NCBI GenBank assembly: GCA_964640175.1
Contig: CAZXFW010000002.1
Coordinates: 198,257-262,256 of the forward strand
DNA from: an uncultured Polyangiales bacterium
GTDB taxonomy: Bacteria; Myxococcota_A; Polyangia; Polyangiales; GCA-016699535
Direction of reading: 5' to 3'
Length of the DNA: 64,000 nucleotides
Shown: positions 1 through 64,000 of the stretch, piece by piece
Layout of the letters: each line of letters opens with the position of its first letter
How positions within the stretch are numbered: the first letter of the stretch is position 1
Notes under the pieces: generated by a model
Databases searched by the model: none
Told to the model about the DNA's origin: nothing
What the model saw: the letters and a program-made list of their open reading frames with translations, nothing else
Translations under genes and position numbers: made by a program

Positions 1-452
1 ACAGCTTGCTTCATGCCTCACTGCATGAGGCCATGCATTCCTTCATTATTGACGGGCGCTCCGCTCAAGACATCAAGCGTATCATTGAAGTCTGGAAACC
101 AAACTGGAATACGGTGATCACACGTGCCAAACAATGGCAGATGACGTTAGCACTATACATTAGCCTTCATGCGAGCATCCGCCAATGGGGGACCATCATT
201 CCTTCTGAAGTCATGGCCGAACTACGTCCCGGCAAAATGCGTCACATGGTGTTAGGCCTGCTTCTCGACATGGAACACACAGGGAGAGCGCGCCCACAGA
301 AAGCCACACGTGCGTGGCAATTGCTCAGCATGCTTGCCACCGAAGCGCCTCTGAATCTCGCGCGGTTTGGAGCCTATTACGGACACCTTCGAGCACGGGA
401 TATGCTGCTTAAAAGACGCGGCCACTCGAAACCAACTTGGGAGGAATCATGA
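1..452 (+). CDS. hypothetical protein, 3' part (frame open to window edge)
   Basis: ORF track 6..452. The frame stays open back to base 1. Its TGA stop overlaps the ATG of the next gene (ATGA at 449-452). I recognise no motif. Confidence 0.4.
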
Positions 453-1327
453 CACACACCGCAAGCACCTTGTGGGCTCTATTGGGCAACTCTCAACGAC
501 TGGATGGCGGAGCGATGTTTGGAAATGTCCCCAAAGCCATGTGGTCGCGCTGGGTTGACTGTGATGAATACAATCGCATCGCACTAAACTGCAGAGCCTT
601 ACTCATTCGAGAACCCAACGGCCGCCATGTGTTGCTTGAAACAGGCATTGGTGCTTTTTTTTCACCCAAACTTAAGGATCGCTTTGGGGTCGTTGAAGAA
701 GAGCATGTCTTATTAAATAGCCTTTCAGCCCTTGGTCTGAGTGAAAGTAACATCGATGTGGTCGTATTATCTCATCTGCATTTTGACCACGCGGGAGGCT
801 TGTTAGCGCGTTGGGAACCTGACCAACCTGCACGCCTGTTATTTCCTCATGCACGCTTTGTCGTGAGCCGCATGGCATGGGAGCGTGCGTGCCAGCCTCA
901 CCGACGTGATCGGGCCTCGTTTATCGCAGAGCTGCCAGAGCTGCTGACGCGATCAGGAAGGCTGGATTTGGTAGACACTCCAGAAAGTTCGTTATTGGGC
1001 AGCGGCTACACCTTCCACCTCACTCACGGCCATACGCCTGGGCTACTTCTTACCGAGCTTGCCAGCGATCAAGGCCCCATCGTGTTCGCCAGCGATTTGA
1101 TCCCCGGCCAAGCGTGGGTGCATTTGCCTATCACGATGGGCTACGATCGTTATCCCGAATTGCTCATCGACGAAAAACAAAAGTTGCTAAGCTACTTATC
1201 AGAGCGCCAGGGAAGACTATTTTTCACACACGACACTCACGTCGCTTTGGCCCGCATTCAACGGGACGATAGCGGAAACTACGTATGTAGCGAGACGTGG
1301 AACACCCTTAACGGCATGCCGCTTTGA
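449..1327 (+). CDS. MBL-fold metallo-hydrolase
   Basis: HLHFDHAGG (HxHxDH) zinc motif and a later HGHTPG. ATG 449 is preceded by GGAGG; the ORF-track start at 437 is a TTG. Confidence 0.8.
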
Positions 1328-1355
1328 GGAAAGCCCCGAGGCTGCTCCTCAAAGC
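1321..1355. terminator. bidirectional hairpin between convergent genes
   Basis: GCTTTGAGGA (1321-1330) is the exact reverse complement of TCCTCAAAGC (1346-1355). An inner AGCC/GGCT stem carries a CCGA loop. The hairpin spans the stop codons of both convergent genes. There is no strong U-tract. Confidence 0.45.
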
Positions 1356-2458
1356 TAATCGCTATCCGGCTCGGTTGCCGCAGGTGCAGCCGAATCTTCT
1401 GCGGGAGGTGGAGCTGGTTCTTCCGCTACAGGCGGGGCTGGTGTAACGACAGGCTGAACTGCTTTGCAGCGAGCAACAGCATCGCTGACAGCCTTGGCCG
1501 TTTGCGCCTCACAATCGGCCACTGGCTCTTCTTTAACCGGTTCTTCAAAGTCCATGGCGTACATCAAGTTCATCGTGGTGATGGTATCTAGTTTCTCTGC
1601 ACCGGGCACCGGCTGATTATCGTAACGCAGCGCAAACCGCACGCCTGCCTGAAAGCTATCCATCAATTTAGACGTTAGCTGAGCACTCCAGGCAACACGA
1701 ACGTCCTTGGAGCGTTCAACGTTAAACAGACCTTCCACCCCGGTAAGAAACGTCACCATTTCGTTGATGTGGTTGTCATATCCTAGAAAAGCACGAACCG
1801 AGTGGTTGGTTTGGTCAGCGCCGTTGGTCCAATTGTCGTACGTAAGGTCGTAACCGATTTCACCCCAGCCCCGGTGAGCACCTTCCACGTTAAAGAAGTT
1901 TCGCATGTAACCAATTTGGTTCTGCAAACGGAAATCCAATCCTGCAAACGTATCCCATAAGGGTGCCATCGCAGCGAAGATTGCATCGTCTTGCGTGAGG
2001 AACAAATCATACCGTGCCAAGCCACCCAAACGTCGCGTGTTTAGATCGTAATCGTTGAATTCGTTGAGGTTGCCATCGCCGTCTGCATCATTTTCGTCTC
2101 GTAAACTTGCGATACCATAGATAAATTGCGCTTCGAGTGTCAGTTGGTGCCGATCGCGCTTGAGACTGAACCGAGAGCCCACGTTGGCGGCAAAGGAACG
2201 TGCGTTACCTGTATTAAGTGTTGCACCGCCTGACAGAACAAACAGCGTTTCTCTGTAAAATTCGGCGGGAGGAACCGTGATTCCCTGAGCATGCTCAGCG
2301 ATAGGTTTTTCTGCCACCGTGGTAGCTGGCGCAGGGGCAGCCGTTGGAGCAACGGCATCCTGTGCATGGGCATCGGAACTTAGACTGCCCACACCAAGGC
2401 TTGCCACTAGGCTCAAAAAGATGGCGTGAAAACAACAAACACTTCGGTGACTATTCAT
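1355..2458 (-). CDS. outer-membrane beta-barrel protein, DUF481/YdiY-like
   Basis: Signal peptide (LSLVASLGVGSLSSDAHA), alternating beta-strand pattern, C-terminal RYDNQPVPGAEKLDT..MNLMYAM resembling DUF481, then a Pro/Ala-rich tail. Confidence 0.55.
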   Translation of the reverse strand: MNSHRSVCCFHAIFLSLVASLGVGSLSSDAHAQDAVAPTAAPAPATTVAEKPIAEHAQGITVPPAEFYRETLFVLSGGATLNTGNARSFAANVGSRFSLKRDRHQLTLEAQFIYGIASLRDENDADGDGNLNEFNDYDLNTRRLGGLARYDLFLTQDDAIFAAMAPLWDTFAGLDFRLQNQIGYMRNFFNVEGAHRGWGEIGYDLTYDNWTNGADQTNHSVRAFLGYDNHINEMVTFLTGVEGLFNVERSKDVRVAWSAQLTSKLMDSFQAGVRFALRYDNQPVPGAEKLDTITTMNLMYAMDFEEPVKEEPVADCEAQTAKAVSDAVARCKAVQPVVTPAPPVAEEPAPPPAEDSAAPAATEPDSD

Positions 2459-2586
2459 GGTTTTAGGCTCGCTATGACAACGTTGAGGGGCGCAATCTAG
2501 ATTGGGTAAAGAGAAAAAGTCAACCAGCTCCTAGGCAAGGTCATCTTGAGGGTGACAAGGGACACCAAGAGCGCTAAAGAGCTTCC

Positions 2587-2889
2587 ATGGTTTATTGGTT
2601 AGAATCGTGTGCCTATTTTAGCCTCATCGCATGGTGCATGGTTATGGGATGCGCCGAAACCTCGCACGAGCCACAAGCGCAACCTGCGAAAACCATTGGG
2701 CTTACTGAAGAACAAGCCAGTGAAGTTATTAAACGCGCACCAAGCAATTCCAAGGAGCCTCAAGCTTCGAAGCCGCAGGTCAACCCCAACACTGAAGCTT
2801 CAAAACCACCTGCCAAAGCGCCCGAAACAACACTTCCTCATCGGCAAGCGCTGAAGAAAATTGTCCGTGAAGTTGGAGGAAGCCATTAA
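2587..2889 (+). CDS. small Pro/Lys-rich putative lipoprotein
   Basis: Possible lipobox VMGC followed by a low-complexity PKA-rich tail. Its stop overlaps the purF start (TAATG). Confidence 0.35.
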
Positions 2890-4310
2890 TGTCACTAAGC
2901 CATCGAGAACCGGGAGATGGCTTTCACGATGAGTGCGGCGTGTTTGGCATCTACAGTGCCTCTGAGGCCAGCAAGTTAGCATGCCTGGGATTACATGCGT
3001 TGCAACACCGTGGCCAAGAAAGCGCTGGCATCGCTAGCACCGATGGCGAGCAGCTTTACATCCATCGGGCCCTTGGGCTGGTCAATGATGTTTTTACAGG
3101 AGACACGCTTTCCCATCTTCCAGGGAATTGCGCCATCGGCCATGTACGCTACTCCACCGCAGGTGGAAGTCATGTCAAAAACGCTCAACCGGTAGCGGTT
3201 GATTATGCCCATGGATCGATTGCCCTGGCACACAATGGCAATCTTACCAATGCTGAAGCACTGCGTTCAGAGTTGGAACATGCGGGATCAATCTTTCGCT
3301 CAACAGGAGATACCGAAGTCGTCGTGCATTTGATTGCTCGTTCGCGGGGACAAACCAACGTGGATCGCATTGCCGATGCGTTGCAGCAAATACAAGGCGC
3401 TTATTCCATGGTGATCCTCACACCTACGGAACTTGTGGCGGTGCGAGACCCGCATGGATTTCGGCCTCTTTGCTTAGGTAAACTCAATGGAGCGTACGTC
3501 TTTGCTTCAGAGCCGCCAGCGTTTGAGTTGATTGCTGCAGAGTATTTGCGTGATGTCGAGCCTGGCGAAATGATCGTCATTAACAAGCAAGGCATGCAAA
3601 GCCTGCGCCCTTTCCCCAAAGCCAGTGAACACATGTGTATCTTCGAATATGTGTACTTTGCCAGGCCCGACTCTGCTCTGGAGGGAATCAGTGTCTATCA
3701 AGCACGAAAGCGCCTCGGTCAAGCATTGGCACACGAATGCCCCGCGGATGCCGATGTCGTGATTCCTGTCCCAGACAGCGGACTGCCTGCTGCACTGGGC
3801 TACGCCGAAGCAGCGCAGTTGCCTTTCGAGCTTGGGCTGATTCGCAGTCACTACGTTGGACGCACCTTCATCGAACCGCAGCAATCGATTCGCCTTTTTG
3901 GAGTGCGTCTCAAGCTCAGCCCGATGCGTTCGGTCCTCAATAAAAAACGTGTTGTCGTCGTGGATGATTCGATCGTACGGGGCACGACGAGTCGAAAAAT
4001 CGTGCGAATGATCCGGGAGGCAGGAGCGCGAGAGGTTCACCTTCGGATCAGCTCACCACCGACACGCTGGCCTTGTTACTATGGGATTGATACCCCTCGG
4101 CAAGATGAGCTGATTGCCGCGCAACATAGTTCGGAAGAAGTGGCAAAGTACATTACTGCAGACTCCCTCGGCTATCTCAGCATCGCAGGATTGCATAGCG
4201 CTGTAGGCAACCGAGGATTTTGTGACGCGTGCTTTACCGGGGAGTACCCAGTGCCCCTACAGCACCCTAACCCCACACATAAGCGCCAGCTTAAACTCGT
4301 GGGTGTATAG
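2889..4310 (+). CDS. purF: amidophosphoribosyltransferase
   Basis: N-terminal nucleophile context ECGVFGIY, PRTase motif [14 protein letters not shown]-terminal Fe-S cysteines ([16 protein letters not shown]). Confidence 0.95.
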
Positions 4311-4363
4311 TGTCGGGATTCAACTAATTACTCAGATAAACCAAGCCATGGTAGGGTTGTTTG

Positions 4364-5080
4364 ATGAGCATTCAGGGGGCTGGCACGCAACATTCCCCTC
4401 GACGTCGCCGGTACGATCGGCCGTGGAGCTTGTGGGTGTTTGGGCTTGCGCTGCTTGTCTCGCCCATCGCTAATTACATAGCCATTGCTCGCTACTACGG
4501 CTTATCTGTCACAGCCGTTGGCGAAGTTTTTAGTCACCTTTCATTTATCAGCAAGCTTTTGATTACGTTACCTGTGCCATTGGCTATCGGCATTCTCCTT
4601 GTTCGCCGTTGGGCTTGGTGGTTGTTTCTCGTGTACGCCCCGCTCTTGGTGCTGCACAATCTGTACGCCATCTACGTCAATCCTTCGTCCTTCAACACGC
4701 AAGCACTTGGGGGTGCCTTGTTTGGCACTTCACTCATGATCTACTTCTTGCGCCGTGATGTGTTTGCGCCTTTCTTGCATACAGGCAAGCGTGGTTGGCG
4801 CCGTGCTTCGCGCAAAGCGCTGACGATCGACGTGCACGTCAGCGGTGTCACATTGAAATCCCGAGACGTCAGTCTAAGCGGCGTGTTTGTGGAGTGGCCA
4901 GACTGTCCACATACCGTTAACACTGGAGTCACCGTCGTACTTCAATTTCCTTCCGGCCCTCTGGAACTCAACGCTGGCATCGTGCATGTAAGTGCGCACG
5001 GAGCAGGCCTTGCGTTTCGCGCAATGAACAAAGAAGCCAAGCAAAAACTCCAACACGCGCTGGATAACGCCGAACGTTAA
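4364..5080 (+). CDS. membrane protein with C-terminal PilZ domain
   Basis: About four hydrophobic helices, then the PilZ signature RRASR ... DVSLSG. ATG at 4364 lies just after the TTG at 4361. Confidence 0.6.
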   Translation: MSIQGAGTQHSPRRRRYDRPWSLWVFGLALLVSPIANYIAIARYYGLSVTAVGEVFSHLSFISKLLITLPVPLAIGILLVRRWAWWLFLVYAPLLVLHNLYAIYVNPSSFNTQALGGALFGTSLMIYFLRRDVFAPFLHTGKRGWRRASRKALTIDVHVSGVTLKSRDVSLSGVFVEWPDCPHTVNTGVTVVLQFPSGPLELNAGIVHVSAHGAGLAFRAMNKEAKQKLQHALDNAER

Positions 5081-5104
5081 CATCACCGCTTCAAGGAAAC
5101 GTGC

Positions 5105-6826
5105 TCAGATCTCCGGCCGGTCGGAATGGGTACCAAACACCTCTCGCAACACGTCGCAAAGCTCTTGTTCCGTGCAATAGGCCTTGGCCGCCTCGATCAT
5201 GACAGGCATCAGATTTGTGCCATTAAGAGCAGCTTGACGCACCGCGTCAATCGCCCGTTGGACGGCTGCTTGGTCCCGCGTGCGTTTGAGCTCCGTCAAT
5301 GAGCGTACCTGAGCTTGTTGAGCTTCTTCATCAATCTTGAGAGTGGGAATTTTGTCTTTGTGACCGTGCCGATATTTATTAACGCCGACGCTAATTTTTT
5401 CGTTAGCCTCCACTTGGCGTTGCCGGCGATAGGCACTGGCCGCGATCTCTCGCTGAGGGTATCCACGTTCAACGGCTTCTAACATGCCGCCCATGGCATC
5501 GATCTTTTGAATATACTCAGTCGCCTGTGCTTCAAGCTGATCGGTAAGCCACTCGATGTAATAGCTGCCGCCCAACGGATCGATCGTTTGTGCCACGCCT
5601 GTCTCATACGCAATCAGTTGTTGTGTTCTCAATGCCAGTGTCACAGACTCTTGGGTAGGCAGGGCATAGGTTTCATCGTATGCGTTCGTGTGCAGTGACT
5701 GTACACCTCCCATGACCGCAGCAAGTGCCTGCATGGCCACACGCGCTATGTTGTTGAAAGGCTGTTGCGCAGTTAACGAGACACCTGCTGTTTGAGCATG
5801 GGTACGCTGCCGTAGCGATCGCGGATCAGTGGCCCCGAACCGATGCTTCATGATTTTAGCCCACATACGCCGTGCAGCGCGAAACTTGGCAATCTCCTCA
5901 AGGAAATCACTGTGCACATCAAAGAAAAAACTTAAACGCGGCGCGAAACTATCCACGGCCAGCCCGCGTTCCACACAGGCATCGACGTACGCGATTCCAT
6001 CTGCCAATGTAAAGCCAAGCTCCTGAACCGCTGTCGCACCCGCTTCGCGAATGTGGTAGCCGCTAATACTTACTGGATGCCACCGAGGCAATTCTTCGGC
6101 GGAAAATTCGATCATGTCAGTGACAATGCGCATGGCAGGCCGCGGCGGTACCACCCAGGCATGTTGTGCAATGAATTCCTTTAAACAATCGTTTTGAATC
6201 GTGCCGCCAAGCGCTGTTCGGGGAATTCCACGCTGGTCCGCAAGTGCAACGTAAAAAGCCAAAAGTACAATGGCAGGGCCATTGATGGTCATCGACGTCG
6301 TAACCTGATCCAAAGGAATGCCATCGAACAGCACTTCCATGTCTTTGAGGGTGTCTATGGCTACACCACACATTCCCACTTCGCCAAGTGCCCGTGACGA
6401 GTCGCTGTCGTAACCCATCAGCGTAGGGAAATCGAACGCCGTGCTTAATCCTGTTTGTCCATGCTCGAGTAAGTAACGAAAGCGTGCGTTGGTTTGCTCA
6501 GCCGTACCAAACCCTGCAAACATGCGCATGGTCCATAAACGCCCCCGATGCATGGTGGGGTAGACGCCTCGCGTGAACGGATACTGCCCAGGAAAGCCAA
6601 GCGATGAGAGATAATCGCTTGACACATCCAACGGGGTTGCAAGATCAGGCACGGGGATCCCACTCATGGTGGTTGGAATCGGAGCCTCGGCCGATGCTGT
6701 GCCAGAAACATCGTGGTGAAAGGTTCTACGCCAGGCATCCCGCTCTTTGCGGAGCTGAGCAAGTGTCGCTACATCCAACCCGTGCTCTTGCCCTTCTGCG
6801 GTAAACCGTTCTTTCGTCAAAACCAC
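5105..6826 (-). CDS. methylmalonyl-CoA mutase family protein, catalytic (TIM-barrel) subunit only
   Basis: 573 aa with typical mutase blocks ([32 protein letters not shown]). The protein ends before any B12-binding DxHxxG domain. Confidence 0.9.
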
Positions 6827-6827
6827 C

Positions 6828-7352
6828 TCAGTTCAGAGAATGAATATCCGAATGTAGCGGTACGACATTACCACCTAACACTTGCAAGATGCCTTCTACT
6901 TCCATGGATACTTCAAGCTCGGGACGTGTGTTGAGAAATCGCTGCAGGTAATCACGGGCCTCTGCTTGATCGCCTCGCGCAAAATGCACTAGGCCCAGCA
7001 AGTGTAATGCATCGGGATCTTCCAGCTCTTGACTGAGCACTTGCTTACCCACCCGGATGGCTTCTTCGTAACGCCCCAGCATACGCAATGTATGCCCAAG
7101 CCCGAGCATGGCACCTAGATAGCCAGGGGCAAGCTCGACGGCTTTAAGATAGGCTTTCATCGCTTGAACAAACTCACCCTGTTCGAAGTAAGCCACACCT
7201 AAATAATAATAGCCGTATTCATTCTCAGCGTCTTTTTCAAGCACACGCAAGAGCTCGGCCATCGCAGCATCGCGCTCGCCCTCGCGCAAAAGTTCCACAG
7301 CTTCTTGCACAGCGTCCCATCGAGCTTCAGGGGGTATATACGATTCAGCCAT
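6828..7352 (-). CDS. TPR-repeat protein
   Basis: Repeated 34-residue A/Y/G patterns ([35 protein letters not shown]). It sits 1 nt upstream of the mutase gene. Confidence 0.7.
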
Positions 7353-7379
7353 ACGTACAGCATAGCATAAGAATGCATT

Positions 7380-8519
7380 CTAGCGCAGCAGTGACCGAGC
7401 AATCACCAGCCGCTGAATCTCGCTGGTGCCCTCATAAATCTGCGTAGCCCGAACATCACGCAAATGCCGCTCCACGGGGTATTCCCGGCTATAGCCATAC
7501 CCTCCGTGAACTTGCACCGCACGATTGCAAATCCTCCAGGCAGCTTCCGAAGCATAGAGTTTTGCCATGGATGCCTCTTTGTTATACGGCAAGCCCGTTT
7601 CTTTGAGATGTGCGGCCCTATAGCCTAACAGCATCATGGCATCGAGCTCTTTTTTACTATCGGCAATCATCCACTGGATGGCCTGAAAATCAGCAAGCTT
7701 TTTACCAAACTGTGTGCGTTCCTTGGCATAGCGGCACATCGCTTGATAGGCAGCACGCGCGATTCCAAGGCATTGCGCCGCAATGTTGATCCTCCCACCA
7801 TCGAGTGCGGCCATCGCAATGCGAAAGCCGTCTCCCTCTTTTCCTAATAAACTTGCCTCGTCTACCGTGCATCCATCAAACGCCAAGGTAACTGTGTCGG
7901 AAGCACGCAGTCCCATCTTGTCCTCTTTCGAACCGACGACAAGCCCAGGATGGTTCGCCGGCACCAAAAAGCAACTGATTCCACGGTGAGCCGCCTCGGC
8001 CCCTGTCCGCGCCCAAACCACAAACACCCCCGCCGTCGTTCCGTTGCTAATCCACTGCTTGTTGCCGTTAATCTGCCAGTGCCCATTGTGTTTGTGTGCC
8101 ACTGTTGTCATCGCTGCAGGATCGCTTCCTGCACCCGGCTCGCTAAGTGCAAACGCTGCCGTAAGATACGCCCCTGAAGCAATCCGAGAAACGTGCATGG
8201 CTTTTTGAGCTTCGGTTCCAAAATTGACGATAATCTCAGCAACCATGTTGGTAACAGCCATCATGACAGCCGTCGATGCACAACCGCTTGAAACCTCCGC
8301 CAACGCCAATGCCAATGAGAGAGCTCCTGCTTCGGAACCGCCCAGGGCTTCAGGAACCGTCACGCCCATCAAACCCAATCGCGCCATAGCGTTAAGCACT
8401 TCGGCGGGGACCTGCTCGGCCGCTTCAAACTGGGCCGAACATGGGCTCAGTCGACGCTCGGAAAATTCGCGAGCGCTTCGCTGAATCAACTGCTGTGTTT
8501 CATTGAGCGAAACGTCCAT
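7380..8519 (-). CDS. acyl-CoA dehydrogenase
   Basis: ACAD blocks: LSEPGAGSD, QWISNG, C-terminal QVHGGYGYSREYPVERHLRDVRATQIYEGTSEIQ. Confidence 0.9.
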   Translation of the reverse strand: MDVSLNETQQLIQRSAREFSERRLSPCSAQFEAAEQVPAEVLNAMARLGLMGVTVPEALGGSEAGALSLALALAEVSSGCASTAVMMAVTNMVAEIIVNFGTEAQKAMHVSRIASGAYLTAAFALSEPGAGSDPAAMTTVAHKHNGHWQINGNKQWISNGTTAGVFVVWARTGAEAAHRGISCFLVPANHPGLVVGSKEDKMGLRASDTVTLAFDGCTVDEASLLGKEGDGFRIAMAALDGGRINIAAQCLGIARAAYQAMCRYAKERTQFGKKLADFQAIQWMIADSKKELDAMMLLGYRAAHLKETGLPYNKEASMAKLYASEAAWRICNRAVQVHGGYGYSREYPVERHLRDVRATQIYEGTSEIQRLVIARSLLR

Positions 8520-8521
8520 CG

Positions 8522-9664
8522 CTACTCACGCAACGCATGGCTGGCAATCACCACACGCATGATCTCACTGGTGCCTTCGTAAATCTCGGTGATGCGTGCA
8601 TCACGGTAATGGCGTTCCATGTCATAGTCTTTGGAATAGCCGTAGCCTCCGTGGATCTGCAAGGCTTTATGACATACACGGTTGGCCATTTCGGAAGCAA
8701 AAAGTTTTGCAACCGCGGACTCTGAGGTATGGCGCTTTCCTTGATCTTCAAGCCAGGCCGCACGGTGAACAAGAAGCCTTGCTGCATCAATTTCCACCGC
8801 CATGTCGGCCAACATGAACTGTATCGCTTGCTTCTGAGCGATGGGCTCCCCAAACGCGTTACGTTCTTTGGCATAATCTCGCGCTTTTTCAAAAGCGGCC
8901 CGCGCGATACCCACCGCTTGAGCTGCAATGCCAATACGCCCGGCATCCAACGTGGCCATCGCAATTTTGAATCCCTCCCCCTCTTTTCCCAGCTGGCACG
9001 CTTTGGGAATGCGGCAGTTATCGAAAAACACGGTACACGAATGCGCCGCATGAATACCAAGCTTGGCATCGGGCGCGTGGCGGCTAAAACCCGGAGTGTC
9101 TTTGGGAACTATAAACGCAGTGACGCCGCGTGCGCCAAGCTGACGATCGGTCGCCGCAAACATGACCATCACATCTGCATGAGGCCCATTGGTGATCCAA
9201 TTCTTGGATCCATTGATTCTCCAAGCATCGCCTTCTTGTTCCGCAACGGTTTCCATGTGGCTCGCATCCGAACCACTGGCAGGCTCCGTAAGCCCAAAAC
9301 ACCCGAGCAACACCCCTGCCGCCATCGGACGAAGGTACTGCTGCTTCTGATCCTCAGTGCCATAATGCAACAAAGGCGCACATGCCAACGAGTTATTAAC
9401 GGACATGATAACCCCCAGCGAAGCGCACGCAGCACTGATCTCTTCGATGGCCAACGCATAACTGACGTAGTCTGCGCCTACCCCTCCGTAAGCTTCCGGA
9501 ATGGCCACTCCCATCATCCCAAGCTCCCCAAGTCGCGTAACCAACGCGTGAGGCCAACGTGATTCAGCATCCAATGCACGTGCCACCGGGCTAACTTCAC
9601 GCTCTGCAAACTCGCGTGCAGTGTGTTGAATAAGCCGTTGCTCTTCACTCAAAGACATGTCCAT
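8522..9664 (-). CDS. acyl-CoA dehydrogenase (short/branched-chain-like)
   Basis: LTEPASGSD, NWITNG, QIHGGYGYSKDYDMERHYRDARITEIYEGTSEI. Paralogue of the adjacent gene. Confidence 0.9.
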   Translation of the reverse strand: MDMSLSEEQRLIQHTAREFAEREVSPVARALDAESRWPHALVTRLGELGMMGVAIPEAYGGVGADYVSYALAIEEISAACASLGVIMSVNNSLACAPLLHYGTEDQKQQYLRPMAAGVLLGCFGLTEPASGSDASHMETVAEQEGDAWRINGSKNWITNGPHADVMVMFAATDRQLGARGVTAFIVPKDTPGFSRHAPDAKLGIHAAHSCTVFFDNCRIPKACQLGKEGEGFKIAMATLDAGRIGIAAQAVGIARAAFEKARDYAKERNAFGEPIAQKQAIQFMLADMAVEIDAARLLVHRAAWLEDQGKRHTSESAVAKLFASEMANRVCHKALQIHGGYGYSKDYDMERHYRDARITEIYEGTSEIMRVVIASHALRE

Positions 9665-9718
9665 AAGCGTCAGTTACTCCTTAGCGTGATGCATAGTAAG
9701 CGTTGCATGTTCCACGCG

Positions 9719-12700
9719 TCATGGTGCATTGCCAAGTGCAGCAGTCGCACGCTCTGCATAACTTCCCTTGGGATCAAGCTCTAAGTAACGACGATAGGCC
9801 ACCCCAGCATCGGCCACAGATTGCGCTGACAATGCCTCACCCAACCAAAAATATCCCTCTGGCACCGCGTCAGACATGTCAGTGGCTTTGCGAAATGCTG
9901 AAATGGCATCATCGCGTTTTGGTGGCACTTGCATGAGATAGGCACGCCCCTTGAGCAACCAAAGCTTGGCAACCATGGCTGCTGGTCGTAACTGCACCTG
10001 CAATGCCGTCTGCGCTTGCTCCAATAATCCCAGCGCAATGCTGGCACGACTGGCACGCAGCTCAACTTCGGCCTGACCAAGCAATGCCTCTGGTAAATCG
10101 GCTTGCTTCCCCAATGCACCGCGATACGCTGCCGAAGCCCGCCCCATCCAACCCGATGCGAGCAATAAGTCTCCATAGGTTGCTAAAAGAGGAGCGCTCG
10201 CTTCGGGTTGCTCGGCCAATCCACTAATAGCCTCTAATCCTTCGGGAAGTTTCCCTTGCGCCAGTGCGATGTGTGCCACAAGCAACCGTGCACGCCCTGT
10301 ATTCCTCTCTTCAGGGGTGAGTGCATCCAGCAATTGATCCGCTTCTTTGAACTTCTTCAAACCGGCCGCAATGCGGACTCGCGTAAGTGTATCGTCTAAG
10401 TTTGCCTCAGACGTTGTGCCCTTGGGCAATTCATTAAGCCAGCTTTCTGCTTCAGCCCATCGGCCACTTTCCATGAGCAATTCGATCAGCTCTTTGCGTG
10501 CAGGATGGTATCCGGGCAAAAGTTTAAGTGCATCGCGTAAGGCTTGCTCGGCATCCCGAGACTGCCCACTTGCCTGTAGCACGCGAGCCTTCAAAAAATA
10601 GGTTTGTGCATTGTCAGGAGCAACTTTTTTTAGTATAATTTCGCCTCTTTTAGCCGCTTCCATATCCCGCAAGGCTAATCCAGTCTCTATTAAACTCACC
10701 GCCACTTCTCTGCTATTGGAGGATTGCCCCTCCAAGCGTTTGGCTTCCTCAAGCAGTGGCTCAGCAGGCTGGTTGAGCGCAAGCGCAACGCGAATCTTTA
10801 ATGCGTTGATCTCGATGCGTGCCATGGCCTCAGAAGTGACATAACTCTCGAGCACGTTATGCGCCCTTTCAAGCTCTTCAGGAGCGCCTGAAAGCAGCGC
10901 CGCATGCACACGTAAGCGCACGCCTTCGAGATCATCAAGCGACACACCAGAAGCAGCTATCAGCCCCTCAATGGGTTTACCTTGCTGTACCCGAAGCTCG
11001 ACTAACATTCGCTTGAGCGTAGGATTGCCAGGCGTTACGACCAATGCTTGGGTAATCGTCCGTTCTGCTTCCGTCAAAGCTCCGAGCCGCTGTGCCCACT
11101 TCGCCAATAGCCCCGATAACACTGGATCATGCAATACGATATCCGAAGCGCGGTTCATGGCATCCAATGCCCCCGACCGGTCATCCAGTAAGGCATGCAT
11201 GCGGAGTTGAATGAGTTCTGTCAGGAACCGATCGGTAGGCGCAAACGCGCTCTTATTCCTTTGTTGATCTTCCAGATCTTTTAACATCTCTCTGGGCTTA
11301 ACGTTGTTCACGCGAATAAGCATCGACCAAAGCAGAGCGCGAAGATGCCCAGGATAGGCTTGAAGCACTCGAGCGGGTATTTGCTCTGCAATGCTTATGG
11401 CTCCCCGATCCAAAAACAACGGCACAAACGCAAGCTCTGCTGCGGAAAAACTTGGTGCGCCCTCTGCAGCCTGTCGAAGAAATTGTTCGGCATCGGATTC
11501 GCCGAACCGTTGTTTCAACCTTCCCACGACATACGCCAATGCAGGATCCGTTTTTGTAAAGCCAAGTATCTTGTGGAGGTATTGGGTGGCATCTGTCTGA
11601 TCGGAAGCAAGCGCATGAAGTACGGCAAACGATGCATCGCGGTAGGATGTATTGGCAGTCCGACGACTGAGTGTTTGCACACTCAATCTCAAGGCATTGG
11701 TGTCATAAAATCCTTCTTCTAAAGCCCGTTGCATTTGCACGAACAAGAGCAAGTTGCCACTGGAAGCCCTATCAGGCGAAAGTGCCAATGCCTTATGTAG
11801 CTCGTCTTCGGCATGACGAAGCGAGACCGCATCGCCTCGAAGCGCAAGAACTCGCACACGAGCAACAATCAAATCAGCCTGTTGCTGCTTTTGGCGTTGC
11901 CAATAGGACCACCCTACATATCCTCCAAACCCGATCGCAATGAGCGCAAAAAAGCCAAGCCACCACCCCAACGTGCTCTTCGTACCCTGTCGCTTGTTCG
12001 ACGTACGCCGGCGCTTCTGCATGGAACGCTTGGCCTGGCTTCGCTTTTCGGAATCCGCCAAAGACGCATGCAAAGAACGTCGCGCTGTCTCTACTTGAGA
12101 GGCCACAAATGGCAAGGCATTGCTCTGCATTGAACCAGGATCCGGCCATGCCGCCAAATGCTGCGCATGGTCCTTGGCTGCAGGGGGCGGTTCGTTTTCA
12201 CGCAGAGTGCGCACACCATCCCCTAGCGTGCGCGAACGCAACGCCTCAGTGGTTTCCTTATCCAGCATGGCCGTGGACTCAAAGGTGTCCACCTCGGCCG
12301 GCGTTAACTCAAACTGAGAAGACGGTGGATGCAATTCCAAGGGACCACTGACACTTTGTTCAAAAAGCCCTGTCTGAGCGTGAGAGAGCTGCTCTTCGGA
12401 TGACACAGGCTCTGACGGTGATGCGTGCTCCTTAAGCGATATGTTCGGACGTGTACTAGGACGCTTGTGCAGTGGTTCAGGCCGTTGGCTATCCAACACC
12501 TCTCGCACCAATTGTCCCAAAAGAGATCCGGTGTCTGTAGCGTCTCGTGGGGGGGCTTCCCGTGAGGAAGCAAGAGGAGGCGCCGCTTCAGGAGAAACGT
12601 TGGAGTCCGTGATCGCGATAGGCCGACCGGACTCGCTGACTCCTGGCATCCCACGGATCGTCCCAGTGCCCACTGGCCGAAAGGCTTGAGGTGCACGTTT

Positions 12701-13411
12701 CGGTTCAGAAACGTCGTCTTCACGAACGCCAGTCACCAACTCTTCGTCCCACTCACCGGCTGAAGAAGCTTTGAGCTGTGCTTCTACTTGAGAACCGTAA
12801 AAAAGCGTTTCCGCTTCAGGCTCAAACTCTGCATCGCCGTCTGTATCGTCAATGGGCTCTAGCAGGGACTCATCCAAAGGCTCAACCACACTCACTTCTT
12901 CTGATACCAAAGAGACAGGCGCAGCTACTGCACTGTTATCCTCTTGTGGCTGTACCGGCACCACGCTATCCGCCAACGTAAGCAGCCGCTTGGCACGTGC
13001 ATGGAGCGCTTGGATGTCGGGGTCATGCTTGTCCAAAAACACTGCCCTATCGAGCACTTTAAGCGCACGTTCTGGATCCCCTCGCTTTAGCAAAAGCGCG
13101 CCCAACCATCGAAAGACATCTTTATGATTCGGTTGTGTGCGTGCCGTTTGCACCAAAAGCGCTTGAGACTTATCGAGCTCTCCTGCCATCAGCCATGCTT
13201 TGGCTAACATCAAGGTCAAGTGCGTGTCGCTATTTCCTGACTCGCTAATCGCAAGCTCAAGCACATCTGCGGCATCGTGATAACGATGCGCGGCAAGTAG
13301 CTCGGATGCAAGCGCGCTTGCGCTTTCGCCCCGCTTGGAACGAAAACGCAACAGTCGTGCATCGAGCGCGCGTATAGGGGCTGCTGCGGATCTATGCTGC
13401 TCGTCGTGCAT
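9719..13411 (-). CDS. giant TPR-repeat membrane protein
   Basis: 1230 aa. N-terminal TPR region, long acidic/Pro/Ser-rich disordered linker, one TM helix (LGWWLGFFALIAIGFGGYVGWSYW), then about 700 aa of TPR-like helical repeats. Confidence 0.7.
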   Translation of the reverse strand: MHDEQHRSAAAPIRALDARLLRFRSKRGESASALASELLAAHRYHDAADVLELAISESGNSDTHLTLMLAKAWLMAGELDKSQALLVQTARTQPNHKDVFRWLGALLLKRGDPERALKVLDRAVFLDKHDPDIQALHARAKRLLTLADSVVPVQPQEDNSAVAAPVSLVSEEVSVVEPLDESLLEPIDDTDGDAEFEPEAETLFYGSQVEAQLKASSAGEWDEELVTGVREDDVSEPKRAPQAFRPVGTGTIRGMPGVSESGRPIAITDSNVSPEAAPPLASSREAPPRDATDTGSLLGQLVREVLDSQRPEPLHKRPSTRPNISLKEHASPSEPVSSEEQLSHAQTGLFEQSVSGPLELHPPSSQFELTPAEVDTFESTAMLDKETTEALRSRTLGDGVRTLRENEPPPAAKDHAQHLAAWPDPGSMQSNALPFVASQVETARRSLHASLADSEKRSQAKRSMQKRRRTSNKRQGTKSTLGWWLGFFALIAIGFGGYVGWSYWQRQKQQQADLIVARVRVLALRGDAVSLRHAEDELHKALALSPDRASSGNLLLFVQMQRALEEGFYDTNALRLSVQTLSRRTANTSYRDASFAVLHALASDQTDATQYLHKILGFTKTDPALAYVVGRLKQRFGESDAEQFLRQAAEGAPSFSAAELAFVPLFLDRGAISIAEQIPARVLQAYPGHLRALLWSMLIRVNNVKPREMLKDLEDQQRNKSAFAPTDRFLTELIQLRMHALLDDRSGALDAMNRASDIVLHDPVLSGLLAKWAQRLGALTEAERTITQALVVTPGNPTLKRMLVELRVQQGKPIEGLIAASGVSLDDLEGVRLRVHAALLSGAPEELERAHNVLESYVTSEAMARIEINALKIRVALALNQPAEPLLEEAKRLEGQSSNSREVAVSLIETGLALRDMEAAKRGEIILKKVAPDNAQTYFLKARVLQASGQSRDAEQALRDALKLLPGYHPARKELIELLMESGRWAEAESWLNELPKGTTSEANLDDTLTRVRIAAGLKKFKEADQLLDALTPEERNTGRARLLVAHIALAQGKLPEGLEAISGLAEQPEASAPLLATYGDLLLASGWMGRASAAYRGALGKQADLPEALLGQAEVELRASRASIALGLLEQAQTALQVQLRPAAMVAKLWLLKGRAYLMQVPPKRDDAISAFRKATDMSDAVPEGYFWLGEALSAQSVADAGVAYRRYLELDPKGSYAERATAALGNAP

Positions 13412-13470
13412 CTAGGTAGAACCTAGCCTAAAAAGGCCATTCAAGGCCAGGGATTCGCGCAAGGCCACCG

Positions 13471-14031
13471 CTAAAGCACAATGGCACCCTGGCGCAGCAC
13501 CACTGGCACCGCACCACTGACATCCACGACCGTGGAAGGCTGGCTGGAGGCGCTGTCTCCTTCTACTACGGCGTCCACTGCAGAACGCACGGCAGGATCA
13601 AGCGTTTTTGTTGCGCCCACCGCCGAATGGCCACTTAGATTGGCACTGGTTGCCGTCAATGGCCCACCAAACGCATTGACCACATCCAACGCGGGACTCG
13701 CGCCTGGGATACGTATGCCCACTTTGCCATCTTTGACCAGTGCAGGGTGGATCACCTCACGCGTCCGGACCACCAACGTGAGTGGCCCAGGCCAGTACCG
13801 CTCGGCTAGCGCAAGAGCTTGGGCAGTGAACGGTTGAATCCAACGTTCGACCGATGCCAGATCTGGAATCAATAACGCGATCGGCTCATTAGGGCCTCGC
13901 CCCTTAATCGCGATCACACGGTCCACGGCTTTATGCTGCCGTGCATCTGCCAACAACCCCACTAACGTCTCCGTCGGACAGGCAATCACACCACCGTTGT
14001 TTAGAACGGCTATGTAGTCCATTAAACTCAC
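13471..14031 (-). CDS. tsaC: L-threonylcarbamoyladenylate synthase (YrdC/TsaC type)
   Basis: YrdC-domain blocks: PTETLVGLLADA, YWPGPLTLV, IGIRIP, GGPLTATSANLSG. Overlaps purD by 4 nt. Confidence 0.85.
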   Translation of the reverse strand: MSLMDYIAVLNNGGVIACPTETLVGLLADARQHKAVDRVIAIKGRGPNEPIALLIPDLASVERWIQPFTAQALALAERYWPGPLTLVVRTREVIHPALVKDGKVGIRIPGASPALDVVNAFGGPLTATSANLSGHSAVGATKTLDPAVRSAVDAVVEGDSASSQPSTVVDVSGAVPVVLRQGAIVL

Positions 14032-15320
14032 AACGGGCCTAATACGCCTGCGCCAATATCACGACGAAACTGTGCCCCTTCAAACTGGAGTTCCGATGCT
14101 GCACGATAGGCCCGATCTGCAGCGCTTTCCATGGTCTCGCCCACTGCGGTGACCGTCAGCACACGCCCTCCTGCTGTGACGATACGCCCATGCTCTTTGC
14201 GTGTGCCCGCATGAAACACCTGCACACCCGGCACCTTGCATGCGTCCTCAAAACCAGTGATGGGTAGCCCTTGAGGTCCTGCGCCAGGGTATCCGCCCGA
14301 AGCCAGCACCACACACAATGCAGCCGGAGCTTCCCATTGAGGCACTTCATGCGCCAAGCTTCCGCACGCAGCCTTCTCCAACAAAGACAACAGATCACCT
14401 TGATACCGTGCTAAAAGCACCTCAGTTTCTGGGTCACCCAAACGCACGTTGTACTCCAACACCATGGGCTTACCCTCCACAATCATAAGCCCCACAAACA
14501 GCGCCCCCCGAAACGGTTGGCCTTCCGCTTTCATCCCCTTTAAGGTGGGCTCCACCACATGGGTGCGAATCGTTTCTTCCATGGCCAACGTCACCACCGG
14601 AGTGGGGGAATACGCGCCCATGCCCCCGGTGTTCGGACCGCGATCACCCTCCAACAAACGTTTGTGATCCTGTGCAGCGGCCAAAGGAACTGCGCACTCG
14701 CCATCAGAAATTACATGGTAGCTGACTTCCGGCCCGCACAACCGTTCTTCAATCACAATTGCGTTCCCAGCCTCACCAAACGCGCGTGCTTCCATGATGT
14801 AATGTACCGCTTCCTCGGCTTCTTGCTGGTTACTGGCCACCACAACTCCTTTGCCCGCCGCAAGGCCATCCGCTTTAATCACCAAAGGTCGGCGTTCTGC
14901 ACGCACGTACCGAAGTGCTTCAGACGCATCTTCAAACACCTCAAACGACGCCGTGGGAATCTTCCAGCGTTGCATAAACTGCTTAGCAAACACTTTGGAG
15001 CCCTCCAGCCTGGCTGCAGCTTTGCTTGGGCCAAACGCTGTCACCCCCACATCGCCAAGCGCATCAACCACCCCCTGGACCAACGGGGCTTCAGGCCCTA
15101 CCACGACAAAATCGACTGATAGCTCGCGCACACACGCTTTAACCGCGTCGATGTCCAGAATATCCAGAGGAACCGAGGTGGCTATTGCTTCGGTGCCTGC
15201 GTTTCCGGGAGCACACCAAAGCTTGCCAACATGCGGCGACGTTGAAAGACGCCAACAAAGCGCATGCTCTCTTGCGCCCGCACCCAACACCATGACCCGT
15301 CGTTGATCCGCCATGCGCAT
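14028..15320 (-). CDS. purD: phosphoribosylamine--glycine ligase
   Basis: VMVLGAGAREHAL, VVVGPEAPL, ATP-grasp core, GDRGPNTGGMGAYSP, FAGT-like FHAGT. Confidence 0.95.
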   Translation of the reverse strand: MRMADQRRVMVLGAGAREHALCWRLSTSPHVGKLWCAPGNAGTEAIATSVPLDILDIDAVKACVRELSVDFVVVGPEAPLVQGVVDALGDVGVTAFGPSKAAARLEGSKVFAKQFMQRWKIPTASFEVFEDASEALRYVRAERRPLVIKADGLAAGKGVVVASNQQEAEEAVHYIMEARAFGEAGNAIVIEERLCGPEVSYHVISDGECAVPLAAAQDHKRLLEGDRGPNTGGMGAYSPTPVVTLAMEETIRTHVVEPTLKGMKAEGQPFRGALFVGLMIVEGKPMVLEYNVRLGDPETEVLLARYQGDLLSLLEKAACGSLAHEVPQWEAPAALCVVLASGGYPGAGPQGLPITGFEDACKVPGVQVFHAGTRKEHGRIVTAGGRVLTVTAVGETMESAADRAYRAASELQFEGAQFRRDIGAGVLGPL

Positions 15321-16891
15321 TAATGCCTAAAGTGCCGCACGCCTGTCAGTAGCATCGCCATGCCGGCACGGTTCGCTGCATCGATAACGTCGGCGTCTTT
15401 TTTAGAACCACCGGGCTGAACCACCGCTGTGATGCCCGCCTCAGCCGCACGCTCGACACCATCAGGAAACGGAAAAAACGCATCCGAAGCCATCACGCTG
15501 CCTTGAGCCTCAGGGCCAGCTTTTTCGACAGCCAGCTGCACGCTGACCACACGTGACATCTGACCTGCGCCCACCCCTACGGTGCGCAGTACAGGGCTGT
15601 CCTTAGCCAGCACAATCGCATTGGACTTAACGTGCTTACACACTTTCCATGCAAAATCGAGCGCTGCAAGTTCCTGCGCTGTCGGAGGCCGCTTACTCAC
15701 CACCTTCGCGTCTGCCACCTCGTTCGCTGCCGTGGCATCCCGATCCTGAACCACAAAACCACCACTAACCCGCTTGACCTGCATCGCCTGATGACCCGCA
15801 TCAAGCCACTGCCCCGTCGCTAACAAACGAAGACTGCTTTTCGTGCGTAGCAACGCCAGCGCTTCAGCGCTAAATGCCGGAGCAATGATGCACTCAAGAA
15901 ATGTCTCCTTTAAAAGTTCGGCTGTAGCCAGATCGACAGAACGATTCAACGCGACAATGCCACCGAACGCGCTTACCTCGTCTGCTTGACGCGCACGTAA
16001 ATACGCATCTGCCAGCCGAGATGCCTGCGCCACCCCACATGGATTGGTATGTTTGACGATCACCGCAGCAGGTTCACTAAACTCACGCACCGCATCGAGC
16101 GCCGCATCGACATCCACCAGATTATTAAAAGACAGCTCCTTGGCCCCTTGGCCCAAAGACTCCGACTGAGCAAGGCTGCCCAAAGGAGCTTCCCGCTCCA
16201 GATAAAACGCACCGGATTGATGGGGATTTTCGCCATAGCGTAAGCCGTACGCCTTGGTAAGCGTCAGCGTGAGCGTCTCCTGAAACCCATCCTCGGAACG
16301 TGTGCCTTGAAGCTTGCTGGCGAAATATTCCGCTATCTCTTTGTCATAGCGGGCCGTGTGCGCAAACGCCTTGGCAGCCAACTCTTCACGCAACGCAAGC
16401 GTTGTGCCCCCTTCCTTACGCAAGGCCGCCAACACGGGCTGGTAGTCTTCAGGGTTCACCAACACCGTGACCCGAGGGTAGCTCTTAGCCGCGCTCCGCA
16501 GCATGGAAGGCCCGCCAATATCGATGTTTTCGAGGATCTCCTCATGAGGCGCCTTGCGAGCCACCGTCCGGGCAAATGGGTATAAATTTACAACAACAAG
16601 ATCAATAGGTTTCCCGCCAATACTAGAAAGTTGTTCAAGATCATCAGCGCGCTCACGCATCAGTATTCCTCCATGAACACGCGGATGCAGTGTCTTGACC
16701 CGTCCTTCCATAATCTCTGGCGAACCGGTGTACTCTGCCACGTCAACAACACGCAGCCCGGCCTTACGCAATGCCTCGGCAGTCCCCCCGGTGGACAGAA
16801 TTTCGATATCCAACGACACCAGCCCCTGGGCCAGCTCCACCAACCCCTGTTTATCGGATACTGAAATTAACGCCCGACGTATGTGATGCAT
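15320..16891 (-). CDS. purH: bifunctional AICAR transformylase / IMP cyclohydrolase
   Basis: RALISVSDKQG, TGGTA, KTLHPRVHGGIL, VVNLYPF, C-terminal ASDAFFPF..D..QPGGS. I place the start at ATG 16891 (GGAGG just upstream) rather than the TTG at 16954. Confidence 0.95.
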   Translation of the reverse strand: MHHIRRALISVSDKQGLVELAQGLVSLDIEILSTGGTAEALRKAGLRVVDVAEYTGSPEIMEGRVKTLHPRVHGGILMRERADDLEQLSSIGGKPIDLVVVNLYPFARTVARKAPHEEILENIDIGGPSMLRSAAKSYPRVTVLVNPEDYQPVLAALRKEGGTTLALREELAAKAFAHTARYDKEIAEYFASKLQGTRSEDGFQETLTLTLTKAYGLRYGENPHQSGAFYLEREAPLGSLAQSESLGQGAKELSFNNLVDVDAALDAVREFSEPAAVIVKHTNPCGVAQASRLADAYLRARQADEVSAFGGIVALNRSVDLATAELLKETFLECIIAPAFSAEALALLRTKSSLRLLATGQWLDAGHQAMQVKRVSGGFVVQDRDATAANEVADAKVVSKRPPTAQELAALDFAWKVCKHVKSNAIVLAKDSPVLRTVGVGAGQMSRVVSVQLAVEKAGPEAQGSVMASDAFFPFPDGVERAAEAGITAVVQPGGSKKDADVIDAANRAGMAMLLTGVRHFRH

Positions 16892-17200
16892 GCCTCCATC
16901 CCCTTGTAACTGACTTGCTGGCACGCTGATACTCCCTGAACTGTCACGGGTCAACCAAGACCCAGACTGCCAAACGCCAAATTACTCTTCGGACGCAGCA
17001 AGCTCGCTGATTAGCGTACGCAAGAAGCATTCTAATTTGTCAGGCGTCTTCCCGGCACTAGAATGCGTTAAACACACTTAGCCCTCACGCTGGGGTCTTT
17101 ACACCCCGTACGTAAGCACCCTCTCTTCAAAAATTGTTCAGCAACTGTGGTAACTTGAGAAGCATTTGGCAAGCGTTGTTCTAGCATGTTTTTTGCATAA

Positions 17201-19912
17201 ATGCCGAGCATAACCATGCACGTGTGGGATACATGTTTACGTTGGCCTTCATTGGCTACAGTCATAGCAATCACGTCACTTTCGGGATGCACGCTTTTAC
17301 CTGGCTTGGATGCTTCCGGAGATAGCGAAGGTCAAGGTGCGATTACACATGCATGCTACTATCCGCGCGACTGTGCTGCGGATGGTACGGAGACATGTGT
17401 GCTTACCCAATCTGGCAACCGTTGCATGTCTCTCACCGAGGCAACGTATGAAGTAGAGCCCGTGGCAACTTCATTAGAACGTTTTATTCAAACCACCGAT
17501 CACGATTCAGAAACACTCGACCGTCTTGCAAACGACCTGCCCGAAGCCCCTAGCGACATCTCCCTTCAAAGCTACCGACATATCGCTGAGAATATGCTCA
17601 AGCCTTTGGTGCTTCGCGATCGCGTAGGACTCCAAGAAGTTCAAGCGTTCATTGACAGGGGTAGTGCCCAACCCGATGCCGCCCCATCCCCAGGCTACAA
17701 ATACGAAGCTTATCGCGCGCTTTACGCGGCCAAATACAATCAAAACAAAAAACTCAAAGCCGCTCTCGGGCGTCTCTTTAACTTCATGCCGGATAAACCA
17801 TTGTTCACACGGCATGACGATGGCACCGCTGGTGTCAGCATGTTGGAAGACTGTGGCTTGACCCTGAAGAGCCATCCGTTTTCTGGCACAACCCATGCCA
17901 GCGACAGCAACGTCCATGCATGCCTTGAAGCCCTTGATCGTTTGAGCGTGCTCATGAAAGACGCCATGGCGCTTTCAGAGTATCCTTTATGGCCCACTAA
18001 TTTCAAAGAACGCCTGGATCAGGAACGTATGCTAGTGCGCTACGCCCTAGCCACCGGAATTAATCCCAAAGGCGCAGAGGGCATCAACCGAATGCATACG
18101 TTGCGCCATCGCATCGATTCATTGTTTGCTTCCGTCCAGGCAGACTATGTACTTTTGATACAACTGCTTGATGAGGCACTCCGCGGATTTGGCATCGTAG
18201 AAATGCCTATCAGCATCACTCCGATTCACCCTGACACCCCACCGGAATCCTACGAAGTCAACGACGCCTTTACATTCACTCTTGGACAATGGGCCAGTGG
18301 TGAATGGTACGCCATTCGCCAAGCACAGCAAAACATGCCTGCCGACGAAGATATCCCGCTCGAACCTTGGCAACGGTACTTTGAAGGAGCGTTCAAGCAA
18401 GCGGTGGCGCAGTCCATGGCCATCAACGAATTCTTGTATCAAAAGCTTCATTTTCAAGGCGGTTATAGCGATGCCGACACATGGAAGCTCACTCCTTTCA
18501 TCGAAGCCACGGGCATACTTCACATGCCCGAGTACGCAGCCTTTTCTGGCATTCACCAACAGTTGCTCTTGCAAATCCAAAACGAACTCGACGTAGCCCA
18601 ACGACAGATGTGGTCTGACTTAGGATTATGCGCCCTTGGCATTGTGGGAGGTGCAGCTGCGGGGTTTGCCCTGGGCGCACCCATGGCAGGCGCCAAAGTA
18701 GGAGGCGCTGTGCTGTGTTCCATCAGCGCTTACCACGGCATTCAAGAGGCACAAGCACTTGCACAGGTGCTTGGCAACCTTCAAACATTGGCATTTTTCG
18801 GCATGAAAAGCGCCTATGCTTCTATCCTTACCTTGGATGACATCACAAACCGTTTCAAATGGTCAGTGTTCTTTGTCGGCCTTGACGTGATGGGTGCCAG
18901 CATTGATGTCACGGACATCAGCCGAGGCGTGCCTGAACTGCTAGATGCCCTCGAACACACGGCTCCTAAAGCCGTGTCACGGTTAGCCCAAGCGTGGGAG
19001 CAAAGCTATGCTCGGCATTTGCTCCATGGTGGGCCTTTGCAGATGGCACCTATGGCGAGTGAGCTTACCGAACACGGAGCGGAGCTCATCCGATTATCCA
19101 GCAACGGGGCCAATGCCACTGTCATGATTCGGGATCCTGGACTACGTGGGGACATTCGCGAATTTATTAAAGAATGGGCTCGATCGGAGACCCCAGATTA
19201 TTGGGATCAGATTCCTTTGTCGGCAGGCCACCTCTATCGTGACATTTGGAAAGCCAGCGATGACCTGTCTGCGATGCAATTAAGAAAAATTATGATCCAA
19301 GCACGCTATGAGCTGGGAGATTACAAATTCTTGATGACTCAATCAGGCTTCTATAGCTTTCCGGAAGCTTTTGGCGCCGCCAACGACATTTTACATCAAC
19401 ATCAACTGCCGAACGTATTAGACACCTTTACGCAAGACCTTGCGAATGGTGTTTCCAGGGAAGATCTATATCTCAGGCGTGTCTTTCGTGACGGCTCAGG
19501 GACCCCCATTTTTCTCCATAACTATTATCCCAATCACTATGTGGGGCTCTACGTCGACCCCGTCATTCCGACCGCAGGTTGGACCGCGTTGGCTGATGTC
19601 ACCAATGAGCTGCGTGCCTTGGCGCGCACGAACCCACACCCCAGCGAAGCTGTGATGGACCTGCTTGCAGAGTATGCCTATGTTGCCTCTGGTCTTTTAC
19701 CCTTTCCACGCATCAACTGGGGACTCTTTTACCAAGTGATGCTTCAGGCTTATCAGATCTTTGGGTTGAACCCACGCTACTCCACCGGGCTCGATCATTT
19801 CATGTGGGCAGCGCCCACCCTGGATGCTGCCAAACGCATCTTTAGAGTATGGCATTCAGGGGTGATGGATCGCAGCATCTATCTCGAAGCCCGGCGTTTC
19901 TTTCGGTATTAG
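17201..19912 (+). CDS. large hypothetical lipoprotein with central glycine-zipper segment
   Basis: 903 aa. Lipobox ITSLSGC, Cys-rich stretch after the signal, Gly/Ala hydrophobic segment GIVGGAAAGFALGAPMAGAKVGGAV. No family recognised. Alternative ATG at 17216. Confidence 0.6.
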   Translation: MPSITMHVWDTCLRWPSLATVIAITSLSGCTLLPGLDASGDSEGQGAITHACYYPRDCAADGTETCVLTQSGNRCMSLTEATYEVEPVATSLERFIQTTDHDSETLDRLANDLPEAPSDISLQSYRHIAENMLKPLVLRDRVGLQEVQAFIDRGSAQPDAAPSPGYKYEAYRALYAAKYNQNKKLKAALGRLFNFMPDKPLFTRHDDGTAGVSMLEDCGLTLKSHPFSGTTHASDSNVHACLEALDRLSVLMKDAMALSEYPLWPTNFKERLDQERMLVRYALATGINPKGAEGINRMHTLRHRIDSLFASVQADYVLLIQLLDEALRGFGIVEMPISITPIHPDTPPESYEVNDAFTFTLGQWASGEWYAIRQAQQNMPADEDIPLEPWQRYFEGAFKQAVAQSMAINEFLYQKLHFQGGYSDADTWKLTPFIEATGILHMPEYAAFSGIHQQLLLQIQNELDVAQRQMWSDLGLCALGIVGGAAAGFALGAPMAGAKVGGAVLCSISAYHGIQEAQALAQVLGNLQTLAFFGMKSAYASILTLDDITNRFKWSVFFVGLDVMGASIDVTDISRGVPELLDALEHTAPKAVSRLAQAWEQSYARHLLHGGPLQMAPMASELTEHGAELIRLSSNGANATVMIRDPGLRGDIREFIKEWARSETPDYWDQIPLSAGHLYRDIWKASDDLSAMQLRKIMIQARYELGDYKFLMTQSGFYSFPEAFGAANDILHQHQLPNVLDTFTQDLANGVSREDLYLRRVFRDGSGTPIFLHNYYPNHYVGLYVDPVIPTAGWTALADVTNELRALARTNPHPSEAVMDLLAEYAYVASGLLPFPRINWGLFYQVMLQAYQIFGLNPRYSTGLDHFMWAAPTLDAAKRIFRVWHSGVMDRSIYLEARRFFRY

Positions 19913-20036
19913 CTTAGTTAGCGCCCGTTGGCACTACCCTCTCGCAACGCGGCTCATCGGTAGCCGAGCTTGGTGACTCATCGAGCAGGTTTTTTTCTAC
20001 GAAGTACGCCAAAGTGGTTGCACGACGGTAAGCTCC

Positions 20037-21773
20037 TCATAGTCCGAGCCGTTGTCGTGCAAGCTCAATAGCTCGGCGACAAATTTCTTCGTATTGTTCG
20101 GGAAATTGGCTGCCATCAAGAAGGCTCTCCAACCGTGTCAAGGCTTCATCGAGGGCCTGTGGTGATGTGGTTTGGGAGGTCAGCGTATCGACAAATTCCT
20201 GTGCCATGTTTTCAACAGCGGCTTCAACATTCCCACCATTTTCTGAAGCCTCGTAGGCTGCGGTAGCCACCGTCGCAGCACCTCGTATATGATCTAGAAC
20301 ATCCGCAAACGCTTCGGCCGTCTGACTGGCTTGCCGATTTTCTTCTTTGACCCAAACCTTGGCCTGCTCCATCCATGCGCGAAGCTCTTCAACCGACATC
20401 CCAAGCTGTTCTTCGAATTCAGCAAGTTCGTCATCGGTTAATGCAGAAACCTCATCAAGCCAGGGAAGCGCACCTTGGTCTAAGTGGTAAGCCATTTCAC
20501 GATACTTGCGTTCTTGCTCGGAAAGTTGCGCTAAAACGCTATCGATATCCGCGGCTATGTTAGCCGCGGGGAAGGCAGCGCCTGAGATATGGCCATACAA
20601 TGCGTCACGCAGAGTTTGATCATCCAGCGTTTCTCCGGAAGGAATCATGTGTCGCGGTAAAGGTTGACCAAAAATAAGGTCTCCTCGGTCAGAATGAAAT
20701 GCAATCGGTGGCTGGTACACAGGCGTTATCGCAGGTGAATAGATGAAGCTTAGGGGCGTTACCGTACGGGCATTGACACCTGCATAGACACTGACAAGCA
20801 TGCGCCATAAGCGAACGTCGTCTGTGAGATACACCTGGGAAGACGATGAAGCCGTTTTAGACGGGGAATCTGCTGTAAGCTTAGCAATCAGGGCATAGCC
20901 CGCAAGGACAACCCCTACGATCGCCACTCCACCACATAAGACTATCCCTAGCGCATTCGAACACAGCCCTGCCGACGTTGACGGATTCATGAGGGTGCCA
21001 ACGGCAAACACGTCCACTCCCGGCACAGCTGGGTGCGTATCGTCCCATTCGTACACGGCAAAGTCAGTCTGCCGAGCCCCCGTGCTATCTTGAAAGCACA
21101 ATCCCGGCACGGCAGAGCGTTGAAACCCTTTTGACTGCCAATCCTCCCTACCTAAGGGTGCCACATCAAGACGCTGTTCCGAGATATTAAACTCCAGCGC
21201 TCCATGTTGGAAATGTTGCCGAAGGATGCCGCGTTGATTGTACAAGAAGGCGCCGCCGTAGGCCGGGCCAAGCAAAGACACCACAGTGGGATTGGCTTGC
21301 AGATAGGCAGCAAATCCATGTGCATATGTTACTCCACCAATCGTAGATTCGTTACCTACGGGCGTCGTGCGTTTTAGACAGGCCTGGCCACTCAGCTTCG
21401 CACATGCTGACTCCCCTATTGAAGCAACGGTGACTTGATTGGTTGAAGCAGTCCACTTCAATGCAAAATGTTCAAATGGCTGAAAATAGGTGTGTTCCTC
21501 GGAATCCATGACAGACGCGTTGTCGAGCGGATCACCAAAAATTTCTGTAAGGTTTTGGTTTTGAACAAAGTCTTCAAACGGACCACATAGCGTGAGCGCA
21601 GGGACGCCAAACGACGTGTTGCTGTCAAAGGTGAGTTTTTCAACTCGATATCCCGGAAACAAAGCTTGGGCCTGCTCTAGACCGCCTTTGGATGCGGTTT
21701 CAGAAGCATTAAGAGAGCATGCCGCTACGATAAAGGCACACATGTAGGGAGATACCTGAATCCAAATACGCAT
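20037..21773 (-). CDS. hypothetical single-pass membrane lipoprotein
   Basis: Start moved to ATG 21773 (MRIWIQVSPYMCAFIVAACS, lipobox IVAAC). About 300 aa ectodomain, one TM (IVLCGGVAIVGVVLAGYALIA), then an acidic helical cytoplasmic tail. Confidence 0.6.
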   Translation of the reverse strand: MRIWIQVSPYMCAFIVAACSLNASETASKGGLEQAQALFPGYRVEKLTFDSNTSFGVPALTLCGPFEDFVQNQNLTEIFGDPLDNASVMDSEEHTYFQPFEHFALKWTASTNQVTVASIGESACAKLSGQACLKRTTPVGNESTIGGVTYAHGFAAYLQANPTVVSLLGPAYGGAFLYNQRGILRQHFQHGALEFNISEQRLDVAPLGREDWQSKGFQRSAVPGLCFQDSTGARQTDFAVYEWDDTHPAVPGVDVFAVGTLMNPSTSAGLCSNALGIVLCGGVAIVGVVLAGYALIAKLTADSPSKTASSSSQVYLTDDVRLWRMLVSVYAGVNARTVTPLSFIYSPAITPVYQPPIAFHSDRGDLIFGQPLPRHMIPSGETLDDQTLRDALYGHISGAAFPAANIAADIDSVLAQLSEQERKYREMAYHLDQGALPWLDEVSALTDDELAEFEEQLGMSVEELRAWMEQAKVWVKEENRQASQTAEAFADVLDHIRGAATVATAAYEASENGGNVEAAVENMAQEFVDTLTSQTTSPQALDEALTRLESLLDGSQFPEQYEEICRRAIELARQRLGL

Positions 21774-21943
21774 GAAGCGGCATCCAAGCAAATTACATGC
21801 CAGCAAAATTTCTAATAATTTGAGTGGATTAGTAGGGTTAACTGTCTCCAGTTGGACGTATGCGTGGGGCAAATTCAACCTACCCTAGATACAGACGCAC
21901 ATCTTTCATGGCAGCTCCCATAGCAGCTTGGTAAACTGCCTGG

Positions 21944-22537
21944 ATGGCGCTTCGGGAAGCTCTTGTTGGATGGCTAGTGTGTGTAGGCTGTATCGTCGCA
22001 TGCGGTAACAATGATCCGCCCAGTTCTCTAGAGGATGCAGGCACAGATGGCACGCTCAGCGACGGCCCCCTCCAGGATACCTTTAATCCTGACAATACTC
22101 CCCTTGTGACGTTGGATGCGGCTGGGATTAGTGCCGCATGTGCCGAAGTCGCAACCATTGCAGATAATTCGTCAGACATTTTCACTGCGCAAAATCTCTG
22201 TGAAGTCATTGCTCTATCCCAGGGAGACATTGATTCTTCCTCAGAGTGCAATGTGTATGTCGCAGATTGCCGTGAAGAATTCGAAGTCATCGATCCGTTG
22301 ATCGATGCCAAAAACCGCTGCTCCAAAGAAATCAAAGCCCTGGACAGCGGTTGCCAGGCAGGCATCCACGACCTTACAGCGTGTATCCAAGCAACTGCGG
22401 ATATGTTCCGCACGCTCATGGAAAGCACAGACTGTAATGACGTAGGCATTAATCCACCCCATGCCGCCGTTCCACTGGAATGCGGACCCATCTACGCATG
22501 TGACATGTTCAAGTTCCTGGAAGAGTACGAGCAGTAG
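21944..22537 (+). CDS. small Cys-rich secreted lipoprotein
   Basis: Lipobox IVACG, ten further cysteines at regular spacing, acidic composition. Preferred over the antisense 21880..22491 ORF, which is Ser/Arg-rich. Confidence 0.6.
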   Translation: MALREALVGWLVCVGCIVACGNNDPPSSLEDAGTDGTLSDGPLQDTFNPDNTPLVTLDAAGISAACAEVATIADNSSDIFTAQNLCEVIALSQGDIDSSSECNVYVADCREEFEVIDPLIDAKNRCSKEIKALDSGCQAGIHDLTACIQATADMFRTLMESTDCNDVGINPPHAAVPLECGPIYACDMFKFLEEYEQ

Positions 22538-24497
22538 AATTGGCATCACGCCAGCGGTAGTACAACGGCAAGCATGCCACTAAAGCCACGACAAAGGTCA
22601 TCGCAGCTTGAGCTCCTAGCGACTCCAGACTTGCATACACCCCCATTGCTGGGATTTCAGGACACGCAATCGACGTATAGGAAATCACGCCAGCTTCCTG
22701 AAGTGAATGAACCCCGTTGCCCACGAGCACTACAGTAAGAAGCGCAAGCAAACTACTCGATGCCAGCATAAATTGTCGAAGAGGCAGGCGTTGGCTAATG
22801 GCTCGCATGACCATCGCAATTACACCAAGAGCAAGAATACCAGATAGTGCACCCATCCACACCCATTGTTGATGGTTACCTGCCTCAAGCACAAGCGCCT
22901 TAAAGAACAGCACCACTTCAAAGGCTTCCCGATATACAGAAATAAAAGACAACACAAAAATCGCAGCTTTAGAACTCACATTGTCAGTCGACTGCTCCCA
23001 CCAGCGCATTAACAATCCCACCCAACGTTTAGCCGTGAGCTGGCCTAACATCCAGTGGGTGACTCCAAGCAACATCACTGCGGCAAGTAGCGCGACAATG
23101 CCTTCAGCAAGCTCGCGTGCCATACCACTTAAGATGTCCGCAAGCACAAACCAGGTAATCAAACCACACACAAGAGCGCTAAGCCAACCTCCATGAATCC
23201 AATACTGCAATGCAGGCTCTTCACGCTTGCGTGCCATCCCGAGCAAAACCGCAATCAAGAGCACACCCTCTACCCCCTCACGCAATGCTATCAGCAGCGC
23301 AGCGAAAAAAGAGGTGTTGCGGCTGGAGGGAGCCTGCGCCATCTCACTCACAATACGCTCTACCTCAGAAGTGGTCCTCACCAGCTCCGAATATTTTCCC
23401 TCTTGAGCAGCAAGCTGTTGCAATCGCAACATTGCCCGTTCAACGCGTTGAACTTTTGCTGGCTCAGCAAGCTTCAAGGAACTCTCGTACGGTTCAAACC
23501 CATCCAGATAAGCTGCGATAAAATGTGTTTTGGCCTGAATGAAATCGTGATTATTATAAGCTTTTAGGCCTGCGCCAATGCGTGAACGCAATACCGCAAA
23601 ATCCGTGTTGCCTGTGTTAAATTCAACCACGCGACGTATGTATGCAACCACTTGCCGTTGGGTCGCTGCATCGTTAACGTTCGCCCTAAGTTCACCAAGC
23701 AACTCCGTGTCACTCTGATACACAGGACTTTTGTGAGCCATCAATACATTCGGTTCACGTGCAACAAGCGCTGCTCCTTTGGCAGCATCTTTTGGCGTAT
23801 GACGCCATGCAACAATGTAGCGTGCCAATGCCCACCGATCCGCTTCGGACAATTGCGTAAAACCCACCATGGCCGTTCCAGCGATGCCATGCGTGATGGC
23901 ATGATACGCACGAAGCGGAGAAATATCTTGCATGACCTTTGGATCATGAAAATTGGCAGGTGGCGGCTTAAAACTGGCAGATTGAGGTCCATCCGCTTTA
24001 CCGGTCGAGCCATGGCACGCAGTGCATCCTTGCGTACGGAACAACTCAGCGGCACGTTTCCAATCGCTGGGCCGTGGAGGAGTCAACGTAAGTGCAAAAC
24101 GCTGCATGAGTACCGCTTTGATGGCACGACAGCCCTCCTGTATCGTGGAAGGCGGAGCTTTAAGCTCAATCGCTTTTTTCAATTCCAGAAATCGGGGCTG
24201 AAGATCACTCGCTTCACCTGGCAACAAACCCATGGCTTGCTCCAGCAAGAACTTCTGTTCTTCATACTCTCCTTGATTCAGAAGCTGCCCTTGATCGTTA
24301 ACTGCAACGCGGTAATCCCCTTCGATATAGCTCAGGATACCTAGAATCTGCTGCGGGGCTTGTGCGTGAGCTGAAGTGCAAAAGACAAACCACACTCCAC
24401 AAAAGATCATCCCACCAAAAATGGATTGAAACAGCACTCGTTGACGAATCGCATGAAGTTTTGTCACGTTGGAGTGGTTCCATAGCAGCTCGGGCAC
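22509..24497 (-). CDS. cytochrome c / FTR1-family iron permease fusion
   Basis: Heme motif CTACHG in the N-terminal periplasmic part. Two FTR1 REXXE motifs (LREGVEGV, YREAFEVV) lie in a 7-TM C-terminal half. Confidence 0.85.
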   Translation of the reverse strand: MPELLWNHSNVTKLHAIRQRVLFQSIFGGMIFCGVWFVFCTSAHAQAPQQILGILSYIEGDYRVAVNDQGQLLNQGEYEEQKFLLEQAMGLLPGEASDLQPRFLELKKAIELKAPPSTIQEGCRAIKAVLMQRFALTLTPPRPSDWKRAAELFRTQGCTACHGSTGKADGPQSASFKPPPANFHDPKVMQDISPLRAYHAITHGIAGTAMVGFTQLSEADRWALARYIVAWRHTPKDAAKGAALVAREPNVLMAHKSPVYQSDTELLGELRANVNDAATQRQVVAYIRRVVEFNTGNTDFAVLRSRIGAGLKAYNNHDFIQAKTHFIAAYLDGFEPYESSLKLAEPAKVQRVERAMLRLQQLAAQEGKYSELVRTTSEVERIVSEMAQAPSSRNTSFFAALLIALREGVEGVLLIAVLLGMARKREEPALQYWIHGGWLSALVCGLITWFVLADILSGMARELAEGIVALLAAVMLLGVTHWMLGQLTAKRWVGLLMRWWEQSTDNVSSKAAIFVLSFISVYREAFEVVLFFKALVLEAGNHQQWVWMGALSGILALGVIAMVMRAISQRLPLRQFMLASSSLLALLTVVLVGNGVHSLQEAGVISYTSIACPEIPAMGVYASLESLGAQAAMTFVVALVACLPLYYRWRDANSTARTLPGT

Positions 24498-24536
24498 GTG
24501 TTGTCAGTTGGAAGAAAAAGGGAAATTTGAAACCGT

Positions 24537-25655
24537 TCAAATTTCGCCAATTTCCAAAGACGCCAAGCTGTTTTTCATGTACTCAGCATACACTCCTGCC
24601 GCAATCGCTTCACGGGCACCTTTCATAAGTGCGCCATAAAAATGAAGATTGTGTTGCGTGACTAGCCGCGGACCCAGCATCTCACCCACATTAAATAAAT
24701 GCCTCAAATAGGCACGGCTATAGGTTTGGCATACGGGACAGGCACACCTACTGTCCAATGGAGATGAATCCTCGCGATGACGGGCGTTATTAAGATTCAA
24801 GGTACCGTTCCATGTAAATGCTTGGGCATTACGACCGTTGCGCGTAGGCAACACACAATCAAACATGTCAATGCCAGCACCTATTGCAATCAACAAATCC
24901 CGTGGCGTACCCACTCCCATTAAGTAACGCGGCCGATCTTTTGGCATGCATGGCCCAATTTCCACCAAGAGTTCGTGCATCTTTTCCGGCGGTTCCCCCA
25001 CGCTGAAACCACCCAATGCAATTCCAGCAAACGGCATGGCAGCGATGTCATTTAAATGCGCAAGTCGCAGATCACAATGAGTTCCACCTTGCACAATCCC
25101 AAAACGCACCTGCCCTTCTCTTTCGGCTACCTGCAGACTACGGCGTGCCCACGCTGTAGTACGCTGCATTGCAGCCTCGATCACGAAACGCTCTGCATTG
25201 GCGGGCGGGCACTCATCGAGCACCATCGCAATGTCCGACCCCAGCAGCCCCTGTATTTCAAGTGCTTTTTCTGGCGTCAGAAACTTTAACTCGCCATCGA
25301 GATGTGAGCGGAAACTCACGCCCTCATCGTTGATGTCACGAAGTTTGGCCAACGAGAACACTTGGTAGCCTCCACTGTCGGTGAGCACCGCATGCGGCCA
25401 AGCCATGAACCGTTGGATACCACCCAATGCCGCAACACGCTCAGCCCCAGGCCGCAGCCAAAGATGATAGGTGTTGGCAAGAATAACGTGTGCACCTGTT
25501 TCGGTGACTTCAGAAGGAGTTTGCGATTTAACGGCCGCCAACGTGCCTACAGGCATGAAGATAGGAGTTTCCACGACCGCATGAGACGTCCGTAGGCGCC
25601 CTAACCTGGCATGACCGTCCACGCTCTTAACTTCAAAATGGAAGTGCTGGGTCAT
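24537..25655 (-). CDS. tgt: tRNA-guanine transglycosylase
   Basis: TPIFMPVGT, LTDSGGYQVFSL, LMGVGTP, zinc site CxCxxC...H (CACPVC...YLRHL). Confidence 0.95.
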   Translation of the reverse strand: MTQHFHFEVKSVDGHARLGRLRTSHAVVETPIFMPVGTLAAVKSQTPSEVTETGAHVILANTYHLWLRPGAERVAALGGIQRFMAWPHAVLTDSGGYQVFSLAKLRDINDEGVSFRSHLDGELKFLTPEKALEIQGLLGSDIAMVLDECPPANAERFVIEAAMQRTTAWARRSLQVAEREGQVRFGIVQGGTHCDLRLAHLNDIAAMPFAGIALGGFSVGEPPEKMHELLVEIGPCMPKDRPRYLMGVGTPRDLLIAIGAGIDMFDCVLPTRNGRNAQAFTWNGTLNLNNARHREDSSPLDSRCACPVCQTYSRAYLRHLFNVGEMLGPRLVTQHNLHFYGALMKGAREAIAAGVYAEYMKNSLASLEIGEI

Positions 25656-25660
25656 GATAA

Positions 25661-26719
25661 TTACCTTCTTAGATAGTTGTCTGGCGCTAACAGCATGGCA
25701 TCCCCATAACTAAAAAATCGGTATTCTTCTTTGACTGCATGTGCGTAAGCTGATTTGACTAAATCAACGCCACCAAATGCCATCACCATTGCGAGCAACG
25801 TGGATTTTGGCAAGTGAAAATTGGTCATCAGCACATCAACGCACCGAAACCGGTAGGGTGGATAGATAAACAAGTCGGTGTGCCCTGAAAAAGAAGAAAC
25901 CTCTCCTTCGGGCGATGTGACGCTTTCCAGCGCACGGGCAACGGTGGTTCCCACGGCAACGACTGGTCGCCCGCTTGCCTTGGCTTGACGGATGCTGTCG
26001 GCTGCTTCTGAAGAAACAGAAAGACGCTCTTTATGCATCCGGTGATCTTGTAAGCGAGAAGTCCGCAAAGGCGTAAATGTACCGATACCAACATGCAATG
26101 TAATCTCAACCACATGATGGTCATGCTGCGCAAGCGACTGAAGAAGTTCTGCTTCAAAATGCAATCCCGCAGTAGGAGCTGCCACAGCACCGGGCTCCCG
26201 CGCAAACACGGTTTGATAACGTTCCATGTCATGCACCGTAGCCGTACGATGAATGTAGGAAGGCAATGGCAATTGGCCCACCAACTCAAGAGTTTTCAGA
26301 ATGGGCTGAAATGAATTTAGCCGAACATGGACTGTGCCATCTTCGTTGATCTGCATTACTTGGGCACCCAGTTCGGAGGGAAACGAAAGCTGCATGCCTT
26401 GAGCAAACCCCTGAGAAGACTTGCCTATCGCCAGCCAGTCTTCTTCAGAGCCTTCAGGACCAAGCCTCTCAAGCAATAAAAGCTCAACCTTTCCTCCAGT
26501 GAGCGTTTTATGCCCAAAAAGTCTCGCCTGTAATACACGCGTGTTGTTCACCACAAAGAGTGCTGGCACGACCAACCTAGGAAGGTTAGCCACGCACTCA
26601 TTGCTTACCACTCCGTTACTGGTGTTGACTGATAGCAGCCTGGCGGCCAGTCGATTGGGTAAAGGAGACTGGGCAATTCGTTCAGGAGGTAATACGTAAT
26701 CAAGCTCAGAACTATCCAT
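25661..26719 (-). CDS. queA: S-adenosylmethionine:tRNA ribosyltransferase-isomerase
   Basis: LDYVLPPERIAQ, GAVAAPTAGLHF, VAVGTTVARALES, NFHLPKSTLL, YRFFSYGDAMLL. Confidence 0.95.
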   Translation of the reverse strand: MDSSELDYVLPPERIAQSPLPNRLAARLLSVNTSNGVVSNECVANLPRLVVPALFVVNNTRVLQARLFGHKTLTGGKVELLLLERLGPEGSEEDWLAIGKSSQGFAQGMQLSFPSELGAQVMQINEDGTVHVRLNSFQPILKTLELVGQLPLPSYIHRTATVHDMERYQTVFAREPGAVAAPTAGLHFEAELLQSLAQHDHHVVEITLHVGIGTFTPLRTSRLQDHRMHKERLSVSSEAADSIRQAKASGRPVVAVGTTVARALESVTSPEGEVSSFSGHTDLFIYPPYRFRCVDVLMTNFHLPKSTLLAMVMAFGGVDLVKSAYAHAVKEEYRFFSYGDAMLLAPDNYLRR

Positions 26720-26748
26720 GGTTACATCATGTATCGAGAAAACAGCCT

Positions 26749-28197
26749 TTACAGAGGAACAGCCAAAATAGCATCTATTCTCGGGATTTTGCTGACTTTA
26801 CCGGAGTAGGTCCTAAAAGTCTGTGTCCCAGTAACAACTCCAAGGACCGTAATCATGCTGCCTGGCTCAAACTGCATTAACGTAGGCAACGTAACCCACA
26901 AAGGACATGGCGTGTGGTCGCACTCGCGAGCCTGCATTTGCAGCATGTTTTGACCATTTTCAACGTCAACATTGAAGACCCGCCCAACAATACGGATATG
27001 TTGGCCTCGATACTTGATGGGATCCTCGGCAATCAAACGGTACGTGATTCTTGGATCTGCTCGAAAACGCGTTGCTTCGTGCTTGAGGTTAGCGACCCTG
27101 TACACTCGACGCACTATGCGCCTAGGCAGTCGCATTGGCTCGTGAGCCACTATCTCGATCGAACTCATTCCTAGCTCGGCAAGTGGCTCGATATGTTGGA
27201 AAAGGCCATCACGTACTGCAATTGGCTGACCATTGATCGTAAGCTTTGCTTGGGCGTGAACGGCCCCTGCAACATCGATGCTTTTTCCTTGAGTCACAGC
27301 CATATCTATAGGGGCATCGACCCGCAATGCCGATGGCTGAATGTGGGCCCGTAGTACTCCCTCAATCGGACGCGAATCTTTAGGTTCAATACTATAATGC
27401 ACCACATGTTCGTACGAGGTTTCGCTATCCTCCGGAACCTGAATTACATACCGTTTGGTACCTTTACCGTGAGCATCCACAACCAAGGGCTGTCCATCTA
27501 CTGAAACATTGCTGTGAGGCAACACATCGATCACGAAATCCAACGTCATGGGAATCTGATTAAGTCCCTGGCGATCAAAGTGGACTCGATAAGGAATTAA
27601 AATGGTTGCATTCAAAAGCTTGCCCCGACCATGTCGGTCGATCAGGAATAACACAACATGATTCGCCCCCACCTTCATGGAATCGACATCCAACGCAAAA
27701 CGTACGCCTTCTGGACCTAGTAAAAGCTCGCGCCCACCAAAACGCACGCGCATCCCGATGGCATGTGGATACGGCTTAATGAAGAGCATTTGGCCCAAAT
27801 CTGTTTGCTCAACAATTACATCCACCTTATGCGTCTGTTTTTGCCACCACAGAAACCCTCCATAGCCAGCACCAAGTGATAACAGCACAAGCCCAACGAG
27901 TAACACGCCATACCAGCGTCGCGAACGTGGCGCTTGGGTTTGCAATGCAGCATTCTCAGGGATCATGTCCCTTTCAGAATTCTCAACTACAGACGAATCT
28001 AGCTGCGCTCGATAGGAAGGCAACTCGCTTGGGGATTCCGTCGGAGACACAGCCAACGCGCCCTCTTGCCCTAATGTACCTGGAGGGTTTTGCTCTGAAA
28101 GGCGCCCCACCAGTTCATTGCCACATACACCACAAAAGCGAGAATCCAGATCCAGGCTAGATCCGCAACCAGGACATATCTGAAGCACCGAGGCCAT
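26749..28197 (-). CDS. zinc-ribbon membrane protein, function unknown
   Basis: N-terminal CPGCG..(x10)..CGVCG ribbon, one TM (WYGVLLVGLVLLSLGAGYGGFLWW), about 360 aa extracytoplasmic beta-rich region. Confidence 0.6.
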   Translation of the reverse strand: MASVLQICPGCGSSLDLDSRFCGVCGNELVGRLSEQNPPGTLGQEGALAVSPTESPSELPSYRAQLDSSVVENSERDMIPENAALQTQAPRSRRWYGVLLVGLVLLSLGAGYGGFLWWQKQTHKVDVIVEQTDLGQMLFIKPYPHAIGMRVRFGGRELLLGPEGVRFALDVDSMKVGANHVVLFLIDRHGRGKLLNATILIPYRVHFDRQGLNQIPMTLDFVIDVLPHSNVSVDGQPLVVDAHGKGTKRYVIQVPEDSETSYEHVVHYSIEPKDSRPIEGVLRAHIQPSALRVDAPIDMAVTQGKSIDVAGAVHAQAKLTINGQPIAVRDGLFQHIEPLAELGMSSIEIVAHEPMRLPRRIVRRVYRVANLKHEATRFRADPRITYRLIAEDPIKYRGQHIRIVGRVFNVDVENGQNMLQMQARECDHTPCPLWVTLPTLMQFEPGSMITVLGVVTGTQTFRTYSGKVSKIPRIDAILAVPL

Positions 28198-28284
28198 GGC
28201 GCGCTAGCTTATCATGCAAGTCCTAATTTCGTCTCGTTTGCGCAGGCAAAAAGACTCTTTCTTGGTCTTGGCTATCTGAAAGAA

Positions 28285-29532
28285 TTGCCCATTTTCCCTC
28301 AGGTAGCATACAAAGACGGCGTGCCTTCCGAAACCCGTTGCTCATCTCGCAATCTGTTCGCGGCGAGCGTAGTCCTGTTAGTTTTTTCTGTTCTACGCGG
28401 AATACAGCTTCCGAATACTTGGTCTACAACACATATGTTGGTGAACTACGACCATGGATTCGTCAAACGTGGGTTACTCGGTGCCTTACTCAAATTTCTA
28501 AACATCCCTTACAGGTACGATTTCAGTTTCTTCGCGATCTTAAGCTTGGCCATTTTTGCCGTCAGCCTCGGGTTATTCATCGCCATCATACGCAACTTGC
28601 TATATAGCAAGAATCCTGACGCTATCGCATCTTCGTTTGTATACGCTTCAAGCCTCGGCATCTTATTTCTTGCTGCTACAGTAGGCTACTGGGATCATCT
28701 CGGACTGCTTCTTAGCTTAATTGCTTTACACATCAACGGCATCCATCGTCGCCTGTGGTTCATTGGCATCGCGTTTGGAATCGCCATATTGATCCATGAA
28801 GCTCTTGCACTCATGTTTTACCCACTTCTCTGCATATCGGTACTTCTTAACCATGAGCAACACCCCGTTAAGTCAGTATACCTTGGCCTCGTAACCCTTT
28901 CGGTGGTTCTCGTAGTGCTGACAGGAATCATGTCCGGAGCAACGATTTCTGCCGAACACGCCGGCGCACTTTACCAGCAGGTGCGAACACAAACAGACTT
29001 TACGCCCAATGATATTTTCTTCTGGGTTCTTTCTCAAAACGTGCAAAACAATGCTGCCGTCATGAGGGCATGGTGGCATGATCCGATACGATGGAAAGAT
29101 ATGGGCTGGTCTCTTGCGGCCACTTTGCCTCCAACCTTATTTTTCACAACCCTGGCAATTCGACGATTAAGTTACTATTGCAAACTCAAACTCTTTTGGT
29201 TATTGACGGCTGCCAGTGCACTCACACCCCTCGCTTTGCATGGCATAGGTTGGGATTTTGAACGCTGGAACGCGCTGAGCATTACAACAAGTTTCTTGGC
29301 ATTTGTGGTGGTTCACCAAGCCTTCCCTCATTCAATACCGCAGGAATATCGACCCAAAACCGAATCATTTCTTCCCGTGGCACTTGTCCTTTTAGTGATT
29401 GGAGCAGCTTCTAAAATAACTCTGCTTGATGATAATCCCATACGCTCTTATCCATTCAAGCAAGAGGTCATGTGTATAACCTCGGCAACTAAACCGATAC
29501 GTGCGTGTCTACAGAACCAAAACACTCAGTGA
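28285..29532 (+). CDS. polytopic membrane protein, function unknown
   Basis: About 10 hydrophobic helices. The start codon is uncertain (TTG 28285 or GTG 28321). The 3' end overlaps the dapB stop by 7 nt, convergently. Confidence 0.55.
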   Translation: MPIFPQVAYKDGVPSETRCSSRNLFAASVVLLVFSVLRGIQLPNTWSTTHMLVNYDHGFVKRGLLGALLKFLNIPYRYDFSFFAILSLAIFAVSLGLFIAIIRNLLYSKNPDAIASSFVYASSLGILFLAATVGYWDHLGLLLSLIALHINGIHRRLWFIGIAFGIAILIHEALALMFYPLLCISVLLNHEQHPVKSVYLGLVTLSVVLVVLTGIMSGATISAEHAGALYQQVRTQTDFTPNDIFFWVLSQNVQNNAAVMRAWWHDPIRWKDMGWSLAATLPPTLFFTTLAIRRLSYYCKLKLFWLLTAASALTPLALHGIGWDFERWNALSITTSFLAFVVVHQAFPHSIPQEYRPKTESFLPVALVLLVIGAASKITLLDDNPIRSYPFKQEVMCITSATKPIRACLQNQNTQ

Positions 29533-30347
29533 GCATCCTTTTGGATTCCAAGCACATCAAACATGTCATAGAGACCAGGAGGTTGTTCCACGACCCAATG
29601 CGCTGCTCGGACTGCGCCTCGAGCAAACACCGCGCGGTCTTGAGCACGATGCACAAGTTCCAATCGTTCGCTGGGATCTGCCAAGATCAACGTGTGATCT
29701 CCGACCACACCTCCGCCCCGCAACGCAAGGACGCCAATTTCCGTGTTGCGTCGTTGTCCCACTTGACCTTCTCTGCCGTAAACAAATGCATCCGACGTCA
29801 CATCCCGTGCCCGCGCGACACCTTCGGCAAGGCGTAACGCTGTCCCGCTTGGAGCATCCATTTTGTGTCGATGGTGCATCTCAATAATTTCCGCATCGTA
29901 TGCATCACCAAGCAACCGCGCAGCCATCTCCGCCAGGTAAAACATCACAGTCACGCCTTGGCTGAAATTGGGCGCATGGACCACGGGAGCAACGCCAGCA
30001 AGTTCGTGGACATAGTTCATAGTGTCCCGAAGACCTGTGGTTCCAATCACTGTAGGCATCTTTAATCGAATGCACTCCTTTAGCAGCGACGCAGTAGAGG
30101 TTGGTGTACTGAAGTCAATCACCGCCTGTGCATGAGCGAGAGAGACTGCAATATCATCGCCGAGAACAATGCCTTGCTCGTCAATTCCAGAAAGAACACC
30201 GATGTCCCGCCCTAATCCCTGACAGCCTGGAGCGTCCACGGCACTTACAAGTTCTATCTTCTCATCACTAGCCGCCACTTGCACAACGGCACGGCCCATC
30301 CTGCCAGCCGCACCACACACAGCCAATCGTATACGCGAAGCGGTCAT
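29526..30347 (-). CDS. dapB: 4-hydroxy-tetrahydrodipicolinate reductase
   Basis: NAD motif VCGAAGRMG, EMHHRHKMDAPSGTA catalytic block. Confidence 0.9.
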   Translation of the reverse strand: MTASRIRLAVCGAAGRMGRAVVQVAASDEKIELVSAVDAPGCQGLGRDIGVLSGIDEQGIVLGDDIAVSLAHAQAVIDFSTPTSTASLLKECIRLKMPTVIGTTGLRDTMNYVHELAGVAPVVHAPNFSQGVTVMFYLAEMAARLLGDAYDAEIIEMHHRHKMDAPSGTALRLAEGVARARDVTSDAFVYGREGQVGQRRNTEIGVLALRGGGVVGDHTLILADPSERLELVHRAQDRAVFARGAVRAAHWVVEQPPGLYDMFDVLGIQKDAH

Positions 30348-31222
30348 ACCCGATAACCAACCTTCCCCAATGCCATCCGAATCCGCTCTTGAGTTTCAGG
30401 ACTAGGCTGAACAAGCGGCAACCGCACCTCCGAAAAAATTTTACCAAGCTGCCCCAATGCAGCTTTGACGGGACCAGGATTGCTTTCCAGAAACAACGCT
30501 TCATGCAGTGGAAGTAAACTGAAATGAAGTTTTCTTGCTTCTTCAATCTTACCCTCTTGCCATAGAGCCACAACCTTAGAAACACGATCTGGAGCGACGT
30601 TTGAGGTTACACTGATAACCCCTTGCCCTCCTACCGCCAAGGTGCCCAGTACAATCCCATCATCGCCGCTTAACACGATAAAGCGTGAACCAAACGTTGC
30701 AACAATACTTTGACTGCGAAGAATGTCTCCTGTGGCCTCCTTGATACCGACAATGTGCTTTAACGCCGACAGACGTTCTAAAACACTCACGTCCAAATCC
30801 ACGCCCGTACGCTTCGGAATGTTGTAAAGCACTGTGGGCAATGGAACTTCACGCAGTACAGTTTCGAAATGCGCAACAAGTCCAGCGGCTGTGGGACGAT
30901 TATAATAAGGCGTCACGAGTAAAACGCCATCGACTTTGGCTTCGCGTGCGGCGCGGCACAATTCAATGGTATGACGAGTCGACACCGTGCCAGCTCCGGC
31001 AAGCACCGGCACACGGCCTTTGGTCTGTTCTGCTACAATGGTAAGCACCCGAGCATGCTCTTCGGCACTAAGCGTCACGCTCTCTCCGGTGGTCCCGCAA
31101 GGCGCTAACCCATTAATACCTTGGCTAATTTGCCACTCCACCAACTCCCGCAATGCTTTTTCATCAATATGTTCATCTTTAAACGGGGTAACGAGTGCCG
31201 TAATGGCTCCTTGAAATGTCAT
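30344..31222 (-). CDS. dapA: 4-hydroxy-tetrahydrodipicolinate synthase
   Basis: GAITALVTPF, GTTGES, YNIP, Schiff-base context GIKEATGD. 4-nt overlap with dapB. Confidence 0.95.
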   Translation of the reverse strand: MTFQGAITALVTPFKDEHIDEKALRELVEWQISQGINGLAPCGTTGESVTLSAEEHARVLTIVAEQTKGRVPVLAGAGTVSTRHTIELCRAAREAKVDGVLLVTPYYNRPTAAGLVAHFETVLREVPLPTVLYNIPKRTGVDLDVSVLERLSALKHIVGIKEATGDILRSQSIVATFGSRFIVLSGDDGIVLGTLAVGGQGVISVTSNVAPDRVSKVVALWQEGKIEEARKLHFSLLPLHEALFLESNPGPVKAALGQLGKIFSEVRLPLVQPSPETQERIRMALGKVGYRV

Positions 31223-31229
31223 AGTTGTT

Positions 31230-32150
31230 TCACTCCTGCCGTGGGCGCCCCGATGGGGAACTTACCTTGTCATTTTTGTGCGTTTCCGCCAAGGGGTTCT
31301 TGGAAGCAGTATAACTCCTCGCCAAATTTTGAAGGTACCTAAGCTTTGTCGCCTCACGCCGTTCATAACGGATACGACTCTGAATGCTGCTTTTTACTTG
31401 GCTGATCGGGATTTCCTGCGCTTCTTCACGCACAAGGAGCCGGAACACATAGTATTTTTCATCGTCTCCTTTAACCATGCGAAGCGGGCTAAGCTTGCCG
31501 GAAGTCTTCATCTCAAAGGCTGCCTGTACCAGTTGAAGATCATGGTCGGTTTCAGCGTCTTGATAGATCCAGGGCGTTTTACCTCCACGTATGCGCGTGT
31601 AGTCATCCATAGACACTTTCTTGGCCAATTTCCCAAACCTACGTTCGTTCAAACGAGACGCCCGTTGTTGAACGCTTCGCGCATCCCGCTCAGACTCCGT
31701 CACGATCATGGCGAGACGCACACGTGCAGGCCGAATAAAATCTGTCGGGTGCTCTCCGTAATACCGTTCGATCTGAGCGTCCGTGATAGGTCGTCTATCC
31801 ACTTCCCTCAAGACACGGCGCATGAGTGCATTCGCCAAAATACGGTCCACCTCTCGCTTCACGGGTAATTGATCTGCAATCCCGCGACGGCGTGCTTCTT
31901 CCGCAAGCATGTGCTCTTCAATCATCTCACATAAGAGTTGTGCCCGAGCTTGACGGCTAACATAGGCGGCTTTTTCAGAGTCGGGCATGTGAGACACCAC
32001 TGCATCCACGTCCGATCTAGGTGTCAAAAAGCCAAGTGCTCGAGCAACCTTGTTACAGTTTGCACACGAAGGATCAACATGCTGTGCCTCCGCCGAATCT
32101 GATAACGCTATCAGCAAACCGCACACAAAAAACGCCAAGCAGACCTTCAT
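31230..32150 (-). CDS. secreted parvulin-type peptidyl-prolyl isomerase-like protein (SurA/PrsA-like)
   Basis: Signal peptide, helical N-domain, C-terminal parvulin-like layout (RVRLAMIV...FGKLAKKVSMDD...GGK...YYVFRLL). Catalytic residues not verified. Confidence 0.5.
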   Translation of the reverse strand: MKVCLAFFVCGLLIALSDSAEAQHVDPSCANCNKVARALGFLTPRSDVDAVVSHMPDSEKAAYVSRQARAQLLCEMIEEHMLAEEARRRGIADQLPVKREVDRILANALMRRVLREVDRRPITDAQIERYYGEHPTDFIRPARVRLAMIVTESERDARSVQQRASRLNERRFGKLAKKVSMDDYTRIRGGKTPWIYQDAETDHDLQLVQAAFEMKTSGKLSPLRMVKGDDEKYYVFRLLVREEAQEIPISQVKSSIQSRIRYERREATKLRYLQNLARSYTASKNPLAETHKNDKVSSPSGRPRQE

Positions 32151-32162
32151 GCCATAATCCTC

Positions 32163-33371
32163 CTAGGATACCGCGTTATTGACCAGGCAGGGTGGTCCCT
32201 GCGAGTCCAAACGCCAAAGGTGTGTGGAAATTCGATGTGGCGCCCGCCTCGCTGCATCTTCAACGCGCATTTGCAACTCACGGATCAATTCAGAAGGCGC
32301 ACTCGCACAAGCAAGCAACGTATCCCGGTGGGGCACGCCAACCACACACTCTGCACCAAGTTCGTTCGACAGAACATTATACAAACTCGGAAGAAGGAGG
32401 CGTGTGGCATCTAACCCATCTCCACTATGTGCCATAATTAAAGGCCCATGCAGTGTATCTATCCGTGAAAATTTGGCATACGCCGAATTGAGCGCCAAAT
32501 TGGCTATAGCGATCTCGTATGCTTCATCCTCCGTCACGTCCCATCGTTCCAGAGCATTTGTACTTAAATATTTCACTCGATTCGCGTAACGAAGAATCAT
32601 CGTAACACACACATCACCACCAAGCTCGCGTCGATAGAGGCAACTTTGCTCATTGAGCGAAGCATCTAATTCTTGAAGGAAATCCCGTGACACCAATCGC
32701 GGAAAAATCTGTCCTTGTGCCTCCTGCCATGGCAGCGCTTCCTTTTCGCCTACATTCTCTCCTAATAGACTTACTATTTTCTGCACGGCCTTGCGTACTT
32801 CTGTCATCCCCGCTGAACGCGTTGCCTCTACAACCCGTTGTAGCCCCACCTCTACGCCGTTGCTCAACACAACATCACACTCAAACACATCCCCAATTGC
32901 AAGTGTCGGAAACGCCTGATTAAGTTGGCTGGAAAATTCCGCCAATACACGCGCAACGGCTCCTTTGCCAGCACCTTCCGCTTCCGCCAAAGCCAACTGC
33001 CGTGCAAATGCTTTTTGGACGTCTTGTGCTTGCAAAGACTGCTCGATGGCTGCAAATGGGTCAAACCATCCATGCTTTCCTAAATGCAATCGACACACAC
33101 CTTTGCGTGAAACAATCCGCCCTACCGAAATGTGTTTGGCTAAAAGAAGCGCTAAAAGTGCCCCGGCTCCTTCGACGAACTCCCATTCTTGATGATCGGA
33201 AACGTCCTCCCGCTCCGCAAATGCTACCAATAGTTCACCAAGTGCACGCGCTCCTTGTTCACCATGCGCGAAGGCATCCAAAGAACACATCGCATACGTG
33301 GAAGTAAAACGCTCAGCTACCGGAAATACTGGCGCACAGCATTCGCGTAGATCGTTAAGCCATCCGCTCAC
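32163..33371 (-). CDS. hypothetical protein
   Basis: 402-aa ORF embedded in the lpdA-lipB-...-dapAB gene string, with a 4-nt overlap with lipB. No motif recognised. Confidence 0.6.
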   Translation of the reverse strand: MSGWLNDLRECCAPVFPVAERFTSTYAMCSLDAFAHGEQGARALGELLVAFAEREDVSDHQEWEFVEGAGALLALLLAKHISVGRIVSRKGVCRLHLGKHGWFDPFAAIEQSLQAQDVQKAFARQLALAEAEGAGKGAVARVLAEFSSQLNQAFPTLAIGDVFECDVVLSNGVEVGLQRVVEATRSAGMTEVRKAVQKIVSLLGENVGEKEALPWQEAQGQIFPRLVSRDFLQELDASLNEQSCLYRRELGGDVCVTMILRYANRVKYLSTNALERWDVTEDEAYEIAIANLALNSAYAKFSRIDTLHGPLIMAHSGDGLDATRLLLPSLYNVLSNELGAECVVGVPHRDTLLACASAPSELIRELQMRVEDAARRAPHRISTHLWRLDSQGPPCLVNNAVS

Positions 33372-34036
33372 ACATCCTCCCCTATCGTATCCCCATTCAA
33401 CTGCGCATCAAAAATCGTTGCCAGATGGCGCGCAAACACCTGTTCAACCTCCGACATAGCTACTGCATGCCCAAGTTCACGCTGTAGCGACGTCATTTCA
33501 CAATTGGCAATACCGCAAGGTACGATGTGATTAAAATAGTCGAGGTCTGTAGTTACGTTCAAGGCCACGCCATGCATGGTTACCCAACGACTAATCCGAA
33601 CTCCCACCGATCCCAGTTTTCGTTCACCTATCCAGGCCCCATTAAGGCCCTCTCGTCGTTGGGCTTGAAGCCCGTAACTGGCCGCCGTCCGCAACATGCT
33701 TTCTTCCAAGTCTCGAACATAGCGGCGAACGTCACATCGATCTGGCTTAAGGTCGACAATCGGATACGCCACAAGCTGGCCAGGACCATGGTACGTGACA
33801 TCGCCTCCGCGACCCGTCTCAAATACCTCAATGCCCATGCCCAGCAAATCACCCATGCCGGTACGCACGTTGGTCTTTTTGCCTGCCCTGCCTAGCGTAA
33901 TCACTGGGTCATGCTCGACCAATACCAGCGTATCACCTATCGTCCCCTCGATCCGCGCCTGATGAAGGCGCTCCTGAAGGGCTAACGCATCCGCGTAGGC
34001 CATGCGTCCAAGACGCGTGAGGGTTAACTCTCTCAC
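33368..34036 (-). CDS. lipB: lipoyl(octanoyl) transferase
   Basis: EHDPVITLGR, RGGDVTYHGPGQLV.YPI, catalytic context IVPCG. Confidence 0.9.
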   Translation of the reverse strand: MRELTLTRLGRMAYADALALQERLHQARIEGTIGDTLVLVEHDPVITLGRAGKKTNVRTGMGDLLGMGIEVFETGRGGDVTYHGPGQLVAYPIVDLKPDRCDVRRYVRDLEESMLRTAASYGLQAQRREGLNGAWIGERKLGSVGVRISRWVTMHGVALNVTTDLDYFNHIVPCGIANCEMTSLQRELGHAVAMSEVEQVFARHLATIFDAQLNGDTIGEDV

Positions 34037-35448
34037 TTGTTCATGATGTGAACGGCCTCACCCACCGCATGCTTGAATGCCTCCATCATGCCTTCGCCTA
34101 ATGTAGGATGTGGATGTACTGTCAGAGCAACATCTTCGGCGTATGCACACATCTCGATACTTAAAGCCGCTTCACTGATCAAATCGCTGGCTTCGGGACC
34201 AACAATCCCCACACCCAACACTTCACCAGTGTCAGCATCCACCAAAACCTTGATAAACCCTTCGGTCTCACGCACCGCCATCGCGCGCCCCGACACTGAA
34301 AACGGAAACTTCCCGATTTTGACTTTGCGGTTTTGTGCTTTGGCTTCGGCTTCACTAAGCCCCACCGTGGCTACCTCAGGATCTGTAAAAATCGCGGCTG
34401 GCATGGCACGCCAATCACGAATGGTTTTCTTCCCTGCAATGACTTCCGCAACGATTTCACCTTCTTTGGAGGCCTTATGTGCCAGGTAAGGCGGCCCCGA
34501 AACATCTCCAATCGCAAACACACCCGCCACATTGGTTTCAAGACGCTGGTTGACTTGGATATGGCCTCGCGCATCGAGGTTGACGCCTACTTTATCCAAG
34601 CCTAGGCCTTCCGAGTTGGGGCGGAAACCCACAGCAACCAATACCTTGTCCCCTTCCAACGTTTTGGACTTGCCCTCATGTTCCACCGTCACCGTCGCTT
34701 TGCCTGCTTTGATCGTACACTCTTTGGCCTTGGCTCCGTAAAGCACTTCGCCGCCAGCTTTGAGAAAACGCCGTTCAACCACCTTAACCAGGTCGGCATC
34801 CACGCCAGGCAAAAGTTGTGTCATCATTTCGACCACCGTCACCTTGGCACCAAGCTTTTGGTACACCATGCCAAGCTCAAGCCCGATGATACCGCCACCA
34901 ATGAGCACCATGGCTTTAGGCACTTCGGTTAAGCTCACAGCTTCTTCTGCCGTGATCACCGTTTTTCCATCCACCGCGAATCCAGGCAGTTTGATGGGAG
35001 TGGCTCCCGTGGCAAGGATGATGCCTTTTTTGGCTTCGTAGCTCGTCACCTTTCCGTCAGCATCACGGACATCTACGGTGTTTTTGCTGGTAAGGGTGGC
35101 CGTTCCCGACACGATATCTGCGCCATTGCCTTTGACGAGGCTCTGCACGCCGCCGGTAAGTTTTTTAACGATGCCATCTTTCCACGCTTGTACTTTCTTA
35201 ACATCGACACTCAGCTCTTTGGCTACAATGCCAATCGCTTCTGCATGCTGAAGCTGTGAAACCAAACCAGCAGCAGAAATAAGGGCTTTGGAAGGAATGC
35301 ATCCCCAGTTCAAACACACGCCACCCATCGTTCCTTTTTCGATGACCAATGTTTTTTGTTTGAGCTGGCCTAAGCGGATTGCTGCAACGTACCCGCCAGG
35401 GCCGCCTCCAATTACGATCGCATCGTAGCTTTTAGTTCCCATCGGCAT
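34033..35448 (-). CDS. lpdA: dihydrolipoyl dehydrogenase
   Basis: GGGPGGY FAD motif, redox disulfide GGVCLNWGCIPSK, C-terminal HPHPTLGE. Confidence 0.95.
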   Translation of the reverse strand: MPMGTKSYDAIVIGGGPGGYVAAIRLGQLKQKTLVIEKGTMGGVCLNWGCIPSKALISAAGLVSQLQHAEAIGIVAKELSVDVKKVQAWKDGIVKKLTGGVQSLVKGNGADIVSGTATLTSKNTVDVRDADGKVTSYEAKKGIILATGATPIKLPGFAVDGKTVITAEEAVSLTEVPKAMVLIGGGIIGLELGMVYQKLGAKVTVVEMMTQLLPGVDADLVKVVERRFLKAGGEVLYGAKAKECTIKAGKATVTVEHEGKSKTLEGDKVLVAVGFRPNSEGLGLDKVGVNLDARGHIQVNQRLETNVAGVFAIGDVSGPPYLAHKASKEGEIVAEVIAGKKTIRDWRAMPAAIFTDPEVATVGLSEAEAKAQNRKVKIGKFPFSVSGRAMAVRETEGFIKVLVDADTGEVLGVGIVGPEASDLISEAALSIEMCAYAEDVALTVHPHPTLGEGMMEAFKHAVGEAVHIMNK

Positions 35449-35623
35449 GACTTCCTATGTTAGGTGTTTCTAAACGATTGCGGCTATGTGACGCACAGAT
35501 AGCCACGGCAACCAATCCCACACATACCAGCACAACGCCCAAGATGGGCACCCAACGGGGTGTCGGTGCTGCCTCGTCGTGCACCTCTGGTAGTGTTTCA
35601 GGATTGTAGTTGGTGTCTTGCAC
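35432..35623 (-). CDS. small single-TM protein (tentative)
   Basis: 63-aa ORF with one clear TM (WVPILGVVLVCVGLVAVAICA). Overlaps the lpdA start by 17 nt. No family recognised. Confidence 0.3.
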   Translation of the reverse strand: MQDTNYNPETLPEVHDEAAPTPRWVPILGVVLVCVGLVAVAICASHSRNRLETPNIGSHADGN

Positions 35624-35681
35624 GCTTCATACTCGCGGTGATGTCGTTGGCCTGGGGTTGTACTAGGACATGCGTCGCGGT

Positions 35682-36512
35682 TCAACGGCTATCGGCTCCC
35701 CCCGTGGATGCCCCTTTTAATACGGCCAGAAGCTCGCCATGTACCTTGCCATTGGACGCCAACGCACCATAGCCGTACAGAGTTTCTGTCCCGTCAAACG
35801 CCGTCAGGATACCCCCTGCCTCTCGCACAAGAACCGCAGGCGCACACAGATCCCACGGCTGAGTCCCAGGATCGACCACCGCATCCACACTTCCTAATAA
35901 AAGCGCTCGGTACCCCTCAAAGTCATGCAGCCCACGCTGACTATGCGTTTGGACGGCAAGCACATTAAGCCACCCGCCCTGGCCGGACTCTGCAAACTGC
36001 CCAAGCGTGCCATGCGCGACGGTGGCTTCCGCCGCGCTGGCAACACCTGAAACGCAAAGCGGTTTGCCATTCCCGTACGCCCCATGGCCTTTCACTGCAA
36101 CAAACAATTGGTCTTGCGCAGGTTGATACGCAATGCCAAGCACCGCCTCGCCGGCGTATTCCATGCCAAGCAATATAGACCACGTAGGCAACCGCCGGAC
36201 AAAAGCACGCGTCCCGTCGATGGGATCAACGACAAAACGCATCCCTGCTTCTTGGCCATGCACACCGCTTTCTTCACCAAGAAAGCCTGCCTCCGGATAA
36301 TGCTTAGCAATGAAGCCGCTAAGCCGTGCCTCCACCGCATGGTCAGCTTCGGTGACTGGGCTTTTATCTGCTTTAAAGCGCAAGCCCTGACGGCTTGTCG
36401 CTCGGTATAGCTGAAGCGCGTCCTCACCTGCAGCCAACACCTCATGGATAAGCGAGTTCAGCGCACGTGTCCCACCGATGATATCCAGATCAAATGGCAC
36501 GTGCCCTGACAT
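35682..36512 (-). CDS. inositol monophosphatase family protein (possibly histidinol-phosphatase type)
   Basis: IMPase motifs: FLGEES, VVDPIDGT, WDLCAP-type C-terminal block. Confidence 0.85.
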   Translation of the reverse strand: MSGHVPFDLDIIGGTRALNSLIHEVLAAGEDALQLYRATSRQGLRFKADKSPVTEADHAVEARLSGFIAKHYPEAGFLGEESGVHGQEAGMRFVVDPIDGTRAFVRRLPTWSILLGMEYAGEAVLGIAYQPAQDQLFVAVKGHGAYGNGKPLCVSGVASAAEATVAHGTLGQFAESGQGGWLNVLAVQTHSQRGLHDFEGYRALLLGSVDAVVDPGTQPWDLCAPAVLVREAGGILTAFDGTETLYGYGALASNGKVHGELLAVLKGASTGGADSR

Positions 36513-36527
36513 CGAGAGAAAGCCTTT

Positions 36528-36836
36528 TTAGAGCGCTTGTCGCGAACGGCGACGGGTCATAAGCCACACAAGCCCCATGCCTGCAATAGCTAACTCCATT
36601 CCCATGGCCGAACTGGCTGCCGTCGTCACCGCGCAACCGCTTCCTGCGACCCCTGAAGAATGGCCCGAGCCCGAATCGGTTTTGACATCAGGCTGACTGC
36701 CCGCATCAAGACTTGCATCATCGTAGCTTGCATCATCATCGCCAGCATCGTGGTCGTCATGTGCCAATGCCGGGGCCGCAAAACAGAGCCCAATCACTGC
36801 ACACAGCACCAACCAAGCCTTCCGCCAATCGTTCAT
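36528..36836 (-). CDS. small acidic His/Asp-rich secreted protein with MYXO-CTERM-like anchor
   Basis: Start moved to ATG 36836 (GGAGGG upstream). Signal peptide ..CFAAPALA, an HDDHDAGDDDASYDDAS stretch, and C-terminal GSGC + hydrophobic helix + RRRSR. Confidence 0.55.
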   Translation of the reverse strand: MNDWRKAWLVLCAVIGLCFAAPALAHDDHDAGDDDASYDDASLDAGSQPDVKTDSGSGHSSGVAGSGCAVTTAASSAMGMELAIAGMGLVWLMTRRRSRQAL

Positions 36837-37037
36837 GTTCCCTCCAAGCATACCTTCCTCCCGACATGCGTCATGTTGAGCCTCACCCAACAGACGGGTT
36901 TCTTTCTCCTCACGGCCACCTCTAACTAGGCGACGCCCGCCTTCATACCACCTCAGGTAGCCAAACGAAACCCTTGTTTTAAGATACCTCGAAATCGCTT
37001 AACACCCCGACCATTTAATGGTTTACGTCCCCTGACT

Positions 37038-37961
37038 ATGCGCTTTGCTTCCCAGGTCCGATGGCTCTCTGCAGCAAAAGAGAGCGAAACACCACAAACC
37101 TTCGGAGCCATTGCTGCCATCAGCGCCTACATCGCCTGGGGCCTGTTGCCCCTCTATTGGAAGCTTTTTGATCGCGTCCCTGCGGCTCAAGTCCTCGACC
37201 ACCGCATCCTATGGTCTGCGGCGCTGACGTGTGTCTGGCTCGCAGTAACTTCCAAACTCCCAGAGGTGCGAGCGGTGGCACGTGATCTGCGCCGCCTCGG
37301 CTTGGTCACACTCACGGCTCTTCTCTTAGCCTCCAACTGGTTCGTCTACATTTGGGCCATTCAAGTTGATCGGGTGTTAGAAACTAGCCTCGGTTACTTT
37401 ATCACACCGTTAGCCAACGTCGCACTCGGCACCGTCTTCTTGCGCGAACGTCTCAGGCCATGGCAATGGGTCTCCGTGATCATTGCATGCATCGGAGTGC
37501 TCAACGAATGCGTGCATGTTAATACTATTCCATGGGTCGCATTGAGCCTTGCACTCACGTTTAGTGTTTACGGCCTTCTTAAAAAAATCTCACCCATTCC
37601 ACCTGTTACTGCATTGGCAGTGGAAATGCTGCTTTTGGCGCCCTTTGCTGCCGTGCATGTCACGATTGCGCACGTAGAGGGCAACGGCGCATTTGGAACC
37701 ACCTCTTATACCAACACGTTGCTTGCCTTCACGGGACTCGCGACCGCACTTCCGTTGATATGGTTTACATACGGGGCACGTCGCTTGCGCTTTAGCACCT
37801 TGGGACTGTTTCAATACCTTGCCCCAAGCTGTCAGTTTGTGCTGGCAATTTTAGTGTTCCGCGAGTCGCTCGGTCTCGTCCAACTTCTCACCTTTGCATC
37901 CATATGGATAGCGTTGCTCATCTACATCGTCGATACACGTCGACAGATGGCCCGCACATAA
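37038..37961 (+). CDS. rarD: EamA-family transporter RarD
   Basis: 10-TM EamA duplication. N-terminal AYIAWGLLPLYWK and LETSLGYFITPL blocks are typical of RarD. Confidence 0.8.
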   Translation: MRFASQVRWLSAAKESETPQTFGAIAAISAYIAWGLLPLYWKLFDRVPAAQVLDHRILWSAALTCVWLAVTSKLPEVRAVARDLRRLGLVTLTALLLASNWFVYIWAIQVDRVLETSLGYFITPLANVALGTVFLRERLRPWQWVSVIIACIGVLNECVHVNTIPWVALSLALTFSVYGLLKKISPIPPVTALAVEMLLLAPFAAVHVTIAHVEGNGAFGTTSYTNTLLAFTGLATALPLIWFTYGARRLRFSTLGLFQYLAPSCQFVLAILVFRESLGLVQLLTFASIWIALLIYIVDTRRQMART

Positions 37962-37964
37962 CTT

Positions 37965-40961
37965 CTAACGATCACCCATATACCCGAGCGCTTTGAGTTT
38001 CGCAGCCGCATCCTCATCGTGTTCAATATTAATGGGCTTACGACGTACCGCTGCATGCCGCGCCATTTTACTCGCCTTGATGAGTGTCTTATCAACATCC
38101 TGCACCACCTGAGGCTGTTTGCTTGCTAGATCATCTTTTTCCTTCGGATCCATTCCAACTTCATAGAGTTCCGTAGCGTTAAGCCCACGTGGATTGCCTT
38201 CATTGGCCCGGATCAGTTTGTATGCACCGGAATCTTTGCGCTCACGCACGGCCTCTAGCACATTGCCTTCGTGGTTTTCTTCGGCATACACCAAATCCGT
38301 CCCCTCAAACACATCTCCGCCTTGCACGCCCTTAGGAACCTCAAGCCCAAGCTTTAAAAGCAACGTTGGCATGATATCGATGCTTTGCACCCAATGCGAC
38401 ACCACCTCAGAGCCGCGCTGATTGCGCGGCAGCTTGATCAAAAGCGGCACCCGCAACTGCTCGTCATACAACGTCGTGCCGTGCCAAAACCCCCCATGCT
38501 CGCCAAACTCTTCACCATGATCCGATGTGACAACAATCACCATGTCGTCATATAGCTTATCCGCCTTGAGGCGATGGATAAGCGCGCCAAACTGCGTATC
38601 CCAGTATCCAATTTCACCATCGTAAAGGTCGCGCAAACGCTGAGCTTCGTTTAGCTCAGGCTTGAGATGCGCCGCGCGCGCATACCCCGTGCCATTGTAA
38701 GGATGCTCAAAATACGGATCGTGAGGGTCCATGTACCCCACAAACATAAACCAAGGCTTCTGAGGCGCACGCGTTAGCCATTGAAACACGGTTTGGTTAA
38801 CGGCGCGCGCATCCTGATACGCGGTACCTGGCTCAACTCGCCCTTGCTTGGCGCGCCAACTTTCAATCTTTTGTTTGAGAAATTGCACCAAAAGCAACTT
38901 GGCCGACACATCGTCTGCTCCCAACACAAAATTTGGCTCGAGGTAATGGTATTCATCAAACCCTTGCTGAAAATTAAAATAGGGTGCGACGTTGTAGTTC
39001 GTGACTACACCCAACGTCGAAAAACCACTGTGTTGGAGCACTTCCGGTAACGTCTGAAGCGCATCAGGCAAGGCATCGTTCTTAGCCATGACCCCATGGC
39101 TGGATGGCAACCGCCCAGTCAGAAGTGACGCAAAGCTAGGCCGTGTCCATGACGCATTCACAAAGGCTTGATCAAATCGCACCGCATCTTTGGCAAACGC
39201 ATCTAAATGAGGCGTACGAACCTCGCCGTATCCGTAAAGCGGCAAATGGTCTGCTCTCAAGGTGTCCACCACGATGAAAAGCACATTGCTTTTTGTCGCA
39301 CTCCCTTGACCAGACTGCCCCCCGTTCAACGTCCCCTTAACCGCACTCGAAGCAGAGTGCGCCTGCGTGACCCACAACCCAAGCACGCACCCCGCCATCA
39401 CCACCGCCGAAAGCCAAAATGTTTGGATGGCAGGGCCAAACGCACGGCGCATTACGTTCCACAGGGTTAAAACTATATATGTTAGCACAATTGTGCCTAA
39501 TACGCATCCCAGAGCCACCATCGCGCCTTTGGGGCCACGCCAGTGAAGCTGCTCGTGAAACACATCACGTCGTATACGAAACGCACCAAGCCCTAAACAA
39601 AGCACCCCAAAGACACTGCTAAACATCAGCGACGTGAGTCGCTCCGGGCTCAAAAGGCCTCTGGAACGCCACCGCTGCAAAACAACCACAACCACACTCC
39701 CTGCCCCACCAAGACACGCCCCCAGTACGCCATAAGCCACTGGACCATAAAAGAGCACGCGATGTTGCGCATGATCGCCCGACATGCTCACGACAAGAGC
39801 CTCCAGCACACCGATGAATATGCCTGCCCATGCCCCCGAAGCCACCGAACGCCTTAGAACCTCATGCCACGGTAACAAAGGCGTTCGCCCAGGCTCACGT
39901 GAACTCTCCACCACATCGGAATGCACCTCATCGGATTCATCCACGTGAATATCCGGACGGTACGTGGGCTTTCTCAACATAAACAAAACCCCGCCCGATG
40001 CGGAAACAAGCATCTCTGCAGCAAACCCCACGATAGGAATCAACACGGCCTCTGTCGCAGGTATGCCAAGTCGCGTGTAAAGCGCCACCGCAGCGGCTTC
40101 ACGTAATCCAATGCCGTTGATAGACGCAGGAAGCAACGTCGCCAAGATTTGCAACGAAGAGCCAAAAAACACTTCTCCCACGCCAAGCTTCACATCCAGA
40201 GCGCGAGCTGCACACACAAAGACCAAGTTGTTAAAGGCATGTGTCCCAATGCCTAAAAGCGCCGCTTGAATCAAAAGGCGCATCTTGCCTTGGTACGCAC
40301 ACACCGCTTCCACCAAGCTTGCTACTTTTGCCTGAACACCGTGAGGGAGTTTACGTGCAAGCCACCGAAACACTTGGGGACGAGCAAGCAGTGTGATTCC
40401 CACCACCATGATGCCCGCAAACATCGCGTTAACCAGCAACACCCCTCGAATCCCAATAAACCGTACACCGTAAAGCGAGGCCAGCATCACGACGACGCCA
40501 AACGCAAGTTGGCCCAACACCATCTCGACACCGATCGTCGCCGTGGCACGAGCCGTCTTTCCGGTATGTTTTGCAATGTCGTAAATGCGCCAACCGCCAT
40601 GGCCCGTAAACCCGCCAGGCGTAAAGGCGCCCCAAAACCGTGCAATCAAAAATGACGCACCTAAAAATCCCCACGACGCGTGAATGCCTTGTCCCTTTAA
40701 CAGCCAGCCCCAGCGCACCACGCTGCAAACGACCGCACACAGCATCATCACCACGGCAAGCGCAAACCAGCCAAAAGAAAGCCCACCCAAGCGCTGCCAC
40801 AATGCATCGGCCCCGTGTTGCTCGGTGACTTTGTGGAAAATCACCCAGAGCATGGCCACAGAAAACCCAACTTTAACGGCTAAGATTAGTTTTTTCTTGA
40901 CGGTAAGTGCCATAAACAAGGTGCCTTGTATCGAGCGATCCGCGCGAGGTAAAGCCATCAC
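37965..40961 (-). CDS. fusion: flippase-like (LPG-synthase TM) domain + extra TM block + sulfatase-fold (alkaline-phosphatase superfamily) domain
   Basis: N-terminal KKKLILAVKVGFSVAMLW... 8-TM region of the UPF0104/MprF-flippase type. C-terminal VVDTLRADHL, ASWTRPSFASLLTGR, VTSDHGE blocks of the sulfatase fold. Confidence 0.8.
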   Translation of the reverse strand: MMALPRADRSIQGTLFMALTVKKKLILAVKVGFSVAMLWVIFHKVTEQHGADALWQRLGGLSFGWFALAVVMMLCAVVCSVVRWGWLLKGQGIHASWGFLGASFLIARFWGAFTPGGFTGHGGWRIYDIAKHTGKTARATATIGVEMVLGQLAFGVVVMLASLYGVRFIGIRGVLLVNAMFAGIMVVGITLLARPQVFRWLARKLPHGVQAKVASLVEAVCAYQGKMRLLIQAALLGIGTHAFNNLVFVCAARALDVKLGVGEVFFGSSLQILATLLPASINGIGLREAAAVALYTRLGIPATEAVLIPIVGFAAEMLVSASGGVLFMLRKPTYRPDIHVDESDEVHSDVVESSREPGRTPLLPWHEVLRRSVASGAWAGIFIGVLEALVVSMSGDHAQHRVLFYGPVAYGVLGACLGGAGSVVVVVLQRWRSRGLLSPERLTSLMFSSVFGVLCLGLGAFRIRRDVFHEQLHWRGPKGAMVALGCVLGTIVLTYIVLTLWNVMRRAFGPAIQTFWLSAVVMAGCVLGLWVTQAHSASSAVKGTLNGGQSGQGSATKSNVLFIVVDTLRADHLPLYGYGEVRTPHLDAFAKDAVRFDQAFVNASWTRPSFASLLTGRLPSSHGVMAKNDALPDALQTLPEVLQHSGFSTLGVVTNYNVAPYFNFQQGFDEYHYLEPNFVLGADDVSAKLLLVQFLKQKIESWRAKQGRVEPGTAYQDARAVNQTVFQWLTRAPQKPWFMFVGYMDPHDPYFEHPYNGTGYARAAHLKPELNEAQRLRDLYDGEIGYWDTQFGALIHRLKADKLYDDMVIVVTSDHGEEFGEHGGFWHGTTLYDEQLRVPLLIKLPRNQRGSEVVSHWVQSIDIMPTLLLKLGLEVPKGVQGGDVFEGTDLVYAEENHEGNVLEAVRERKDSGAYKLIRANEGNPRGLNATELYEVGMDPKEKDDLASKQPQVVQDVDKTLIKASKMARHAAVRRKPINIEHDEDAAAKLKALGYMGDR

Positions 40962-41081
40962 GCTTACTTTTCCTTCAAATCGGCAAGCTAACCCACGAAA
41001 ATTATTGGATATACGAAATCGCCCTGCGCGCGTTCAGGGCTTGCTTCTCGTTTCGAGAGCGGGAATACTTCCTCACCTCTC

Positions 41082-42632
41082 ATGACCCACGATAAACTTT
41101 GTTGTGTATGCAATAAGCCCCTCAGTGACGACGACGCTCGCGAACTCGGCGGTCGCTTTTTTTGTGAGCGACACCATCAGAGCGCATTCCATAATATTGG
41201 CTCGCGTTGGAGTCGGACGGGGTTAATCGAGATTGGCTTTATTGCGTTATGCGCGGCTGCGCTGACGTGGTTTGGTGGCACCGAGCCCACCCGCTTGAGC
41301 TGGCCGCTCACCATGAGTGTGGCTGGTGTACTTACTCTATTGTGGATGCGGTACATCTATCGGCTCGATCGTGTGGAGCCTGAACCTCTTCCTCTTGTCT
41401 TTGGCGTGTTGATCCTCGGCGGTCTCATTGCCAAAGCCATAGGCGACCCCATCATTCATCAGTTGTTTCGTATTGATACATGGAGACACATCCCACCGTA
41501 TGCACCTTGGGTTGCAACCGTTGGTGTCGTCGGCGTGGTACAACAGCTATGTAACTACCTTGCCATGCGCTACAGCGTGTATTTTACACGCGAGCTCGAT
41601 GAACCTCTGGATGCCGTGGTGTATTCGGCTGCAGCCGGCTTAGGCATTGCAACCGTATCCAATGTCGAGTTTGCCCTTTCGGTCGATGCCATCGTGCCCT
41701 TTAACGCCGCGGTTGCCATGGCGTCCCATTCGTTAATCCATGTCGCAGCCGCCACGGTGCTGGGCTACGGCATGGCACGCGCGCGCTTTTGGACCAAACA
41801 CCGAACCCTTTGGGCCTGCGGCTGCTTCCTACTTTCTGCACTCATTAATGGCGGCGGCAAACAACTCGCCATGCTGGCAGGTATTCATGGCGGCGACTAT
41901 GAACCGTGGCTCACCCTCGCAGTGGCTGGCGGCGCAGCCGCATTGATTCTAGTGAGCATTGACATCATCACGGCACGCCTAAGTGTCGAAAGCTTTTCAG
42001 GGATTCGTCACGATGGTCGCCCTTACCCTAAAAGCAACTATGCAAGCTTTGTGTCACCTACGTTGGTGGACCCACAGATATGGGTCGTCGTAGTCATCCC
42101 TTTGCTCGCAACCGTGGGATTTCGTGACTATGTCGTCGCTCCTGAAAAAGACATCCGCGTGTTTGGAGGGAATGTCCAGCTACATTTGCCTTTTGGATGG
42201 ACAGGAAAGCAACAAAACGACAGCTACAACGCCGAAGCGAGTTCCATGAGCGAATTCAGCCCTCAAATACGCATTCAAACACTGCCCGCAAGTGCGCCGG
42301 CCTCTGCCTCCTTGCTCTCAAGCGAACTTGAAGCAATCACTGAAGAACGGCAAGACGCCGATCCTAGCTTCCGCGTCATTCATCAAGAAACCAAACGCGC
42401 CTTTGGAGGACGCCCTTCTGTATGGGCTTATGTTGGCAGAGTCCAAGAGCCAGATCTTATGGGATTTGGAGGATCCACGGAACTGCCCATTGTAATTGCT
42501 GGCTATGAGATTTTGGTGCTTGATGCCCATGGAACGATTTACCACATTCACGCTGCGGCTCCAGCCGCAGATTTAGAAGCTTCTCATAGTGAGCTTTTAA
42601 CCGTCCTTGACAGTATAGAATTTCACCAATGA
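41082..42632 (+). CDS. PrsW-like polytopic membrane protein with N-terminal zinc-ribbon-like motif and C-terminal extracytoplasmic domain
   Basis: CCVCN..(x17)..CERHH; PrsW-like blocks YRLDRVEPEP and LDEPLDAVVYSAAAGLGIATVSNVEF; a further ~200 aa tail. Confidence 0.6.
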   Translation: MTHDKLCCVCNKPLSDDDARELGGRFFCERHHQSAFHNIGSRWSRTGLIEIGFIALCAAALTWFGGTEPTRLSWPLTMSVAGVLTLLWMRYIYRLDRVEPEPLPLVFGVLILGGLIAKAIGDPIIHQLFRIDTWRHIPPYAPWVATVGVVGVVQQLCNYLAMRYSVYFTRELDEPLDAVVYSAAAGLGIATVSNVEFALSVDAIVPFNAAVAMASHSLIHVAAATVLGYGMARARFWTKHRTLWACGCFLLSALINGGGKQLAMLAGIHGGDYEPWLTLAVAGGAAALILVSIDIITARLSVESFSGIRHDGRPYPKSNYASFVSPTLVDPQIWVVVVIPLLATVGFRDYVVAPEKDIRVFGGNVQLHLPFGWTGKQQNDSYNAEASSMSEFSPQIRIQTLPASAPASASLLSSELEAITEERQDADPSFRVIHQETKRAFGGRPSVWAYVGRVQEPDLMGFGGSTELPIVIAGYEILVLDAHGTIYHIHAAAPAADLEASHSELLTVLDSIEFHQ

Positions 42633-44077
42633 AACGCTTCATCCAAACAACCTGGTGGCTGGCTGCTGTGCTTACGTTTACGCTAAGCGCGCCTTCTCTG
42701 CATGCACAAGATCCGAGCCGCACGATGTTAGAACGTGCGGCTCCTGCCGCGGTCCGGATTCGGGCGGTCCGCGGCGTACCGGCACCCGCCACAGGTATCG
42801 TCATTGATCGCCGTGGCTATGTGATCACCAACTTTCATGCAGTGGGATACATCGATGCGGCCAAAGGCGTACCAGGAACGTTGTTCAGTGCTTCCAACCG
42901 CTATGAACTTGAGCTTCCTGATCCTAGCTCCGATGAACCCTCGGTATGGGTGGCGCGTGTCGTACGCGGTGACATTCGTGCCGACCTCGCACTTTTGCGT
43001 TTAATGGCACCCATGGGCCCAGAACAAAACCGTGATCATTTTAGCAGCATCGCGCTTGGCTCTACCCAAAATGTGGGACGCAATTCCGTGTTATGGGCTC
43101 TTGGATACAAGGGAGCGTCGTCCAAGCCCGTTCTTACACACGTCACCGTGCGTGACATTCAACGCAGCCAACTCAGTCGCTTGTCCTGGATTTTTTTCAA
43201 ACCTGGTGTGGACAAGGAGTTCACAGGCGGAGTGTTGCTCGATTCCATGGTCAACATGGTGGCCATACCTACCGCAACTCTCGACACCTCGAAAGGCTCC
43301 ACCATCGAACGTGCCCGCCCTGTTGAACGAATCAGCACCGACTGGTTGGATGCCCTGCGTCGTGGTCACATCCACGACACACGCATCGATGGCTTTAAGC
43401 CGCTTGCAGACGGCGGCGAGCTTCACGATCTGGCAGAAGGTGATAGCCCTTCCCGAGAACAGAGTCACTTTTTTAAAGCTCCAAACCGTCGTCCAGTCGC
43501 TGTCACCGTCACCCCTCCACTTCCACTCACACTGCTCGGTACAGACGGCAAAGTTCTTAACAAAGGCAGTGGCACCCTCACCGTGCGTAGCCAAGATCCT
43601 CAACTTGCTGTCATTGAAGTCGACGTATCCCAGAGCCTCAAGCATGCGCTCGCTTACAGTGTGCGCACCGGTTCACCAGGAACCATTCCGAGCAAAGACG
43701 CCACAAAAACCACCATGGTCGCTGCAGGCAAAGGAATCGTAAGTGGCCGCATGGTACATGCGGTTACGGGCGAACCTCTTAAAGACGCCGTGGTGAGCAT
43801 AGGCTATCCCGGCACAAACATGGAAAAGCTCATCGGGCGGTTTTTAAGAGGTGAAGTCAGCCGCAGTGAATTACAAACCCAGCTCCTTGGTCAAGCGCGC
43901 ACCGATCGCAACGGACGGTTTCAAATCCGCAACCTTCCTCATGGAAAGGACCTTCCCATCGCGGGTTACAAGATGACCTTCCGCCCCGTCTACCTGAGTG
44001 CACAGATCAGCCCCACGGATCTCAAGCTGGATCTTGGCAACATTAAGATGACGTATTGGGAGCCCATTGCCTATTAG
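42629..44077 (+). CDS. secreted trypsin-like (S1C/Trypsin_2-like) domain protein with C-terminal carboxypeptidase-regulatory-like domain
   Basis: Signal peptide, GIVIDRRGYVITNFHAV (His), DLALLRL (Asp), EFTGGVLLD at the GNSGG position. C-terminal VSGRMVHAVTGEPLKDAVV ... GRFQIRNLPHG. Start overlaps the upstream stop (ATGA). Confidence 0.65.
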   Translation: MKRFIQTTWWLAAVLTFTLSAPSLHAQDPSRTMLERAAPAAVRIRAVRGVPAPATGIVIDRRGYVITNFHAVGYIDAAKGVPGTLFSASNRYELELPDPSSDEPSVWVARVVRGDIRADLALLRLMAPMGPEQNRDHFSSIALGSTQNVGRNSVLWALGYKGASSKPVLTHVTVRDIQRSQLSRLSWIFFKPGVDKEFTGGVLLDSMVNMVAIPTATLDTSKGSTIERARPVERISTDWLDALRRGHIHDTRIDGFKPLADGGELHDLAEGDSPSREQSHFFKAPNRRPVAVTVTPPLPLTLLGTDGKVLNKGSGTLTVRSQDPQLAVIEVDVSQSLKHALAYSVRTGSPGTIPSKDATKTTMVAAGKGIVSGRMVHAVTGEPLKDAVVSIGYPGTNMEKLIGRFLRGEVSRSELQTQLLGQARTDRNGRFQIRNLPHGKDLPIAGYKMTFRPVYLSAQISPTDLKLDLGNIKMTYWEPIAY

Positions 44078-44117
44078 AACCCGCTTCAAAGGTATGCTAT
44101 AGGCACCTTGACTCGCT

Positions 44118-45083
44118 ATGGCCACTTCATCTGCCCGCCGCACGCTTATCGCATGCACTGATCTGTCGCGTAACTCGCTGCCAGCCCTTAAACAGGCTGC
44201 TTGGCTCGCTGCCACCCTGGACTATGCCGTCCAGCTTGTCTTTGTGGTGGATCCATTGTCCGTGTTGGACAAAGGAAAGCGCACTACCAATCAAGGAGAA
44301 CAACTTCGCGAGTGGGCAAACACCCAGCTGAAATTATTGCAGGAAAAGATTTTTACAGGCATAACAGCAGAAGCTTCCCTCATCGAACTGAATGAACAAG
44401 CGTGGTGGAGCGAGCTGACCAAGCCTTTCGACAACCATGCAATCGCCCAAGCCATTTGTGAAAAGGCGAAGCACTCTCAAGCCGATGTCGTGGTACTAGG
44501 AACCCATGGTCATGCAGGACTGAGTGAGTTGGTACTCGGCACCGTCGCCACACGCGTCATGAAACTCGCCCACTGTGACGTACTGACTGTCAGGCCCACT
44601 GAATCGGAGCAAAGTGACGCGCCTCTTGACCTCGAACACTTACCCACATCTCCAGCGCCTAAAAAACTGCAACACATTTTGTGTCCAATAGACTTTTCGG
44701 AATGCTCACGGCTTGCGTTAGGCCGAGCCGTACACCTTGCCCAAGCCTCTAATGCCACTGTCCACATTATGCACAGTTATCGGGTGCCTTTTTGGATGGG
44801 TCCGGGCTCCAATGACATGGCACACCAACTTTCAGATCAAGTTAAACAGTCCATGGAAGAAGCGGCACAACATTACGCCAACAGTGGCATTTTGTTTCAA
44901 TGCCATGTGGCGCTAGGCCGCCCACCCATGGCGATTCGAACACTTGCCCAAGAACTCAACATCGACGCCATTGTCATGGGGACGTTAGGACAAACGGCCC
45001 TCAACGAATTGCTTATCGGCAGTGTGACCGAACGCGCCGTACGGATGGCACCGTGCCCTGTCTTGGCGGTTCGCAATCGATGA
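44118..45083 (+). CDS. universal stress protein, tandem Usp domains
   Basis: Two Usp modules, each ending in the ATP-binding pattern (VVLGTHGHAGLSELVLGTVA; VMGTLGQTALNELLIGSVTE). Confidence 0.85.
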   Translation: MATSSARRTLIACTDLSRNSLPALKQAAWLAATLDYAVQLVFVVDPLSVLDKGKRTTNQGEQLREWANTQLKLLQEKIFTGITAEASLIELNEQAWWSELTKPFDNHAIAQAICEKAKHSQADVVVLGTHGHAGLSELVLGTVATRVMKLAHCDVLTVRPTESEQSDAPLDLEHLPTSPAPKKLQHILCPIDFSECSRLALGRAVHLAQASNATVHIMHSYRVPFWMGPGSNDMAHQLSDQVKQSMEEAAQHYANSGILFQCHVALGRPPMAIRTLAQELNIDAIVMGTLGQTALNELLIGSVTERAVRMAPCPVLAVRNR

Positions 45084-46387
45084 CCCGCTTGCACACCATC
45101 CTCGGAGTGCTGGGGCTACTCACGCTGCTCCATGGTGGCTGTAGCCGCAAACGTACACAAGACACAGTCGCCGAACCCGCACAGCCTGCTTCTGCCACGG
45201 CTCCTTTGAAAGCGAACGATCTCAAAAACGGCCTTCTCCTTAGCTATGCCCAATTCCGCATAGGCCCCAATGGCAACGTAACTTCGGAGCCAGGCCCTGC
45301 GCGCTTGGAGATTCTCCGAAAACAACAAGGCAAATGGCACGTGGACGTCATTGAAGATGCCGATAGCAATGTGTTTCACAAAGCCATGGTTTTCAGTTTA
45401 CCAGGGCAGAAACCGGGCATTTTAACACTGGGCGGCACCAAAGCCATCGTCAAGCTATGGCATCACCATCCAAACGGCTATCAAGCCAATATCCTGTGGC
45501 AAGCCCAATTCGGCGGCAAATTCGATCGGATGAGAGATGCTGAAATCGCAGATATCTATGGCACTTCCATTCCTGCAATCGTTGTAGGCACCCATGATCA
45601 AGGCGTCGTTGCTGTCTTACAGCCTTCCAAAACAGGTCAGATCGAAGTGCACACCATCGACAAAGAGGCCAACACCTTCATCCATGAAATCGAAGTCGGA
45701 GACTTAGACAACGATGGCACCTTGGAAATCTACGCCACGCCAAGTGAGCCCAACAAGCTAGGCGGCGGAAGCCAACAAGGCAGTGTGGTGCGCTACGTCC
45801 CCAAACAGAAACAAGGGCGTCAACTTGTCGCCAATTTGGGAAATCGACACGCGAAAGAAATCTATGTCGGCGACGTTGACGGAGACCACCGCGATGAACT
45901 GTACGTCGCCGTAGAAGCCCTCACGAAACAAACCGATCAAGGCGTAACCATCGTGGAACCTGTCGAAATCCGCCGCTTTGATTACGGCACAGCTCCCACC
46001 TCTGGCAAAATCGTAGCGACGATACCCGATCGGCTTTGCCGGTTTCTTACCGTGGGCGACATCGACGGCGACGGACAGCGTGAAATGGTAGCCGCAGCCT
46101 ACCGCAGTGGGTTATGGCTGCTACGGCCAAACAAGGATCCCAAGGCGCCCTGGAGCGTCGAAAATATCGAACACGAATCCTCTGGATTTGAACACGCTGC
46201 TATCTTTGCCGATCTCGATGAAAACGGCCGCTCTGAGCTCTACGTCGCGGCCGATGAACAAGGCGAGCTGCGTCAATATACATGGGAACATGGAAAGCGT
46301 CATCGCGAGACATTGCTTCGTCGGCCCAATCCCAAGGCACTGATCACCTGGAACATTGTTCCTTACCCTATCAGCCTCTTCGATTGA
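45080..46387 (+). CDS. FG-GAP/VCBS-repeat lipoprotein
   Basis: Start moved to ATG 45080 (ATGA overlap with usp). Lipobox LLHGGC. Repeated Ca-binding-like loops: GDLDNDGTLEIY, GDVDGDHRDELY, GDIDGDGQREMV, ADLDENGRSELY. Confidence 0.75.
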   Translation: MTRLHTILGVLGLLTLLHGGCSRKRTQDTVAEPAQPASATAPLKANDLKNGLLLSYAQFRIGPNGNVTSEPGPARLEILRKQQGKWHVDVIEDADSNVFHKAMVFSLPGQKPGILTLGGTKAIVKLWHHHPNGYQANILWQAQFGGKFDRMRDAEIADIYGTSIPAIVVGTHDQGVVAVLQPSKTGQIEVHTIDKEANTFIHEIEVGDLDNDGTLEIYATPSEPNKLGGGSQQGSVVRYVPKQKQGRQLVANLGNRHAKEIYVGDVDGDHRDELYVAVEALTKQTDQGVTIVEPVEIRRFDYGTAPTSGKIVATIPDRLCRFLTVGDIDGDGQREMVAAAYRSGLWLLRPNKDPKAPWSVENIEHESSGFEHAAIFADLDENGRSELYVAADEQGELRQYTWEHGKRHRETLLRRPNPKALITWNIVPYPISLFD

Positions 46388-46388
46388 T
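46353..46388 (+). repeat. direct repeat copy 1 (36 bp; encodes the last codons and stop of the FG-GAP gene)
   Basis: ACATTGTTCCTTACCCTATCAGCCTCTTCGATTGAT, versus copy 2 at 47714-47749 with 2 mismatches. Weaker similarity continues about 8 bp further. Confidence 0.9.
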
Positions 46389-46507
46389 GCTTGAGGATGA
46401 TGTTGGGCCTCGATAAAGGCAGATAAAGGTCGATCCCACTGATAGCGCGACTGCGGTCCTGGCATCGTTGGATCCCATGCCCGCGTCACGACTAAATTCA
46501 CACTAAT

Positions 46508-46562
46508 GTCAAAATTGACGTGACAAAATTGACATAGACGTCAATTTTGCTATATTAGCCAC
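46508..46562 (+). promoter_or_regulatory. sigma70-like promoter with three operator-like repeat copies; apparently leaderless
   Basis: TTGACA (46529-46534), 16-nt spacer, TATATT (46551-46556), and ATG only 6 nt later. The motif CAAAATTGAC occurs at 46510-46519 and 46524-46533, and inverted (GTCAATTTTG) at 46540-46549. Confidence 0.6.
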
Positions 46563-47699
46563 ATGCAATTTCGGCCCCGATATCTTGCATCACCTATCCA
46601 GAAAGACTTGGAAAATCAAAAGATGGTGTTTCTGGGGGGGCCGCGACAAGTCGGAAAAACAACGCTCGCATTAAGCCTACTTGGCCCCGATGCCACGGAG
46701 ACACATCCCGCCTATCTCAACTGGGATGCAATTTCCAACCGCAAGGCGATTCGCCAACAACATCTGCCGTCCCATCAGCCAACCGTCATCTACGATGAGA
46801 TTCATAAATATGCCCGTTGGAGAAACCTGATCAAAGGCCTTTATGACACGCATAAATCCAAAGTACGCATCATTGTCACCGGTTCGGCGCGCTTGGATTA
46901 CTACCGCAAGGGCGGCGATTCGCTACAGGGTCGCTATCACTATTTCCGACTCCATCCTCTTTCTATCGGCGAGGTGGGTGAAGGAGCCGTAGATAAGCTC
47001 ATGCAACTCGGCGGTTTTCCAGAGCCATTCTTTTCAGGCAGTGAGCGTACGCTACGCAGATGGCAAAACGCCCGCATTGAGCGCGTTGTGTACGAAGACT
47101 TGCGTGATCTGGAAAAAGTACGTGAGCTTAGCCTCTTGGAGCATTTGGTTGATGCACTACCGAGCCGCGTCGGTTCGCCACTTTCGATACAGAGCTTGGC
47201 AGAAGACCTTTCGGTGGCGTTTCGTACAATTGATCGCTGGATTGAGATGCTTGAACGCTTGTACGTCTGTTTCCGTATCTCACCTTATGGTGCACCGAAA
47301 ATACGCGCTGTTAAGAAAGAACGTAAGCTATACTTTTGGGATTGGTCCATGGTGCCTGACATGGGCGCTCGTTTTGAGAACATGATTGCCTCACATTTGC
47401 TGAAGTATTGCCATTTTATCGAAGACACCGAAGGTTATCGCATGGATTTGCGCTTCATTCGGGATCGGGACGGCCGCGAAGTCGATTTTGTCGTACTCAA
47501 AGAGGGAAAGCCTTTGTTTGCCGTGGAATGTAAATCAGGCGAGCGCTGCATCAGCTCGCATACCCGCTATTTTCGAGAACGAACATCGATACCCCAGTTT
47601 TTCCAAGTGCACCGCGCAACCCAGGACTTCGGCAATCAAGACACGGACACGCGCGTGTTGCCCATCGCAACTTTCTCAAGAGAATTGGGGCTGCCGTAA
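46563..47699 (+). CDS. AAA+ ATPase with C-terminal DUF4143 / PD-(D/E)xK-like domain (COG1373 type)
   Basis: Walker A GGPRQVGKTT, Walker B VIYDEIH. C-terminal GREVDFVVLKEGKPLFAVECKSG fits a D...ExK nuclease-fold motif. Confidence 0.85.
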   Translation: MQFRPRYLASPIQKDLENQKMVFLGGPRQVGKTTLALSLLGPDATETHPAYLNWDAISNRKAIRQQHLPSHQPTVIYDEIHKYARWRNLIKGLYDTHKSKVRIIVTGSARLDYYRKGGDSLQGRYHYFRLHPLSIGEVGEGAVDKLMQLGGFPEPFFSGSERTLRRWQNARIERVVYEDLRDLEKVRELSLLEHLVDALPSRVGSPLSIQSLAEDLSVAFRTIDRWIEMLERLYVCFRISPYGAPKIRAVKKERKLYFWDWSMVPDMGARFENMIASHLLKYCHFIEDTEGYRMDLRFIRDRDGREVDFVVLKEGKPLFAVECKSGERCISSHTRYFRERTSIPQFFQVHRATQDFGNQDTDTRVLPIATFSRELGLP

Positions 47700-47713
47700 A
47701 TGGTGGTCGTCCC

Positions 47714-47749
47714 ACATTGTTCCTTTCCCTATCAGCCTCTTGGATTGAT
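47714..47749 (+). repeat. direct repeat copy 2
   Basis: ACATTGTTCCTTTCCCTATCAGCCTCTTGGATTGAT. 34 of 36 positions are identical to 46353-46388. Confidence 0.9.
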
Positions 47750-47760
47750 TCTTTCGGTAA

Positions 47761-50700
47761 TTGTACTTTAGGTTAAAGAGGATGACTCTGGATCCTCTCG
47801 ATTATTTAGAAAAGCGCCATGAAGACGAAGAGGCTACCGACGCCTCCTCAAGCCTGTTGGACCACCCTCGAATTGGAAAGGTCCAGACTCCTACGCATGG
47901 GCTTTCGGAATCCGAAGCGTGGCTTGAGCGATTGTATGCCTCTGAGCGCATGCCTCGCGACAAAAAGCCGTTTGTGCTGGACCCTTTGCGTTCTTACGGC
48001 GCATGGATGGCCTCCATCGACCAGCCGCCACTTTGTCTGCTCGATGGGATGAGCCAAACCGCCACCCTTCCCTTTGGGTTTGGCGATACCCGCTTGCTCC
48101 AAGCCTATCTCGATGGTGTGTTTGGCGATACGATTCTTAGTGCCGAGGACATCAGCGTCATGCCTCATCCTGCTGCGCGTTCATTTGCATCCACGCTGCA
48201 GTCCTTGCTCCCTGGATTTCGCACCGTGTGCTTTGTCAACAGTGGCGCTGAAGCCAACGAAAAAGCGCTTGGCCTATGCTGGGCACACCGCACACACCCT
48301 ACGCAACGACGAGTACTTGCCTTTGAAGGTGCCTTTCACGGCCGGACGCTACTTGCACTGCATGCCACCGCCAATCCAAGCAAACGAGGCCCCTATGAAC
48401 TGGCTGGATACGAAGCACAGTTTGCTCCCTTCCCTGTATGTAATCCACATCACGCATCGACGATTCGTGCATCAGCCTCGTGGCTGGCTGACCTTTATCA
48501 CCATGGCGTAGCGCACCTCGCTCACGCAGTGGATCGTAGTAAAGACACTCAGCTTGCCACTGATATAGATGCCCTGCAAACACTCGAAACACTCCTTAAA
48601 GCTGGCGAATGCTTTGCATGCATCCTTGAACCCATGCAAAGCGAGGGCGGAGACCGCTATGCCAGCACGCGCTTCTTTCAAGCAGTGCGCGTGCTCACCC
48701 GAAAGTACCACGTGCCGCTTATCATGGACGAAGTTCAAACCGGGTTTGGCCTCGGCGGAAGCTTCTGTTGGCATCAACAGTTCACCTTCATGCAATACGA
48801 TGGGACGCCGGATTTGCCCGACTGCGTCACCTTTGCCAAGCGTGCCCAAGTCGGCGTGGTCTTAGCCCATGTTGAAGATTCGGAACCCAGCACAAGCCAT
48901 GGAGCCTCGTTGGTCCGCGGTCGTCTGCATGCCGAACTCCTGGCCAAAGACACCTATGTAAAACCACTTCAAGCACACGTAAGTGCACGCCTTGAGACTT
49001 TGCACACTCAATTCCCCTCGCTCATGCTCCATCCGCGAGTCACAGGCTATGCCCTTGCGTTTGATTTGCCCACACCGAAACACCTGGAGCAATACCTCGC
49101 ACAACGCATGTCCCATGGCGTTATGGTATTTGGTGCGGGCGACCGCACTGTCCGCTATCGCTTATCCACTGCCTTCGCGGATACGGAACTCAACACCCTG
49201 TTTAATGCCATCGAAGCCAGCTTACGTTTGCTGGACCACTCTTCTGGCAACCCCGCCGCTCTTGCCACACATCTGAAACACCACTCGCTTCGCACTCACA
49301 CGCCAAGCGCTCAGCCGGTGACTATACGTCTTGCAGAATCTACCGAAGCCGACACGCTGCTTGATGCGATCATGAATCTTGAAGCGCGTATGTACGAACC
49401 TGCACGACGTGATTCTCGCGCGATGCTCGCGCACGCGTTTGAACACCCCGACGGCGTTGTCGTCGTGGCAGAACAACACGCCCCATCAGGACGTACTCTC
49501 GTGGGGGTGTGTCTTGGTGTGCCTCTCGAAGTGGTAGCTCATATCGACGGGCCCAACCACGACCCGATGCTGGGCCAACACAACACGCTGTACATACAGA
49601 CGCTAGCAGTCGATCCCCGTTACCATGGCCGTGGTCTTGGTCGTGAATTGAAGTTATGCATTTTACACCAAAGCAAAGCCCTTGTCACTGCGGCAGGCGT
49701 CCCGCGCTATTTGTTTCAAACGGGACGAAACCGTATTGGGCACACCCAAGCCGTCTCTCAGTTGAACCAAAGCCTTGGAGCGTATGAAGTTCAGCGATTC
49801 CAGGGTCAATATGGCGATCCGGATGCGCAAGCCTCCTACTACCGCATTCATCTTCGGGGGTTTGGACTATCCCCCTCCAGCTCCCCGACTTCAGACCAAG
49901 CGCGTGATCTGTGTAGCGGAATTTCACGACCCTTGCTCACACCACCCGCCACACTCTCTCAGGCGTTGCGCAACGGAAGTCTTTGTCATCCCGCCCTTAA
50001 CAAACTCACGCTCAGTAACTACGTCACTCCTGCCGTGATTCGTGCAGTGGAATGGGTAAGCGCGTTATGCCCTGAACTGCCTCATCTATTCTTAACCTCA
50101 TCACGCGATGAATGCGTTGATAAAACCTTGCGATGCATGCGTTTTCACCGACCCAAAGCACACATCGCATTAGGATTGCAAGGAGGGTATGTGGGGCATA
50201 CCACCGCAGCAGCCCGCTCGTTAAGCGATGCTGCCGTGCATCGCGGCGGCCCCGCATATTTTGAGGCATGGCCCCTGCTTCCTCATCCACAAACCTCCGG
50301 CATTGAACACACCTTGGCGCATCTCGAAGCCTGCGTCGCACATGCAGGCGGCGGCCAGCATGTCTTTGGTCTTTTTCTTGAAGCTGTTCAAGAACGTACG
50401 GGCCGAGTGATGGATGATTCCACCTGGCAAGCGCTCCATCAGCACTGCCAACGTCTGAATGTGCCCCTGGTGCTTGTCGAAACGGCATCTTCTCTTTACC
50501 GTTCAGGGCGTGGACCCTTTTACAGCAGCACATGGTCGCTGAAACCGGATGCCATGCTATGGTGGGCCGGAGGCCAACTTGGGTTTATCCATCTGGCTCC
50601 CCGCTACCGTATTTCAACACCTCTGACCATGATATCCACCTGGGATGGCGATGAACTGAGTCTCATTCGCGTGCATCATCAGTTACGCACTTTACGTCAC

Positions 50701-50970
50701 ATGGATACAACAACCCGCATCGCAACAATGGACGAACTACTCAAAAACACGCTATCATCACCTTTTAAACTCCGAGGCACTGGCATGTATCGCATGATCG
50801 AAGCCACCAATGAAGCCAACGCGTTGTGTGAGTACTTACAGGCCCAAGGCTGGCAAGCACGATGCTTTGCCAACCAATACGTTCCCGTTGCTCCCTCGAT
50901 GGATATTTCCGAAGCCACCCTTTTGGCTTTGGAAAAAACTCTGAGTCACTATTCACCATGCGAGTCTTAG
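47761..50970 (+). CDS. three-domain fusion: class-III (lysine-6-aminotransferase-like) aminotransferase + GNAT acetyltransferase + degenerate class-III aminotransferase-like domain
   Basis: N-domain: SGAEANEKAL, GAFHGRT, EPMQSEGGDRY, DEVQTGFGLGG, TFAKRAQVG. Middle: GNAT motif A, LAVDPRYHGRGLGREL. C-domain: TSSRDECVDK, GGYVGHT, LEAVQERTG, LVLVETASS, WWAGGQLG. The true start may be ATG 47782 (AAGAGG upstream). Confidence 0.8.
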   Translation: MYFRLKRMTLDPLDYLEKRHEDEEATDASSSLLDHPRIGKVQTPTHGLSESEAWLERLYASERMPRDKKPFVLDPLRSYGAWMASIDQPPLCLLDGMSQTATLPFGFGDTRLLQAYLDGVFGDTILSAEDISVMPHPAARSFASTLQSLLPGFRTVCFVNSGAEANEKALGLCWAHRTHPTQRRVLAFEGAFHGRTLLALHATANPSKRGPYELAGYEAQFAPFPVCNPHHASTIRASASWLADLYHHGVAHLAHAVDRSKDTQLATDIDALQTLETLLKAGECFACILEPMQSEGGDRYASTRFFQAVRVLTRKYHVPLIMDEVQTGFGLGGSFCWHQQFTFMQYDGTPDLPDCVTFAKRAQVGVVLAHVEDSEPSTSHGASLVRGRLHAELLAKDTYVKPLQAHVSARLETLHTQFPSLMLHPRVTGYALAFDLPTPKHLEQYLAQRMSHGVMVFGAGDRTVRYRLSTAFADTELNTLFNAIEASLRLLDHSSGNPAALATHLKHHSLRTHTPSAQPVTIRLAESTEADTLLDAIMNLEARMYEPARRDSRAMLAHAFEHPDGVVVVAEQHAPSGRTLVGVCLGVPLEVVAHIDGPNHDPMLGQHNTLYIQTLAVDPRYHGRGLGRELKLCILHQSKALVTAAGVPRYLFQTGRNRIGHTQAVSQLNQSLGAYEVQRFQGQYGDPDAQASYYRIHLRGFGLSPSSSPTSDQARDLCSGISRPLLTPPATLSQALRNGSLCHPALNKLTLSNYVTPAVIRAVEWVSALCPELPHLFLTSSRDECVDKTLRCMRFHRPKAHIALGLQGGYVGHTTAAARSLSDAAVHRGGPAYFEAWPLLPHPQTSGIEHTLAHLEACVAHAGGGQHVFGLFLEAVQERTGRVMDDSTWQALHQHCQRLNVPLVLVETASSLYRSGRGPFYSSTWSLKPDAMLWWAGGQLGFIHLAPRYRISTPLTMISTWDGDELSLIRVHHQLRTLRHMDTTTRIATMDELLKNTLSSPFKLRGTGMYRMIEATNEANALCEYLQAQGWQARCFANQYVPVAPSMDISEATLLALEKTLSHYSPCES

Positions 50971-52088
50971 AACTTCCCGTTAACGCTTCTCCCCGACAAA
51001 GGGGACAGATCCACGGCGAAACGTTTCGTCCGCTCATCCGCGAAATTGCTGACATTCGCACTGAACTGGCTTTAACACTGGGTCGCTTTGAGACTCCCGA
51101 CGGGCTCGACCTTGTGGCCGCACGGCACATACCTCTCATGCAAACCTTGCTGCCCGAGCTTCTCGATGAAATGACAGGCATCGCTGAAGGCTCCGGACTT
51201 TCCATCGAACAGGTCATTGTCTTGAATCACTACACAGACCTTCGCGATTTGGATCCTCAGCAACTTGATGCACACCTAAGTTCCGAATCGTTGCCTCCCG
51301 AACACACCCATAAAATCAATTTCTCCGCTATTCCTACCGAAGAGGATTGCACCGCCCTGTATGCACAATCCAATGAAGGCGTGTTTCTTGGACAAACGTG
51401 GGACATGCATGGCTCTGCAGCGCCTTATGTCTTGATGCTACATATCCCCGCACACGACGAAGCTCCAGAAGCATGGTGCTTATCAATCACAGGGTGCCTG
51501 GGCCTTGCTGGCATGAATGCCAAGGGCATCGGCATTACCATCAACAATCTACGTAGTACGGATGCACGTATTGGCCTGATATGGCCCGCACTGGTGCGCG
51601 CCGTTCTTGAAAAGCCTTCGGTCATCGAAGCGCGCGATGTGATTTTAGATAACCCTGTAGGTTCGGGGCATCATTATTTAATAGCTTCCGAGCAGTTTTG
51701 TTACGCGATTGAAACCTCTGGCACACTCAAACGCATTGTGTTCAGCGGAGAAGCAGAACATTACGTGCACACCAACCATTGCCTGGATGCCGAAGTGGCC
51801 CAACACACCACTCAAGCCTTTGAAAGCACTTCTCACGAGCGTTACGATTTATTGGTTCGACACCTCATGCACGCTCCCATCCGCAATTTCAAAGACATGT
51901 GGGCGCATCTTGGTTCACACAGCAGCTACCCTCGCAGCATTTGTAGCCATCTCGCTTCCGTCGACCGCCCTCATGCCTCCCGAACCTGCGGCGGCATCGC
52001 TATGGACTTAAGCGCCAAGTACATCCACGCAGCAAGTGGATGCATTCACCGTGCCTGGCCCCATTCATTTGAATTCATTGCGGAATAA
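50958..52088 (+). CDS. C45-family Ntn acyltransferase/hydrolase (acyl-CoA:6-aminopenicillanic-acid acyltransferase-like)
   Basis: Start moved to ATG 50958 (13-nt overlap with the upstream gene). Internal nucleophile context EEDCTALYA followed by GQTWDMHG, then NNL/HTNH blocks as in IAT-like proteins. Confidence 0.7.
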   Translation: MRVLELPVNASPRQRGQIHGETFRPLIREIADIRTELALTLGRFETPDGLDLVAARHIPLMQTLLPELLDEMTGIAEGSGLSIEQVIVLNHYTDLRDLDPQQLDAHLSSESLPPEHTHKINFSAIPTEEDCTALYAQSNEGVFLGQTWDMHGSAAPYVLMLHIPAHDEAPEAWCLSITGCLGLAGMNAKGIGITINNLRSTDARIGLIWPALVRAVLEKPSVIEARDVILDNPVGSGHHYLIASEQFCYAIETSGTLKRIVFSGEAEHYVHTNHCLDAEVAQHTTQAFESTSHERYDLLVRHLMHAPIRNFKDMWAHLGSHSSYPRSICSHLASVDRPHASRTCGGIAMDLSAKYIHAASGCIHRAWPHSFEFIAE

Positions 52089-52113
52089 CCACGTGACTTC
52101 CTATCCTTTTTTT

Positions 52114-53352
52114 ATGACTTGGGCCTCTCAAGGCAACGCCGAACCGGTAGAGCTTACGGGAGGAAGCGGTGTTTGGTTTTTTAGCACTGGCAACGAACGT
52201 TGGTTCGACATGGGCTCATTGAGCTACCAAGCTTCACTGGGACACGGGCATCAAGGGATGATCAACGCCATCAGCAGCCAGGCTCAACGGCTGTGTTTGA
52301 GCATGCCAAATGCAGTGTATCCAGAGAAAGTCGCGCTGGCCCAAACACTTCTTAATCTTGCGCCTCAAGGGTTCAGCAAAGTGTTCTTCACCCTTGGTGG
52401 GGCCGAGGCCAATGAAAACGCCCTGAAAATCGTCAAACTGGCATCGGGGCGCTCGAAAGTGATCAGCCGCTACCGCTCCTACCATGGCGCCACCATGGGT
52501 GCACTGGAGTTGTCTGGCGATTATCGCAGACCTCCTTTGGGAAGCAATGTCGTCGGCGTAGTTCATGTGCTTGACACAGAATGCGCTCTTTGCCCAGGAA
52601 ACACGCGGTCCGCTCAATGCACTCACCCACCCCTGAGCCACATCCCCAGAGTCATGGAGCTCGAAGGCGGCCATACCATTGCCGCGGTTTTCTTAGAAAC
52701 TGTCGCTGGCGCCAATGGGGTAATCATTCCACCCGCTGGCTATCTTAGCACCGTACGCGAGGCCTGTGATCGACACGGCGCGTTCTTGGTGTGCGACGAA
52801 GTTCTCACAGGGTTTGGTCGGACTGGACGCACCTTTGCCTTTGAGCATTTTGACGGCGTTTCACCCGACATCATCGTGCTCGGCAAAGCCATCACCGCAG
52901 GCTATGCACCCCTCGGAGCGGTGTTGGTGCACGATCGCATCGCGCAACATTTCGAAAACGAAACCTTGTATTGCGGATTAACCCAGTATGCCCATCCCCT
53001 CGGCATCGCCGCGGCCCTTAAAGCCATCGAGTGTTTCCAGAACGACGGTATCAACGATCATGTGCGTGCACTTGAACCCGTGTTCAAACAGGCCTTGGAT
53101 GGATTTGTTGCCAACTATCCCAACCAAGTAAAACGCACACGCGTCATTGGCCTTTTGGCAGCGCTGGATCTCGCTGCTTCCCCAGCGCAGCTCAAGCAAC
53201 TACGCGTAGCCTTTAAACACCACCGCATCCACGTGCATCTACGTACCGACCCTGGTACGTTGATTCTTGCACCACCCTTGTGCATCAGCCAACCCGAGCT
53301 TGATCAAGGCCTTGACCTTATCGAAGCCGCATTCCGAGAAACATTTCAGTAA
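52114..53352 (+). CDS. class-III pyridoxal-phosphate aminotransferase (omega-transaminase type)
   Basis: GGAEANENALK, YHGATMGA, LVCDEVLTGFGRTGRTFA, PDIIVLGKAITAGY (PLP lysine present). The start is ATG 52114 or GTG 52093. Confidence 0.9.
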   Translation: MTWASQGNAEPVELTGGSGVWFFSTGNERWFDMGSLSYQASLGHGHQGMINAISSQAQRLCLSMPNAVYPEKVALAQTLLNLAPQGFSKVFFTLGGAEANENALKIVKLASGRSKVISRYRSYHGATMGALELSGDYRRPPLGSNVVGVVHVLDTECALCPGNTRSAQCTHPPLSHIPRVMELEGGHTIAAVFLETVAGANGVIIPPAGYLSTVREACDRHGAFLVCDEVLTGFGRTGRTFAFEHFDGVSPDIIVLGKAITAGYAPLGAVLVHDRIAQHFENETLYCGLTQYAHPLGIAAALKAIECFQNDGINDHVRALEPVFKQALDGFVANYPNQVKRTRVIGLLAALDLAASPAQLKQLRVAFKHHRIHVHLRTDPGTLILAPPLCISQPELDQGLDLIEAAFRETFQ

Positions 53353-54059
53353 TGGGCAGACATGGCAACAAAGTAAGAACTTCTCCTAAGGAAGCCTTGG
53401 AAGGGCTCACAGACGGCGCACGCATCATGGTGGGTGGCTTTGGCCTGTGCGGTAATGCCGAAGCATTAATTGCCGAAGTGGCTCAGCTCGGCATCCGCGA
53501 CTTAACCCTCATCAGCAACAACGCAGGCAACCTGGGCATGGGACTGACAAGCTGGCTTCGCGCCGGCATCGTCAGCAACATCATCTGCACCTATGTGGGC
53601 ACCAATGACGACTTGCATCGTGCCATGGCCGATGGAAGCGTCCGCGTAGACATTGTACCCCAAGGCACCTTTGTGGAACGTATGCGTGCGGCAGGCGCAG
53701 GCATACCTGCGTTTTACACACCGACTGGCGTAGGCACCGTGGTTGCCGAATCCAAAGAAGTTCGCACCTTTAACGGACGCGACTATCTTCTAGAACATGC
53801 ACTTTCTGCAGACTTCGCGCTTATCCGCGCGCACCAATGCGACAGTTTTGGCAACGTACGCTTCCGACGCACTGCTCGGAATTTTGCCCCTGCCATGGCC
53901 ACCGCAGCCACGACAACGATTGTTGAAACAGATCATCTACTCCCTTTAGGCGGGATCGATCCCGACGATGTGCATTTACCAGGCATCTTCGTCCATCGCA
54001 TTGTAGAAGTCGGCACACACCAAGATCCCTTTGAGTATAAAATAAACAGAAAGCCCTAA
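53352..54059 (+). CDS. CoA-transferase subunit A (family I, 3-oxoacid type)
   Basis: GARIMVGGFGLCGNAEALI, ISNNAG, FYTPTGVGT. Start overlaps the upstream stop (TAATG). Confidence 0.9.
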   Translation: MGRHGNKVRTSPKEALEGLTDGARIMVGGFGLCGNAEALIAEVAQLGIRDLTLISNNAGNLGMGLTSWLRAGIVSNIICTYVGTNDDLHRAMADGSVRVDIVPQGTFVERMRAAGAGIPAFYTPTGVGTVVAESKEVRTFNGRDYLLEHALSADFALIRAHQCDSFGNVRFRRTARNFAPAMATAATTTIVETDHLLPLGGIDPDDVHLPGIFVHRIVEVGTHQDPFEYKINRKP

Positions 54060-54061
54060 TT

Positions 54062-54715
54062 ATGCCGTTCGACAAAGTACAAATGGCCCAACGTGCCGCC
54101 AAGGAAATCCTCCCTGGCAGCATCGTCAATCTGGGCATTGGGTTGCCTACGTTGGTCGCCGACTACATCCCCAACGATGCCAATGTATGGCTTCATACCG
54201 AAAACGGCATCCTCGGCATGGGCCCCTTCCCCCTCGAAGGCGAAGAAGATCCCCACATCATCAATGCCGGCAAACAAACAGTGACCATTGTCCGAGGAGG
54301 CTCGTGTTTTGACTCTGCCACCTCATTTGCAATGATCCGCGGTGGCCATATCGACTTTGCCATCCTTGGAGGCATGCAAGTCGCCGAAAACGGCGACCTT
54401 GCCAACTGGTCTATCCCCGAAGGGAAAGTTATCGGCATTGGTGGCGCAATGGACTTAGCAAGCGGAGTCCGTCGCATTCTGGTCATGATGTCACACCAAA
54501 CGAAAAACAACGAAGCCAAGCTGCTCAAGCAATGCACTTATCCGCTTACAGCACGAGGCGTCGTCAATCGTGTGATCACCGAACTTGCAGTTCTGGATAT
54601 CACTGCGCAAGGGTTCGTCCTTGTCGAATGCGCACCGGATGTCAGCCCCCAAGATGTCCAGGATGCCACTGGAGCGAATGTTCTTATCCCTGACAGCCTC
54701 CGCCCTGTGGTCTAA
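54062..54715 (+). CDS. CoA-transferase subunit B (family I)
   Basis: Catalytic-Glu block LHTENGILGMGP, GGAMDL. Lies 2 nt after subunit A. Confidence 0.9.
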   Translation: MPFDKVQMAQRAAKEILPGSIVNLGIGLPTLVADYIPNDANVWLHTENGILGMGPFPLEGEEDPHIINAGKQTVTIVRGGSCFDSATSFAMIRGGHIDFAILGGMQVAENGDLANWSIPEGKVIGIGGAMDLASGVRRILVMMSHQTKNNEAKLLKQCTYPLTARGVVNRVITELAVLDITAQGFVLVECAPDVSPQDVQDATGANVLIPDSLRPVV

Positions 54716-54722
54716 GTTCAGC

Positions 54723-55154
54723 TCACTTATCCTGCTGTGCCTTTTTATTCGCATCAATTTCTGCAAGCACTTGCTGAATAGCACTGGCGGTCACCTTCTC
54801 AGTGCTCGGCTCTTGATCCAGCATATCCGAGAGCACCTCTTGCCGCGCAGGCGCAATGGAACGTACGGATGGATCACCTTCCACAACGTCGATAACCATC
54901 TGGCCTAAAATAACCATATCGCCAGGTTTGATAGCCACCACACCTTGGATACGCTTGCCATTAACCGCAGTGCCGTTCCGGCTGCCAAGGTCTTCAATCT
55001 GCAAGCCATCGTCCGTCAACCGCAGCGCGGCATGAAGACGAGATACTGAGTTATGCTTGACCACAATCCCACATGCGTCGCTTCGACCCACAAGCGTTTC
55101 CCCTGGCGGAACTAAATAACTTAAGTCCTGCACGATAACGCGGTAGCCAGGCAT
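54723..55154 (-). CDS. FHA-domain protein
   Basis: LVGRSDACGIVVKHNSVSRLHAAL...DLGSRNGTAVNG. Confidence 0.85.
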   Translation of the reverse strand: MPGYRVIVQDLSYLVPPGETLVGRSDACGIVVKHNSVSRLHAALRLTDDGLQIEDLGSRNGTAVNGKRIQGVVAIKPGDMVILGQMVIDVVEGDPSVRSIAPARQEVLSDMLDQEPSTEKVTASAIQQVLAEIDANKKAQQDK

Positions 55155-55243
55155 GTAACTGCTCTAGGCTACACGAAAAATTCAATTCAATCAAAAGATC
55201 TCTGTATCGACAGATAAGCCCACATGATGACACTATGTAGGCA

Positions 55244-56407
55244 GTGAAAACGGCCTATTTCATCACCATGGCCTGCACGTTTGGCATACTTCAGTGTACA
55301 CACCCTACACCGACTGCGCCGCCAGGCCCCTGTGCACGAACCTCCATTGCAGGACAACGGTTGCCCCACGTGTTACCCGAGCAGCTCAATGCACAGTATT
55401 GGATAGCCCGCTCAACCGATGTGGACCGTGTGTGGCTGGATCAAACGGCCATACAACACTGGAACCGGTATTTAGCCAGCCCTCAAAGTGGTGTGCCTTT
55501 GTTTGATCTTCAGAACATTGATCCAACTGTTATAAAAATCGCCGTTCAACGGCGACTTAACTATCTCGAAAAACAACTTCTCAGCAAGCAATACATATTT
55601 CCGCTTCCTCTTCGTGAAATGCCAGCTCTTTCTTTGCCAGATGATTGGCTCACACAAATTTCGCCCACATTCTTCACAAGCACAGGACTTGTCACGCTCC
55701 ATTGCTTCCCGATCCAGCATCGCATCCTTAAAACGAAAGATCCTCAACAATTGAATCGCAACCTCTGTAGCACAGCCGGGCCAGGCGAAACACTTCAAGT
55801 ACTTGGAAAGTGGCCCAACGGCATGCTCCTTGCTCGTACGTATTACGTACTCGGTTGGATTTCACCCCATGCACCCATGATCCCTGCAGATCCAAGCCTT
55901 GTGCAAGACATCGCTTCAAGGCCTACGCTATCACTTAGTCGGCGCCGTTGGTTAACGCGTGCCTTCGAACTTATGAACCACCCCTACGGTTGGGGCGGGG
56001 AGCATGGTGGCCTGGATTGCTCAAGCTTCGTGATGGAAGTGTTCAAGCCCTATGGATTGCTTTTGCCACGGCACAGTGGGCATCAAGCACGGGCCTTACC
56101 CTATAGTGTTGACGTACCCCATACCGCCACTGACAGTGAGCGCTTGGCTTTAATCGATCACGCACATCATCAAGGCATTGTACTCTTGCACATGCCTGGA
56201 CATGTTGCGCTTTATCTAGGACGCGATCATCGCAACATCCCCATGGTGATCCATGCGTTTACTGAGTACACACAAGCCTGTGACTCTCCGTCTCACGGAG
56301 TGACGCGGATGCGCGTTCATCGTGTGACCGTCAGCACGCTATCGCTAGGGGAAGGCACTGCGACCGGCTCTCTTTTGCGCCGCATCGACCGCATCTCCAG
56401 GATCTAA
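55244..56407 (+). CDS. NlpC/P60 (C40) peptidase lipoprotein with N-terminal SH3-like region
   Basis: GTG start, lipobox GILQC. Catalytic block YGWGGEHGGLDCSSFV and downstream HVALYLG. Confidence 0.8.
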   Translation: MKTAYFITMACTFGILQCTHPTPTAPPGPCARTSIAGQRLPHVLPEQLNAQYWIARSTDVDRVWLDQTAIQHWNRYLASPQSGVPLFDLQNIDPTVIKIAVQRRLNYLEKQLLSKQYIFPLPLREMPALSLPDDWLTQISPTFFTSTGLVTLHCFPIQHRILKTKDPQQLNRNLCSTAGPGETLQVLGKWPNGMLLARTYYVLGWISPHAPMIPADPSLVQDIASRPTLSLSRRRWLTRAFELMNHPYGWGGEHGGLDCSSFVMEVFKPYGLLLPRHSGHQARALPYSVDVPHTATDSERLALIDHAHHQGIVLLHMPGHVALYLGRDHRNIPMVIHAFTEYTQACDSPSHGVTRMRVHRVTVSTLSLGEGTATGSLLRRIDRISRI

Positions 56408-56428
56408 CCCGCTCGCTACAAAAACCGT

Positions 56429-56959
56429 TCACTCAAGATCAAGGTAGACGGTATGCTCAGCAGCGGTTCGGAGCACTTCGACCACCTTCTCATCCAAAGG
56501 GCTTTCAAACTCAATGGCCATCACATGGCGCCACATGGGATCTTCTGCCGTGGCCGACTCATCCACCCGCACCACTTTGCCTACGACACCCGCATATTGA
56601 GGGCCATCCGGCATGATCCGAAAGGTCATCACCAAGCGCTCTCCGACCTCGAAACGGCTTGGGCTTCCCAGCAAAACTCCACGCGAACTCGCATTCCGAC
56701 TCATTGCAATGCGATCTTTGCGATTTCTCGAATCCATGGCGATGGGGAAATACGCCCGATGCCGATCGGTTTTACGACGGTCTTGCACATCGCCAATGTA
56801 GCCCAACGCTGTTTGCTTCGCAAACAGGAATCTTCCCTGTTCGCATGGAAAAAGAAACCCGTGTCGGCTAAGACTCTTGTCATGAAGCTCCGTTCTTCTA
56901 CCCCTACACAATGGACAAGCACCGTGCTCGCTAACTTCGACGCTTTTCTCTTGGATCAC
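56429..56959 (-). CDS. PilZ-domain protein
   Basis: RRKTDRHR ... NASSRG PilZ signature. The start is uncertain: ATG 56959 would overlap miaE, and in-frame TTG/GTG codons lie downstream. Confidence 0.7.
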   Translation of the reverse strand: MIQEKSVEVSEHGACPLCRGRRTELHDKSLSRHGFLFPCEQGRFLFAKQTALGYIGDVQDRRKTDRHRAYFPIAMDSRNRKDRIAMSRNASSRGVLLGSPSRFEVGERLVMTFRIMPDGPQYAGVVGKVVRVDESATAEDPMWRHVMAIEFESPLDEKVVEVLRTAAEHTVYLDLE

Positions 56960-57451
56960 GCCTCTGCAGAACGCAAAGCTTCAGCCACCGCTCTATCCCT
57001 ACTCGCTCATTATCCCGACCGCTCTGAACTGGTTGAGGCCATGACCGATCTTGCTCAAGAAGAGCTAAGCCATTTTGCTCAAGTCTGCAGAATCCTAGCC
57101 AAACGCAAGCTCATTTTACGTCACGACGAAAAAGACCGTTATGTTCGATCGCTGCGCAGTCTCGCCCGCTCAAGCCATGAAGAGTACCTGATGGATCGAC
57201 TCCTTATTGCAGGCATCATCGAGGCACGCGGATGCGAACGGTTTGGGTTAATTGGCCAGGCCCTCCCTTTAGGTGAGCTTAAAGACTTCTATCTTGAAAT
57301 CACCCGCTCCGAAGCTCGCCATGCAGGACTCTTTGTGCGCCTGGCCAAACGCTACTTTTCCGCAAGCCAAGTGGAACAAAGGCAAGACGAGCTCCTGGAG
57401 GCTGAGAGCGCTCTCATGCTTCAGTCTCCTATCCGGGCCACGCTTCATTAA
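56882..57451 (+). CDS. miaE: tRNA-(ms2io6A37) hydroxylase MiaE
   Basis: Start moved to ATG 56882. Di-iron four-helix motifs: LLDHASAERKA, EELSHF, IIEARGCERF, RSEARH. Confidence 0.75.
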   Translation: MKLRSSTPTQWTSTVLANFDAFLLDHASAERKASATALSLLAHYPDRSELVEAMTDLAQEELSHFAQVCRILAKRKLILRHDEKDRYVRSLRSLARSSHEEYLMDRLLIAGIIEARGCERFGLIGQALPLGELKDFYLEITRSEARHAGLFVRLAKRYFSASQVEQRQDELLEAESALMLQSPIRATLH

Positions 57452-57457
57452 AGCGCG

Positions 57458-58621
57458 ATGGACAAAGCCACACGGAAATACCTCGCGCATTACGCCGAAC
57501 CGAGCATCCAGTGGGCAAGCACACTCAAAGGCAACTACCAGCACGTGTTGGTAATTCCTTGTTTTGCCGAAGGCGAAACGCTCATGACGCTGCTTGAGTC
57601 GTTAATAGCCACCCAAGCACACCAGGTGCTTGTGATCTGCGTTCTTGACGCACCTAGGGATGCATCCTCTGTTCACCAGCGTAAAAACCACACCACAGTC
57701 GATGCCTTGCATGCCGCCTACCGCGCTCGAAGCACATTGGGAAAGCCGCCTCATTGGACAGAATTTGAGCTTCCCACAGGCTCACTTTTGCTCCTGGAAC
57801 ACTGGCAACCTCCTTGGAGCCTGCCTCCCAAAGCAGGCGTGGGCCTGGCCCGCAAACTTGGCTGCGACCTTGCCGTGGCCTTGAACGTTCAAGGAACCCT
57901 TCACGCCTCGTGGATTCACTGCACCGACGCAGACGCTCAGCTGCCCACGGACTACTTCTCACGGCTCAAAAAGATGCCTTCTGATATTGCAGCGGTGTGT
58001 TACCCTTTTACACACGACAGCGAAGCCGCGCTTCGGTATGAAGCCAGCCTTCGGTACTTTGTGCTGGGCCTTGCCCATGCAGGCTCGCCCTATGCGCACC
58101 ATACCGTGGGCAGCACCTTTGCATTATCGATGGCCCATTACACACAAGTTCGTGGTTTTCCAAAGCGACAAGCCGCAGAGGATTATTATCTCCTTAATAA
58201 GCTCGCCAAAGTAGGACGTATTCTGCGCTTAAAGGGCGCTCCTTTGATCCTGAGCGGACGCGCTTCAGACCGTGTGCCTTTTGGGACTGGCCCTGCCGTT
58301 CGACGCCTAGAAAATCGCCCGAACGAGCCCAACGTCTACCACCCTACCATTTTCGACAAGCTCCGCGAGCATTTGGCCCGCCTGGGCTCCCATCCTAAAG
58401 CACACATTCACTTTGATGCATTTCAAACACTCAAATGGATCCATGCGCTACGCGATTCCATGCATCCCTCTATCGGATTTCGCCAAGCATGTTCCGAAGC
58501 ACATTTTGTTCATACCAATTCCATGGCAGACACGTGTGATGTGCAACAGCTTTGTCATGCATTGCAGGAACAGGAAAACCAGCTTAGCCCTCTAACAGGA
58601 TTATCCCATGGACCTACGTGA
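57458..58621 (+). CDS. GT-A-fold glycosyltransferase-like protein
   Basis: HVLVIPCFAEGETL...VLVICVLD and a DxD-like CTDADA. The rest is unrecognised. It starts 6 nt after miaE. Confidence 0.45.
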   Translation: MDKATRKYLAHYAEPSIQWASTLKGNYQHVLVIPCFAEGETLMTLLESLIATQAHQVLVICVLDAPRDASSVHQRKNHTTVDALHAAYRARSTLGKPPHWTEFELPTGSLLLLEHWQPPWSLPPKAGVGLARKLGCDLAVALNVQGTLHASWIHCTDADAQLPTDYFSRLKKMPSDIAAVCYPFTHDSEAALRYEASLRYFVLGLAHAGSPYAHHTVGSTFALSMAHYTQVRGFPKRQAAEDYYLLNKLAKVGRILRLKGAPLILSGRASDRVPFGTGPAVRRLENRPNEPNVYHPTIFDKLREHLARLGSHPKAHIHFDAFQTLKWIHALRDSMHPSIGFRQACSEAHFVHTNSMADTCDVQQLCHALQEQENQLSPLTGLSHGPT

Positions 58622-59315
58622 CGTCAGCCGTGCACTCTCTCGGCAGGTCAATCGCCTCTCGTTCGACACCCAAGCCGTCGACTGCGTCTATAACCCATTG
58701 GACTACGCCATAGCACCTCATACACAGTATCTTGAAAGGTATGGCACGGGACCAAAAAAAGTACTTCTGATAGGCATGAATCCAGGTCCATGGGGCATGG
58801 TGCAAACGGGAATACCTTTTGGAGATGTGTCCATGGTCAAGGAATGGCTCGGGATCGAAGCCCCTGTGCGCACTCCCAAGCACATGCATCCTAAGCGGCC
58901 GGTGATGGGTTTTGCCTGCACGCGCTCCGAAGTCAGTGGCCATCGTCTATGGAGTTGGGCCAAAACACGCTTTGGCACGCCTCAGCACTTCTTCAGCCAG
59001 TTCTTTGTTCACAACTATTGCCCCCTGGCATTCATGGAAGTCTCAGGAAAGAATTTAACACCCGACAAACTCAGCCCCGCCAGCACACAAACCCTGTTTA
59101 AGTGTTGCGATCAGGCACTGTTAGACGTTGTTCACTTATTGAAACCAGAACATGTCATCGGGGTGGGCGCCTTCGCAGAAAAACGTGCACGCCTGGCACT
59201 CAAGGGCATCCCCCTACGCATCGGACGTATCTTGCATCCCAGCCCCGCCAGCCCCCTGGCCAACGCGAACTGGGCCGAAACCGTGGATCACCAACTAGCC
59301 AACCAGCTTGGATAG
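58608..59315 (+). CDS. uracil-DNA glycosylase family 3 (SMUG1-like)
   Basis: LLIGMNPGPWGMVQTGIPFGD and HPSPASPLAN match the two SMUG1 signature motifs. 14-nt overlap with the upstream gene. Confidence 0.8.
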   Translation: MDLRDVSRALSRQVNRLSFDTQAVDCVYNPLDYAIAPHTQYLERYGTGPKKVLLIGMNPGPWGMVQTGIPFGDVSMVKEWLGIEAPVRTPKHMHPKRPVMGFACTRSEVSGHRLWSWAKTRFGTPQHFFSQFFVHNYCPLAFMEVSGKNLTPDKLSPASTQTLFKCCDQALLDVVHLLKPEHVIGVGAFAEKRARLALKGIPLRIGRILHPSPASPLANANWAETVDHQLANQLG

Positions 59316-60617
59316 ACGCTCAAGCGCCCGTTCAAGGACGTCCATCGAAGGACCAAACGAAAAACGCGCATGGTGACGAAACCGTGATGGCCTTCCCATG
59401 CGCTTGCGACCGGGATCCACATCGAAAAATTCGCCAGGCACAACAATCACTTTTTCGTCCAATGCCTTTTGAAAAAACATCTGACCATCACGCATCGACT
59501 CTGGAAGCTGCGACAAGTCTCCCCACACGTAAAATGTCCCCTGCGGCTCAAGATCGGGCTGTATTCCCAAAGCACGCAAGCCATCGATCATGCGATTGCG
59601 CTTAGGCAAAAATGCACTGCGAATCGCTTGCGTTTCAAGAAGCGCATGCCGAGTGTTTACCAACTCAAGCGCAGCCCGTTGCATGGGTCTTGAACCGCCT
59701 CCATCCAGGAACGAGCCAGCACTGATGCAGCCTTCGATGATCTCTTGTGGCCCAAGTATCCACGTGACTCGCCAGCCTGGATAACGCCAGTTCTTGGTCA
59801 AGCCATCCAGAATCACCACCGGATCCCGCTCGACATCGTTTACATGCTCTGCAGCGCTGACAGTTTCCTTGCCTTTAACCCAGATATAATGTGAGTAAAA
59901 CTCATCGAGAATTAAGGTGCAGTTAAGTTCCCGCGAGGTGTTGACCCATGCAGCCAGTTCTTCGCCATACACCACCTTGCCTGTGGGATTGCATGGATTA
60001 CTCATCAAGAGCGCACCTAAGCCCCTGCCTTGAATCTCATGTGCCAGATCCTCTGCGCTAAATTCATACGCACGTTCAGGTTCGAGCAAAATGGGAATGG
60101 GGTTAAACCGACGGAAGATATCCAACACTTCGGCATACGCAGTGTAGTCCGGCAAAAAATGCCCAAGATGCACCGGCGCTATCGATGCCGCCACACGCAT
60201 CAATCCCACCCGGCCACCCCCACATATCGCAACATTCTCTGCCGAATACTGGGAAGCTTTTCCTTTACGATAAAGCGCGTTGTACATCGAAGCCACAGCT
60301 TCACGCAGCTCCCATAGCCCACCCACAGGGGCATAGTCCTGATCCAGCCCGATTGGGATGTTTTGCACCCGTTCGGGCGCTCCAGGAAGTGGCCCCGTCT
60401 CTGGCTGGCCTTGCCCCAGATTGCACCACTCCGAGCTCTCGGGGGTAAAACCACGGCGTTCGGCTTCGGCGGTCACGTAAATCACCCCCGTGCGGGGTAC
60501 TCTCCGAAACGCGGTAGGCGGCTGGCTCGTTCTGTCTTGTTTCCCCATGTGGCTCCTTGTGCCACTCCAATCCTGTAGGGTCCAGATTGAATCGCATTTT
60601 TGAGGTAGACTGAACAA
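59295..60617 (-). CDS. class I/II pyridoxal-phosphate aminotransferase
   Basis: LLMSNPCNPTG, DEFYSHY, lysine block GLTKNWRYPGWRV. The start could be an internal ATG. Confidence 0.85.
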   Translation of the reverse strand: MFSLPQKCDSIWTLQDWSGTRSHMGKQDRTSQPPTAFRRVPRTGVIYVTAEAERRGFTPESSEWCNLGQGQPETGPLPGAPERVQNIPIGLDQDYAPVGGLWELREAVASMYNALYRKGKASQYSAENVAICGGGRVGLMRVAASIAPVHLGHFLPDYTAYAEVLDIFRRFNPIPILLEPERAYEFSAEDLAHEIQGRGLGALLMSNPCNPTGKVVYGEELAAWVNTSRELNCTLILDEFYSHYIWVKGKETVSAAEHVNDVERDPVVILDGLTKNWRYPGWRVTWILGPQEIIEGCISAGSFLDGGGSRPMQRAALELVNTRHALLETQAIRSAFLPKRNRMIDGLRALGIQPDLEPQGTFYVWGDLSQLPESMRDGQMFFQKALDEKVIVVPGEFFDVDPGRKRMGRPSRFRHHARFSFGPSMDVLERALERLSKLVG

Positions 60618-60643
60618 ATGTTCAGTTATATGCTCTCAAACCC

Positions 60644-61666
60644 ATGCTCAGGCCTATTAATAACCCACCCAATCCTTTTCACCATACGGACATCGACTGG
60701 GAAGGTGAACCTCCCTCCGTCAAACTCCAAGTCTACGAAGAACACGCCCGTGACATTCTTTCCTCCAACGACAGTCCAGACATTGGCTTTCGTTGGTCGC
60801 TCAACCCCTACCGTGGCTGCTATCACGGCTGCAGCTACTGCTATGCACGGCCTTACCATCATTACTTGGACTGGGGAGCTGGCACAGACTTCGAACGCAA
60901 GATTGTCGTCAAGCTCAATGCCCCAGAGCTCCTCCGCCATTACTTCGCTAAGCCCTCGTGGCAAGGTGAACGCATCGTGTTTTCCGGCGTCACCGACTGC
61001 TACCAGCCGCTAGAAGCTTCTTACCAACTCACCCGTCGATGTCTTGAAGTCTGTTTGGAATACAAAAACCCGATAGGCATCATTACCAAAGGCGCCAGTG
61101 TCATTGTCCGTGACACAGACGTGCTCGCTGATCTTACACGGCGCACCGAAGCCACTGTGTTTCTAAGCATTCCATTTTCCGACGACACGACTGCTCGCAT
61201 CTTCGAGCCGTTTGCCAGTCTCTCAAGCAAACGGTTTCGCACCCTTGAACGGCTCTCTCTCGAAGGCATCCGCACAGGTGTCGCTGTGGCCCCAGTGATC
61301 CCAGGCATCAACGACGCCATGATCCCAAGTGTTCTCCAAAAAGCGAAAGACGCAGGGGCAACCTATGCCTTCATGACCTTACTTCGTTTGCCAGGACCGG
61401 TCCGCGAGGTGTTTTTAAACCGCCTCGATGCAGAACTCCCCTTACGCAGCGAAAAAGTCCGGCATGCGTTGACCGAAGTACGCCAAGGCAAACTCAACGA
61501 TTCGCGTTTTGGCTCGCGCATGCAAGGTCAAGGGAATCGCTGGGACGCTATCTCCGATTTATTTCAAAACCAATGCCAGCGCCTTGGTCTCAATGGCAAG
61601 TTCACCAAAAGCGCCGAGCCTCCAAGCACGTTTAAACGCCCTAAACGACAACTCAGCTTGTTATAA
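60644..61666 (+). CDS. radical SAM protein, PA0069/SplB-like (DNA-repair-photolyase COG1533 type)
   Basis: NPYRGCYHGCSYCYARP CxxxCxxC cluster motif with the characteristic N-terminal NPPNPF. Confidence 0.8.
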   Translation: MLRPINNPPNPFHHTDIDWEGEPPSVKLQVYEEHARDILSSNDSPDIGFRWSLNPYRGCYHGCSYCYARPYHHYLDWGAGTDFERKIVVKLNAPELLRHYFAKPSWQGERIVFSGVTDCYQPLEASYQLTRRCLEVCLEYKNPIGIITKGASVIVRDTDVLADLTRRTEATVFLSIPFSDDTTARIFEPFASLSSKRFRTLERLSLEGIRTGVAVAPVIPGINDAMIPSVLQKAKDAGATYAFMTLLRLPGPVREVFLNRLDAELPLRSEKVRHALTEVRQGKLNDSRFGSRMQGQGNRWDAISDLFQNQCQRLGLNGKFTKSAEPPSTFKRPKRQLSLL

Positions 61667-62705
61667 GCGCCTGCTCCCTGCCACGCGTTACCGAAACATG
61701 TTGAGAGACCATGAAAAGATACTCCTTGTTGCGAAGATGGCTGACGTTGCCTACCTTTTCGCCCTTGGGATTGTACACCCCAATCTGCGCCCCCACATAA
61801 CGTTTAAAATCCACCTCTAGCACACGTACATGACCATAATTCCCAAGTAAACTCTCAATGTCTTCTCGAGTGAGATAGCCTTCATTGTTGAACGAAACAA
61901 TCAAGTGCTTTGCACGCAGTGCACGTATTACCTCTGCAAACGCGTCACGTAGCTTGCGCTTGGAGTTAAAGCGGCTTTTATACGTACGGCAATCCACACG
62001 TTTGCATGCCTTGCCATACACCTCTGGCTTATCCCATCGCACCAAACTCTCCCACACGTGGTAATTACCCAGATAGCTGTGCTGATTGTAGGGCGGATCC
62101 AGATAGACCACATCCACTTGTTGATCGTTGAGTTTATGAGCCGCATCGAGCACATCAAGCCCCCATGCTTCGCCCGGCCCGGAAACCACTTCAGGCATTC
62201 GCAACTCAAGATCATTGAGTGCACGCGGTGCCCAACTCTTGAGATATGCCATCTGTACCCCCGTCGTGGAATCCACACGATCGGCAGCCTCCATCAACGA
62301 CACCAACACCACAGCTTCCACATGAGGCTCTAGCCCCTTGGCAAAAATAGCATCCCGTATCGCATCCACGCGTGCGCCATTTTTGGGATGGAAAAACCGC
62401 GATTGGATACAAAAAGTTTCAGTAAAATAGCCCTCTTTGGGCCTTAGTGCCTGAAACTCTTTAATCAACCGCACCGCGTCACGCTCTACCTTGTCACGAT
62501 CAGCCGCCACGTAACAGCGCGCTAAGGTATGCGCATACGCATTGTGATCATTGGCAATCACCTCATAGCCGGCACGCTTCAGCGCATGCCCCACCCGTGC
62601 CGTCCCAGAAAACAAGTCGGCCACGCGCCTTACGCTCGGAAAGCTTTGAACCGCCCGCAGGATCTGTGTAACCAATAGCCTTTTGGATCCAATATACTTG
62701 ATCAC
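61653..62705 (-). CDS. D12-class N6-adenine DNA methyltransferase
   Basis: KYIGSKRLL, SAM motif DLFSGTARVG, catalytic DPPY (VYLDPPYN). The order FxGxG ... DPPY indicates the alpha class. Confidence 0.85.
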   Translation of the reverse strand: MIKYIGSKRLLVTQILRAVQSFPSVRRVADLFSGTARVGHALKRAGYEVIANDHNAYAHTLARCYVAADRDKVERDAVRLIKEFQALRPKEGYFTETFCIQSRFFHPKNGARVDAIRDAIFAKGLEPHVEAVVLVSLMEAADRVDSTTGVQMAYLKSWAPRALNDLELRMPEVVSGPGEAWGLDVLDAAHKLNDQQVDVVYLDPPYNQHSYLGNYHVWESLVRWDKPEVYGKACKRVDCRTYKSRFNSKRKLRDAFAEVIRALRAKHLIVSFNNEGYLTREDIESLLGNYGHVRVLEVDFKRYVGAQIGVYNPKGEKVGNVSHLRNKEYLFMVSQHVSVTRGREQALITS

Positions 62706-62741
62706 AGCGGAACAACCGTTGTCTGTGTCTATTTTTAATGC

Positions 62742-63878
62742 ATGGTATTGTCAATTGAGCTCATGATAACCTCACTTTCCCATCGTGTCCTTGAGACATC
62801 CCACGACGACTGGCGCTGGCAAGCACAGCACACCGTTCGTACGCTCGAAGCGCTCGAAGCCCATTTAACGCTCACAGACGATGAACGTCGCGGCATCGAA
62901 CGGGCACTGCAAGAAGGGATGCCTTTGGCCATCACGCCTTATTACCTCTCGCTATGCGATCCCGTGGATCCCACTTGCCCTATCCGCATGCAATGTGTCC
63001 CTCGTGCTGCCGAAGCTTTCACCATGGCAGGCGATCTGGCAGATCCGTTGGGTGAAGCCGCTCACGAAGTCGCTCCCCATCTTGTGCAACGCTATCCCGA
63101 TCGAGCGCTTCTTTTGGTAACCGACCGATGCGGCGTGTATTGCCGCTTTTGCACACGCTCGCGTATGGTGGGCACGGGAGAAGGCACGGTGTCATTAAAA
63201 CGCCTTGAGCCCGCTTTCAACTATCTAAGGCAACATCCAGAGATTCAGGAAGTAATTATCTCTGGTGGCGATCCTTTAATCATGAGCACGGAACGCCTTC
63301 AGGAACTGCTCAGCACACTAAGCCACATCGAAAGCCTGGGTAACCTCCGCATTGCCACCCGCACACCCGTCACCTTGCCACAACGCATCAGCCCCGAGGT
63401 CTGTCGTGCCCTGCGCACGCACCCGGCTTCTTGGATCATGACCCACTTCAATCACCCCAAAGAGCTCACTCCAGAGTCTGCCAACGCCTGCGCATTGCTT
63501 GTAAACCACGGACTGCCAGTGATGAACCACACCGTGTTACTCAAAGGCATCAACGACAACGCTGCCACCCTAGAGCAACTCTTCCGTGGATTGGTGCGTA
63601 TGCGAGTGCGGCCTTACTACCTGCTTCAAGCCGATCCTGTGCGCGGCACCGGTCATCTGCGCACCCCTCTTGCCCAGGGATTATCACTCATGCAGCAATT
63701 ACAAGGCAGGCTAAGCGGCATCGCGCTGCCCAAGTTCATTGTGGATACACCTGGCGGCAAAGGCAAAGTGCCTCTTTTGCCCAATTATATCCACGCCAAG
63801 GCCCCGGGCCGCACTGCACTTATCACCTTTCGAGGTGAGATCGTGGAATACGTTGATCCCGTGGAGTCTATACAGTAA
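62742..63878 (+). CDS. kamA: KamA-family radical SAM lysine 2,3-aminomutase
   Basis: WRWQ...TPYYLSL, CGVYCRFCTRS cluster, ISGGDPL, PYYLLQAD, and GGKGK, which contains the PLP lysine. Confidence 0.9.
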   Translation: MVLSIELMITSLSHRVLETSHDDWRWQAQHTVRTLEALEAHLTLTDDERRGIERALQEGMPLAITPYYLSLCDPVDPTCPIRMQCVPRAAEAFTMAGDLADPLGEAAHEVAPHLVQRYPDRALLLVTDRCGVYCRFCTRSRMVGTGEGTVSLKRLEPAFNYLRQHPEIQEVIISGGDPLIMSTERLQELLSTLSHIESLGNLRIATRTPVTLPQRISPEVCRALRTHPASWIMTHFNHPKELTPESANACALLVNHGLPVMNHTVLLKGINDNAATLEQLFRGLVRMRVRPYYLLQADPVRGTGHLRTPLAQGLSLMQQLQGRLSGIALPKFIVDTPGGKGKVPLLPNYIHAKAPGRTALITFRGEIVEYVDPVESIQ

Positions 63879-63900
63879 AAGGCCATTGGGCTTGGTTTCC

Positions 63901-64000
63901 ATGTCTCAACTTGTCGCATTGAAGCAAAATACCGTCGCTATGAAAGCCATCATGGCGCTTAGCGGAATGATTTTGCTGGGTTATTCGATTGCCCACCTGT
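63901..64000 (+). CDS. 5' end of a succinate dehydrogenase/fumarate reductase cytochrome b (b558-type)-like gene (partial)
   Basis: My own translation gives MSQLVALKQNTVAMKAIMALSGMILLGYSIAHL, which resembles the kK..MAltG..l..F...H N-terminus of that family. It runs off the window. Confidence 0.35.
   Translation, partial: MSQLVALKQNTVAMKAIMALSGMILLGYSIAHL

Follow-up and report, generated by a model that had tools for sequence, protein, structure and literature searches.

The analysed DNA, a stretch of 64,000 nucleotides referred to as the window, contains three adjacent genes for lipoproteins of 903, 578 and 197 residues (p903, p578 and p197), flanked by purH and purD on one side and by an FTR1-cytochrome c gene, tgt and queA on the other. 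The features of the locus are the following:

17037-17064, plus strand: promoter-like site upstream of p903 (TTGTCA-16-TAGAAT, 10 of 12 matches)
17201-19912, plus strand: p903 gene, 903 aa, member of a modular family; GC by codon position 0.59/0.43/0.54, coding-type
17201-17290, plus strand: p903 signal peptide and lipobox L-S-G-C (Cys30; ...ITSLSGC), with the Cys aligned in P0002
17354-17425, plus strand: cysteine-rich knot of p903 (C52, C58, C66, C75), from the family alignment
18620-18736, plus strand: putative glycine-zipper hydrophobic hairpin of p903, residues 474-512, read from the sequence
18857-18916, plus strand: another conserved hydrophobic segment of p903, containing conserved Asp residues, residues 553-572 (WSVFFVGLDVMGASIDVTDI)
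19547-19909, plus strand: NWG domain of p903, approximately residues 783-903, with the motif PFxxxNWGxFYxVxxQAxxxFGLxPRYSxGLD...W..G...RY
19968-19995, plus strand: terminator-like hairpin with T-run, 56 nt past the p903 stop codon
20037-21773, minus strand: p578 gene, encoding a lipobox, about 250 aa of exported domain, a single TM helix and a C-terminal half that is acidic and helical
20880-20963, minus strand: p578 transmembrane helix, residues 271-298 (strongest hydrophobic 19-mer, KD 2.49)
21717-21773, minus strand: p578 signal peptide and lipobox V-A-A-C (Cys19), with C-S-L-x-A-S-E kept in the orthologue
21774-21943, no strand: divergent intergenic region of p578 and p197, 170 nt
21944-22537, plus strand: p197 gene, 197 aa, with an acidic linker and 10 cysteines in addition to that of the lipobox I-V-A-C (Cys20)
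22509-24497, minus strand: FTR1-family iron permease with a cytochrome c domain fused at its N-terminus (context gene)

The preliminary description of this DNA had reported three neighbouring lipobox ORFs of these lengths with housekeeping genes on both sides, and the sequence bore this out; the orientations, the 170-nt divergent gap and the 29 nt shared by the 3ʹ end of p197 and the convergent FTR1 gene were also found as described. The p903 and p578 genes are convergent across a spacer of 124 nt. In the public annotation p903 starts 5 codons downstream (898 aa). The p578 ORF (20037-21878, minus strand) encodes 613 aa if a TTG start is taken; the ATG at 21773, which gives 578 aa with the N-terminus MRIWIQVSPYMCAFIVAAC, matches the public protein P0003 and is also favoured by the orthologue alignment. 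The lipobox of p903 occupies residues 27-30 and is preceded by a hydrophobic stretch, and the N-terminus of p197 carries a ...CIVAC lipobox followed by G, with the cysteine at position 20. A simple lipobox test was passed by 4 of the 47 likely genes in the window, namely by the adjacent p903, p578 and p197 and by a Sua5/YrdC-like gene, a false positive. An antisense ORF of 203 aa (21880-22491) had a non-coding pattern of GC by position and was discarded as a shadow ORF. The three genes would be transcribed separately, p903 having its own predicted promoter-like and terminator-like sites; promoter-like sites in the region were no more numerous than in shuffled sequences, and it is the position alone of the p903 site that is suggestive.

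The stretch had been described as an island, by eye more A+T-rich than purH or tgt. We found GC contents of 0.516-0.520 for p903, p578 and p197, against a mean of 0.533 (sd 0.021) for the genes of the window, with 0.562 for purH, 0.575 for purD, 0.524 for tgt, 0.507 for FTR1 and 0.499 for queA. The three genes are more A+T-rich than purH but equal to tgt. Their codon-usage z-scores were +0.76, -0.41 and +1.29. Composition and codon usage had been set beforehand as a check on the island reading, and both turned out to be housekeeping-like. No flanking repeats, tRNA or mobile-element genes were found around the stretch, and viral contigs, plasmids and phages yielded no relatives. One member of the p903 family, P0011 from a Myxococcota MAG (CP064980.1), sits between direct repeats of 167 nt, which indicates that the family can move.

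An exhaustive HMMER search of 1.84 billion representative proteins yielded 16 relatives; a word-indexed search retrieved only the query itself and P0002. Searches of Pfam, NCBIfam, PADLOC, PHROG and PDB gave no significant match for any of the three proteins, so that the label "orphan" is correct with respect to curated families but not overall, since a few homologues exist. All three genes are kept in L008, the sole sufficiently close relative and the only one on which synteny is based, in the same order beside FTR1-tgt-queA and with extra lipoprotein genes interspersed: queA-tgt-(CLC)-FTR1-p197 homologue-(four extra lipoprotein genes)-p578 homologue-(RCC1 lipoprotein)-p903 orthologue. Identities between L008 and the window are 80% for TGT, 66% for QueA and 65% for FTR1. 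The C-terminal domain of the p903 orthologue is 60-68% identical and thus conserved on a par with QueA and FTR1. The p578 orthologue is full-length with 37% identity, and p578 and p197 diverge faster (37-43% identity) than their neighbours (65-80%). A more distant relative, L006, has a p197 homologue without p903 or p578, in a different context. The preliminary description had called for such a check of relatives, and the synteny in L008 counts against its toxin-module reading; together with the window-typical GC and codon usage, the order kept in L008 also speaks against an island. We therefore regard the three genes, as part of an overall explanation that we hold about as firmly as we doubt it, as native and vertically inherited in a rarely sampled lineage, probably of Myxococcota. 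The chromosomal site tends to gather lipoprotein genes.

The p903 protein is modular. Its N-terminal carrier of about 640 aa comprises the lipobox, invariant cysteines, helices and the predicted hairpin, and is common to 7 proteins whose C-termini belong to at least four unrelated types. The identity of this module is 49% with P0002 and 20-30% with five others. C52, C58, C66, C218 and C241 are invariant across all 7 family members, implying an oxidising, extracytoplasmic location. The membrane-inserting segment proposed earlier for the large lipoprotein has a counterpart in the hydrophobic, glycine-rich stretch at residues 474-512, in which G480, G484, G488 and G492 are followed by G497 and G501, and in which C506 is invariant. 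Because the whole-protein model of p903 (pLDDT 33) was unusable, the topology and the hairpin are proposed from hydropathy alone; the three hydrophobic segments could alternatively leave the C-terminus in the cytoplasm. From the sequence pattern, we take p903 to be presumably comparable to glycine-zipper lipoproteins and to hydrophobic-hairpin translocation domains. The likeness to SlyB/Pcp, pore-forming colicins and the T domain of diphtheria toxin would lie in an N-terminal lipid anchor and a hydrophobic Gly-x3-Gly-x3-Gly-x3-Gly hairpin in a helical region; p903 is far larger and has extra domains, and it had no match at E<=1 in the Pfam Gly-zipper, Rick_17kDa_Anti and colicin families.

The NWG domain is carried by p903, P0011 and P0018, as well as by the shorter proteins P0013, P0019, P0020, P0021 and a 468-aa protein of L008. 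Besides the carrier of p903 type, at least three shorter lipoprotein architectures bear it. The five shorter proteins are devoid of an internal transmembrane segment, and all except P0013 have a canonical lipobox. The domain is thus exported in these members, and since it ends simple lipoproteins with no internal TM segment, it works outside the cytoplasm. The AlphaFold2 model of the approximately 120 residues has six helices (pLDDT 79, pTM 0.75), with PFxxxNW located in a loop (62-71) between helices 47-61 and 72-84. Foldseek searches with this model returned recurrent but weak matches to Fic, Doc, AvrB and Bep (E>2, TM 0.38-0.52), and hhalign aligned the PFxxxN(W)G loop with the motifs of Fic (P=0.04) and Doc (P=0.058) in the same register, at a probability of about 1%. 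Searches of BFVD and of PDB profiles with the domain found nothing. With Pfam Fic PF02661, only P0017 matched, below significance (E=0.02-0.05, 15 bits, the cut-off being 24); p903 did not match this profile. In p903 the motif reads L-P-F-P-R-I-N-W-G, with Leu in the place of the catalytic His of Fic, and this His is present in 2 of 10 members, P0017 (HPFxxGNWG) and the 468-aa L008 protein.

The NWG domain weakly resembles Fic/Doc proteins (PF02661; P1 Doc, VbhT/Bep, FicD) in being small and all-helical, in having the conserved P-F-x-x-x-N-(W)-G loop between two helices in the register of HxFx(D/E)GNGR, and in that two members keep HPF...NWG; the weak Pfam, Foldseek and hhalign signals converge on the Fido fold. 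However, neither the catalytic His nor the arginines of GNGR are found in p903, all of the signals fall short of significance, the domain is exported to where ATP is absent, and it has no antitoxin or inhibitory-helix partner. The search for remote homology that had been suggested thus produced only sub-significant Fic/Doc signals, curated families and PDB giving no significant match, and no nuclease or recognised toxin domain was found in the p903 C-terminus with Pfam, NCBIfam, PADLOC, PDB profiles or Foldseek.

Both smaller proteins would be independent envelope proteins. In p578, the lipobox would be followed by the exported domain, one TM helix and an acidic, coiled-coil-like tail. The ten cysteines noticed earlier in p197 are indeed present after the lipobox Cys (66, 86, 102, 109, 126, 137, 147, 164, 180 and 186), spaced by 6-20 residues, and suggest a disulfide-rich small lipoprotein. 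Nine of them are invariant in both homologues, P0009 (51-55% identity) and P0010 (43-44%); Cys109 is absent from P0009. The p197 gene tends to stay beside the FTR1 gene: its homologue lies next to FTR1 in L008. The L006 homologue neighbours a DNA glycosylase gene, and FTR1 is absent from its surroundings. The p197 gene of the window is on the strand opposite to FTR1 and so is not co-transcribed with the permease, and with Pfam, NCBIfam and PDB its product could not be related to EfeO, P19, FtrB or cupredoxin-type partners. Neither p578 nor p197 could be linked to immunity; the only signal was to SUKH/SMI1, with E=0.36 over 24 residues.

The generic polymorphic toxin concept was reportedly described by Zhang, Aravind et al. 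in 2012. The p903 family is similar to such toxins in its common N-terminal carrier with variable C-termini and in the occurrence of NWG on different carriers. It differs from them in lacking both an immunity gene and orphan C-terminal cassettes, in being unlinked to T5SS, T6SS, T7SS or Rhs, and in that the C-terminus is stable at the syntenic orthologue and not swapped. Of the toxin idea of the preliminary description, the modular, polymorphic-toxin-like architecture of p903 stands, but the specific SitA/SitI reading does not. SitA proteins are defined by a type II signal with lipobox, a conserved N-terminal escort domain and unrelated C-termini; they also have a C-terminal nuclease and a downstream immunity gene in the operon, are usually linked to mobile elements, vary between strains and occur only in traA/traB genomes (PMC5562445, PMC8546572). 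We noticed that p903 shares with SitA the type II signal with lipobox, the occurrence in Myxococcota-related genomes and, in architecture only, a common N-terminal module with unrelated, exchangeable C-termini. In contrast to SitA, it has neither a downstream immunity gene nor a sitB-like gene, neither a nuclease C-terminus nor a mobile-element context; it is conserved among relatives, where its synteny is kept, and has internal hydrophobic helices. Profile libraries, through which the likeness was probed, assigned p903 to no family at E<=1 (NCBIfam, Pfam).

A SitA/SitI-type module, with p903 as an outer-membrane-exchange toxin and p578 and/or p197 as immunity or accessory partners, could be suggested by the lipoboxes of all three proteins, by the modularity of p903, by the p903 and p578 orthologues still being neighbours in L008 and by the origin of P0011 from a Myxococcota MAG (PMC11208604). 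We consider it very improbable. What follows p903 is the 124-nt spacer with the terminator-like hairpin and then the convergent p578, with no co-oriented gene. An immunity-like neighbour was absent in 4 of 5 relatives examined (the L008 orthologue, P0015, P0013 and P0002), and in the fifth, P0011 (L012), the gene is followed by a 78-aa ORF that only duplicates the 3ʹ-terminal part of the 548-aa gene upstream. No gene resembling p578 or p197 lies next to P0011, P0002, P0015 or P0013, and L006 has its p197 homologue on its own. Moreover, SitI counteracts nucleases inside the cytoplasm (PMC8546572), but p578 and p197 are each equipped with a signal for export. The native composition, the conserved C-terminus and the lack of a nuclease domain, of a Pfam or NCBIfam match and of a mobile context point in the same direction.

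Our preferred explanation, for which we see even chances, is that these are three native genes for exported lipoproteins, of which p903 is a modular envelope effector or adaptor and does not belong to a SitA/SitI operon. The lipid anchor and the hairpin would hold p903 in the envelope, where its carrier would display the variable C-terminal domain or perhaps even insert and deliver it, and specificity would reside in this swappable end. The topology and the effector role are our best guess from the sequence, and toxicity is putative. Alternatively, the family could consist of delivered toxins, contact-dependent or predatory, with the hairpin as translocation module, by analogy with the T domain of colicins and diphtheria toxin or the SitA escort domain, and with a Fic/Doc-derived enzyme as cargo; no immunity gene would be needed because the domain never enters the cytoplasm of the producer. 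This is unlikely in our estimation. It would agree with the conserved N-terminus and at least four unrelated C-termini, with an exported NWG domain on several architectures, with the weak Fic/Doc signals (Pfam for P0017, Foldseek TM up to 0.52, hhalign) and with the direct repeats at P0011; yet all these Fic/Doc signals are sub-significant, Leu replaces the catalytic His in p903, the remaining C-terminal types have no toxin-family match, composition is native and the context housekeeping, and the orthologue retains its C-terminus at 60-68%, so that the domain is not diversifying between relatives. Somewhat less probable still is a broader form in which the p903 family represents undescribed lipid-anchored modular effectors of low-GC Myxococcota-like bacteria, whose disulfide-stabilised carrier, by means of its own zipper hairpin for translocation, delivers interchangeable enzymatic heads into neighbour or prey cells. 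One head would be a histidine-less Fic/Doc derivative and another perhaps amidoligase-like, and immunity genes would be dispensable because the heads are inert in the ATP-free periplasm of the producer.

The three proteins may also be envelope proteins of an ordinary structural or physiological kind that play no part in antagonism, p197 for example being a periplasmic, disulfide-rich accessory of FTR1-cytochrome c iron uptake, and p903 and p578 lineage-specific scaffold or trans-envelope proteins. This would fit genes that are inherited vertically and have native codon usage, and also the tail-to-tail arrangement of p197 and FTR1 in two lineages, the housekeeping-level conservation of the p903 C-terminus and the combination of lipid anchor, TM helix and long acidic helical tail in p578. 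The strand of p197, the FTR1-free location of its L006 homologue and its dissimilarity to EfeO, P19 and cupredoxin-type partners do not favour the iron-uptake role; it would be unusual for proteins with a purely structural role to exchange unrelated C-terminal domains on one carrier, as the p903 family does, and p578 and p197 evolve much faster (37-43%) than their neighbours (65-80%). Overall, we find this doubtful.

If the p903 family were delivered effectors, they would represent a second modular lipoprotein toxin lineage beside SitA, structurally unrelated to it, and a case of antagonism with no linked immunity gene, and an exported histidine-less Fido-like domain would be added to the toxin repertoire. 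If they were not, three small uncatalogued envelope protein families would be defined, the supposed island would be an old chromosomal hotspot of lipoprotein genes, and a lipobox combined with orphan status would be insufficient to call a toxin module. We also noticed that P0015, which has another C-terminus and is flanked by housekeeping genes with no partner gene, is a second, anciently diverged member of the p903 family. The three sequencing runs in which it occurs are precisely those that contain the window strain, and thus it is probably a paralogue in the same genome.

The three adjacent lipoprotein genes that we call p903, p578 and p197, lying between purH/purD and the FTR1-tgt-queA block, were found where the preliminary description had placed them, with the lengths reported there:

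17201-19912, forward strand, p903 gene, 903 aa
20037-21878, reverse strand, p578 gene, 613 aa from a TTG start and 578 aa from the ATG at 21773
21944-22537, forward strand, p197 gene, 197 aa

The proposed correction of the p578 start to the 578-aa form agrees with the public protein P0003, which has the same start, and with the aligned signal peptide of the orthologue. Lipoboxes are present in all three proteins (L-S-G-C30 in p903, V-A-A-C19 in p578 and I-V-A-C20 in p197), each closing a hydrophobic N-terminus, and a simple lipobox test of 47 likely genes of the window returned these three neighbours and one obvious false positive. The gene arrangement was likewise as described: p903 and p578 are convergent with a spacer of 124 nt, p578 and p197 diverge across a gap of 170 nt, and p197 overlaps the FTR1 gene tail-to-tail by 29 nt. 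The length of this overlap with a convergent neighbour is identical in the window (22509-22537, FTR1) and in the contig L006 (10527-10555, Pur_DNA_glyco), and the conserved ...FLEEY tail of p197 apparently leaves the antisense frame open. A 203-aa ORF antisense to p197 (21880-22491, reverse strand), which has a single cysteine, was rejected as a shadow ORF on the basis of its non-coding pattern of codon-position GC (0.49/0.58/0.50). The window was also scanned for paralogues, and none were found.

The three proteins had been regarded as orphans, which holds for curated families (Pfam, NCBIfam, PADLOC, PHROGs and PDB sequences), but a few uncurated relatives exist. Searches of the four profile libraries with all three proteins gave sub-threshold noise only, namely CIS_TMP (E=0.0035), the ZorA coiled coil (E=0.007) and SMI1/SUKH (E=0.36). 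PDB sequence and profile searches with p903, p578, the p903 family, p578 together with its orthologue, the p197 family and the C-terminal domain of p903 (the NWG domain, see below) yielded nothing significant. In a word-indexed search of 5.8 billion proteins each protein matched itself and p903 additionally matched P0002, and an exhaustive HMMER search of 1.84 billion representative proteins, in which p903 joined to p197 served as the query, recovered 16 proteins; metagenome scans gave no match. At least four sequencing runs contain DNA of the window at 100% identity, and for 5320-31773 identical DNA (100% or one mismatch) was found in the independent public runs SRR14932672, SRR34579711, SRR1027651 and SRR31392765.

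The contig L008, from a different organism, is syntenic with the window; its TGT, QueA and FTR1 are 80%, 66% and 65% identical to those of the window. Its gene order is as follows:

queA
tgt
inserted CLC channel gene
FTR1-cytochrome c gene
p197 homologue (43% identity)
four additional lipoprotein genes
p578 homologue (37% identity, full length)
RCC1-repeat lipoprotein gene
p903 orthologue (942 aa, final 122-157 residues 60-68% identical)

Since the three genes occur in L008 in kept order, they were at this site already in the common ancestor; the site is one that both gains and loses lipoprotein genes. In a third lineage, represented by L006, the p197 homologue (51-55% identity) stands alone and adjoins Sua5 and DNA glycosylase genes.

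The locus had been described as an island that looked, by eye, more A+T-rich than purH or tgt. It is indeed richer in A+T than purH/purD (GC 0.56-0.58), but not than tgt (0.524), FTR1 or queA: the three genes, with GC of 0.516-0.520, are close to tgt and higher than FTR1 and queA. In synonymous codon usage, their fit to the remainder of the window ranges from average to better than average (z of +0.76, -0.41 and +1.29), and they form no compositional island. Neither tRNA nor Rfam elements were found within the window, repeats flanking the three genes amounted to short chance matches, no mobile-element genes, tRNA or repeats border them, and searches of viral contigs, plasmids and phages yielded no relatives. 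By the criteria set in the preliminary description, the island idea is largely refuted.

The 415-aa ORF at 28285-29532 (forward strand), which has no family match, shows the lowest GC of the window (0.469) and its most atypical codon usage (z = -2.4), and has a 45-46% orthologue at the equivalent position in L008; it looks more island-like than the three lipoprotein genes. The extra genes at the L008 site itself (374-9736) encode, apart from the RCC1-repeat lipoprotein, a trypsin-like lipoprotein that is frameshifted, a lipoprotein of 468 aa whose terminal NWG domain has an intact HPF motif, an exported protein in which a trehalose-phosphatase domain occurs, and a protein of 650 aa whose transmembrane region is rich in glycine.

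After its lipobox, p578 has an exported region of ~250 residues and then a single strong transmembrane helix at 271-298; the remaining ~280 residues make up an acidic helical tail, for which only coiled-coil noise matches were obtained. An LGFP-repeat identity of the exported domain, seen by eye, had no Pfam support and was discarded. In p197, a small lipoprotein, an acidic linker is combined with a disulfide-rich core; the ten cysteines noticed earlier are present beyond the lipid-attachment cysteine, and nine of them are invariant across its two homologues. Both proteins diverge faster (37-43% identity) than their neighbours. The p197 gene lies tail-to-tail with FTR1, on the opposite strand, in two of the three lineages, and its comparison with known FTR1 partners gave no match. 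The FTR1-family iron permease (22509-24497, reverse strand) carries an N-terminal cytochrome c fusion (Pfam FTR1 6e-21, Cytochrom_C 7e-10), which is also present in L008 (65% identity). In a scan of GTDB genomes with FTR1, the sole relative (29%) was found in a Bacteriovoracaceae MAG.

The p903 family was examined in an alignment of seven proteins (p903, P0002, P0011, P0014, P0015, P0016 and P0018). An N-terminal module of ~640 residues, which we call the carrier, is common to all seven. It begins with the lipoprotein signal, followed by a small cysteine knot (C52, C58 and C66 invariant) and by C218 and C241; these conserved cysteines imply an oxidising compartment. Further on, it comprises a long helical region bearing an A-W-K-L-x-P motif, a glycine-zipper hydrophobic hairpin (G480/484/488/492, with C506 invariant) that falls in the hydrophobic, glycine-rich residues 474-512 of p903, an A-F-F-G motif, and an additional hydrophobic segment with conserved aspartates. 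Beyond about residue 640, at least four unrelated C-terminal types were found among the seven proteins. Modelling of whole p903 by AlphaFold2 from an alignment of two sequences gave no usable structure (pLDDT 33).

In p903 the C-terminus (about residues 783-903) forms a distinct domain, named here the NWG domain, with the motif PFxxxNWGxFYxVxxQAxxxFGLxPRYSxGLD...W..G...RY. The domain also terminates P0011 and P0018, which have the p903-type carrier, and five shorter proteins: P0013, P0019, P0020, P0021 and the 468-aa protein of the L008 hotspot. Because these five have an N-terminal signal (with a canonical lipobox in all except P0013) and no further hydrophobic segment, the NWG domain is an exported one. 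For p903 this makes it most likely that the hydrophobic region crosses the membrane an even number of times or forms a latent hairpin. AlphaFold2 gave a confident six-helix model of the domain from a nine-sequence alignment (pLDDT 79, pTM 0.75), in which the conserved PFxxxNW loop lies between two helices.

The Fic/Doc signature is HxFx(D/E)GNGR. The NWG motif resembles it, and two NWG members read HPF...NWG; however, the catalytic histidine is absent from p903. Among the NWG members, only P0017 matched Pfam Fic, under the cut-off (E=0.02-0.05), and the NWG profile found nothing among PDB sequences. In Foldseek the NWG model had no hit with E<2 in PDB and no match in BFVD; Fic, Doc, AvrB, Bep and FicD structures, whose TM reached 0.52 at most, accounted for a large share of the weak PDB list. 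When the NWG alignment was compared by hhalign with alignments of real Doc (phage P1 and others) and real Fic (E. coli and plasmids), both comparisons brought the NWG loop into register with the catalytic motif, at P=0.058 for Doc and P=0.04 for Fic (probability ~1%). We treat a relationship of the NWG domain to Fic/Doc as a consistent lead and make no claim of membership.

The preliminary description had speculated on a toxin/partner module comparable to SitA/SitI, or a surface-recognition module. Six features define SitA systems (PMC5562445, PMC8546572): the lipobox, an escort domain specific to the family, a nuclease at the C-terminus, sitI immediately downstream, confinement to traAB genomes and frequent association with mobile elements. 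The p903 protein shares the lipobox and, in architecture only, the escort domain, but it has no nuclease, no downstream immunity gene and no mobile-element association. Its stop codon is followed by 124 nt with a terminator-like hairpin and then by the 3' end of convergent p578. No immunity-like neighbour was found beside the L008 orthologue, P0002, P0015 or P0013, and the 78-aa ORF that follows P0011 is a mere duplicate of the 3' end of the upstream gene. The p578 and p197 proteins, as candidate partners, also speak against it: they carry export signals of their own, and their linkage to p903-family genes is inconsistent across loci. In addition, the C-terminus of orthologous p903 is conserved to the level of neighbouring housekeeping proteins, contrary to what a diversifying toxin tip would show. 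A SitA/SitI toxin-immunity module is thus very improbable.

The locus is most likely a cluster of three independent genes for envelope lipoproteins, inherited vertically in a rarely sampled lineage. This lineage probably belongs to Myxococcota, given the placement of the family member P0011 (see below). To the reading as a whole, with p903 as an envelope effector or adaptor, we give roughly even chances. We consider this role the best-supported mechanism for p903, whose family combines a lipid-anchored carrier, a glycine-zipper hairpin and swappable exported heads. That p903 is a toxin delivered without immunity is a live, unproven alternative, to which we assign a rather low probability, and a purely physiological role appears about equally unlikely. 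The protein families are new and uncatalogued, and their architecture varies known modular lipoprotein and polymorphic-toxin designs.

Several other loci of the p903 family were inspected. P0015 (927 aa, L028 161-2944) combines the p903-type carrier with another C-terminus, ~420 aa long; its gene lies next to prmC and to genes for a TPR protein and a type II secretion ATPase, with no partner gene. As P0015 is present in exactly the three sequencing runs that contain the window strain, the genome of this strain probably includes it as an old paralogue (20-30% identity). Its C-terminus has ExE / HxH / RxGxExR-like motifs, which are reminiscent of amidoligases; an amidoligase identity of the P0015/P0016 C-terminus was unsupported by Pfam, NCBIfam and PDB profile search. 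The remaining C-terminal types of the family had no match to anything. P0011 lies on CP064980.1, treated among Myxococcota genomes (PMC11208604), between 167-nt direct repeats of 97% identity (L012 9493-9659 and 12691-12857), which are copies of the 3' end of the 548-aa gene upstream. Nearby, two repeats of 172 nt (L012 15127-15298 and 16195-16366) are copies of the end of a 243-aa gene. Such an arrangement could reflect a cassette-like insertion or an assembly artefact. P0002, which is closest to p903 among full-length relatives, lies in quite another gene context, on a contig of just 3.3 kb (L001; 3160-3264 and 3-98): a radical-SAM-like N-terminus upstream, on the opposite strand, and a short ORF that starts 18 nt downstream and resembles the C-terminal end of an aminotransferase.

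Follow-up and report, generated by a model that had tools for sequence, protein, structure and literature searches.

How can a single gene come to lie between two genes that are direct neighbours in related genomes, with a long direct repeat at its borders and no mobility gene to account for its presence? This question is raised by a locus in the window, i.e. the whole 64-kb stretch of myxobacterial DNA that was analysed.

The direct repeat and the enclosed cassette

A 36-mer at positions 46353-46388 recurs at 47714-47749 with two mismatches. With up to three mismatches allowed, just these two matches occur in the 64-kb window, and the number expected from 100 shuffles was 0.00. Ungapped extension aligns 46353-46392 with 47714-47753, which gives 40 nt with 37/40 identities at a spacing of 1361; the next four bases contribute little (5/8 over 8 bases). 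Beyond this pair, the 40-mer, which is the coding end of a single-copy gene, is unique within the 64-kb window, and the window contains no paralogue or second copy of the cassette or of the 40-mer. The locus comprises the following features.

45080..46387, plus strand: intact FG-GAP/VCBS lipoprotein gene, the target gene (Pfam FG-GAP_3 and FG-GAP; start set by the lipobox MTRLHTILGVLGLLTLLHGGC)
46353..46392, plus strand: direct repeat copy 1, the left target duplication (37/40 to copy 2)
46393..46413, plus strand: probable remainder of the duplicated target in decayed form, a pseudo-copy of the RBS and initial codons of the aminotransferase gene that lacks the 24-nt spacer (from the alignment with strain L002)
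46414..46509, plus strand: non-conserved, fast-evolving leader without match to other family loci
46510..46549, plus strand: operator-like repeats (read from the sequence)
46529..46556, plus strand: cassette promoter, TTGACA, 16 nt, TG-extended TATATT (11/12 consensus positions)
46563..47699, plus strand: intact gene of 378 aa for an AAA_14 ATPase / DUF4143 protein with PD-(D/E)xK nuclease fold (Pfam, PADLOC)
47700..47713, plus strand: 3' tail of the insert, 14 nt (ATGGTGGTCGTCCC), no terminator (sequence)
47714..47753, plus strand: direct repeat copy 2, the former 3' end of the FG-GAP gene, now displaced and orphan (F and L codons in the ancestral state, as in relatives)
47754..50970, plus strand: spacer remainder and Aminotran_3 + GNAT fusion gene, the first gene of the downstream operon (Pfam)

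The FG-GAP reading frame ends within copy 1 (...ITWNIVPYPISLFD*, stop codon at 46385-46387), so that the last 35 nt of the gene including the stop fall inside the repeat. Copy 2 closes an orphan frame (...HIVPFPISLLD*), which begins 14 nt past the stop codon of the AAA+ gene. The FG-GAP proteins of relatives terminate in NIVAFPINALE*, NIVPFPVAATH* and NIVSFPLSLLEP*. A dispersed REP element was ruled out for the window, as the 36-mer is conserved C-terminal coding sequence of a single-copy gene.

The insert proper spans 46393-47713 (1321 bp) and consists of one promoter, an operator-like inverted repeat and one intact gene. The motif CAAAATTGAC is found at 46510-46519 and at 46524-46533, while positions 46540-46549 carry GTCAATTTTG, the same motif in exact reverse complement. 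The resulting 10-bp inverted repeat with a 6-bp spacer overlaps both the promoter spacer and the -35 hexamer. Only 6 nt separate the -10 hexamer from the ATG and, judging from this spacing only, the cassette mRNA is probably leaderless. Domain and repeat analysis of the insert yielded no integrase, transposase, terminal inverted repeats or attC, and neither the insert nor the 8 kb to its left and right contain a recombinase gene. Most of this had been proposed in a first-pass annotation, which was made without database searches: the 36-bp repeat with two mismatches, the true 3' end of the FG-GAP gene in copy 1 and the orphan in copy 2, and, between them, one gene with its own promoter but no terminal inverted repeats, integrase or transposase. 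All these claims hold. Of the weaker similarity over about eight more bases that it had also noted, the extension to 40 nt stands and the remainder adds little.

The encoded protein matches the Pfam families AAA_14 (7e-25) and DUF4143 (1e-27), both past the gathering cut-offs, and the PADLOC models for PDC-S01 (COG1373; 1.4e-52 and 1.8e-45), i.e. it is matched by family models over both domains; NCBIfam contains no matching model. The Walker A motif GxxxxGKT, the Walker B motif DE and the residues D308/E322/K324 are invariant in 36 homologues. The AlphaFold model has a pLDDT of 86.9, and its predicted AAA+ fold resembles RuvB, RFC, ORC, TnsC and MuB in a generic manner only. By sequence, the gene is a candidate for anti-phage defence (PDC-S01). 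According to passages of two publications (PMC12988326; PMC3424549), the PDC-S01/COG1373 family of ATPase and PD-(D/E)xK fusions is very common and has been transferred across domains; in the former it is listed as candidate defence with validation pending. The passages found in the literature on DUF4143, COG1373 and PDC-S01 contain nothing on gene movement, on a promoter/operator module or on target duplications.

Empty sites and strain variants

The window is colinear with two related genomes, L005 and L009, from 37.1 to 55.2 kb (~18 kb), and the sole gap in this alignment is 46388-47916. In both relatives the FG-GAP gene is followed directly by the aminotransferase gene, and the repeated segment is present in one copy each; as the FG-GAP proteins are 75% and 70% identical to that of the window, this comparison is an interspecific one. 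Synteny with relatives extends 8 kb to each side of the insert, whose neighbours are housekeeping genes. FG-GAP orthologues with 58-75% identity occur across Polyangia/Myxococcota. The start of the aminotransferase gene was set by alignment with L005 (MRRDPLDVLE) and L009 (MSQDTLDVLE), which places its ATG at 47783 and leaves an ancestral spacer remainder of 29 nt (47754-47782). The layout of L009 is alike, with a 33-nt spacer. The insert separates a translationally coupled gene pair. Both flanking genes remained intact because the target was duplicated: copy 1 completes the FG-GAP gene, and copy 2 together with the old spacer precedes the aminotransferase gene. These findings bear out what had been anticipated in the first-pass annotation, namely that the DNA between the copies is an insertion, that the repeat is a duplication of its target rather than a dispersed REP-like element, and that the FG-GAP gene was split from the downstream aminotransferase operon. 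The gene was acquired horizontally. The comparison of composition that had also been suggested proved uninformative, since the GC content of the gene (0.509 versus 0.52-0.55) and its GC3 value (0.541, inside the range of the neighbours) are both close to those of the flanks.

Several further assemblies contain the locus or parts of it. An exact match to the FG-GAP protein is present in other assemblies, and two independent ones (L001 and L003) span the left junction with 100% identity. A contig from a second strain, L002, carries the cassette and both starts and stops inside the repeat. The repeat of L002 is exact over 36 nt, and the contig ends are located exactly where an assembler with k=31 breaks at such a repeat. 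Copy 1 of L002 bears the bases of copy 2, i.e. the ancestral F and L codons. It follows that F to Y and L to F, the two non-synonymous changes of the window, post-date the insertion. The window and L002 have 100% identical copies of the gene, whereas positions 46393-46500 are only 74% identical and contain a 10-bp indel. This difference between the gene and the 108 bp upstream of it indicates a recent gene exchange between the lineages.

The sequence that follows copy 1 in L002 (GAGGATAACGCCGGATC--CTCGAT) aligns to 47777-47801 (GAGGATGACTCTGGATCCTCTCGAT), i.e. to the RBS and first codons of the aminotransferase gene, with 20/23 identities plus a 2-nt gap (p ~0.001 by shuffling); similarity is absent past CTCGAT. 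Because this sequence matches what follows copy 2, the duplication probably comprised ~93 bp originally (47714-47806), and copy 1 then probably lost 24 nt. A longer repeat was also sought in the window's own sequence, where GAGGATGA is common to the 3' side of both copies, and it was rejected as not significant (p = 0.24-0.34). Microhomology was not found at either insert junction in the window.

Related loci in other phyla

Homologues with 60-65% identity are encoded in Latescibacterota, Spirochaetota, Myxococcota, Planctomycetota, Gammaproteobacteria, Acidobacteriota and others. Across ~150 related loci, which represent many phyla, conservation is confined to the promoter/operator and the ORF. 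Pairs of loci have 82-95% DNA identity from 40-130 bp before the start to 0-36 bp after the stop, and their contexts are unrelated. A promoter/operator palindrome, TACTCATGAGTA, which differs from that of the window, occurs at the corresponding position in 114/153 family loci, compared with 1/312 background pieces. It is the sole conserved non-coding element of the family; among the ~150 loci no 8-mer downstream of the gene or at -300..-100 was common beyond chance. With regard to a vehicle, no relatives were found in IMG/VR, and INPHARED and PLSDB contain only relatives with at most 41% identity.

Flanking direct repeats that score at least 18 were detected at 6 of 68 genome loci and at 1 of 158 neighbouring control genes (Fisher p = 0.003); the controls are mostly core genes, and the enrichment may hold for any recently inserted gene. 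In metagenomes, 6-7 of 67 loci have such repeats, which corresponds to ~9% of the family loci overall. One locus (L059) was left out, because its 18-mer occurs six times there and is a REP. The repeats of the family are unique pairs of 25-131 bp, all unlike in sequence, and enclose inserts of 1321-1667 bp with variable extra DNA between repeat and core and undefined ends. At L060 and L111, as in the window, the upstream gene has its 3' end in the left repeat, and the repeat of L111 occurs three times in a toxin-antitoxin array. The single control match, L036, likewise consists of one inserted gene (Schlafen/AlbA_2 plus HATPase_c_4), and its repeat measures at least 60 bp, which points to a generic long-repeat footprint. 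For L046 from Binatia, the closest cassette-free relative (L175, 89%) keeps a remnant of the promoter/operator and is therefore a deletion scar and not a naive site. At L173, the cassette and the left repeat are present and the right flank is rearranged. About 90% of the family loci have no flanking repeat; such loci may stem from old insertions whose repeats have decayed or from another route. The sharp edges of homology at the ORF could also result from allele replacement by homologous recombination between existing cassettes instead of from new insertions.

Origin of the long target duplication

We consider it fairly probable that foreign single-gene DNA was inserted de novo, with a long target duplication, at the junction of the FG-GAP and aminotransferase genes of a Polyangia-type myxobacterium. 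Two single-strand breaks, offset by tens of bases, would have opened the chromosome. After fill-in of the overhangs, a linear fragment would have been joined between them by end-joining or illegitimate recombination, such that a target of at least 40 bp, probably ~93 bp, was duplicated. The nicks may have been made by the cassette's own PD-(D/E)xK nuclease or by host processes. Once present, the repeats of ~36-40 bp would permit excision, and re-integration in other strains, by a RecA-type route. A recombinase, defined ends and an att core are all absent from the cassette. Its footprint, which is not typical of integrases or transposases, is best classified as an insertion with long target duplication rather than as a fixed att site; the event is of a known kind and its cargo is new.

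Insertion with long target duplication was reportedly described for restriction-modification genes by Nobusato et al. in 2000 (Gene 259:99; ref. 37 of Furuta et al. 2010). Furuta et al. 2010 (NAR 38:2428, PMC2853133) found unique target duplications of 46 bp to over 400 bp around such genes, one of which, a 46-bp repeat, overlaps 15 bp of the 3' end of HI0105, and ascribed the events to a property such as double-strand breakage. The locus in the window resembles these cases in its size below 20 kb without integrase, transposase or other mobility genes (1321 bp, one gene), in a direct repeat of more than 30 bp (40 nt, 37/40), which is unique within the 64-kb window, and in the related genomes with a single repeat copy (L005 and L009), although the latter comparison is interspecific here and intraspecific in the paper. 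Furthermore, the repeat can overlap the 3' end of an upstream gene in both, its length varies by case, and the cargo is of a DNA-cleaving defence type, for which the gene studied here is a candidate by sequence. In contrast, the cargo in the window is a single ATPase-nuclease gene of a candidate defence family and contains no methyltransferase; homologues of both restriction and modification genes, as in the paper, are not found, and the class of rearrangement is the same with a different cargo. Other differences are the myxobacterial host, the conserved promoter/operator and a footprint that recurs across many phyla.

Other mobile DNA is less similar. Variable and longer-than-usual target duplications are also known for IS1630 of Mycoplasma (19-26 bp, as cited in PMC2853133), but the locus lacks a transposase and terminal inverted repeats, and its family has repeats of greater length, which reach 131 bp. 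An IS or DDE transposon was rejected by the lack of a transposase domain and of inverted repeats at the ends, together with family repeats of 25-131 bp in place of a short duplication of fixed length. With integron cassettes, the insert shares a single-gene unit of ~1-1.5 kb, the occurrence in similar environmental phyla and, at some loci, the vicinity of toxin-antitoxin genes. Usual cassettes are promoterless and expressed from Pc, whereas this gene has its own promoter, and attC, intI and attI are absent. An integron cassette was rejected for the own promoter, the lack of a conserved or palindromic 3' element and a homology that ends 0-36 bp past the stop. Integrase islands with attL and attR likewise lie between repeats, with the target gene completed on the left and an orphan copy on the right. 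The locus in the window differs from them in that the insert is only 1.3 kb long and has no integrase, sister cassettes have no att core, and the repeat is variable and probably ~93 bp long.

This last comparison concerns the origin proposed in the first-pass annotation, an att-like or target-duplication footprint with a recombinase that acts in trans or has been lost. Spelled out as site-specific integration, the 40-mer would represent attL and attR, made by a tyrosine or serine recombinase, and a circular cassette would have carried an attP that resembles the end of the FG-GAP gene. In favour of this, the 3' ends of genes are frequent targets of integrative elements, which rebuild them from sequence of their own. 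A repeat of 36-40 bp also falls within the range of att sites, and the three repeat copies of L111 resemble tandem site-specific insertions or a preferred recombination site. However, the insert and the 8 kb on either side, which are syntenic with relatives, contain no recombinase, both copies in L002 carry host ancestral bases without sign of an element-borne variant, and a duplication that probably reaches the start of the next gene (~93 bp) is longer than a core site. Moreover, the sister cassettes have no common flanking site, their repeats all differ in sequence and length, and the conserved unit ends 0-36 bp past the stop codon. The element is therefore not characterised by a fixed att core, and site-specific integration is unlikely. 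Campbell-type homologous integration, in which a circle from a sibling strain with the cassette and one repeat copy recombined with the resident FG-GAP 3' end, would yield exactly the observed structure. With its exact 36 nt, the repeat of L002 has sufficient length for RecA, and the identity of the gene in the window and L002, next to only 74% in the upstream 108 bp, is consistent with such a step. As the circle must already hold host sequence, it accounts for spread among close strains but not for the first insertion, and we regard it as a very unlikely origin of the locus.

Replication template switching of the FoSTeS/MMBIR type, in which a stalled fork copies the cassette from another molecule, re-enters the chromosome upstream of its point of departure and re-copies 40-93 bp, would produce duplications of variable length without an element-encoded function; hairpins or terminators in several family repeats (L046, L143, L172) are plausible stall sites. 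Microhomology is, however, absent at both junctions of the window, and there is little documentation of foreign DNA being captured in this way in bacteria, which makes the process highly doubtful here. A chimeric join in a metagenome-assembled genome (MAG) is extremely improbable. The source is probably a MAG, as nearly all FG-GAP homologues with the source name are labelled so, and repeats may attract misjoins; yet the left junction is identical in two other samples, a third one (L002) contains the cassette with a repeat at both ends, and the two copies differ at three positions and were hence not collapsed. It is quite unlikely, finally, that the AAA+/PD-(D/E)xK protein, made from the portable promoter of the incoming DNA, introduces offset cuts into the recipient chromosome and thereby promotes the insertion of its own gene, in analogy to a proposal for restriction-modification systems. 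Such a role would fit the long flanking repeats in ~9% of the family loci across phyla, the invariant nuclease motif, the failure to find a plasmid or phage vehicle for the subfamily in IMG/VR, INPHARED and PLSDB, and the link drawn by Furuta et al. 2010 (PMC2853133) between like footprints and DNA-breaking genes. The compact unit with its conserved promoter/operator and, in the window copy, a probably leaderless mRNA could also suit many hosts. On the other hand, the control comparison does not set the family apart from other accessory genes, given the insert at L036, and the variable extra DNA between repeat and core leaves the ends undefined. In its general form, this idea would make PDC-S01 genes minimal self-inserting selfish elements whose product nicks the recipient at widely offset positions so that their own DNA is captured. 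This is similarly doubtful; if true, it would account for both the spread across phyla and the long, variable target duplications of PDC-S01.

Under the favoured insertion with long target duplication, the locus is a clean pair of filled and empty sites, in which a gene arrives as a bare unit of promoter and ORF and leaves a long target duplication. PDC-S01 reportedly ranks fourth in frequency among the (candidate) defence genes of prokaryotes and crosses phyla and domains. The footprint is hereby extended from the restriction-modification genes studied by Kobayashi's group to a nuclease family outside restriction-modification and to Myxococcota, and unique repeats of 25-130 bp around ~1.3-1.7 kb provide a signature for searching and dating such insertions. 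The finding also raises the question whether defence genes whose products break DNA assist in their own integration. At the locus itself, the conserved aminotransferase/CoA-transferase operon is now located behind a strong foreign promoter and, with no terminator after the gene, transcription from the cassette promoter probably reads through into the operon.

Insertion at the FG-GAP/aminotransferase junction

The 36-mer ACATTGTTCCTTACCCTATCAGCCTCTTCGATTGAT at 46353-46388 is present again at 47714-47749 with two mismatches. At up to three mismatches, the window contains no other match, and chance alone would yield none. Ungapped extension lengthens the repeat to 40 nt, of which 37 are identical, at a spacing of 1361. 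Copy 1 encodes the terminus of the FG-GAP lipoprotein ORF (...NIVPYPISLFD*), and copy 2 closes an orphan frame (...HIVPFPISLLD*) that starts 14 nt past the stop codon of the intervening gene. The description of the repeat in the first-pass annotation, with copy 1 as the end of the FG-GAP gene and copy 2 as an orphan, is confirmed as written. The locus is composed as follows:

45080-46387 (+), FG-GAP lipoprotein gene, the target
46353-46392, repeat copy 1
46393-47713, insert of 1321 bp, made up of the next four parts
left part of the insert, about 115 bp, without recognisable feature
46524-46549, perfect 10-bp inverted repeat with a 6-bp spacer, formed by two of the three occurrences of CAAAATTGAC in the insert
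overlapping the inverted repeat, near-consensus promoter (TTGACA, 16 nt, TG-TATATT; 11/12 matches)
46563-47699, gene for a 378-aa protein with domain matches to AAA_14 ATPase and DUF4143
47714-47753, repeat copy 2

FG-GAP orthologues were found throughout the Polyangia-type Myxococcota. The two lineages that are closest by this gene, L005 (75% identity) and L009 (70%), show colinearity with the window between about 37.1 and 55.2 kb, interrupted only at 46388-47916. Both display the empty site that had been predicted, in which the FG-GAP gene is followed by the aminotransferase gene and the repeated segment is single-copy. The stop of FG-GAP and the start of the aminotransferase gene overlap in L005 (ATGA), and L009 has 33 nt of spacer between them. 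When the loci are aligned, copy 1 extends to the left into FG-GAP; on the right, copy 2 passes into the spacer and the start of the aminotransferase gene, matching the L009 arrangement. At this locus, a fragment without a recombinase gene was inserted de novo, and at least 40 bp of the target were duplicated.

An assembly artefact is very unlikely, because matching contigs from other samples (L001, L002, L003) reproduce the structure. The left junction is covered by L001 and L003 at 100% identity. L002 represents a second strain, and its contig starts and ends inside the repeat, as a k=31 graph must break there if the 36-mer is an exact repeat. Two contigs from other samples stop near the repeats, L004 at window position 46387 (the FG-GAP stop codon) and L001 at 47709, 5 nt before copy 2. 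Since the copies in the strain of the window have no 31-mer in common, the cause may be a mixture of filled, empty or variant alleles in those populations.

Copy 2 retains the F and L codons of the relatives (NIVAFP.., NIVPFP.., NIVSFP..LL), and L002 carries them in both copies. The two non-synonymous differences in copy 1 of the window therefore post-date the insertion. The comparison of window, L002 and relatives gave no sign of an element-borne variant of the repeat site. In L002, the sequence 3' of copy 1, GAGGATAACGCCGGATC--CTCGAT, aligns with GAGGATGACTCTGGATCCTCTCGAT 3' of copy 2, where the ribosome binding site and the first aminotransferase codons lie (shuffle p = 0.001). The same alignment is not significant for the more decayed sequence of the window itself (p = 0.24), and nothing aligns past the CTCGAT stretch. 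The L002 alignment suggests that the original duplication probably comprised about 93 bp (47714-47806), and that 24 nt were later lost from copy 1. With this length, the duplication would have spanned the junction of the two flanking genes, which would explain why both are undamaged.

The aminotransferase gene (47783-50970) encodes a fusion of about 1060 aa, in which a GNAT domain accompanies two matches to Aminotran_3. In L005 and L009, it is followed by genes for an acyltransferase of the AAT family, a second aminotransferase and a CoA-transferase of two subunits. The window DNA is colinear with this cluster to about 55.1 kb; of the cluster genes downstream of the fusion gene, the AAT gene (50862-52088) is the one annotated in the window itself. 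The cluster order is conserved in L005, L009 and L012 (CP064980.1, Myxococcales, FG-GAP 59% identical). At the same junction, L012 has a gene for a 283-aa HTH_3 protein (9325-10176). No repeat flanks this gene, the best match being 9 nt. Either the junction was hit twice, or the HTH_3 gene is ancestral in L012.

The insert, its protein and its divergence between strains

The -10 hexamer of the promoter ends 6 nt 5' of the ATG; judged from this spacing alone, the cassette mRNA is probably leaderless. Neither an integrase or transposase nor a terminator 3' of the gene is present in the insert, and its ends carry no inverted repeat. In PADLOC, the encoded protein matches the candidate defence family PDC-S01 (1e-52). 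DUF4143 appears in the family list of PD-(D/E)xK proteins in a passage of PMC3424549. Walker A and B and a D308...E322-x-K324 motif show no variation across 36 homologues. The AlphaFold model is confident (pLDDT 86.9) and retrieves only generic AAA+ relatives among solved structures (RuvB, RFC, ORC, TnsC, MuB, STAND); by sequence, no relative of solved structure was detectable.

The divergence between the window and L002 (46393-46562 versus 31-196 for the upstream part) is very uneven. The gene and its 3' tail (1181 bp) are 100% identical; identity is 74% in the first 108 bp past the left repeat, where there is also a 10-bp indel, and 93.5% in the promoter/operator. The block of identity begins about 5 nt before the ATG. 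This pattern suggests that the gene alone was recently exchanged, or that the upstream part is changing unusually fast. The sharp limits of homology at the ORF could reflect allele replacement between resident cassettes, which would account for the difference between gene plus tail and upstream DNA.

A family of promoter-plus-ORF units

Homologues with 60-65% identity occur in Latescibacterota, Spirochaetota, Planctomycetota, Lentisphaerota, Elusimicrobiota, Acidobacteriota, Gamma- and Alphaproteobacteria, Bdellovibrionota and Myxococcota. No relatives were found in IMG/VR, and those in PLSDB and INPHARED do not exceed 41% identity. Among 160 fetched loci, many pairs show 82-95% DNA identity only within limits that lie 40-130 bp 5' of the start and 0-36 bp past the stop, and their flanks are unrelated. 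The sole conserved non-coding element is the palindrome TACTCATGAGTA, which is centred about 39 nt 5' of the start codon and was detected in 114/153 loci versus 1/312 background pieces. To judge from these sequence limits, the family acts as a mobile promoter-plus-ORF unit. Passages of PMC12988326 describe PDC-S01 as very common, unvalidated as defence and repeatedly transferred between domains; in the passages of PMC12988326 and PMC3424549 its mode of movement is not described.

The palindrome is conserved across phyla. In loci such as L091, L072, L040 and L081 it reads (CTACTT)TACTCATGAGTA(AAAT), its window counterpart being 46510-46549. There, the CAAAATTGAC inverted repeat has taken its place, with its position unchanged with respect to the -35 hexamer. 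Presumably, the palindrome serves as an autoregulatory operator, and its specificity was altered in the window.

For each family gene, 450 bp upstream were aligned with 300 bp downstream. A score of at least 18 was reached by 6/68 genome loci versus 1/158 neighbouring genes of 250-600 aa (Fisher p = 0.003), a comparison that does not separate "family-specific" from "any recently acquired gene"; the value for metagenome loci was 6-7/67. One case of a dispersed 18-mer was removed, and one low-complexity and one three-copy case were flagged. The 11 unique pairs left (the window locus, L046, L060, L069, L079, L091, L136, L143, L151, L160 and L172) measure 25-131 bp, differ from each other in sequence and enclose 1321-1667 bp. 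The repeats are separated from the conserved core by 0-300 bp of non-conserved DNA, so the ends of the inserted fragments are not fixed. The layout of the window recurs in L060 and L111, whose left repeats are the 3' ends of a subtilase gene and of a MazF/PemK gene, respectively.

In L111, the MazF/PemK 3'-end segment occurs three times (836-895, 2575-2701, 4181-4309) within a toxin-antitoxin array (RelBE-like, Phd/PIN, MazEF), and the AAA cassette lies between copies 2 and 3. The three copies could stem from serial insertions at one hot spot or mark a preferred recombination site. The sole control match, L036 344-1720 (-), encodes a Schlafen/AlbA_2 + HATPase_c_4 + wHTH protein and has a flanking repeat of 57/60 nt that reaches the edge of the search window and measures at least 60 bp. 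As a further single-gene insert of a type associated with defence, it suggests that the footprint extends beyond one family.

Three loci with shared upstream context (Latescibacterota, Pseudomonadales) contain extra DNA 3' of the gene: L014 (1846-4042), L033 (5142-9109) and L049 (5109-5438). Synteny is lost within a few bases of the AAA_14-DUF4143 stop codon. In L014 the extra DNA amounts to 2.2 kb and includes an AAA_21/AAA_15 ATPase; in L033 it is 4 kb long and contains two large ORFs (627 and 645 aa). The 3' edge of the gene looks like a recurrent insertion point.

Origin and loss of the insert

Paired offset nicks followed by fill-in repair yield exactly such duplications. At the FG-GAP end, two offset single-strand breaks would have come first; the overhangs would then have been filled in, and a linear fragment would finally have been captured by end-joining. 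The first-pass annotation had proposed an att-like or target-duplication footprint, with a recombinase that acts in trans or was lost. Insertion with target duplication is borne out by the empty sites of L005 and L009. A trans-acting site-specific recombinase could also have made a repeat-flanked insertion, but the family loci share no 8-mer 3' of the gene or further 5', which argues against this part of the proposal and rules out any conserved attC, att arm or terminal repeat. If an excised circle re-integrated by a Campbell-type event, this could account for the spread between strains, though not for the origin. Replication template switching is a further alternative to the capture of a fragment at offset breaks. 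The encoded nuclease might also have promoted its own insertion.

Kobayashi's group described "insertion with long target duplication", which is characterized by variable, unique, long repeats, a small insert and no mobility gene (PMC2853133). Such insertions came to light with the restriction-modification genes of Helicobacter pylori and were afterwards seen in many bacteria; in one case, a 46-bp repeat overlaps 15 bp of the HI0105 3' end. The authors suggested that a property such as double-strand breakage underlies the events (PMC2853133). The window locus agrees with this description in its long repeats, small insert and lack of a mobility gene. Its repeat is unique within the 64-kb window, and its cargo is not an R plus M pair. 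It is a known kind of event; the cargo family and the host group are new.

If repeat-by-repeat excision is ongoing, it would create the empty-site junction ..CCTGGA-ACATTG..GATTGAT-TCTTTCGG.. and the circle junction ..GGTCGTCCC-ACATTG..GATTGAT-GCTTGAGG.. Loss of the gene is seen in L175, an 89% identical relative of L046 (Binatia). The AAA_14-DUF4143 gene that L046 and L173 carry is absent from L175, and a "solo" promoter/operator remnant, AAACTCGTGAGTATTTTACGGTACACCCGAAAATACTCACG, lies at its position between a permease and a hydrolase gene (6741-6782). Because the remnant persists between the same neighbours, L175 is a deletion scar and not a naive site, the gene having been deleted and the operator left behind. 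L173 (96%) contains the cassette and the left repeat, and its right flank is rearranged. In L046 (5477-7349), a GmrSD_N (DUF262) gene and a second gene adjoin the AAA cassette, and both are missing from L173; the region 3' of the permease gene is a small variable defence islet.
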